Source of the DNA: Erysipelotrichaceae bacterium | GTDB lineage: Bacteria; Bacillota_I; Bacilli_A; Erysipelotrichales; Erysipelotrichaceae | Assembly: GCA_051893335.1 (NCBI GenBank) | Contig: JBJFHD010000084.1 | Span: 16,001 to 40,000 of the forward strand | DNA: 24,000 nucleotides | Direction of reading: 5' to 3' | In this document: positions 1 through 24,000 of the stretch, one piece after another | How the letters are laid out: every line of letters starts with the position of its first letter | Position numbering within the stretch: position 1 is the first letter of the stretch | Notes under the pieces: generated by a model | What the model was told of the DNA's origin: nothing | Seen by the model: only the letters and a program-made list of their open reading frames with translations | The model's database searches: none | Made by a program: the position numbers and the translations under genes

Positions 1-2255
1 TACCAGGTATTTATTCTTTATCTCCTTATACTTTAGAAGAAGTAGTGGCAAGAAATTATTTAATTGATGAAAGACCTAATGCCATCTTGAATATTGTTGA
101 TGGTACCAATTTGGAAAGAAACCTCTACTTAACAACTCAGCTGACTGAATTAGGCATACCTGTAGTTGTAGCAATTAATATGATGGACGTTGTTGAGAAA
201 AACGGCGATAAAATCAATACAGAACAGCTTTCAAGAGAACTCGGTTGCAAGATAGTGGAAATCTCAGCTTTGAAAGGTACCGGTATAATGGAAGCTGCTG
301 AAGCAGCAATTGATGCAGCCAAAAACTGCAAAACAGTTCCGATGCATACTTTCTCAGGTACTGTTGAACATGCCTTGGCTCATATTGAAGAAGCTACAGT
401 CCATAATCTGCCTGAAGAGCAGCAACGCTGGTATGCGATAAAGATTTTTGAACGTGATGAAAAAGTGCTTGAACAATTGAAATTGGATGAAGCAACTTTA
501 CAGCATGTTGAAAAGGATATTCAAGCCGTAGAAGAACAGCTGGATGATGATGCTGAATCGATTATCACAAATGAACGCTATGTTTATATTGGCAAGATAA
601 TCAAAAACTGTTACAAGAAGAAAACTGCTGGCAAACTTTCAACTTCTGATAAGATTGACAAGGTTGTTACCAATCGATTTGCAGCCCTTCCAATCTTTGC
701 ACTTGTAATGTTTTTGGTTTATTACATTTCCGTTTCAACGGTTGGTGATATAGCTACAACATGGGCCAATGACGGTGTCTTTGGCGATGGCTGGCATTTG
801 TTCGGCATTGGCAGTACACAATACGAAGAAGCGATGACTGATTATGCCAAAGAGAACGTTTGGATAGATGAAATGATCTTAATTGTTGATGATGCTGTTG
901 AAAACGGCGTTATCGGGGCAGATCAAATACAGTCGGCAATTGCCGAGGAAGACTTTGAAGCATTCGATGAGGCTTACGGTTTGTATGGTGATTCTTTAGC
1001 GGAGGAAGGCTATGATATTTCCGCTATTTATGAAGCAGCCTTATCAGAAGATGCTGAAGGAGTACCTGATCCTTCTGAATACGGAATTTGGATTGTCGGT
1101 ATACCTGTTTTAGCTGAAAATGCTCTTGAAGCAATCAATACACCAGAATGGCTTAACAGTTTGATTATTGACGGTATTATCGGTGGTGTCGGTGCAGTTT
1201 TAGGCTTTGTGCCACAAATGCTTGTCTTGTTTATTATGCTTGCCTTCCTAGAGTCTTGTGGCTATATGGCACGTATCGCCTTTGTACTTGACAGAATTTT
1301 CCGTAAATTCGGTCTGTCAGGCAAATCATTTATTCCAATGCTGATCGGTACTGGTTGTGGGGTTCCAGGAATTATGGCATCAAGAACTATTGAAAATCAG
1401 CGTGACAGAAGAATGACAATTATGACTACTACTTTTATCCCTTGTGGCGCTAAACTTCCGATTATCGCTTTGGTTGCTTCGGCATTGTTTAACGGAGCAT
1501 GGTGGGTTGCCCCGAGCGCTTACTTCATCGGTATAGCTGCAATTATCATTTCCGGTATTATGCTCAAGAAAACCAAGATGTTTGCCGGTGACCCAGCTCC
1601 GTTTGTTATGGAACTTCCGGCATATCACTGGCCGACTGTCGGTAATGTATTACGCTCAATGTGGGAACGTGCCTGGTCGTTTATTAAAAAAGCCGGAACA
1701 ATTATTCTGCTTTCTTCAATCGTGATTTGGGCCGGTTCTTGCTTCGGCATGGTTGATGGCGGATTTGCTTTCAGCACTGAAATGGAACTTGAAAACAGTG
1801 TTCTAGGTATGCTGGGCAATGCACTTTGCTGGGTTTTCGCTCCACTTGGTTTTGGCAATATCAAGGCAACAGTAGCGACTATTATGGGACTTGTTGCCAA
1901 AGAAGAGGTTGTTGGAGTCTTCGGTGTACTTGATTTTGAAGGAATGTCACAGCTTGCTGCTTATTCTTTCCTGGTATTCAACCTGTTATGTGCACCTTGC
2001 TTTGCGGCAATCGGTGCTATCAAGCGTGAAATGAACAGCGCAAAATGGACTTGGTTCGCAATCGGTTATCAGTGTGTATTTGCTTATGCGGTTTCATTGA
2101 TGATTTACCAGTTCGGTTGTGCAATTGCTAATGAAATACATGTTTGGGGTTTATTAGCTGGTGTTATTGTGTTAGCATTTATGGTATATATGCTGTTCAT
2201 CAAGAAATATTCTGAAGCTACAAAGCTTACAGAAAGTGTCAAGGTAACAAAATAA
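1..2255 (+). CDS. feoB: Ferrous iron transporter FeoB, 5'-truncated by the window edge. The frame is open from nt 3, so the GTG at 45 in the ORF track is internal.
   Basis: From nt 3 the frame reads PGIYSLSPYTLEEVVARNYL, the G3/switch II region of the FeoB GTPase. G4-like AINMMD and G5-like SALKG follow. Then come a helical domain and a polytopic membrane domain containing the conserved FLESCGYMARIAFVLDRIFRKFGLSGKSFIPMLIGTGCGVPGIMA segment. Stop TAA at 2253-2255. Confidence 0.95.
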   Translation, partial: PGIYSLSPYTLEEVVARNYLIDERPNAILNIVDGTNLERNLYLTTQLTELGIPVVVAINMMDVVEKNGDKINTEQLSRELGCKIVEISALKGTGIMEAAEAAIDAAKNCKTVPMHTFSGTVEHALAHIEEATVHNLPEEQQRWYAIKIFERDEKVLEQLKLDEATLQHVEKDIQAVEEQLDDDAESIITNERYVYIGKIIKNCYKKKTAGKLSTSDKIDKVVTNRFAALPIFALVMFLVYYISVSTVGDIATTWANDGVFGDGWHLFGIGSTQYEEAMTDYAKENVWIDEMILIVDDAVENGVIGADQIQSAIAEEDFEAFDEAYGLYGDSLAEEGYDISAIYEAALSEDAEGVPDPSEYGIWIVGIPVLAENALEAINTPEWLNSLIIDGIIGGVGAVLGFVPQMLVLFIMLAFLESCGYMARIAFVLDRIFRKFGLSGKSFIPMLIGTGCGVPGIMASRTIENQRDRRMTIMTTTFIPCGAKLPIIALVASALFNGAWWVAPSAYFIGIAAIIISGIMLKKTKMFAGDPAPFVMELPAYHWPTVGNVLRSMWERAWSFIKKAGTIILLSSIVIWAGSCFGMVDGGFAFSTEMELENSVLGMLGNALCWVFAPLGFGNIKATVATIMGLVAKEEVVGVFGVLDFEGMSQLAAYSFLVFNLLCAPCFAAIGAIKREMNSAKWTWFAIGYQCVFAYAVSLMIYQFGCAIANEIHVWGLLAGVIVLAFMVYMLFIKKYSEATKLTESVKVTK

Positions 2256-2280
2256 AGTCGTTTAGACAGGAGGTTAGATT

Positions 2281-2457
2281 ATGCTGATTTGGTTAAAAGA
2301 AAATTTGGCAACAATAATTATCTGCGCAATCTTGATTGTAATTGTTGTTTCAATTATAAGAAATTTAATTAACAATAAGAAAAAAGGCATATCTAGTTGC
2401 GGGTGCGGTTGCTCAAATTGTCCAATGAGTGATTGCTGTCATTCAGGAAAAAATTAG
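2281..2457 (+). CDS. FeoB-associated Cys-rich small membrane protein (58 aa), not in the supplied ORF track
   Basis: ATG at 2281 lies 7 nt after AGGAGG (2268-2273). Translation is MLIWLKENLATIIICAILIVIVVSIIRNLINNKKKGISSCGCGCSNCPMSDCCHSGKN: one N-terminal TM helix, a basic stretch, then a tail with 6 Cys. Its position directly after feoB matches the known FeoB-associated Cys-rich peptide family. TAG at 2455-2457. Confidence 0.8.
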   Translation: MLIWLKENLATIIICAILIVIVVSIIRNLINNKKKGISSCGCGCSNCPMSDCCHSGKN

Positions 2458-2460
2458 TAA

Positions 2461-2499
2461 AAAAAGGGATCTTCAATAATGATAGGAAGACCCTTTTTT
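2461..2499. terminator. Bidirectional rho-independent terminator between the convergent feoB operon and the helicase gene
   Basis: Stem GGG(A)TCTTC 2466-2474 pairs with GAAGACCC 2486-2493 (8 bp, one bulged A) around an 11-nt loop. An A5 run (2461-2465) lies upstream and a T6 run (2494-2499) downstream, so a U-tract follows the hairpin on either strand. Confidence 0.75.
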
Positions 2500-5400
2500 A
2501 ATTAGGTTTAGATAAATCGGTTAAAGCTTCTTTCAAATTTAATAAGTCTTTTTCGCTGAGGTATTGCTGGTAGCTATTTCCGGCATAATTAGGTTTTAGG
2601 GCTTGATAATTTTTGTGGTTTGCCAAAGATATCAGTTTTTTGTCCACCAACCACTGAATAATAAATGATAGTTCCTCGGCATCAAAATCGCTCAGTCTAG
2701 CAAATAGAGGCTGACTGGTTAATTTGTAGGTAAGAACTGATTTGCTGTGGCTACCTAATAGGACATCACATAACACTTCTTTAATATAGAAATGCTTTTC
2801 GCTAATATCATTTAATGCTTGTAAAATAATGTGAATAATGTCATTTAAGTCCATTTCATTATACATTACAGGATTGAAATCAGCTTTTGAAACGAAAACT
2901 CTTTTGGTAGTGCTGCTTTGTGAAAAAGTTTGCCACTGTTCTTTATCTTTAAGGTTTACTGCCAATGGAATAATATTATTACAACCGGTATTATCTTTTT
3001 TATAATTTGTACACCCTAATAACAAGTTTTTACCAGGCTTGATAATTAAATAGCCATCTTTGCATTTGTCACATTTTTGAATAGAAACATCACCGGCACT
3101 TAAATCGTTACTCATAAAACTACAGAGCTCCGGTTCGTTAGTACATAAATATAGTTTGAGACCATAAGAATTTTTATAACGATACTGAAGCGGATAACCG
3201 CAAACTGGACAGGTATTTCTATTTTGTGATTTATTCAATTGAGAATTAATTGGGCCAATGACCGTTACATTGTCCTTATAATCGTTCATTATCTCTATCA
3301 AAAACTCTGATGGGTTGTTTTGAGGAGCAACCATATAAACCCGGTTTTTAGTTCTTGTCATTGAAACATAAAACAATCTTCTTTCTTCCGCGTAATCAAT
3401 AGAACGATCAGCCTTGATAACAAAAGATAAAATCGGATCATCTTCTATTTTTGAAGGGAAACCATAAGTTTCATTACGGCAGTTGATTAAAATGACATCA
3501 TCAAAACCTAGCCCTTTGCTAGTGTGAACTGTTAGAAATCTAATTTTTAAAAAGGGGTATTTATTGGATGTGATTTTGCTTGTTTTGCTATCGTATTCAA
3601 ATAGTCCGGTTCTTTCCAATTGATAGCCATCAAAACCATAGCGTCCAAGAACCAAAACAGAAGAGTTTAGCTCTTTTCCTTGATTTTTACGATTTTCAAC
3701 AATATGATCTAATGCTTCTTCAACGCAACGGCTAACTGAATAATTAACTCCGCTTCGATAATCTCCTTTTTGGTATTTCTTTGAGTTGTCATAAGTATAG
3801 ATAATCACCGGATTATCAATTCTTTTTGGAGAAATTAATTCTTTTGGAATTTGCTGTTTGTTCTTTTGAACGAAATTACCGGCAATATCAATTATTTCTT
3901 GAGAATTTCGATAAGTATTGACGATTTTGTAAAGCTTACCGTCACCTAAAGTTTCTTTAAATTTTGTGAATAATGAAATGTCCGAGCCGCTGAAAGCATA
4001 TATTGATTGGAAGTCATCACCTACGGCTATAAATTTACTGTCCGTAACTTCAAATAAAGCTTTGACTAGATTAAACCTTTGTTTAGAAATATCTTGATAT
4101 TCATCGACAATGATGTAATTGAAGTCTAATTTTGTTTTCATTTCCTTGACTTCGTTAAGTATTTTAGCTGACTGGTTAATTAAATCTTCAAAATCAACAG
4201 CATTATTCTGCTTTAAATAATTTTGATAATGAAGATAACACTGTTGGCAAATATTCAAGAATAATTTGCTTCTAACATTCGTGGTACTATGATACATCCG
4301 ATCAAACTCTTCAGATTCATATCCGTTGACTTTAAAATTGCTGATAAACCGGCACAGTAAACTAATTATTTTTTTCGTATAACGGTTTTCTTGATCAGAC
4401 ATTAATTTATTCATTACTTCTTGATTGCTTCGAGGATTAAGTTGAAAACCGTTTGATATTAACTGTTCTTTCAAATGAACGAGTAACTCTTTGTTATCAT
4501 TATAGTTGGAAAAAGTATAAATCAGTTTCGTGCCGTGTTCCTTATGAAGCTTGATTTTGTCGCTGATAGCCTTTTTATATTGCTGGAGTTGTTTTGAAGT
4601 ATATAAGGAATTCTTTCCGTTTTGATCAATGCCAAAATGCTCAATATAAGCAATGTTGTTTTGTTGAGTAATAATAAAATCCGGAGTATAAGGCTTTTTG
4701 GCATAAAGGATATTATAAGGGTAGATTGGCTCATACTTGTAGTCAATGTTATTCATATATAAGAAATTTGCTATCTCGACTTCCTGCTGCGAGCGCAACA
4801 CTTCATTTTGGATAGTGATTGATTTTCTGGTCTTTGAATCGATTATATCCTGTTTGAATTCATTAAAATCACTTTTTAGAGTGGAAAAATTGGATTTTGA
4901 AAGTTTATTGAGTAAACTTGCTAAATCTTCTTCCCTTCCGTTAGTATCGAAGTAAGATGAAAAAAACAAAACTAAATTATTGACCAGTTTTTCATCAGTT
5001 AGGATGGAAGACTTGAAGTAGTCTTGGAGGATGAAATAAAGTTTACTGTTATCAACAATCTGCATTTTTTCATCAGTTTGTTTATGGATAATGGCATTCC
5101 CTGTTGAATGAAAGGTTGCTATAGGGCAATCAATTTTTAAACGGCGATTAATTCTTTCTTTTAATTCATCAACAGCTTTATTGGTAAAGGAAATAACTAA
5201 AATTGTCGAAGGGTCAACATGTTTTTTATCGACTAAATATTTTACTTTAGCACTAATAGTGGTGGTTTTTCCGGCGCCTGCTCCGGCAACAATTAAACTG
5301 TAATCATCATCAGATATGACAATTTTTCTCTGATTGTCATCCAGTTTGATAGCCGGGTCAACATCATAAAGAATATTATCGAGATAGTTTTTCTCTTCGA

Positions 5401-5725
5401 TTAGTTTTTGCTGAATGTATTTCTCGTTGCATTCATCGATAATGTTATCAATGTTTTTGTAGTCATCAATAACGGATTTTACCGTTTTCAAAGACATGTT
5501 ATTCTTTTTGCAGTAATCTGATAATAAGTTTGAGCTATTGATTATGGCTAAATTATCGATTAATTCTTTATAGTTGGATAAGCTATTTTTGATTTGTTTA
5601 CTTGACAGGTAATTGTTGCATGTTTTTACCTCACTTAAAAGTTCAGACAATTGAAGTATCTGATTTCGATTAGTGTCAGTAGTGTTACTTTTTTCACCTT
5701 TAAAGAAATTGGAAACAAAGCTCAT
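2498..5725 (-). CDS. Multidomain SF1 DNA helicase (UvrD/Rep/helicase IV-like) with a restriction-endonuclease-like insert, two topoisomerase-type C4 zinc ribbons and a C-terminal RQC-like winged helix
   Basis: Walker A VAGAGAGKTT (nt 5261-5290). Motif II IIVDEYQD (nt 4091-4108). AVGDDFQSIYAFSG, TYRNS, VHTSKGLGFDDV and motif VI ERRLFYVSMTRTKNRVY are all present. An insert between motifs Ia and II reads EVEIANFLYMNNIDYKYEPIY..YTPDFIITQQNNIAYIEHFG (nt ~4628-4789), a Vsr/DUF559/DUF2726-like pattern. CPVC..C..C and CDKC..C..C lie at nt 2978-3211. The tail DVLLGSHSKSVL..LFARLSDFDAEELSFIIQWLVDKKLISL resembles the RecQ RQC winged helix. RBS AAGGGG lies 6 nt before the ATG (complement of 5723-5725). 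Confidence 0.9.
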   Translation of the reverse strand: MSFVSNFFKGEKSNTTDTNRNQILQLSELLSEVKTCNNYLSSKQIKNSLSNYKELIDNLAIINSSNLLSDYCKKNNMSLKTVKSVIDDYKNIDNIIDECNEKYIQQKLIEEKNYLDNILYDVDPAIKLDDNQRKIVISDDDYSLIVAGAGAGKTTTISAKVKYLVDKKHVDPSTILVISFTNKAVDELKERINRRLKIDCPIATFHSTGNAIIHKQTDEKMQIVDNSKLYFILQDYFKSSILTDEKLVNNLVLFFSSYFDTNGREEDLASLLNKLSKSNFSTLKSDFNEFKQDIIDSKTRKSITIQNEVLRSQQEVEIANFLYMNNIDYKYEPIYPYNILYAKKPYTPDFIITQQNNIAYIEHFGIDQNGKNSLYTSKQLQQYKKAISDKIKLHKEHGTKLIYTFSNYNDNKELLVHLKEQLISNGFQLNPRSNQEVMNKLMSDQENRYTKKIISLLCRFISNFKVNGYESEEFDRMYHSTTNVRSKLFLNICQQCYLHYQNYLKQNNAVDFEDLINQSAKILNEVKEMKTKLDFNYIIVDEYQDISKQRFNLVKALFEVTDSKFIAVGDDFQSIYAFSGSDISLFTKFKETLGDGKLYKIVNTYRNSQEIIDIAGNFVQKNKQQIPKELISPKRIDNPVIIYTYDNSKKYQKGDYRSGVNYSVSRCVEEALDHIVENRKNQGKELNSSVLVLGRYGFDGYQLERTGLFEYDSKTSKITSNKYPFLKIRFLTVHTSKGLGFDDVILINCRNETYGFPSKIEDDPILSFVIKADRSIDYAEERRLFYVSMTRTKNRVYMVAPQNNPSEFLIEIMNDYKDNVTVIGPINSQLNKSQNRNTCPVCGYPLQYRYKNSYGLKLYLCTNEPELCSFMSNDLSAGDVSIQKCDKCKDGYLIIKPGKNLLLGCTNYKKDNTGCNNIIPLAVNLKDKEQWQTFSQSSTTKRVFVSKADFNPVMYNEMDLNDIIHIILQALNDISEKHFYIKEVLCDVLLGSHSKSVLTYKLTSQPLFARLSDFDAEELSFIIQWLVDKKLISLANHKNYQALKPNYAGNSYQQYLSEKDLLNLKEALTDLSKPN

Positions 5726-5783
5726 TGGTTACCCCTTTTTATTACCATAATTGTTTCACAAAAGTATCAATTTGACAAGATTT

Positions 5784-5797
5784 TGCTTGAGCAAGCA
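5784..5797. promoter_or_regulatory. Perfect 6-bp inverted repeat TGCTTG-AG-CAAGCA in the helicase/XRE divergent intergenic region; candidate operator
   Basis: TGCTTG (5784-5789) and CAAGCA (5792-5797) are exact reverse complements. The repeat sits 6 nt downstream of a TTGACA hexamer (5772-5777) and 63 nt upstream of the XRE start codon. I could not pair that hexamer with a convincing -10 element. Confidence 0.3.
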
Positions 5798-5859
5798 TGC
5801 CTTTCTTGCCAATCTTGGCTTATTCAGTTATTTTATAGGAGTAGATTGAGAGGTAACAA

Positions 5860-6321
5860 ATGAACTTCGGTGAAGAAATAAAAAAGATTAGGGAGGCCAA
5901 TGGGCTGACTCAACAACAGTTTGCGGACAAACTAAATGTAACAAGGCAGGCAATATCCAACTGGGAAAACAACAAGAATTTACCGGATATTGAAATGCTG
6001 ATAAGCATAGCAGACAAATTTGATTTGTCTTTGGATCAATTATTAATGAAAGATGGAGATGATAACATGAAAACAAAAATCATTAAAGACGGAAGTGAAA
6101 CATTGAGAGCTAAATATAATATGGTGACAACCTTAATCGGTTCATTTCTGTTAGTGATGGGAGCGTTTTGTTTCTTTGTGAAAGCCGCTTCGGTAGAGTA
6201 TATTGATGAACAGGGATTTTTGCATGAGAATTTCTTTTTAATCCCGATTGGCTATTTATTGCTTTTATCAGGAATAATTGTGTTGTTGATACAATTATTT
6301 AAGAATATTAGAAAAAAATAG
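5860..6321 (+). CDS. Membrane-tethered XRE-family (HTH_3) transcriptional regulator with two C-terminal TM helices
   Basis: The N-terminus IKKIREANGLTQQQFADKLNVTRQAISNWENNKNLPDIEMLISIADKFDLSLDQLL is a canonical Cro/C1-type HTH. Hydrophobic helices lie at aa ~88-107 (VTTLIGSFLLVMGAFCFFV) and ~124-147 (FFLIPIGYLLLLSGIIVLLIQLF). RBS GAGAGG at 5848-5853. Confidence 0.9.
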   Translation: MNFGEEIKKIREANGLTQQQFADKLNVTRQAISNWENNKNLPDIEMLISIADKFDLSLDQLLMKDGDDNMKTKIIKDGSETLRAKYNMVTTLIGSFLLVMGAFCFFVKAASVEYIDEQGFLHENFFLIPIGYLLLLSGIIVLLIQLFKNIRKK

Positions 6322-6445
6322 TAAATTTTTAGTTATTTAGAAAAGAAAAGTAATACTTTCGCTTCGCTTTGTGATATTATTATTTCGTGTCAATATCTTT
6401 TTTGCGTGGGTTTACGCAAATAGTAAAAGAAATGGGGGCGAAACT

Positions 6446-8656
6446 ATGAGAAAATTCCTAAAATGTTTGTTGGCTGTTTTAATGATAGTATCAATTTCAC
6501 AAGTAAAAACAACCTCAGCAGAAACAACATCGCAACAAATTGTTGAAGAGGGAGGATATCTTGACAATTATAACAATGACGGTGTTTCAATTGGAAAAGT
6601 AATTGAAAAAACCGAATTGGAAAATGTCTTTGATATTACTTTGACTGTTAAAACACCAAAGAGTGCAATTGAATTATCTGATGATCCGGATGTTGCGATT
6701 GTCATTATTCTTGATATCTCAAATACAATGACTGAACCGGTCAATGATACGCAGGATAAATACGACATTTCTTTAGAAGCAATAGAAGGATTTGTTGACA
6801 ATTTTGCGCAATATAATAAGGGCTTTAGTTTGTTGGGAGCAGTAGCTTTTAATACTAACTCTTATGAAATTTGTGGGCTACAGAAAGTTGATGAAGATAC
6901 TAAGAGTTCATTCTTAAATCAATTTGAAACGAATACTAGATCAATATTGTATGCTGATGACTATGACTCATCTAATACAAGATTCACAAATATGGAAGCT
7001 GGATTGTTAAGGGCAAAACAAATGCTTGATGCGGTAGATAATGAAAACAAATACATTATCTTCATCACTGATGGTCTTCCAACTACTTACTTGCAAGATT
7101 ATGACACATTTACCGGCTATACTCCAAAGAGTTCAAGCGGTACAGTTGGTAATGATGGTGTATTCTATGATTGCATCAATAACAATTATACGGCTTATGG
7201 AACAAATTACAGTGATAAGGCAGCAATGAAAGCACAAGATGTTGCTGAACAAATCAAGGACGAAGGAATTGAAGTATTCTCAATCGGTATGGGCGTTCAG
7301 ACTTTCTCGGCTTTCCATCCGGAAGGAACAATCTATTTAGCAAGTTCAGACTTTATTATGGACCAGATTGCCAGAGGTGGAGCTAAGACAGTTGTATATC
7401 ATGATGGTTCTTCATATACTTGGAATACACATGTATCGACAATTGACAACAATATTAATTCATCTTATGAAAACTGGGATGGTGAGATTGCTATCGGAAA
7501 CGTTAAAACCAATCCTGATGCATTTGCTGATTGGTTAGAAAGCGGAATTGGTTCAGATCATTATTATTCAACTGAAACATTGAATGATTTGAACGATGCA
7601 TTTGTTGATATTTTTACAACTTTAAAGAACCAGCAGGAAGAAAGATTAAATGAATTATGGGTAACTTGTGATCCGATTCCTACTTCCAGCAATGGAGTTG
7701 ATTACGTTGAATTTGTTGGACTGTTTGATCAGAGCGGTGCATTAAGCGACTCTATTACGGGAACCTATGCTTTAAACGGTGAAAATACTGCTTCATTTGA
7801 CAGAACATCAAAAGAAATTACTTGGAAGATTCGTTGTTCAGGATATCAGGTTGTTACCGAAAACTCTCAAGACTATTACTTATTTACTTTGAAGTATCGT
7901 GTTAGACTGGATAATGAATTGATGGACTTCTCAGAAGAATATACTTATTATACTAACGGCGATGCAACTTTGCATTATAAAACTGTTGATCTCATTCAAA
8001 CAGAAAGCGGAGTAAAACAAGTTATTTCCGCTATGAAAGAATTGGATTTCCCTAAACCGGCTGTTGAAGGCTACTATGTTGATATCACTTTCTATAAGGT
8101 ATCAAGCACTGATAGTTCAGCATTAGAGGGAGCTACATTTGTGCTTTCACATGATTCTGAACATTGCGGTGCCTGCTATGGCGATTACGAAAAATCGGTT
8201 GAGATTGATGATATGGTAGCTGTATCTGATGAAACCGGTCTGGTTAAATTCGAGAATGTTGCTTCAGGTCATAAGTATACCTTAACCGAAACAATTGCAC
8301 CTGAAGGATACAAGGTAACAACGGATAGCTTCGCTGTGACTGTTGATTATGACAGTATTACTGTTGAAGTAACTCATTCAAATGGAGAAAAGGAAACATT
8401 TACCGCTGAAGAATTTGCTCAATACACAGTTGTAGATGAAAAGATTCAATCAAATGAAAATACTGATCCAACCAATCCTGGCGAAAAAGATCCGACAAAT
8501 CCTGGTGGAGATGATGGTGTTTTCGATCCAATCAATCAAGACAATGACTTGGCAGATACCGGTGATTTCGGATTAATCGGATTTGTTACAATAGTATCAG
8601 TTATCAGTTTAGTTTGGTCGTTTGTCATTTATAAAAGTAAAAGACAGATCAACTAA
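6446..8656 (+). CDS. Secreted, cell-wall-sorted surface adhesin: signal peptide, VWA domain with a metal-ion-dependent adhesion site (MIDAS), CnaB/SpaA-type Ig-like domain, LADTG sorting signal
   Basis: I prefer the ATG at 6446 (MRKFLKCLLAVLMIVSISQVKTTSA/ETTS, a typical signal peptide) over the GTG at 6371 in the track. MIDAS elements are LDISNT (D at 6713-6715), FTNMEAGL and IFITDGLPT. The CnaB-like block reads ITFYKVSS..LEGATFVL..DETGLVKFENVASGHKYTLTETIAPEGYKV. The C-terminus is LADTG, then a hydrophobic helix, then KSKRQIN. Confidence 0.9.
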   Translation: MRKFLKCLLAVLMIVSISQVKTTSAETTSQQIVEEGGYLDNYNNDGVSIGKVIEKTELENVFDITLTVKTPKSAIELSDDPDVAIVIILDISNTMTEPVNDTQDKYDISLEAIEGFVDNFAQYNKGFSLLGAVAFNTNSYEICGLQKVDEDTKSSFLNQFETNTRSILYADDYDSSNTRFTNMEAGLLRAKQMLDAVDNENKYIIFITDGLPTTYLQDYDTFTGYTPKSSSGTVGNDGVFYDCINNNYTAYGTNYSDKAAMKAQDVAEQIKDEGIEVFSIGMGVQTFSAFHPEGTIYLASSDFIMDQIARGGAKTVVYHDGSSYTWNTHVSTIDNNINSSYENWDGEIAIGNVKTNPDAFADWLESGIGSDHYYSTETLNDLNDAFVDIFTTLKNQQEERLNELWVTCDPIPTSSNGVDYVEFVGLFDQSGALSDSITGTYALNGENTASFDRTSKEITWKIRCSGYQVVTENSQDYYLFTLKYRVRLDNELMDFSEEYTYYTNGDATLHYKTVDLIQTESGVKQVISAMKELDFPKPAVEGYYVDITFYKVSSTDSSALEGATFVLSHDSEHCGACYGDYEKSVEIDDMVAVSDETGLVKFENVASGHKYTLTETIAPEGYKVTTDSFAVTVDYDSITVEVTHSNGEKETFTAEEFAQYTVVDEKIQSNENTDPTNPGEKDPTNPGGDDGVFDPINQDNDLADTGDFGLIGFVTIVSVISLVWSFVIYKSKRQIN
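8465..8506 (+). repeat. Imperfect in-frame tandem repeat encoding DPTNPG twice, in a Pro-rich stalk before the sorting signal
   Basis: GATCCAACCAATCCTGGC (8465-8482) and GATCCGACAAATCCTGGT (8489-8506) are separated by GAAAAA. The peptide is DPTNPGEKDPTNPG. Confidence 0.8.
8549..8653 (+). other. C-terminal cell-wall sorting signal with a non-canonical LADTG (LAxTG-type) motif
   Basis: TTG GCA GAT ACC GGT at 8549-8563 encodes LADTG. It is followed by DFGLIGFVTIVSVISLVWSFVIY (hydrophobic) and the positively charged tail KSKRQIN. Confidence 0.8.
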
Positions 8657-8685
8657 AATGAGCTAACCTGGTTGATAGGTGGCTG

Positions 8686-8736
8686 AAAAAAAGACAATCC
8701 TCTGTATGACTAAAATCATTCAGAGGATTTTATTTT
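8686..8736. terminator. Bidirectional rho-independent terminator between the adhesin gene (+) and the HxlR gene (-)
   Basis: Perfect 9-bp stem AATCCTCTG (8696-8704) / CAGAGGATT (8721-8729) with a 16-nt loop. It is flanked by A7 (8686-8692) upstream and TTATTTT (8730-8736) downstream. Confidence 0.75.
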
Positions 8737-8772
8737 GCTTAAAGCATAATGACATAATTAGGGAAGTTCAAT

Positions 8773-9123
8773 TTACAGGAATTTGCTGCCCCATAAAGCC
8801 ATTTCATAAAATATTCGGTACATTTCCTTCCCACTGTCGGATAAGGAATATTCAACATGAGGTGGAATTTCGTTGAATTGTTCACGGATAACAATCCCGT
8901 TTTGTTCCAGTTCTTTTAAAGTGTTTGTCAGCATAGTGTTGGTGATCCCGTCAATTTGCTTTTTCAAGTTTCCAAAGCGGATTTTATCGACTTTTGTCAG
9001 CTCAAAAATAACGCGGATGTGCCACTTGCCCGAAAAAATATTTAACAGTTTTTTCACAGGGCAATCAGAGTTAAGGTCAGTTTGGTTAACCAGTTGCTTA
9101 TATTCATCATAAGATATTTTCAT
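8773..9123 (-). CDS. HxlR-family (MarR-like winged-helix) transcriptional regulator
   Basis: 116 aa. CPVKKLLNIFSGKWHIRVIFEL....RFGNLKKQIDGITNTMLTNTLKELEQNGIVIREQFNEIPPHVEYSLSDSGKE is the HxlR/DUF24 signature. RBS GGAGG (complement of 9130-9134) lies 6 nt before the ATG. Confidence 0.9.
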   Translation of the reverse strand: MKISYDEYKQLVNQTDLNSDCPVKKLLNIFSGKWHIRVIFELTKVDKIRFGNLKKQIDGITNTMLTNTLKELEQNGIVIREQFNEIPPHVEYSLSDSGKEMYRIFYEMALWGSKFL

Positions 9124-9153
9124 TGTAATCCTCCGGTATGTTTATTCATACTT

Positions 9154-9174
9154 AGTACGATTTTTCTGCGTACT
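9154..9174. promoter_or_regulatory. Inverted repeat AGTACG-N9-CGTACT; candidate HxlR operator abutting the nitroreductase -35 element
   Basis: AGTACG (9154-9159) and CGTACT (9169-9174) are exact reverse complements. The flanks ATACTT (9147-9152) and AGTAT (9181-9185) extend the symmetry imperfectly. The right half-site ends where the TTGAAT -35 hexamer begins. Confidence 0.4.
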
Positions 9175-9201
9175 TGAATTAGTATTTGGACAAAGTATAA
9201 T
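9174..9201 (+). promoter_or_regulatory. Sigma-A-type promoter candidate for the nitroreductase gene
   Basis: TTGAAT (9174-9179), a 16-nt spacer, then TATAAT (9196-9201), about 58 nt upstream of the ATG at 9260. Confidence 0.5.
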
Positions 9202-9259
9202 AAAAATACTATTGGCAGTCAAGTGGGTCCAATGTGAATTAATGATGGAGGTTTTCAAT

Positions 9260-9823
9260 ATGATGAATGAAACATTAAAAGTTTTAGCCCAGCGTTATTC
9301 TTGTAACGCTTTTACTGATGAACCGGTTAAACCGGAGCTGATTGATGCGATTGCTGAAGCTGCTTTACATTCTCCCAGCGGAACCAATGCTCAACCTTGG
9401 CGAATTGTTGTTGTAACCGATAAACAACTTATTCAGCAGATGGAAGATGAGACAGTTACAATGATGGGGCAAACACCTGATTATTTAAGCTTTTATGAGA
9501 TGGTAAATGCAACCAAAATGAAGCTGTTTTACAATGCTGGGTGTATGATAGTATTACCTTATGACAGTAAAAACCCTTATGCCAAGTTTGACTGTGGGAT
9601 TGCTGCTCAGTCAATTGCCATAGCAGCCCAATCTTTGGCTGTTTCCAGCCATATTATTGCGATTAACCAGCTGGCTTTCACCGGGACAAAAGCAGCATAT
9701 TTTAAACAGAAACTTCAATTTCCTGACGATTACCTCTTTGGGCTTGCGGTACTGCTTGGTTATAGTGCCAAAGAAAAACAACCGCATCAAATTGATCGAA
9801 AAAAACTGATTTATGTAAAGTAA
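9260..9823 (+). CDS. Nitroreductase-family (FMN-dependent) oxidoreductase
   Basis: LAQRYSCNAFTDEPVKPELIDAIAEAALHSPSGTNAQPWRIVVV is the nitroreductase N-terminal signature. I prefer the ATG at 9260, with GGAGG at 9247-9251 and an 8-nt spacing, over the TTG at 9212 in the track. The gene is divergent from the HxlR regulator, a common pairing. Confidence 0.85.
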   Translation: MMNETLKVLAQRYSCNAFTDEPVKPELIDAIAEAALHSPSGTNAQPWRIVVVTDKQLIQQMEDETVTMMGQTPDYLSFYEMVNATKMKLFYNAGCMIVLPYDSKNPYAKFDCGIAAQSIAIAAQSLAVSSHIIAINQLAFTGTKAAYFKQKLQFPDDYLFGLAVLLGYSAKEKQPHQIDRKKLIYVK

Positions 9824-9829
9824 TCAATT

Positions 9830-9856
9830 AAAAACACTACAGTAGGTAGTGTTTTT
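9830..9856. terminator. Bidirectional terminator between the nitroreductase (+) and transketolase (-) genes
   Basis: AAAAACACTAC (9830-9840) and GTAGTGTTTTT (9846-9856) are exact reverse complements with loop AGTAG. The A/T runs form part of the arms and overlap the transketolase stop codon. Confidence 0.65.
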
Positions 9857-10793
9857 ATAATAATGATTTTGCTTTTTCCATGATGGTTTCATTATCCAAA
9901 CCGTAAATCGGAAACAGTGATTGACGATTTCCGGTTTGTCCAAAACAGTCTTTAACCGCAACATAATCATATTTAATGTTACCGACTTTGCCAAAAAGAC
10001 TGGCAGTGCAGCTTTCCGAAAAACCGCCAAATATATTGTGCTCCTCGACTGTCAGCAGGTTATTTGTTTGCTTAACATATTTTAATAATGTTTCGCCATC
10101 AAAAGGTTTAATTGTATGATAATTCAAGACAGTACATTCAATTCCCTGTTGGCTTAGCTGTTTGGCAACATCCATAACAAATGTAGTCATTATACCGGTG
10201 GAAGCGATCGTTAAATCTTTGCCTTCTCTTAAAACTTGGGCTTTGCCGATTTGAATATCATCATCAGGACTTGTAACGTTTTTCACCGGTTCTCTTGAAG
10301 TACGCATATAGCAATATCCGTTATATTCATACATTTTCTGTACCATTAGACGAGTCTGATTATAATCGCAAGGATTTAAAACGACCATATCAGGGATTAC
10401 TTTCATCCAGGCAATATCTTCAATACACATATGCGAACCGCCATCTGCTGCCGGAGTAATCCCGCAATGTGAGCCAACCAGTTTAACATTAGCATGGTTG
10501 TATCCAACCGCATTTCTGACAATTTCACAGGCTCTACCGGCGGTAAACATCGCAAAGCTGGTTACGAAAGGGACATAGCCGACGCTGGCAAGTCCTGCGG
10601 CCATTCCGACTTCGTTTTGTTCGGCAATGCCGGCTTCAATATATCTGTCAGGATAGGCGTTTCTGAAAGCACTGGTTCCGGTAGCTCCGCCTAAATCACC
10701 TTCAAGTACAATTACATCTTGGTACTTTGCACCGATATCCAATAAACCCTGGCCATAGCCGGCACGGGTTGCTAATAATTTTACTTCTTCCAT
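9855..10793 (-). CDS. Split transketolase, C-terminal subunit (pyrimidine-binding plus C-terminal domains)
   Basis: 312 aa. RYIEAGIAEQNEVGMAAGLASVGYVPFVTSFAMF is a typical transketolase Pyr-domain signature. The gene starts 2 nt after the stop of the N-terminal subunit gene. Confidence 0.93.
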   Translation of the reverse strand: MEEVKLLATRAGYGQGLLDIGAKYQDVIVLEGDLGGATGTSAFRNAYPDRYIEAGIAEQNEVGMAAGLASVGYVPFVTSFAMFTAGRACEIVRNAVGYNHANVKLVGSHCGITPAADGGSHMCIEDIAWMKVIPDMVVLNPCDYNQTRLMVQKMYEYNGYCYMRTSREPVKNVTSPDDDIQIGKAQVLREGKDLTIASTGIMTTFVMDVAKQLSQQGIECTVLNYHTIKPFDGETLLKYVKQTNNLLTVEEHNIFGGFSESCTASLFGKVGNIKYDYVAVKDCFGQTGNRQSLFPIYGLDNETIMEKAKSLL

Positions 10794-10795
10794 AC

Positions 10796-11608
10796 TTATG
10801 CCTCCTCGATTTCCTTTAATGCAATTTCCAATTGTTCTTTGTTTGGAGCTTTGCCATGGAAAGCACAGTTGCCTTCCATAAATGAAACGCCTTTGCCTTT
10901 TACGGTGTGGGCTAAGATTACATGAGGTTTATCATCCTGATGATTTTTGAAGGCATTAACCAACTCTTGAAAATTGTGACCGTCAATTTCGTCAACTACA
11001 AAACCGATGGCTTGATAACGCAACTTCAAATCCCCCAAATCCATTATTTCTTTGGTTGTGCCGTCGAGTTGAACTGCATTAACATCAACAATGTAAGTTA
11101 AATTGTCAAGTTTGTAGTGAACTGCCGCACTGGCAGCTTCCCATACAATGCCTTCATCGGATTCACCATCACCGATAATAACATAGACTTTCTGGTCGCT
11201 GTTTTTCATTTTGTAGCCAAGTGCCATACCGGTTGCGGCTGATACTCCCTGACCTAAAGAGCCGGGATTAAAGTCGGTAAAAGGAGTCTTGCCTTTGACA
11301 GGGTGACCTTGAAGCCGGCTGCCTTGTTTTCTGAATGTCGCCATTTCTTCTCTTGATAAGATACCTTTTTCAATCATATAAGCATATTGAGCCGGAACTG
11401 CGTGGCCTTTTGAGAAGACAAAACGATCTCTGTTTGGATCATCTATGCCGGATAATAATCTCATTTCGTGTTCAAATAAAACGATTAATATTTCAACGCA
11501 TGATAAAGATCCGCCCGGGTGACCTGAGTTAGCTAAATAACACATTTGCAGTATATCTTTTCGCATTTCTTTAGCAAGAGATTTCCATTGACTGAAATTG
11601 TTGTCCAT
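10796..11608 (-). CDS. Split transketolase, N-terminal thiamine-diphosphate-binding subunit
   Basis: 270 aa. SGHPGGSLSCVEIL, FSKGHA and the ThDP/metal motif GDGESDEGIVWEAASAA are present. RBS GGGGGA lies 8 nt before the ATG (complement of 11606-11608). Confidence 0.93.
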   Translation of the reverse strand: MDNNFSQWKSLAKEMRKDILQMCYLANSGHPGGSLSCVEILIVLFEHEMRLLSGIDDPNRDRFVFSKGHAVPAQYAYMIEKGILSREEMATFRKQGSRLQGHPVKGKTPFTDFNPGSLGQGVSAATGMALGYKMKNSDQKVYVIIGDGESDEGIVWEAASAAVHYKLDNLTYIVDVNAVQLDGTTKEIMDLGDLKLRYQAIGFVVDEIDGHNFQELVNAFKNHQDDKPHVILAHTVKGKGVSFMEGNCAFHGKAPNKEQLEIALKEIEEA

Positions 11609-11718
11609 AATATTTTCCCCCTAAGCTAAATAATTAATAGCTTTACCTGATTGCATTATAAACTGATATATAGCAGAATAAAAGCACAAAAGATTGCATG
11701 AACTTAGTGCTAGTGTTG

Positions 11719-11747
11719 TTGACAATTCTTTGATAAAAAAATATCAT
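11719..11747 (+). promoter_or_regulatory. Sigma-A-type promoter candidate for the yhfZ-like regulator gene
   Basis: TTGACA (11719-11724), a 17-nt spacer, then TATCAT (11742-11747), 39 nt upstream of the ATG at 11786. The spacer contains the small inverted repeat TGATA-A6-TATCA (11731-11746). Confidence 0.5.
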
Positions 11748-11785
11748 TAATATAGATAATAACCTGTAGATGAGGTGATAATGGG

Positions 11786-12706
11786 ATGATTAATGATATT
11801 CTGATGTCCAAAAACGGTTTGGCGACTAAAACGATTGCGAAAGAGTTTATCAAAATAAATTTAGGGGACAGAGTTCCCACGGTTTCGGAATTTTGTGAGT
11901 TGTTTTCTTTTCCGAGAGGAACAGTACAGAAAGCAATAAAAACATTACAGGAATGTGAGGCAATCCGACTGGAATCAAAGGGTCATCTTGGCTCATATCT
12001 AATCAGAAAAAATATGAAAATCTTGCTGGAAGTAAGTGATATCAACAATATTGTCGGCAGTATGCCTTTGCCATATTCAAAAAGATATGAAGGACTGGCG
12101 ACCGGATTAATTGTGGCTCTGGAAAATGCCTATAACATTCCGGTCAGTTTGGCATTTATGCGTGGGGCGGAAGCCAGAATAAGCATGGTAGTGTGTCAAA
12201 GGTATGATTTTGCGGTTGTTTCCGCTTTGGCTGCCGATCATTTCATTCGTAAATATGGTGAAATCGATGTTATTTTATCGCTCGGTCAAAACTCTTATGT
12301 CAGCAATCATGTAATCATGTTTCACGATAAAAATGCGACAGAAATAACGGACGGTATGAAAGTGGGCATCGACCAGCAATCGTTGGATCAGAAAACAATG
12401 ACAATGCGGATTTGCAAGGGCAAAAAAATATCCTATGTCCAATTGGAATATACTCAGATTATTACGAAAATTTTAAATGGTGAAATCGATGCGGCAGTGA
12501 TGAATGTCGATGAAGTTAAAGACAAAAATATCGATATTAACTATGTTACTTTAGATTGTTATGACAAACTTGACACTGAGGCTGTGCTGGTTGGTTTGAA
12601 AAAAAGAAAAGAATTATTTGTTCTGTTAAGAGAAATAATTGATGTAAATACAGTCAAAAATATTCAGAATTTGGTAATGGATGGCAAGATTACCCCAAGT
12701 TATTAA
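11786..12706 (+). CDS. yhfZ: YhfZ-family regulator: GntR-like winged HTH plus YhfZ C-terminal (binding-protein-like) domain
   Basis: 306 aa. The N-terminal VPTVSEFCELFSFPRGTVQKAIKTLQECEAIRLESKGHLGSYL fits a GntR-type wHTH. The MPLPYSKRYEGLATGL block and the RYDFAVVSALAA segment match my memory of E. coli YhfZ. RBS GAGGTG at 11772-11777. Confidence 0.75.
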   Translation: MINDILMSKNGLATKTIAKEFIKINLGDRVPTVSEFCELFSFPRGTVQKAIKTLQECEAIRLESKGHLGSYLIRKNMKILLEVSDINNIVGSMPLPYSKRYEGLATGLIVALENAYNIPVSLAFMRGAEARISMVVCQRYDFAVVSALAADHFIRKYGEIDVILSLGQNSYVSNHVIMFHDKNATEITDGMKVGIDQQSLDQKTMTMRICKGKKISYVQLEYTQIITKILNGEIDAAVMNVDEVKDKNIDINYVTLDCYDKLDTEAVLVGLKKRKELFVLLREIIDVNTVKNIQNLVMDGKITPSY

Positions 12707-12757
12707 AAAAACGGGAATAAATTTTAATTATTTCATGAAAATACATTATTTAGTATA

Positions 12758-12786
12758 TTGACACCCTCTATATAGTAGGGTAAACT
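12758..12786 (+). promoter_or_regulatory. Promoter candidate for the yhfU-yhfT... operon, with a palindrome filling the spacer (candidate operator)
   Basis: TTGACA (12758-12763), a 17-nt spacer, then TAAACT (12781-12786). The spacer reads CCCT-CTATATAG-TAGGG. CTATATAG (12768-12775) is a perfect palindrome, and the flanks CCCT/AGGG are complementary with one extra T. Confidence 0.5.
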
Positions 12787-12838
12787 AAAAATGCGAAATG
12801 GTTTAATATTTCTTGAAAGGGAAGGAGGATAATGCCAT

Positions 12839-13198
12839 ATGAAAATCGTGGTTGGAGGACAGATGGACAAGCAATCAATTGCTCGTATGATTGAATCAAT
12901 TGTCGGCGATAAAGCGACTGTTGAGATTAAGAGTGATATTGAAGCAACTTTAGCTGTTCAGATGGGCCAAGCTGATTATTATGTCGGGGCTTGTTCAACA
13001 GGAGCCGGAGGGGCTCTGGGAATTGCGACCGGGTTATTGGGTCCTGCTAAGTGTGTATCAATTTCTACACCTGCAAAAACAATGACTCAGGAAGAAATCA
13101 AAGAAGAAGTAGCGAAAGGAAAAGTTGCTTTCGGCTTTGTTAATTATGATGCTGAAAAGGTTGTTCCGATGTTACTTGATGCTCTACTAAACAAGTAA
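12839..13198 (+). CDS. yhfU: YhfU/DUF2620-family small soluble protein with a Cys-Gly-rich loop
   Basis: 119 aa. MKIVVGG.. leads to ADYYVGACSTGAGGALGIATG and KGKVAFGF, which matches my memory of E. coli YhfU (about 117 aa; YYIGAC.TGAG..L). RBS GGAGG at 12824-12828, 10 nt before the ATG. Confidence 0.8.
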   Translation: MKIVVGGQMDKQSIARMIESIVGDKATVEIKSDIEATLAVQMGQADYYVGACSTGAGGALGIATGLLGPAKCVSISTPAKTMTQEEIKEEVAKGKVAFGFVNYDAEKVVPMLLDALLNK

Positions 13199-13231
13199 AG
13201 AAATTAAACAATAAAAAGGAGAATAAATATT

Positions 13232-14551
13232 ATGGTTTATGAAGTTAATTTTGTGACAGTAATTGTAATGGCTCTTGTTGGTGCTGTTGCTTCATACTTG
13301 TCAAATCAAAACGTTGCTGTATTTAACGATGGTACTCGTCCAATGTATGGTCCATATATCAATGGTCAGACAGACAGAAAGACATTGTTTGCGACAAGTT
13401 TTGCTTTATCATTTGGTTTGGTTATCGGATTTGGTTTACCAACATCAATTGCCGGCGGTATTATTATTGTTCACACAATCTTACTTGCTTGTGACATTAT
13501 CGGTGTTGCTTTCAAGGATGACAAAAAAGGAATGGTTCTTGCTACTGCATGCGGCGCTTTATTTGGCGTTGTATTGATGTTCGGTATGCAGGCAATCATC
13601 AATTTATTCGCATTAATGCCGGTAGATTTCTTAGGTCACTTAGATAAAGTCGGCGGACTTGTAATTACATTATTCGTTGTATTCCCTGCTTTAGCAGTTG
13701 CTTATCAGGGCGGATTTGTTCCTGGTGCTATCGTATTAGGTTTAACAATGCTTGTTAAACAGGTAGTTTCTTTATATGGTAAATTCACAGTTAATGAAGT
13801 AACAGTTTCATTAAACTCTGATGGTATGGCATTATTGTTCGGTATTGTCGCAATGGTAGTTTATGCTGCTGTCTGGGGCAAGAAGAATACCGGAAGTGCA
13901 ACAGATGTATTCAAGGTATTTGAAAAGAACATTGACAGAATCAAGAAGAATGTTGTTATGTTAGCAATCTCTGGTGGTTTAGTAGCTGCTGCAACAGCAT
14001 TATGCTTAATTGCTGAAGGTCCTGCTTCATTAACATTAACAGCACAGGGTAACTATACTGAAGCTGCTATCGTTGCTTTAGGCAGATGTTTAGGCTTTAT
14101 CCCATTAGTAATGACTACCGCAATTATTTCCGGAGTATATTCACCTTGCGGAACAAAAGCTGTGCATATTCCTGCTATCTTATTGATTAACATGGGATTA
14201 ATGGGAGCCGTTGGAAGCTTCTTCATCGGTGCCTTAATCATGGTTGTTGAAGTATTGTTACTGGGCTTCATTGCTAAAGGAATGGATAAATTCCCTGGAA
14301 TGAAGGATTTGGGTGATAACACTCGTACTGCTATGAGCAAGATTTTGGATATTGCCTTATTAGTCGGCGGTATGATGGCTGCTAATGCTATCGCTCCAAC
14401 TTTAGGTTATGTTTGGGTTATCGGCTTACACTTCCTTAACCAGACAGCTAAAAAACCTATTCCGGCAATGGCTATCGGTCCGGTAGGTGCTATTTCATTA
14501 GGTATTTTAGTTAACTTATTACATTTAATTGGATTATTCCCAATTTCATAG
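13232..14551 (+). CDS. yhfT: YhfT-family polytopic inner-membrane permease
   Basis: 439 aa, almost entirely hydrophobic, with roughly 10-12 predicted helices. The size (E. coli YhfT is about 434 aa as I recall) and the position next to the yhfU homologue support the call. RBS AAGGAG at 13216-13221. Confidence 0.75.
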   Translation: MVYEVNFVTVIVMALVGAVASYLSNQNVAVFNDGTRPMYGPYINGQTDRKTLFATSFALSFGLVIGFGLPTSIAGGIIIVHTILLACDIIGVAFKDDKKGMVLATACGALFGVVLMFGMQAIINLFALMPVDFLGHLDKVGGLVITLFVVFPALAVAYQGGFVPGAIVLGLTMLVKQVVSLYGKFTVNEVTVSLNSDGMALLFGIVAMVVYAAVWGKKNTGSATDVFKVFEKNIDRIKKNVVMLAISGGLVAAATALCLIAEGPASLTLTAQGNYTEAAIVALGRCLGFIPLVMTTAIISGVYSPCGTKAVHIPAILLINMGLMGAVGSFFIGALIMVVEVLLLGFIAKGMDKFPGMKDLGDNTRTAMSKILDIALLVGGMMAANAIAPTLGYVWVIGLHFLNQTAKKPIPAMAIGPVGAISLGILVNLLHLIGLFPIS

Positions 14552-14563
14552 TAAAAAATAATA

Positions 14564-14596
14564 ATGGGACAATTAAGATGTTGTCCCATTTTTTTA
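14564..14596 (+). terminator. Intrinsic terminator/attenuator hairpin inside the operon, between yhfT and the PRD protein gene
   Basis: Perfect 9-bp stem ATGGGACAA (14564-14572) / TTGTCCCAT (14581-14589) with an 8-nt loop, followed by T7 (14590-14596). It lies 13 nt after the yhfT stop and 7 nt before the next gene's RBS. Confidence 0.7.
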
Positions 14597-14616
14597 AATA
14601 GTTGAGGGAGAAAAAG

Positions 14617-14967
14617 ATGGATACAATACAGTTTAGATTGGATATTTTAAATAAATCGGGAATTATTAATGATCAGGAAAAAGAAGTGCTGGAAAAATGG
14701 CTTGAAATAATTAATGATTTTTCCCAAAACTTTAATCAGGAAAAAATTGAACGAATGATAACTCATTGTGCAATGATGATGAAAAGAAAAAGAGATAATC
14801 AAGATATCGGAACTTTACCTGATGAAGTGTATCAATCTATTAAAGAGCATGAAAATTATCACGATTGCGTTCAACTATTTAACAAAATGAACGAATTATA
14901 CCAAGTAAACTCTCAGGAAGAGAAGTATTTGATTCTTCATTTATGCAGTTTATTTGAGAGGGAGTAG
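14617..14967 (+). CDS. yhfY: Stand-alone PRD-domain protein (YhfY-like)
   Basis: 116 aa from the ATG at 14617, with RBS GAGGGAG at 14604-14610. The track starts at the TTG at 14602. The protein is all-helical with two His in PRD-like contexts, ITHCAMMMKR (H50) and YLILHLCSLF (H108), 58 residues apart, like the two phosphorylatable His of a PRD. Size matches E. coli YhfY (about 120 aa). Confidence 0.7.
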   Translation: MDTIQFRLDILNKSGIINDQEKEVLEKWLEIINDFSQNFNQEKIERMITHCAMMMKRKRDNQDIGTLPDEVYQSIKEHENYHDCVQLFNKMNELYQVNSQEEKYLILHLCSLFERE

Positions 14968-14969
14968 CT

Positions 14970-15830
14970 ATGAAATTAGATAATATAACATATTCTCACG
15001 AACATATGGTCATTGATTTGACAAAGGGCAAAAATGATCCGGATTGTTATTTGAATTTATATCAGATGGCAATAGACGAATTGAAAGAAATAAGAAGTAA
15101 GGGCGTAAGTAGAATTGTTGATTGTTCCAATCATGGAATTGGAGTTGATTGGGAAGTAAACCGTTTAATTGAACAGGAAACGGGGATAAAAATTATCAAC
15201 TCAACCGGTTGTTATAAGGACCCGTTTTTACCATCATGGTTTCAAGATAAGACAATCGAACAATTGGCTGATCTCTTTTTAGCTGATTTAAACAGTAAGG
15301 CAGAGGTTATCGGGGAAATCGGTACCAGCAATAATGTGATGACTGAAAATGAAAAGAAACTGTTTGAAGCCAGTGCTTTAGCTTATCATAAAGCAGCTAA
15401 AAAACCGGTAATCATTACTCATACTACTTTAGGCACTTGCGCTTTACAACAAGTTGAATTTTTTAAAGCTCATAATGTTGACTTACGCAAGGTTATCATC
15501 AGTCACACTGCCTTAGCAAATGATCTCGGGCTGATCTTACAATTACTAAAGCAAGGAGTTAATATCGCCTTTGACACGATAGGAAAAAAGAAATATCTGC
15601 CGGATCAAACCAGAGCCATCTTTATCAAGGAAGCAATTGATAACGGTTATCGGGATCAGTTATTGATGTCGATGGATTTGACTAGACAATCGCATTTAAA
15701 GAAAAACGGCGGTGTCGGTTTGTCGTATCTAATTGACAGTTTTATTCCGGAATTGCTGAATTTGTCAGTTAAAGAGAGTGATATTGAAACAATTACCTGT
15801 TGTAATTTTGAAAGGATTTTGAATATATGA
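14970..15830 (+). CDS. php: Phosphotriesterase-homology protein (Php/YhfV; amidohydrolase-superfamily binuclear metal hydrolase)
   Basis: 286 aa. All six Php metal-ligand positions are present: H10/H12 (SHEH), E116 (GEIGTS, a Glu in place of the carbamylated Lys of true phosphotriesterases), H151 (ITHT), H179 (ISHT) and D236 (SMDLTR). Long blocks match E. coli Php as I remember it (FDTIGK, LSMD.TR.SHLK.NGG.G..YL...FIP.L). Confidence 0.92.
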   Translation: MKLDNITYSHEHMVIDLTKGKNDPDCYLNLYQMAIDELKEIRSKGVSRIVDCSNHGIGVDWEVNRLIEQETGIKIINSTGCYKDPFLPSWFQDKTIEQLADLFLADLNSKAEVIGEIGTSNNVMTENEKKLFEASALAYHKAAKKPVIITHTTLGTCALQQVEFFKAHNVDLRKVIISHTALANDLGLILQLLKQGVNIAFDTIGKKKYLPDQTRAIFIKEAIDNGYRDQLLMSMDLTRQSHLKKNGGVGLSYLIDSFIPELLNLSVKESDIETITCCNFERILNI

Positions 15831-16930
15831 AAGCCTACCCATTAGAAAGTATTTCTTTAGAAAAAGCCATGCAGTTTCAGTTTAAAATGATAGACTGCAT
15901 TACCACGGAATTTACCGGAAGCGAATTTTTAACTCGTGGTGATTTAGGAGTGGTTGCGGGTTTGAATAAACCTAAAACAACTTTAAAAGCTGAAAAAGTA
16001 GTGGCAAAGTTTTTTGACAGTGAAAAAGCTATCTTTGTTAGAGGGACAGGCACCTCAGCAATTAGATATGCCTTATATTCAGTATGCAAAAGCAATGAAA
16101 CATTGTTGGTTCATACTTCTCCGATATATTCAACAACCAAGACTTCCATAGAGATGCTGGGGATTAAAACAGTAGCTGCTGATTTTAATGATTTAGAGGA
16201 TATTGAAAGAGTGCTGAAACAGCATCCGGAAATAAAAGCGGCTTTAGTTCAGGTTACTAGGCAGTCTGTAAGTGACAGTTATGATTTACAGCAGGTTATC
16301 GCCAAGATTAAGTCGGTAAAAAATATTCCGGTTGTAACAGACGACAATTATGCCGTAATGAAGATTGAAAAGATCGGTTGTCAATGCGGTGCAGATTTAT
16401 CCTGCTTTTCCTGCTTTAAACTGCAAGGTCCGGAAGGAATCGGTTGTGTAGTCGGAAAGAGTGAATATATCGACTTCTTGATTAAAGAGCATTATTCCGG
16501 CGGAAGCCAAACTCAAGGCTGGGAAGCAATGGAAGTATTAAGAGGTTTGGTTTACTCTCCTGTTATGCTGGCTATTCAGGCTCAGACCAATGACGAATGT
16601 GTAAAAAGATTAAACGATGGGGAAATAGAGGAGGTTAAAGAAGCATTTTTAGCCAACGCTCAATCAAAAGTCTTGTTAGTAGAATTCAACCAGCCAATTG
16701 CTAAACAAGTAATAATTGAAGCTGAAAAACTGGGCGGTTTGCCAAATCCGGTTGGAGCTGAGTCAAAATATGAAATTCCACCGATGTTTTACCGTGTTTC
16801 CGGTACATTTAGAGCAAGTGATCCGACAATCGATGACAGAATGATTAGAATTAATCCTAACAGATCAGGTGCTGATACAATTATCAGAATCTTAAAAGAA
16901 AGCATTAAGAGGGCAAAACAATGTTTATAG
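15827..16930 (+). CDS. yhfS: YhfS-family fold-type I PLP-dependent enzyme
   Basis: 367 aa. GTGTSAIRYAL, DDNYAVM and the candidate Schiff-base lysine in SCFSCFK (K198, nt 16418-16420) fit the fold. The start overlaps the php stop (ATGA at 15827-15830). Size and context match E. coli YhfS (about 361 aa). Confidence 0.75.
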   Translation: MKAYPLESISLEKAMQFQFKMIDCITTEFTGSEFLTRGDLGVVAGLNKPKTTLKAEKVVAKFFDSEKAIFVRGTGTSAIRYALYSVCKSNETLLVHTSPIYSTTKTSIEMLGIKTVAADFNDLEDIERVLKQHPEIKAALVQVTRQSVSDSYDLQQVIAKIKSVKNIPVVTDDNYAVMKIEKIGCQCGADLSCFSCFKLQGPEGIGCVVGKSEYIDFLIKEHYSGGSQTQGWEAMEVLRGLVYSPVMLAIQAQTNDECVKRLNDGEIEEVKEAFLANAQSKVLLVEFNQPIAKQVIIEAEKLGGLPNPVGAESKYEIPPMFYRVSGTFRASDPTIDDRMIRINPNRSGADTIIRILKESIKRAKQCL

Positions 16931-18084
16931 ATCAAACGCTAAAATTAAACCGTAATTTGATAGCTGCTTGCTTTTCTCTGCACCAGAATGGCTTAATTTT
17001 ACCTGACAGCTATGTAGTTGATGTCGATCGTTTTCTTGCCAATAGCAAGATGATATTAGATAAGGCCGGTGAGAATAATCTAGCTTGTTACTTTATGCTC
17101 AAGCAGATCGGTCGAAATCCTTATTTGGCAGCAAAATTGATTGAAATGGGTTATAAGGGAGCGGTAGTTGTTGATTTTAAAGAGGCTCTGGTGATGATGA
17201 AACATCATATCCATATCAGTAATGTCGGTCATTTGGTTCAAATCCCTAAAGCTCTATTACAGAAGCTGGTTGACTACGGCTGTGATTACTATACAGTTTT
17301 TTCCTATCAGAAAATTCTTGACTTAAATCAGTGTGCTAAAAAGAGCAATAAAAAGATTAAATTGATGTTAAGAGTAACTGATGACAGTGATATAGTATAC
17401 AGCGGTCAAACTGCCGGATTTTATTTACATCAACTGGAAGAACTGGTAAATCAGGTTAAAAAATTAGAATATGTTGAGATAAAAGGGGTTACTTCTTTTC
17501 CGTGTTTTCTTTATGATGAAACACTCGGAAAAATTGCTCCGACAAATAATTTAAACACCGTTTTAAAAGCAAAAGAATTGCTGGAAGCACTGGGGGAGAA
17601 AATCGATAATGTCAATGCCCCTTCAACTTCTTCAGTCGCAACGATTGAAGCAATGCAAAACTATCCGATTAACAGTATTGAACCGGGACACGGTTTATCC
17701 GGCACAACCCCGCTTCATGCCAGCAAGAAGTGTCAGGAGGTACCTGCTGTGGCATATGTCAGTGAAGTGTCTCACAATTATGATGGTTTAGCTTACTGTT
17801 ATGGCGGAGGGCATTACCGCAGAAGTCATGTTAAAAACGCTTTAGTCGGCAAGTCAATCGATGATTTTAAAAAAGTCACAGTCATTGCTCCTAACGATGA
17901 TAGTATCGATTATCATTTTGGACTAAGCGAAAAATGTCAGGAAAATGATACGGTTATAATGGCATTTAGATATCAGATTTTTGTGACAAGAAGTAATGTT
18001 GTGCTGTTAAGCGGGTTAAGTGGCAACAATCCTAAAAAAGAAGGAATTTATAACAGTTTAGGAGATGAGATAAAAGATGAGTAA
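16921..18084 (+). CDS. yhfX: YhfX-family alanine-racemase-fold (fold-type III) PLP enzyme
   Basis: 387 aa, the same length as E. coli YhfX as I recall. There is an N-terminal TIM-barrel-like pattern with a candidate PLP lysine in CYFMLKQIGRNP. The gene overlaps yhfS by 10 nt. RBS AAGAGGG at 16907-16913. Confidence 0.7.
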   Translation: MFIDQTLKLNRNLIAACFSLHQNGLILPDSYVVDVDRFLANSKMILDKAGENNLACYFMLKQIGRNPYLAAKLIEMGYKGAVVVDFKEALVMMKHHIHISNVGHLVQIPKALLQKLVDYGCDYYTVFSYQKILDLNQCAKKSNKKIKLMLRVTDDSDIVYSGQTAGFYLHQLEELVNQVKKLEYVEIKGVTSFPCFLYDETLGKIAPTNNLNTVLKAKELLEALGEKIDNVNAPSTSSVATIEAMQNYPINSIEPGHGLSGTTPLHASKKCQEVPAVAYVSEVSHNYDGLAYCYGGGHYRRSHVKNALVGKSIDDFKKVTVIAPNDDSIDYHFGLSEKCQENDTVIMAFRYQIFVTRSNVVLLSGLSGNNPKKEGIYNSLGDEIKDE

Positions 18085-19288
18085 AAGATTTATTATCATT
18101 GTCTTAGATGGTTTTGGCATCGGAGCAATGAGTGATGCTGCTCAAGTCAGAGCCGGTGATGAAAAAGCCAACACATTAAGAAGCATATTAAATGATTGCC
18201 CTGATTTAAAGTTACCTACTTTGGAAAAGCTGGGCTTAATGAATGCCTATGGTCAGGAGAGTCTGAATATGAAGTTTGCTGAAAAGGCAAATTACGGCAA
18301 GAGCGAACTGGCTCATTTTGGCGCAGATACATTTATGGGGCATCAGGAGATTATGGGGACTTTCCCTAAAAAGCCTGAAGTGCATCCTTTCCAGCAAAAA
18401 GCTCAGGCAGTATATGAACATTTGAAGGAAAACGGTCACAAAGTGGAGTACAAACAAGAACAAGGTTTAAGATATGTTGTTTGTGATGATTATGTGACTA
18501 TTGCTGATAATCTGGAAGCTGATTTAGGTATGTGTTACAATGTCACCGCTCCGTTAGACTACATTAGTTTTGAAAAAGAACTGGAAATCGGTAGACTGAC
18601 CAGAGAAGTTGTTACGGTTGGTAGAGTTATTGTATTTGGCGGTACCGGCAATAATATGCAGGATTTATATAATGCTCAGGAAATAAGAAACGGTAAGTAT
18701 ATCGGAATTGCCAGCGCAAAATCCAAATCTTATGAGCATGGCTATCAATGTCGTCATCTTGGCTATGGGGTTGATAAAAACGTTCAGGTGCCTACTATCC
18801 TGACTCGAAACGGTATAGCTTGTACTTTGATCGGTAAAGTAGCCGATATTGTCTCAAACGATGGGGGAACAAGTATTTCCTGTGTTGATACTGATGAGTG
18901 TATGCAGCTGACACTAGATGCGATTAAAGCAATGGACAGGGGTTTTATTTGCACGAATATTCAAGAAACCGATTTGGCAGGTCATTCACAAGACAGCCAG
19001 GTGTATCGTCAAATCCTTGAAAAAGCCGATAGAGGAATTGAAAGAATTTTACCTTTATTGACCGAGGATGATATTTTGATTATTCAGGCTGATCACGGTA
19101 ATGATCCTGATATCGGCAGCAGCAGACATACAAGAGAATGTGTGCCTTTGTTAATCTACAAAAAAGGGTTGAGTAATGTCAGAGTCGGCACAAGAAAAAC
19201 CATGAGTGATAACGGAGCTACCTGTTGTGATTTCTTTAATGTGGAGAAATGTGAAAACGGGACATCTTATCTGGATTTGTTGCTGTAG
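18077..19288 (+). CDS. yhfW: YhfW-family metallo-phosphomutase (phosphopentomutase/DeoB-like, alkaline-phosphatase superfamily)
   Basis: 403 aa. IIIVLDGFGIGAMSDA, ETDLAGHSQD and IQADHGNDPD correspond to the metal-binding motifs of DeoB-type mutases. The gene overlaps yhfX by 8 nt. Confidence 0.85.
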   Translation: MSKRFIIIVLDGFGIGAMSDAAQVRAGDEKANTLRSILNDCPDLKLPTLEKLGLMNAYGQESLNMKFAEKANYGKSELAHFGADTFMGHQEIMGTFPKKPEVHPFQQKAQAVYEHLKENGHKVEYKQEQGLRYVVCDDYVTIADNLEADLGMCYNVTAPLDYISFEKELEIGRLTREVVTVGRVIVFGGTGNNMQDLYNAQEIRNGKYIGIASAKSKSYEHGYQCRHLGYGVDKNVQVPTILTRNGIACTLIGKVADIVSNDGGTSISCVDTDECMQLTLDAIKAMDRGFICTNIQETDLAGHSQDSQVYRQILEKADRGIERILPLLTEDDILIIQADHGNDPDIGSSRHTRECVPLLIYKKGLSNVRVGTRKTMSDNGATCCDFFNVEKCENGTSYLDLLL

Positions 19289-19462
19289 TCAAGGATGTTT
19301 TAATTTGTTGTAAAATCAGGTTTGAACCAAAAAGTGTTAAGTGAGTTAGTTTAAAGATGAAAAGAACTAAGAGAGAAACTTTTCAATTACAGTGAGTTAC
19401 CACTAATAATCATTAATGGTGGTCAATTGATAATAAATAATATTAAAAAATTGTATGGTTAG

Positions 19463-19496
19463 GGCTTTTGTGGAGTGAACAAAGCCTTTTTTCTTT
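19463..19496 (+). terminator. Rho-independent terminator closing the yhf-type operon
   Basis: GGCTTT(T)GT (19463-19471) pairs with ACAAAGCC (19479-19486): 8 bp with one bulged T and loop GGAGTGA. TTTTTTCTTT follows. It lies 175 nt downstream of the yhfW stop. Confidence 0.7.
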
Positions 19497-19630
19497 AGGT
19501 CGAACTTAAATCATTAAATAATAACTTGTCCTAATTTAACTCCAAAAAGTAATTATCATTAACTACTTTTTGATAACTTTTTCAAAAAAAATAAAAGATA
19601 AAATGAAATCAAATTAAGGAGGAACTTTTA

Positions 19631-20524
19631 ATGTTAGTTTCAATGAAAGAGATTTTGGAGAGAGCAAGTGCTGAAAATTATGCTGTTGCAGCTCCAAATG
19701 TATTTACAGAATTAGATGTTAGAGCATTTATTCAAGCAGCAGAAGAATTAAGAGCCCCTTTAATTCTTGATTTTGGTTTTAAGGCTGCTGACGATTTAAT
19801 GATGTCCGGTCAAATGATTAGACAGTTATGTATTCAATCAAATGTTCCGATTGCATTGAATTTAGACCATGGCGGAGATTATTCTCAAATAATAGGAGCA
19901 ATCAATGCAGGATTTACCTCAGTTATGGTTGACCGTTCATCTTTACCGTTTGAGGATAATGTAGCTCAAACAAAGTATGTAGTTGATATTGCCCATACTG
20001 TTGGTATTTCAGTTGAAGCTGAGTTAGGTCATGTTGGACAAGCACAACAATATGATGTTGATAGAAATGCTAAATTAACTTCACCTGAACAGGCAGTTGA
20101 GTTTATTGAAAAAACAGGAGTTGACTGTTTAGCAGTTGCTATCGGAACTGCTCATGGTGCTTATCCGAGAGGATTTACTCCGTATCTTGATTTTGATAGA
20201 TTGGCTGAAATAAAGAAAGCAACTAACAATTTCCCTCTGGTACTTCACGGTTCTTCAGGAACGAAAGAAGAAGACCTAAAAAAAGTATGCTCAATGGGCA
20301 TTAATAAAGTTAATATTTGCAACGATATTTTACAGCACATCGTGAAAGTATTGCATGAAACTGATTTAGAAGGTCAAAAAGCATATCAATTGTGGCCAAC
20401 TGCTCAAAAAGCTGCAAAAGACTATTTAAAACACATGATAAAAGACGTATATGGCTCAGCCGGGAAGGCTTGGGTACCTGTCAATCATGGTATTCCTTAT
20501 AAGGGAAAAGAAATGGCTGAATAA
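19631..20524 (+). CDS. Class II (Zn-dependent) ketose-/fructose-bisphosphate aldolase, catalytically complete
   Basis: 297 aa. NLDHG (D79, H80; CAT at 19868-19870), VEAELGHVG (E131), IGTAHG (H175) and LVLHGSSG (H206) are all present, so the three Zn histidines of GatY/AgaY-type aldolases are intact. RBS AAGGAGG at 19616-19622. Confidence 0.92.
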   Translation: MLVSMKEILERASAENYAVAAPNVFTELDVRAFIQAAEELRAPLILDFGFKAADDLMMSGQMIRQLCIQSNVPIALNLDHGGDYSQIIGAINAGFTSVMVDRSSLPFEDNVAQTKYVVDIAHTVGISVEAELGHVGQAQQYDVDRNAKLTSPEQAVEFIEKTGVDCLAVAIGTAHGAYPRGFTPYLDFDRLAEIKKATNNFPLVLHGSSGTKEEDLKKVCSMGINKVNICNDILQHIVKVLHETDLEGQKAYQLWPTAQKAAKDYLKHMIKDVYGSAGKAWVPVNHGIPYKGKEMAE

Positions 20525-20552
20525 ATAAACATACATAGAAATTTATGTCCTT

Positions 20553-20583
20553 ATAAACTGCAAATTAAACATTTGCAGTTTAT
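20553..20583. repeat. Perfect 13-bp inverted repeat (hairpin without a U-tract) between the two aldolase genes
   Basis: ATAAACTGCAAAT (20553-20565) and ATTTGCAGTTTAT (20571-20583) are exact reverse complements with loop TAAAC. The hairpin is flanked by a 9-nt direct repeat ATACATAGA (20531-20539 and 20592-20600). Confidence 0.7.
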
Positions 20584-20615
20584 GCATAATAATACATAGA
20601 GAGGAAATACCCAAA

Positions 20616-21461
20616 ATGTTAGTAAACATGATAGATATGCTGAAGAAAGCAAGGACGGGTAAATATGGTATTGCAGCTCCAAACATCTGCAATGAAATCA
20701 CTGCTCGTGCGGCAATATTGGCAGCCGAGGAAAATGATGCGCCGATAATCATTGATTTAGTATTCAAAGCGAATCCGGATATCCCATTGCTTACAAAGAT
20801 GGTTGTTGAGATGGCTGAAAAAGCGACAGTTCCTGTTGCACTGAATTTGGATTACTGTATTTCCTACGAAGAAACCATGCAAGCTTTGAAACTCGGTTTT
20901 ACTTCTGTATCTTTAGATAGGACTGACAAACCGATAGATCAAAATATCAAGGAAACAATAGAAATAGTTGAAGTTGCTCATGCTTTAAATGCCAGCGTTG
21001 AGGGACAACTTGGCAGGGTAGTATCTGCAAAAGGTAACAATTATCTGGATAGGGGTTTATTAACCGAACCTGATTTGGTAAAAGAATATATTGAGAAAAC
21101 CAATATTGATGCTTTAGCAATTTCAATTGGTAATGCCAGAGGCAAATATGATTCAGAAGTTAGAATTGATTTTGATAGGTTAGAGAGAATTAATAAAGAA
21201 TCAAGCGTTCCCTTGTGTATTCATGGTGGTTCTTATACCGGAATTGATAATTTGAAAAAAATGATATATAACGGAGTTACAAAAATCAATTTGAGTACGG
21301 AACTGTATTCTTCCGGAAATGATGCTGTCTTAAATGGGAATAACTGCTTTCAAAAACCCTATGAACTGTTTGATGTATATTCTAATGGGTACAAGGATAA
21401 GTTAGTCGAGTATATGTCGGCATTTGGTCAAATCGGTAAAGCAAAGGAAACAATTAAATGA
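20616..21461 (+). CDS. Class II aldolase paralogue with a degenerate metal site (probable non-catalytic or neofunctionalised subunit)
   Basis: 281 aa, alignable along its length with the upstream aldolase (MLVNMIDMLKKA.. vs MLVSMKEILERA..; VPVALNLD, GFTSVSLDR, DFDRLE). Key positions differ: NLDYC (Y80; TAC at 20853-20855) replaces NLDHG, VEGQLGR (Q131) replaces VEAELGH, and IGNARG (R175) replaces IGTAHG. Only the third His (CIHGG, H203) is kept. Confidence 0.85.
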   Translation: MLVNMIDMLKKARTGKYGIAAPNICNEITARAAILAAEENDAPIIIDLVFKANPDIPLLTKMVVEMAEKATVPVALNLDYCISYEETMQALKLGFTSVSLDRTDKPIDQNIKETIEIVEVAHALNASVEGQLGRVVSAKGNNYLDRGLLTEPDLVKEYIEKTNIDALAISIGNARGKYDSEVRIDFDRLERINKESSVPLCIHGGSYTGIDNLKKMIYNGVTKINLSTELYSSGNDAVLNGNNCFQKPYELFDVYSNGYKDKLVEYMSAFGQIGKAKETIK

Positions 21462-22267
21462 TAAAAACACTGTTTTGCGATTTGGATTACACACTTTTGA
21501 CTGATGATAAAGAATTACTTGTAGATAATATTCTAGCAATTAATGAACTTAGGAAGTCAGGCTGTGATTTTGTTATTTGTACCGGAAGGATGCCATTTCT
21601 AATTCAAAATATAGTCTCTATATTAAGGCTTGGAACTAAAGATTTGTGCATATGTGCCAACGGAGGGGTAATATGCGATGCAAAAGGAAGAAAGCTTGCA
21701 TCTTACCCGATAGAAGCTGCTATGACTCAAAGACTTACTAAGTTGGCAAAAGAAGAACGACTTGGTTTATTTGCGTCATCACTTTCTGAAATAAAATGCA
21801 TTAATAAAGAAGTGATTGAGTCAACGAAAGTAGAGGGCCATGTCGCTTTGCAGGAATTGAGCTATCAGGAAATAAACCGGTTTATTGAACAGGATATCTA
21901 TAAGTTATCTTTAGTCAGCCCGGATTATGCTTATTTAATGAAATTGTGTGCCTCTTTTGAAAAGGAAGAGACAATATCAGCAGCTTTTTCTTCAAATTCT
22001 ACCATTGAGATTGTTAATGGTAACAGAAGTAAAGCAAGAGCAGTAAAAGACATAATGAAGATGAAAAACATCAATGAAAATGAAATAGCAGTTATTGGCG
22101 ACAATATGAATGACATTTCGATGTTTGAGTTGACAAATAATTGTTATTGTCCAAAGAACGCTACTGATGAGATAAAGAGTATGAGCAGCTATATTTCCAT
22201 AAAGACAAATAATGAAGCAGCAGTAGCAGATATCGTGTGGAACATAATTCTAAAGAAAGGAGATTAA
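21458..22267 (+). CDS. HAD-superfamily Cof-type (IIB) sugar-phosphate phosphatase
   Basis: 269 aa. Motif I is FCDLDYTLL (DxD), motif II is ICTGR, and motif IV is VIGDNMNDISMF. The start overlaps the aldolase-paralogue stop (ATGA at 21458-21461). Confidence 0.88.
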   Translation: MIKTLFCDLDYTLLTDDKELLVDNILAINELRKSGCDFVICTGRMPFLIQNIVSILRLGTKDLCICANGGVICDAKGRKLASYPIEAAMTQRLTKLAKEERLGLFASSLSEIKCINKEVIESTKVEGHVALQELSYQEINRFIEQDIYKLSLVSPDYAYLMKLCASFEKEETISAAFSSNSTIEIVNGNRSKARAVKDIMKMKNINENEIAVIGDNMNDISMFELTNNCYCPKNATDEIKSMSSYISIKTNNEAAVADIVWNIILKKGD

Positions 22268-22268
22268 C

Positions 22269-23441
22269 ATGAAAGATTTTACCTTTTTCTCTCCCACAAA
22301 ATTCTATTTTGGAAAAGGCGTTGAGAAAAATGTTGGAGTTTATTTGAAAGAATACGGAGCAAAGAAAGTAATGTTATTTCATTATGGAGCTCCATATGAA
22401 CAGCAGCTTATCGATCAAACCGTAAATTTGTTAAATGAAAATGGGATGGAATGTATCGATTTTGCGGGAATAAAGCCAAATCCTCATTGGGAAGATGCCG
22501 AAAGAGGTGCGCAGATTTGTAAAGAAGAAGGTGTCGACTTCTTACTTGCTGTTGGCGGAGGCAGTGTTATTGATACAGCAAAATATGTTTCGATAGCAGC
22601 ATGTTATCAAGGAGATACTTATAGTGATTTCTATTTAAGTAATAAGAAAATAGAGAAAACTTTACCGTTATCAGTAATAGCTACTATTGCAGGAACCGGA
22701 GCAGAAGCCTCAAATAGTTCAGTAATAACAAAAGGAGAATTAAAACGCAGTTGTAATCAAGATGTAATTAGACCAAAGATTGCGATTTTGAATCCTGAGT
22801 TAACATATACGGTACCTCCATTTCAGACTGCTTCTGGAGCAGTAGACATTATGGCTCATGTTCATGAAAGATACTTTACAAAAGACAGAGAAACATATTT
22901 AACTGATGGTTTATGTGAGGCAATCTTCAGAGCAGTAATTAAGTATTTGCCTATCGCACTTAAAGAACCAACAAATTATGAAGCAAGAGCAACATTATTG
23001 TGGGCAAGCATTATTGGTCATAATGAATCGGTTGGTGTCGGAAGAGATTTCTCTGAAAGATATGGTTTAGCCCATACAATTCAGAGTGAAATCGGAGGAA
23101 AATACAACTCAATTCATGGAGCTGGATGTGCATTGACCACTCTTGGAATGATGAAATATTGTTACAAATACGATATGGACCGATTTGAAAGATATTTTAA
23201 CCAAGTTTGGGGAATTCCAATTGATCCTTTAGATAGAGAAGGAATGATTTTAAAAGGAATTCAAATGCAGGAAGACTTCTATGTAAGTTGCGGAATTCCA
23301 GTTCATTACGCTGATTATGGCGTTAAGGAAGAAGATATCGAAGAATTAATCAGCACTATTAGAAAAGGACCTGATGGAACAATTTCAGGACTACACCTAA
23401 CTGATGATGATATGCGTGAAATATTTAAATTGATGAAATAA
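22269..23441 (+). CDS. Iron-containing (group III) alcohol dehydrogenase, BdhA/YqhD-like
   Basis: 390 aa. The GGGSVIDTAK nucleotide-binding motif is present, as are the metal-site elements AVDIMAHVHE and HG..C. RBS AAGGAG at 22257-22262. The gene starts 1 nt after the HAD stop. Confidence 0.9.
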   Translation: MKDFTFFSPTKFYFGKGVEKNVGVYLKEYGAKKVMLFHYGAPYEQQLIDQTVNLLNENGMECIDFAGIKPNPHWEDAERGAQICKEEGVDFLLAVGGGSVIDTAKYVSIAACYQGDTYSDFYLSNKKIEKTLPLSVIATIAGTGAEASNSSVITKGELKRSCNQDVIRPKIAILNPELTYTVPPFQTASGAVDIMAHVHERYFTKDRETYLTDGLCEAIFRAVIKYLPIALKEPTNYEARATLLWASIIGHNESVGVGRDFSERYGLAHTIQSEIGGKYNSIHGAGCALTTLGMMKYCYKYDMDRFERYFNQVWGIPIDPLDREGMILKGIQMQEDFYVSCGIPVHYADYGVKEEDIEELISTIRKGPDGTISGLHLTDDDMREIFKLMK

Positions 23442-23450
23442 GGAGAAAAA

Positions 23451-24000
23451 ATGAAATTATTACATATTATTGATATGGGTGCCCCTACCCAAGCAGATGA
23501 TTTAATTAATGAAAAATACCAGAATAAATATTACAAAAAACTCAAAGAAGAATATGGACTAGATGTTGATTATGTAATTGATGATTGCTTAAAAATCGGT
23601 GATTCTGATTATTCTGCTGGTTGTTTAAAGGTTGAAAAGGAAGGACCTGAATGGTGTGTACACAATGCAGAGACTTTGGAAGCAGTGAAAGATGCCAAGA
23701 TCATTTGTGTAAGTTTCTGTGGAGTTAATAAACAACTTATTGATGCTGCTGAAAATTGTAAAATGGTTGTGATTTTACGCAGTGGTAAAGAAAATGTTAA
23801 TATTGATTACTGTACCGAAAAAGGAATTAAAGTAGTCAACGCTCCGGGTAGAGTATCTGATCCGGTTGCAGATATGACTGTAGCAATGATGCTAGCTGTA
23901 ATCAGAGAAATTCAAAGACTTGATCTGCATAGACTGGAGTGGGATTATGCAAGAAAAATTAGGGTACAGCCGAAAGATAAGCCGTTGATTTCAGACATGA
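23451..24000 (+). CDS. D-isomer-specific 2-hydroxyacid dehydrogenase family protein, 3'-truncated by the window edge and not in the ORF track
   Basis: ATG at 23451 follows AGGAG (23441-23445). The frame stays open to the window end. ILRSGKENVNIDYCTEKGIKVVNAPGRVSDPVADMTVAMMLAVIREI matches the catalytic-domain pattern of PGDH/2-HADH enzymes (R.G.G.dNID......GI.V.N.PG....vAe......La..R). Confidence 0.85.
   Translation, partial: MKLLHIIDMGAPTQADDLINEKYQNKYYKKLKEEYGLDVDYVIDDCLKIGDSDYSAGCLKVEKEGPEWCVHNAETLEAVKDAKIICVSFCGVNKQLIDAAENCKMVVILRSGKENVNIDYCTEKGIKVVNAPGRVSDPVADMTVAMMLAVIREIQRLDLHRLEWDYARKIRVQPKDKPLISDM

Follow-up and report, generated by a model that had tools for sequence, protein, structure and literature searches.

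Escherichia coli K-12 carries a contiguous block of eight same-strand genes, yhfZ-yhfY-yhfX-yhfW-php-yhfU-yhfT-yhfS (b3383-b3376), for which RefSeq names, PDB titles and full-text literature searches yielded no assigned function or pathway. As of September 2026, the RefSeq names included 'putative hydrolase', 'uncharacterized protein YhfT' and 'putative mutase YhfW', and the PDB entries 4J8L and 4KBX are titled 'Uncharacterized protein YhfS/YhfX'. These sources agree with a first-pass annotation of the DNA described here (a 24,000-nucleotide stretch from an Erysipelotrichaceae bacterium, hereafter the window), which had regarded the block as lacking an assigned function. The operon is held together in hundreds of bacterial species.

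The Salmonella dga operon acts on D-glucosaminate and includes a PTS. Enterococcal clusters combine SFCGS, DUF4312, DUF4311 and DUF4310 genes with those for an amidohydrolase, a DgaE-type lyase and a KDPG aldolase (PMC11934601). These systems have the same layout as the Yhf system, that is, a small glycine-rich Cys protein, one or more novel membrane proteins, an amidohydrolase-fold hydrolase, a fold-type I PLP enzyme, PRD-type regulation and no kinase. However, no significant sequence relation to the SFCGS system was found (DUF2620 versus Pfam Gly_rich_SFCGS, E 0.92), YhfS does not match the SelA or DgaE models, and the Yhf system has no aldolase but an additional PLP enzyme and a mutase.

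Php also has described relatives. The COG1735 phospho-furanose lactonases Lmo2620 and MS53_0025 possess lactonase activities (PMC10971088). Ascorbate-type (ula/sga) PTS clusters with COG1735 lactonases resemble the Yhf system in placing a PTE-family binuclear hydrolase beside sugar-phosphate enzymes; moreover, canonical EIIB and EIIC-GAT genes occur besides yhfU and yhfT in the Treponema and Clostridium tertium loci, where EIIA_2 genes also flank the Yhf cluster. Nonetheless, PLP enzymes are missing from the ula-type clusters and canonical EII genes from the window, the bridging Glu is a feature of Php, and the window Php reaches 78 bits against a cut-off of 630 in the phospho-furanose lactonase model. 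A distant relative is mammalian PTER, an N-acetyltaurine hydrolase of the same PTE family with the same binuclear center (PDB 9EFA versus window Php, E 2.8e-18); the helical insertion of eukaryotic PTER is absent from the bacterial proteins (PMC12873775). PTER hydrolyzes N-acetyltaurine and N-acetyl-beta-alanine, and Arg, His and Tyr residues hold the anionic group (PMC11374699, PMC13311154, PMC12873775). The relatives of Php include lactonases, as had been pointed out earlier, but because an N-acetyltaurine amidohydrolase is also among them (PMC11374699), a lactone substrate is not implied.

Results

A complete Yhf cluster in the window

Eight same-strand genes at positions 11786-19288 (+) lie in the order yhfZ, yhfU, yhfT, yhfY, php, yhfS, yhfX and yhfW. 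The ORF list gives the same protein lengths (306, 119, 439, 116, 286, 367, 387 and 403 aa, respectively) as the first-pass annotation, and its eight family assignments were confirmed by Pfam and NCBIfam profiles and by comparison with the E. coli proteins. Each protein has a one-to-one, full-length counterpart among E. coli K-12 YhfZ, U, T, Y, Php, S, X and W (23-54% identity). These matches uphold the orthology proposed earlier, and it is nearly certain that the cluster is the Erysipelotrichaceae ortholog of the E. coli system; it is a complete copy of a known but uncharacterized operon, in a gut-type Erysipelotrichaceae bacterium.

The two systems share the eight families, the contiguous arrangement on one strand and the Php metal ligands. 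They differ in gene order, which is Z-U-T-Y-P-S-X-W in the window versus Z-Y-X-W-P-U-T-S in E. coli (a permutation already recognized in the first reading), in the terminator-like hairpin that follows yhfT in the window, and in their neighbors, a split transketolase in the window versus the frl operon and trpS in E. coli. The translational coupling noted before also stands: the 4-nt ATGA overlap of php and yhfS (15827-15830) was read directly, while the ORF coordinates give a 10-nt overlap of yhfS and yhfX, an 8-nt overlap of yhfX and yhfW, and a 2-nt gap between yhfY and php.

All eight families occur together in 50 of 80 related but independent loci, in 14 gene orders, and at least seven of the families in 65 of 80. 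The cluster is found in at least seven phyla (Bacillota, Spirochaetota, Thermotogota, Fusobacteriota, Chloroflexota, Mycoplasmatota and Pseudomonadota). The co-occurrence of all eight families in so many orders argues for one functional unit, as had been proposed. The accompanying view that content, not synteny, is kept holds for the overall order, but not for the U-T, P-S and X-W pairs, which are adjacent almost everywhere. The spacing of P-S, S-X and X-W has a median of only 4-9 nt, and yhfU and yhfT are adjacent, with yhfU first, in 67 loci (median gap, 18 nt).

A neighborhood survey revealed a truncated amidase, NagB, NagA, a PBP4B-like hydrolase, and Enzyme I with HPr as the recurrent extras. 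The truncated amidase forms a ninth gene in 27 loci. A true NagB (TIGR00502, 290 bits versus a cut-off of 237) lies directly 3' on the same strand in 7 loci of four lineages, and a true NagA lies close by in 3 loci. Another 3' or internal neighbor, present within the operon or next to it in 7 loci, encodes a PBP4B-like serine hydrolase of beta-lactamase fold with a signal peptide; the E. coli PBP4B gene is located within the murQ-murP MurNAc operon.

Hydrolase, PLP enzymes and mutase

The php gene (14970-15830, +) encodes a binuclear-metal hydrolase of the amidohydrolase fold and PTE family (Pfam PTE, 189 bits, E 1.6e-55; PDB 1BF6 and 4LEF, both E. coli Php, E 2e-55). Residues H10, H12, E116, H151, H179 and D236 align with H12, H14, E125, H158, H186 and D243 of E. 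coli Php, and these six metal ligands are invariant in 71 homologs, which bears out the earlier claim that all six are conserved. Against the NCBIfam equivalog model, the window Php falls short of the cut-off (236 versus 486).

Downstream, yhfS (15827-16930, +) encodes a fold-type I PLP enzyme with an invariant S195-x-x-K198 and D172 (Pfam YhfS-like_C, E 3e-45; PDB 4J8L, YhfS, E 6.5e-123; 54% identity to E. coli YhfS), and yhfX (16921-18084, +) encodes a fold-type III (alanine-racemase-fold) PLP enzyme with an invariant K61 (Pfam Ala_racemase_N and YhfX-like_C; PDB 4KBX, YhfX, E 1e-92; 40% identity to E. coli YhfX). No characterized close relative of either was found, the next-best other PDB matches having E 3e-4 or weaker. 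The product of yhfW (18077-19288, +) is a phosphopentomutase-like metalloenzyme (NCBIfam PRK12383, 571 bits versus a cut-off of 254; 47% identity to E. coli YhfW), in which D11, D84-T85-x-x-G-H-x-E, ADHGNDP and HTRE line up with their counterparts in Bacillus cereus phosphopentomutase. The metal ligands of DeoB and its Thr nucleophile motif are retained in YhfW, but it falls in the separate family PRK12383 and below the cut-off of TIGR01696, the deoB model (155 bits versus 341).

YhfU and YhfT

The yhfU gene (12839-13198, +) encodes a DUF2620 protein (Pfam DUF2620, 131 bits, E 3.9e-38; 41% identity to E. coli YhfU) with the motif D46-x-Y48-x-G-A-C52-x-T54-G55-x-G57-G-A-L, invariant across homologs. 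When its AF2 model (pLDDT 94.6) was compared with the PDB by Foldseek, the best 24 matches were all RpiB/LacAB (TM 0.63-0.73), and C52 and T54 align, weakly (hhalign against E. coli RpiB, E 0.026), with the catalytic C66 and T68 of RpiB. DUF2620/YhfU is thus predicted to have the RpiB/LacAB isomerase fold with the Cys-x-Thr-Gly loop kept, which is a new finding. It differs from RpiB in being 30 residues shorter and in lacking the phosphate-binding C-terminal helix, and Pfam LacAB_rpiB has no match in it.

The adjoining yhfT (13232-14551, +) encodes a polytopic membrane protein with ~12 hydrophobic segments by hydropathy (Pfam YhfT, 442 bits, E 2.8e-132; 30% identity to E. coli YhfT), presumably a permease. 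Its AF2 model (pLDDT 84) matches no PDB fold (best TM 0.18), and the protein has no profile match to UlaA.

Regulators and transcription signals

The regulator gene yhfZ (11786-12706, +) encodes a GntR-type helix-turn-helix (HTH_41) and a YhfZ_C ligand-binding domain, both found by Pfam (NCBIfam YhfZ_full, 372 bits versus a cut-off of 260; PDB 2OZZ, YhfZ, E 5e-29; 34% identity to E. coli YhfZ over the full length). The gene for the stand-alone PRD-domain protein, yhfY (14617-14967, +), begins with an ATG that has a ribosome-binding site, GAGGGAG, just upstream; an alternative TTG start at 14602 is also open, and the gene in a related locus (L002) is likewise called as 116 aa. YhfY passes the Pfam PRD cut-off of 23 with 24.6-24.8 bits and has 23% identity to E. 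coli YhfY (E 7e-8), and H55 and R62 (TTG-ORF numbering) of its T-H-x6-R motif are invariant in 67 homologs. In Spirochaetota and Thermotogota, the operons of 8 loci include genes for Enzyme I and HPr, and a YhfU-PRD fusion protein exists (P0307). Together with the His/Arg invariance, these features point to PTS control of the operon. YhfZ would bind DNA and sense a ligand, and YhfY would report the PTS phosphorylation state (of HPr or an EII) to YhfZ. Neither the absence of a kinase nor the joining of the operon by Enzyme I and HPr in two phyla had been considered in the first reading.

A consensus scan alone identified a promoter-like site 5' of yhfZ (11719-11747, +; TTGACA-17-TATCAT, 11/12 consensus matches), within a 177-bp divergent region common to yhfZ and the split transketolase genes; L004, the closest relative, shares this sequence. 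A second element (12749-12789, +), also present in L004, consists of a promoter-like TTGACA-17-TAAACT at 12758-12786 flanked by an inverted repeat, TTTAGTATA / TAAACTAAA, and may, judging by its sequence, serve yhfU-yhfT as a regulated promoter with its operator. Between yhfT and yhfY lies a strong intrinsic-terminator-like hairpin (14563-14596, +), in which an 11-bp stem closes a 6-nt loop and seven Ts follow (-15.2 kcal/mol; z -4.6 against shuffles). Hairpins of other sequence, followed by a T-run, occupy the same position in L004, L005 and L007. Because this hairpin splits the cluster, the eight genes probably form two or three transcription units, and the terminator would set the regulator and uptake genes (Z, U and T) apart from the tightly coupled yhfY-php-S-X-W block. 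A weak hairpin followed by a T-run (19461-19496, +; -9.3 kcal/mol, z only -0.65), read directly 170 nt 3' of yhfW, is a possible, tentative end of the operon.

Discussion

We suggest, with a probability of about 0.4, that the cluster is a substrate-inducible catabolic operon for an amino- and phosphate-bearing carbohydrate derivative, linked with the PTS by its PRD protein, with the skeleton leaving as GlcN-6-P/fructose-6-phosphate or a pentose phosphate. Cell-wall or glycoconjugate material is the probable source of the compound. Judging from family chemistry, YhfT would import the compound, and the two-metal center of Php would open an ester/lactone or N-acyl bond beside an anionic group. 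YhfX would then invert the amine-bearing carbon, YhfS would take off the amino group by transamination or elimination, YhfW would shift a phosphate between two hydroxyls via a phospho-threonine, like phosphopentomutase, and YhfU, with its Cys/Thr loop, would interconvert aldose phosphate and ketose phosphate.

The retention of catalytic residues in Php, YhfS, YhfX and YhfW counts for this catabolic reading, as do the orthology with the E. coli proteins, the co-occurrence of the eight families, the short P-S, S-X and X-W spacing and the RpiB/LacAB fold of YhfU. The NagB, NagA and PBP4B-like neighbors point to amino-sugar chemistry and a cell-wall origin, and the attachment of NagB and NagA in several lineages strengthens an earlier guess at a phosphorylated amino-sugar-type substrate. 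On the other hand, these genes and the PBP4B-like gene are attached in a minority of loci only and could instead represent a neighboring pathway. Phosphopentomutase-like YhfW, RpiB-like YhfU and the adjoining split transketolase point to a pentose-phosphate exit, which is not obviously in one pathway with GlcN-6-P. Also against the catabolic reading, every enzymatic step is an extrapolation of superfamily chemistry, YhfS and YhfX have no characterized near kin, and YhfU departs from RpiB in its missing C-terminal helix, its lack of a LacAB_rpiB match and its weak sequence similarity.

None of the eight genes encodes a kinase, which also counts against the catabolic reading by leaving the phosphate without an evident source, and yet the phosphomutase and other enzymes are expected to act on a phosphorylated substrate. 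A new PTS-type permease would account for this: YhfT would be an unrecognized EIIC and YhfU an EIIB-like carrier (phospho-Cys52) rather than an isomerase, the substrate would acquire its phosphate during uptake by way of PEP, Enzyme I and HPr, and YhfY would be the cognate PRD sensor, phosphorylated by YhfU~P when substrate is absent. PRD domains are normally under the control of a cognate EIIB. The close pairing of yhfU with yhfT, the invariant Cys of YhfU, which sits where a strand meets a helix in a glycine-rich loop resembling an anion hole, the YhfU-PRD fusion, the Enzyme I and HPr genes in Thermotogota and Spirochaetota operons and an EIIA gene with the cluster in Treponema all fit group translocation, and SFCGS-DUF4312-type clusters have small Cys-rich and membrane proteins at the place of the PTS in the dga operon. 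However, the fold of YhfU is that of RpiB/LacAB, with no EIIB among the best 50 PDB matches; it has neither an EIIB-type N-terminal Cys nor a Pfam PTS_IIB match, and in profile comparison its similarity to UlaB does not reach significance (E 0.23). YhfT is unlike UlaA or any solved EIIC, and the canonical EIIB and EIIC-GAT of the Treponema and Clostridium tertium loci would make a second permease redundant. We consider group translocation unlikely.

The same enzymes could serve a non-sugar D-amino-acid ester or N-acyl amino compound, e.g., D-alanyl-glycerol-phosphate or D-alanyl-ribitol-phosphate from teichoic acids, or an N-acetylated amino sulfonate or phosphonate, with Php as esterase/deacylase, YhfX as racemase, YhfS as aminotransferase and YhfW as polyol-phosphate mutase. 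The activities of PTER, the alanine-racemase fold of YhfX (whose sole NCBIfam match, a weak one, is to ornithine racemase), the secreted beta-lactamase-fold hydrolases and the truncated amidase agree with such a substrate. It appears quite unlikely nonetheless, as PRD/PTS control usually goes with carbohydrates, the links to NagA, NagB, an RpiB-like protein and transketolase lead to sugar phosphates, and none of the features covered by this analysis bears specifically on the chemistry of teichoic acids or sulfonates.

Less probable still is that the operon salvages a conjugate of a pentose with an amino acid, for example an amino acid that has been ribosylated or glycated by ribose. Pentose-1-P would be converted to pentose-5-P by YhfW and to pentulose-5-P by YhfU, and passed to transketolase, while the two PLP enzymes would take the amino-acid part. 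YhfW keeps every phosphopentomutase catalytic motif, and its NCBI name would be phosphopentomutase; YhfU is RpiB-like, a split transketolase adjoins the cluster in the window, L004 and L020, and the E. coli cluster abuts the fructoselysine frl operon. But the transketolase adjacency is confined to 3 of 82 loci and that of frl to E. coli, NagB linkage is more frequent, and the cluster encodes no phosphorylase, kinase or deglycase; we regard this salvage route as improbable.

Finally, that the eight genes are not one system but neighbors by chance or through shared ancestry of a genomic island is hardly credible in spite of the hairpin dividing the block, being already contradicted by the 50 complete loci in 14 orders and at least seven phyla, by flanking genes that are otherwise unrelated between loci, and by retention of the cluster in 5,062 of 5,426 complete E. 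coli genomes.

Gene content and database status

All eight families of the yhf/php cluster lie contiguously on the plus strand of the window, and every protein matches solely its E. coli namesake. The cluster opens with yhfZ (11786-12706; NCBIfam NF041241 YhfZ_full at 371.9 bits, above the equivalog cut-off of 260), which is followed by yhfU (12839-13198; Pfam DUF2620), yhfT (13232-14551; Pfam YhfT), yhfY (14617-14967; Pfam PRD), php (14970-15830; Pfam PTE), yhfS (15827-16930; Pfam YhfS-like_C, fold-type I PLP), yhfX (16921-18084; Pfam Ala_racemase_N plus YhfX-like_C) and yhfW (18077-19288; PRK12383 mutase model at 571 bits, above the cut-off of 254). Php scores 189 bits with Pfam PTE against a threshold of 22.4, and 236 bits with the NCBIfam equivalog NF007373 against a cut-off of 486. 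The ATG start of yhfY at 14617 is preceded by a ribosome-binding site, GAGGGAG, and agrees with the gene as called, at 116 aa, on a metagenomic contig with an identical YhfT. In E. coli K-12, where the block adjoins frlABCDR, the transcription order is yhfZ-yhfY-yhfX-yhfW-php-yhfU-yhfT-yhfS, with products of 301/120/387/408/292/117/434/361 aa in that order.

The first-pass annotation had described an eight-gene block with one-to-one E. coli counterparts, and the ORFs, Pfam, NCBIfam and the E. coli comparison all bear this out. The E. coli lengths that it gave are correct by the retrieved K-12 region, and the gene overlaps stand as well, the ATGA being read directly in the sequence and the others derived from ORF coordinates. 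Every detail of its observation was thus confirmed, and its interpretation is supported. Its statement that no function had been assigned agrees with the names in RefSeq (September 2026 copy), where the E. coli Yhf proteins are still "putative" or "uncharacterized", with the titles of PDB entries, where the E. coli orthologues are deposited as "Uncharacterized protein YhfS/YhfX", and with the open-access full-text literature: no functional study of the cluster was found in open-access papers and preprints, so that one published in a subscription journal may have escaped notice. Given these database names and a literature without a function, the window holds an additional member of an already known but uncharacterised system, new in its host lineage and its gene order. 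The value of the finding lies in comparative constraints and not in surprise. Text searches are dominated by yhfS, yhfT, yhfU and yhfW of Bacillus subtilis, which are unrelated to their E. coli namesakes, and automated transfer of annotation can be misled by the shared names. In PMC9396866, "B3379" denotes a strain.

Distribution and gene order

A pattern scan for YhfT relatives, with one genome per species, was positive in at least 452 species, a lower bound. ORFs were called and clustered in the best 80 of these loci and the clusters were labelled, which gave 82 sources once the window and the E. coli region were added. The eight families are the eight widest-spread clusters, each being found in 67-78 of the 82 sources. 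Among the best 80 of at least 452 loci, the complete set of eight occurs in 50 and seven or more families in 65, many of the incomplete loci being truncated at contig ends. In this set, 14 distinct arrangements are seen among the complete loci, and the flanking genes are otherwise unrelated between loci. Bacillota hosts in the same set comprise Erysipelotrichaceae, Clostridium, Enterococcus, Tissierellia and Negativicutes; the other host phyla are Spirochaetota, Thermotogota, Fusobacteriota, Chloroflexota and Mycoplasmatota, with Pseudomonadota represented through E. coli, of which 5,062 of 5,426 complete genomes (93%) retain the block with a coverage of at least 80%. Since the eight families co-occur in 14 arrangements across phyla, with unrelated flanks, there is strong evidence that the cluster is one selected functional unit.

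The first-pass claim that gene content, not synteny, is kept stands with one amendment. The order is indeed permuted, as the 14 arrangements show, but four adjacent pairs are nearly constant, namely yhfU-yhfT (67 loci), php-yhfS (69), yhfS-yhfX (67) and yhfX-yhfW (70), with median gaps of 4-18 nt. The mobile positions are those of yhfZ and yhfY, and the loosest junction in the loci compared is that between yhfT and php (median gap, 116 nt). The closest genome locus among the best 80 of at least 452 is L004, from an Erysipelotrichaceae MAG, whose YhfT is 92% identical and which has both the gene order and the divergent split transketolase of the window.

Clostridium-like yhf genes, with about 49% identity to the window YhfT, also occur in L064 and L067, which are short contigs under the labels Bacteroides uniformis and Bacteroides sp. 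CAG:927. They may reflect bin contamination rather than a true presence in Bacteroidota.

Transcription signals

One promoter-like site lies upstream of yhfZ on the plus strand, with 11 of 12 consensus matches. A second, on the same strand, lies in the 132-nt spacer between yhfZ and yhfU and is bracketed by an inverted repeat, TTTAGTATA/TAAACTAAA, that is common to L004. Between the -35 and -10 elements of this putative yhfU promoter, positions 12764-12780 form an imperfect palindrome, CCCTCTATATAGTAGGG; at the same spot L004 has the imperfect palindrome AGTACATATATGATGTACT, with arm sequences unlike those of the window. A strong terminator-like hairpin with a T-run occupies 14563-14596 on the plus strand, in the gap between yhfT and yhfY (-15.2 kcal/mol; z -4.6 against shuffles), and three loci with the gene order of the window (L004, L005 and L007) have a hairpin and T-run of different sequence at the matching place. 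The promoter-like sites and the internal hairpin, with its position kept in relatives, suggest that the cluster is probably divided into three transcription units: yhfZ, yhfU-yhfT and yhfY-php-yhfS-yhfX-yhfW. The hairpin may set unequal expression of the uptake and enzyme genes, or may act as an attenuator. The last five genes, yhfY to yhfW, are translationally coupled, and a weak hairpin with a T-run lies downstream of yhfW. Rfam and tRNA scans of the window returned no riboswitch, other RNA element or tRNA match, and matches to CcpA cre sites in the window were not above chance, with none at the promoters.

YhfU resembles RpiB in predicted fold

The main new result of this analysis is that YhfU, by its structural model, is RpiB-like in fold and loop, and yet is not a member of the RpiB family. 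When the AlphaFold model (41 homologues; pLDDT 94.6) was compared with the PDB by Foldseek, the top 24 matches were all RpiB/LacAB sugar-phosphate isomerases (TM 0.63-0.73; E 1e-4 to 6e-3). The invariant C52-x-T54-G55-x-G57 of YhfU corresponds to the catalytic C66-G-T68-G-V-G of E. coli RpiB, in a profile alignment that is weak (E 0.026) and spans 26 columns only. YhfU is placed outside the RpiB family because it is 30 residues shorter (119 vs 149 aa) and has no match to Pfam LacAB_rpiB even up to E 10; the C-terminal phosphate-binding helix and the His99/Asn100 loop of RpiB were not found in it either. The DUF2620 family is itself compact, its profile matching 172 representatives (50% identity) among 1.84 billion proteins, and all eight of the matches scanned against Pfam were DUF2620.

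That YhfU is a canonical EIIB of the lactose/cellobiose/ascorbate type was rejected on both sequence and fold: there is no EIIB-type Cys in its first strand-helix loop (N-terminus MKIVVGGQMDK), no match to Pfam PTS_IIB, only an E of 0.23 against UlaB by hhalign, and no EIIB among its top 50 fold matches. Homology between DUF2620 and Gly_rich_SFCGS was likewise rejected, the sole signal being a Pfam E of 0.92. No SFCGS protein occurs in the retrieved loci, and as Pfam, the loci and the profile search all lack sequence support, the link between the two families is one of operon layout alone.

Among the proteins of the representative library, P0307, a 267-aa high-GC protein, has DUF2620 fused to a PRD via a low-complexity linker, and is a possible Rosetta-stone connection of YhfU with YhfY. 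The apparent Php-YhfU and YhfU-YhfT fusions P0259 and P0328 look like artefacts of stop-codon loss or frameshift and were given no weight.

YhfT and YhfY

YhfT has about 12 hydrophobic segments. Its model (pLDDT 84) finds no fold match in the PDB, the best TM being 0.18, and YhfT shows no profile similarity to UlaA that would place it in the ascorbate/galactitol family of EIIC. YhfY consists of a single PRD with a marginal score (24.8 bits vs a cut-off of 23) and matches E. coli YhfY by BLASTP at E 7e-8. The PRD His and Arg do not vary among 67 homologues, and the His is predicted to be phosphorylatable. At 116 aa and with no other domain, YhfY lacks the BglG/LicT-type architecture of an N-terminal CAT RNA-binding domain and two PRDs.

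The four enzymes

Conservation of the six metal ligands of Php, including the bridging Glu, had been noted at first pass and is upheld by alignment: H10, H12, E116, H151, H179 and D236 correspond to H12, H14, E125, H158, H186 and D243 of the E. coli protein, and the six residues of this binuclear metal site are invariant in 71 homologues. Characterised relatives of Php include phospho-furanose lactonases (PMC10971088) and PTER, an N-acetyltaurine/N-acetyl-beta-alanine amidohydrolase (PMC11374699, PMC13311154). With the NCBIfam model for the COG1735 phospho-furanose lactonases (NF045706), Php scores 77.6 bits, far below the cut-off of 630.

The presumed catalytic residues of YhfS (S195-x-x-K198 and D172) and of YhfX (K61) are kept. 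Both are isolated families; beyond the structures of the E. coli orthologues, their PDB matches have E values of 3e-4 or weaker. YhfW keeps D11, D84-T85-x-x-G-H-x-E, ADHGNDP and HTRE, motifs that, in an alignment with Bacillus cereus phosphopentomutase, fall on its metal ligands and Thr nucleophile motif.

Genes joining the cluster in other loci

Several genes join the cluster among the best 80 of at least 452 loci, a set to which all counts in this section refer. One encodes a truncated protein with the amidase signature, about 330-430 aa long, and is a ninth gene in 27 loci (e.g. L037, L039, L042, L045, L052, L057 and L086), either at the yhfT-php junction or 3' of yhfW. The protein keeps the Ser-Ser and GGGS motifs, matches Pfam Amidase across the signature only (E 2e-5), and is named "amidase family protein" by PGAP in Cetobacterium; neither the window nor E. 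coli has it. Immediately 3' of the cluster, 7 loci from Spirochaetota, Thermotogota, Negativicutes and Clostridium encode a true NagB (290 bits; cut-off, 237), and 3 loci have a true NagA near the cluster. Seven loci encode a beta-lactamase-fold hydrolase, four of them within the operon. The PBP4B model matches this hydrolase best, and a signal peptide or a lipoprotein signal stands at the start of six of the seven copies. PBP4B of E. coli is encoded by the third gene in the murQ-murP MurNAc operon.

In 8 loci the operon includes genes for Enzyme I and HPr; these loci are from Spirochaetota (L008, L016, L018, L020 and L021 among them) and Thermotogota (L039 and L045 among them). In Treponema the two genes are accompanied by EIIA_2 and an Mga/PRD regulator, and an EIIB plus EIIC-GAT pair occurs in Treponema and in the Clostridium tertium group. 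No EIIA, EIIB or EIIC is visible near the yhf operon in the Thermotogota loci that carry Enzyme I/HPr.

A split transketolase, with its N-terminal and C-terminal halves in two genes, occupies 9855-11608 on the minus strand of the window, divergent from yhfZ. With the window counted, it is found near the cluster in three loci, the others being L004, where it flanks the cluster, and L020 (Treponema lecithinolyticum), where it follows the cluster, beside EIIB/EIIC-GAT genes.

Proposed function

There is no kinase among the eight proteins, and this, together with the phosphomutase YhfW and the isomerase-like YhfU, suggests that the cluster acts on a phosphorylated compound and that the phosphate is supplied from elsewhere, the substrate being already phosphorylated or the PTS being the source. 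A tie to the PTS is indicated by YhfY, as a PRD protein, and by the Enzyme I/HPr genes that have joined the operon in two phyla. A conservative role for the PTS would be regulatory, in that HPr or an EII would phosphorylate YhfY, which would then modulate YhfZ. NagB and NagA, together with the secreted PBP4B-like enzyme, favour a substrate of the amino-sugar type and of cell-wall or glycoconjugate origin, which would end as GlcN-6-P; a pentose-phosphate exit, by way of YhfW, YhfU and transketolase, would fit equally. The presence of two PLP enzymes suggests an amine-bearing stereocentre in the substrate, which YhfX might invert first and YhfS might next deaminate or transaminate. Php may cleave an ester, lactone or N-acyl bond, these several candidates being suggested by relatives that include both lactonases and an amidohydrolase. 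We give this general model, of a PTS-tied system for a phosphorylated amino-sugar-type substrate, a probability of about 0.4, and each of its individual steps is one that we infer.

The main rival sees in YhfU and YhfT a new EIIB/EIIC pair of the PTS type. Such a pair would account for the absent kinase, the fixed yhfU-yhfT pairing, the PRD protein and the YhfU-PRD fusion, and it would parallel clusters in which SFCGS-DUF4312-DUF4311-DUF4310 occur with an amidohydrolase, a DgaE-type lyase and an aldolase (PMC11934601). However, neither YhfU nor YhfT passed any of the membership tests run for the known EIIB and EIIC families, and we regard such a pair as unlikely. It is quite improbable that the two proteins constitute an unrecognised type of PTS group translocator that imports and phosphorylates some amino-sugar-type compound, with Enzyme I/HPr as the feed and YhfY as the readout. 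If they did, YhfU would be an RpiB-fold phospho-Cys carrier, YhfT would have a membrane fold without a solved representative, and the SFCGS/DUF4310-4312 clusters would be a second case of the same principle.

The cluster is among the largest operons of E. coli K-12 still without a function, and it holds two PLP-enzyme families, along with one hydrolase, one mutase, one membrane-protein and one small RpiB-like family, that have no characterised member. A solved function would probably give a new catabolic route of gut, oral and environmental anaerobes, and could also show a new mode of uptake or phosphorylation. Experiments are narrowed by the additions of NagB, NagA, the amidase, the PBP4B-like enzyme and Enzyme I/HPr, by the RpiB-like YhfU, and by the lack of a kinase.

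Other genes in the window

Downstream of yhfW, two paralogous class II ketose-bisphosphate aldolases, a Cof-type HAD phosphatase and an Fe-ADH are encoded at 19631-23441. They were rejected as part of the cluster and treated as a separate unit because they are absent beside it in other loci and lie 342 nt away. At 5860-8656, a gene for an HTH_3 plus DUF3955 protein is followed by one for a 761-aa VWA/SpaA-type pilin-like adhesin, both unrelated to the cluster. The region 45-5725 holds a FeoB-family ORF, whose start is missing since the window opens inside the gene, and, on the opposite strand, a 1,075-aa UvrD-like helicase that has an RQC domain and weakly matches a topoisomerase-type zinc ribbon.
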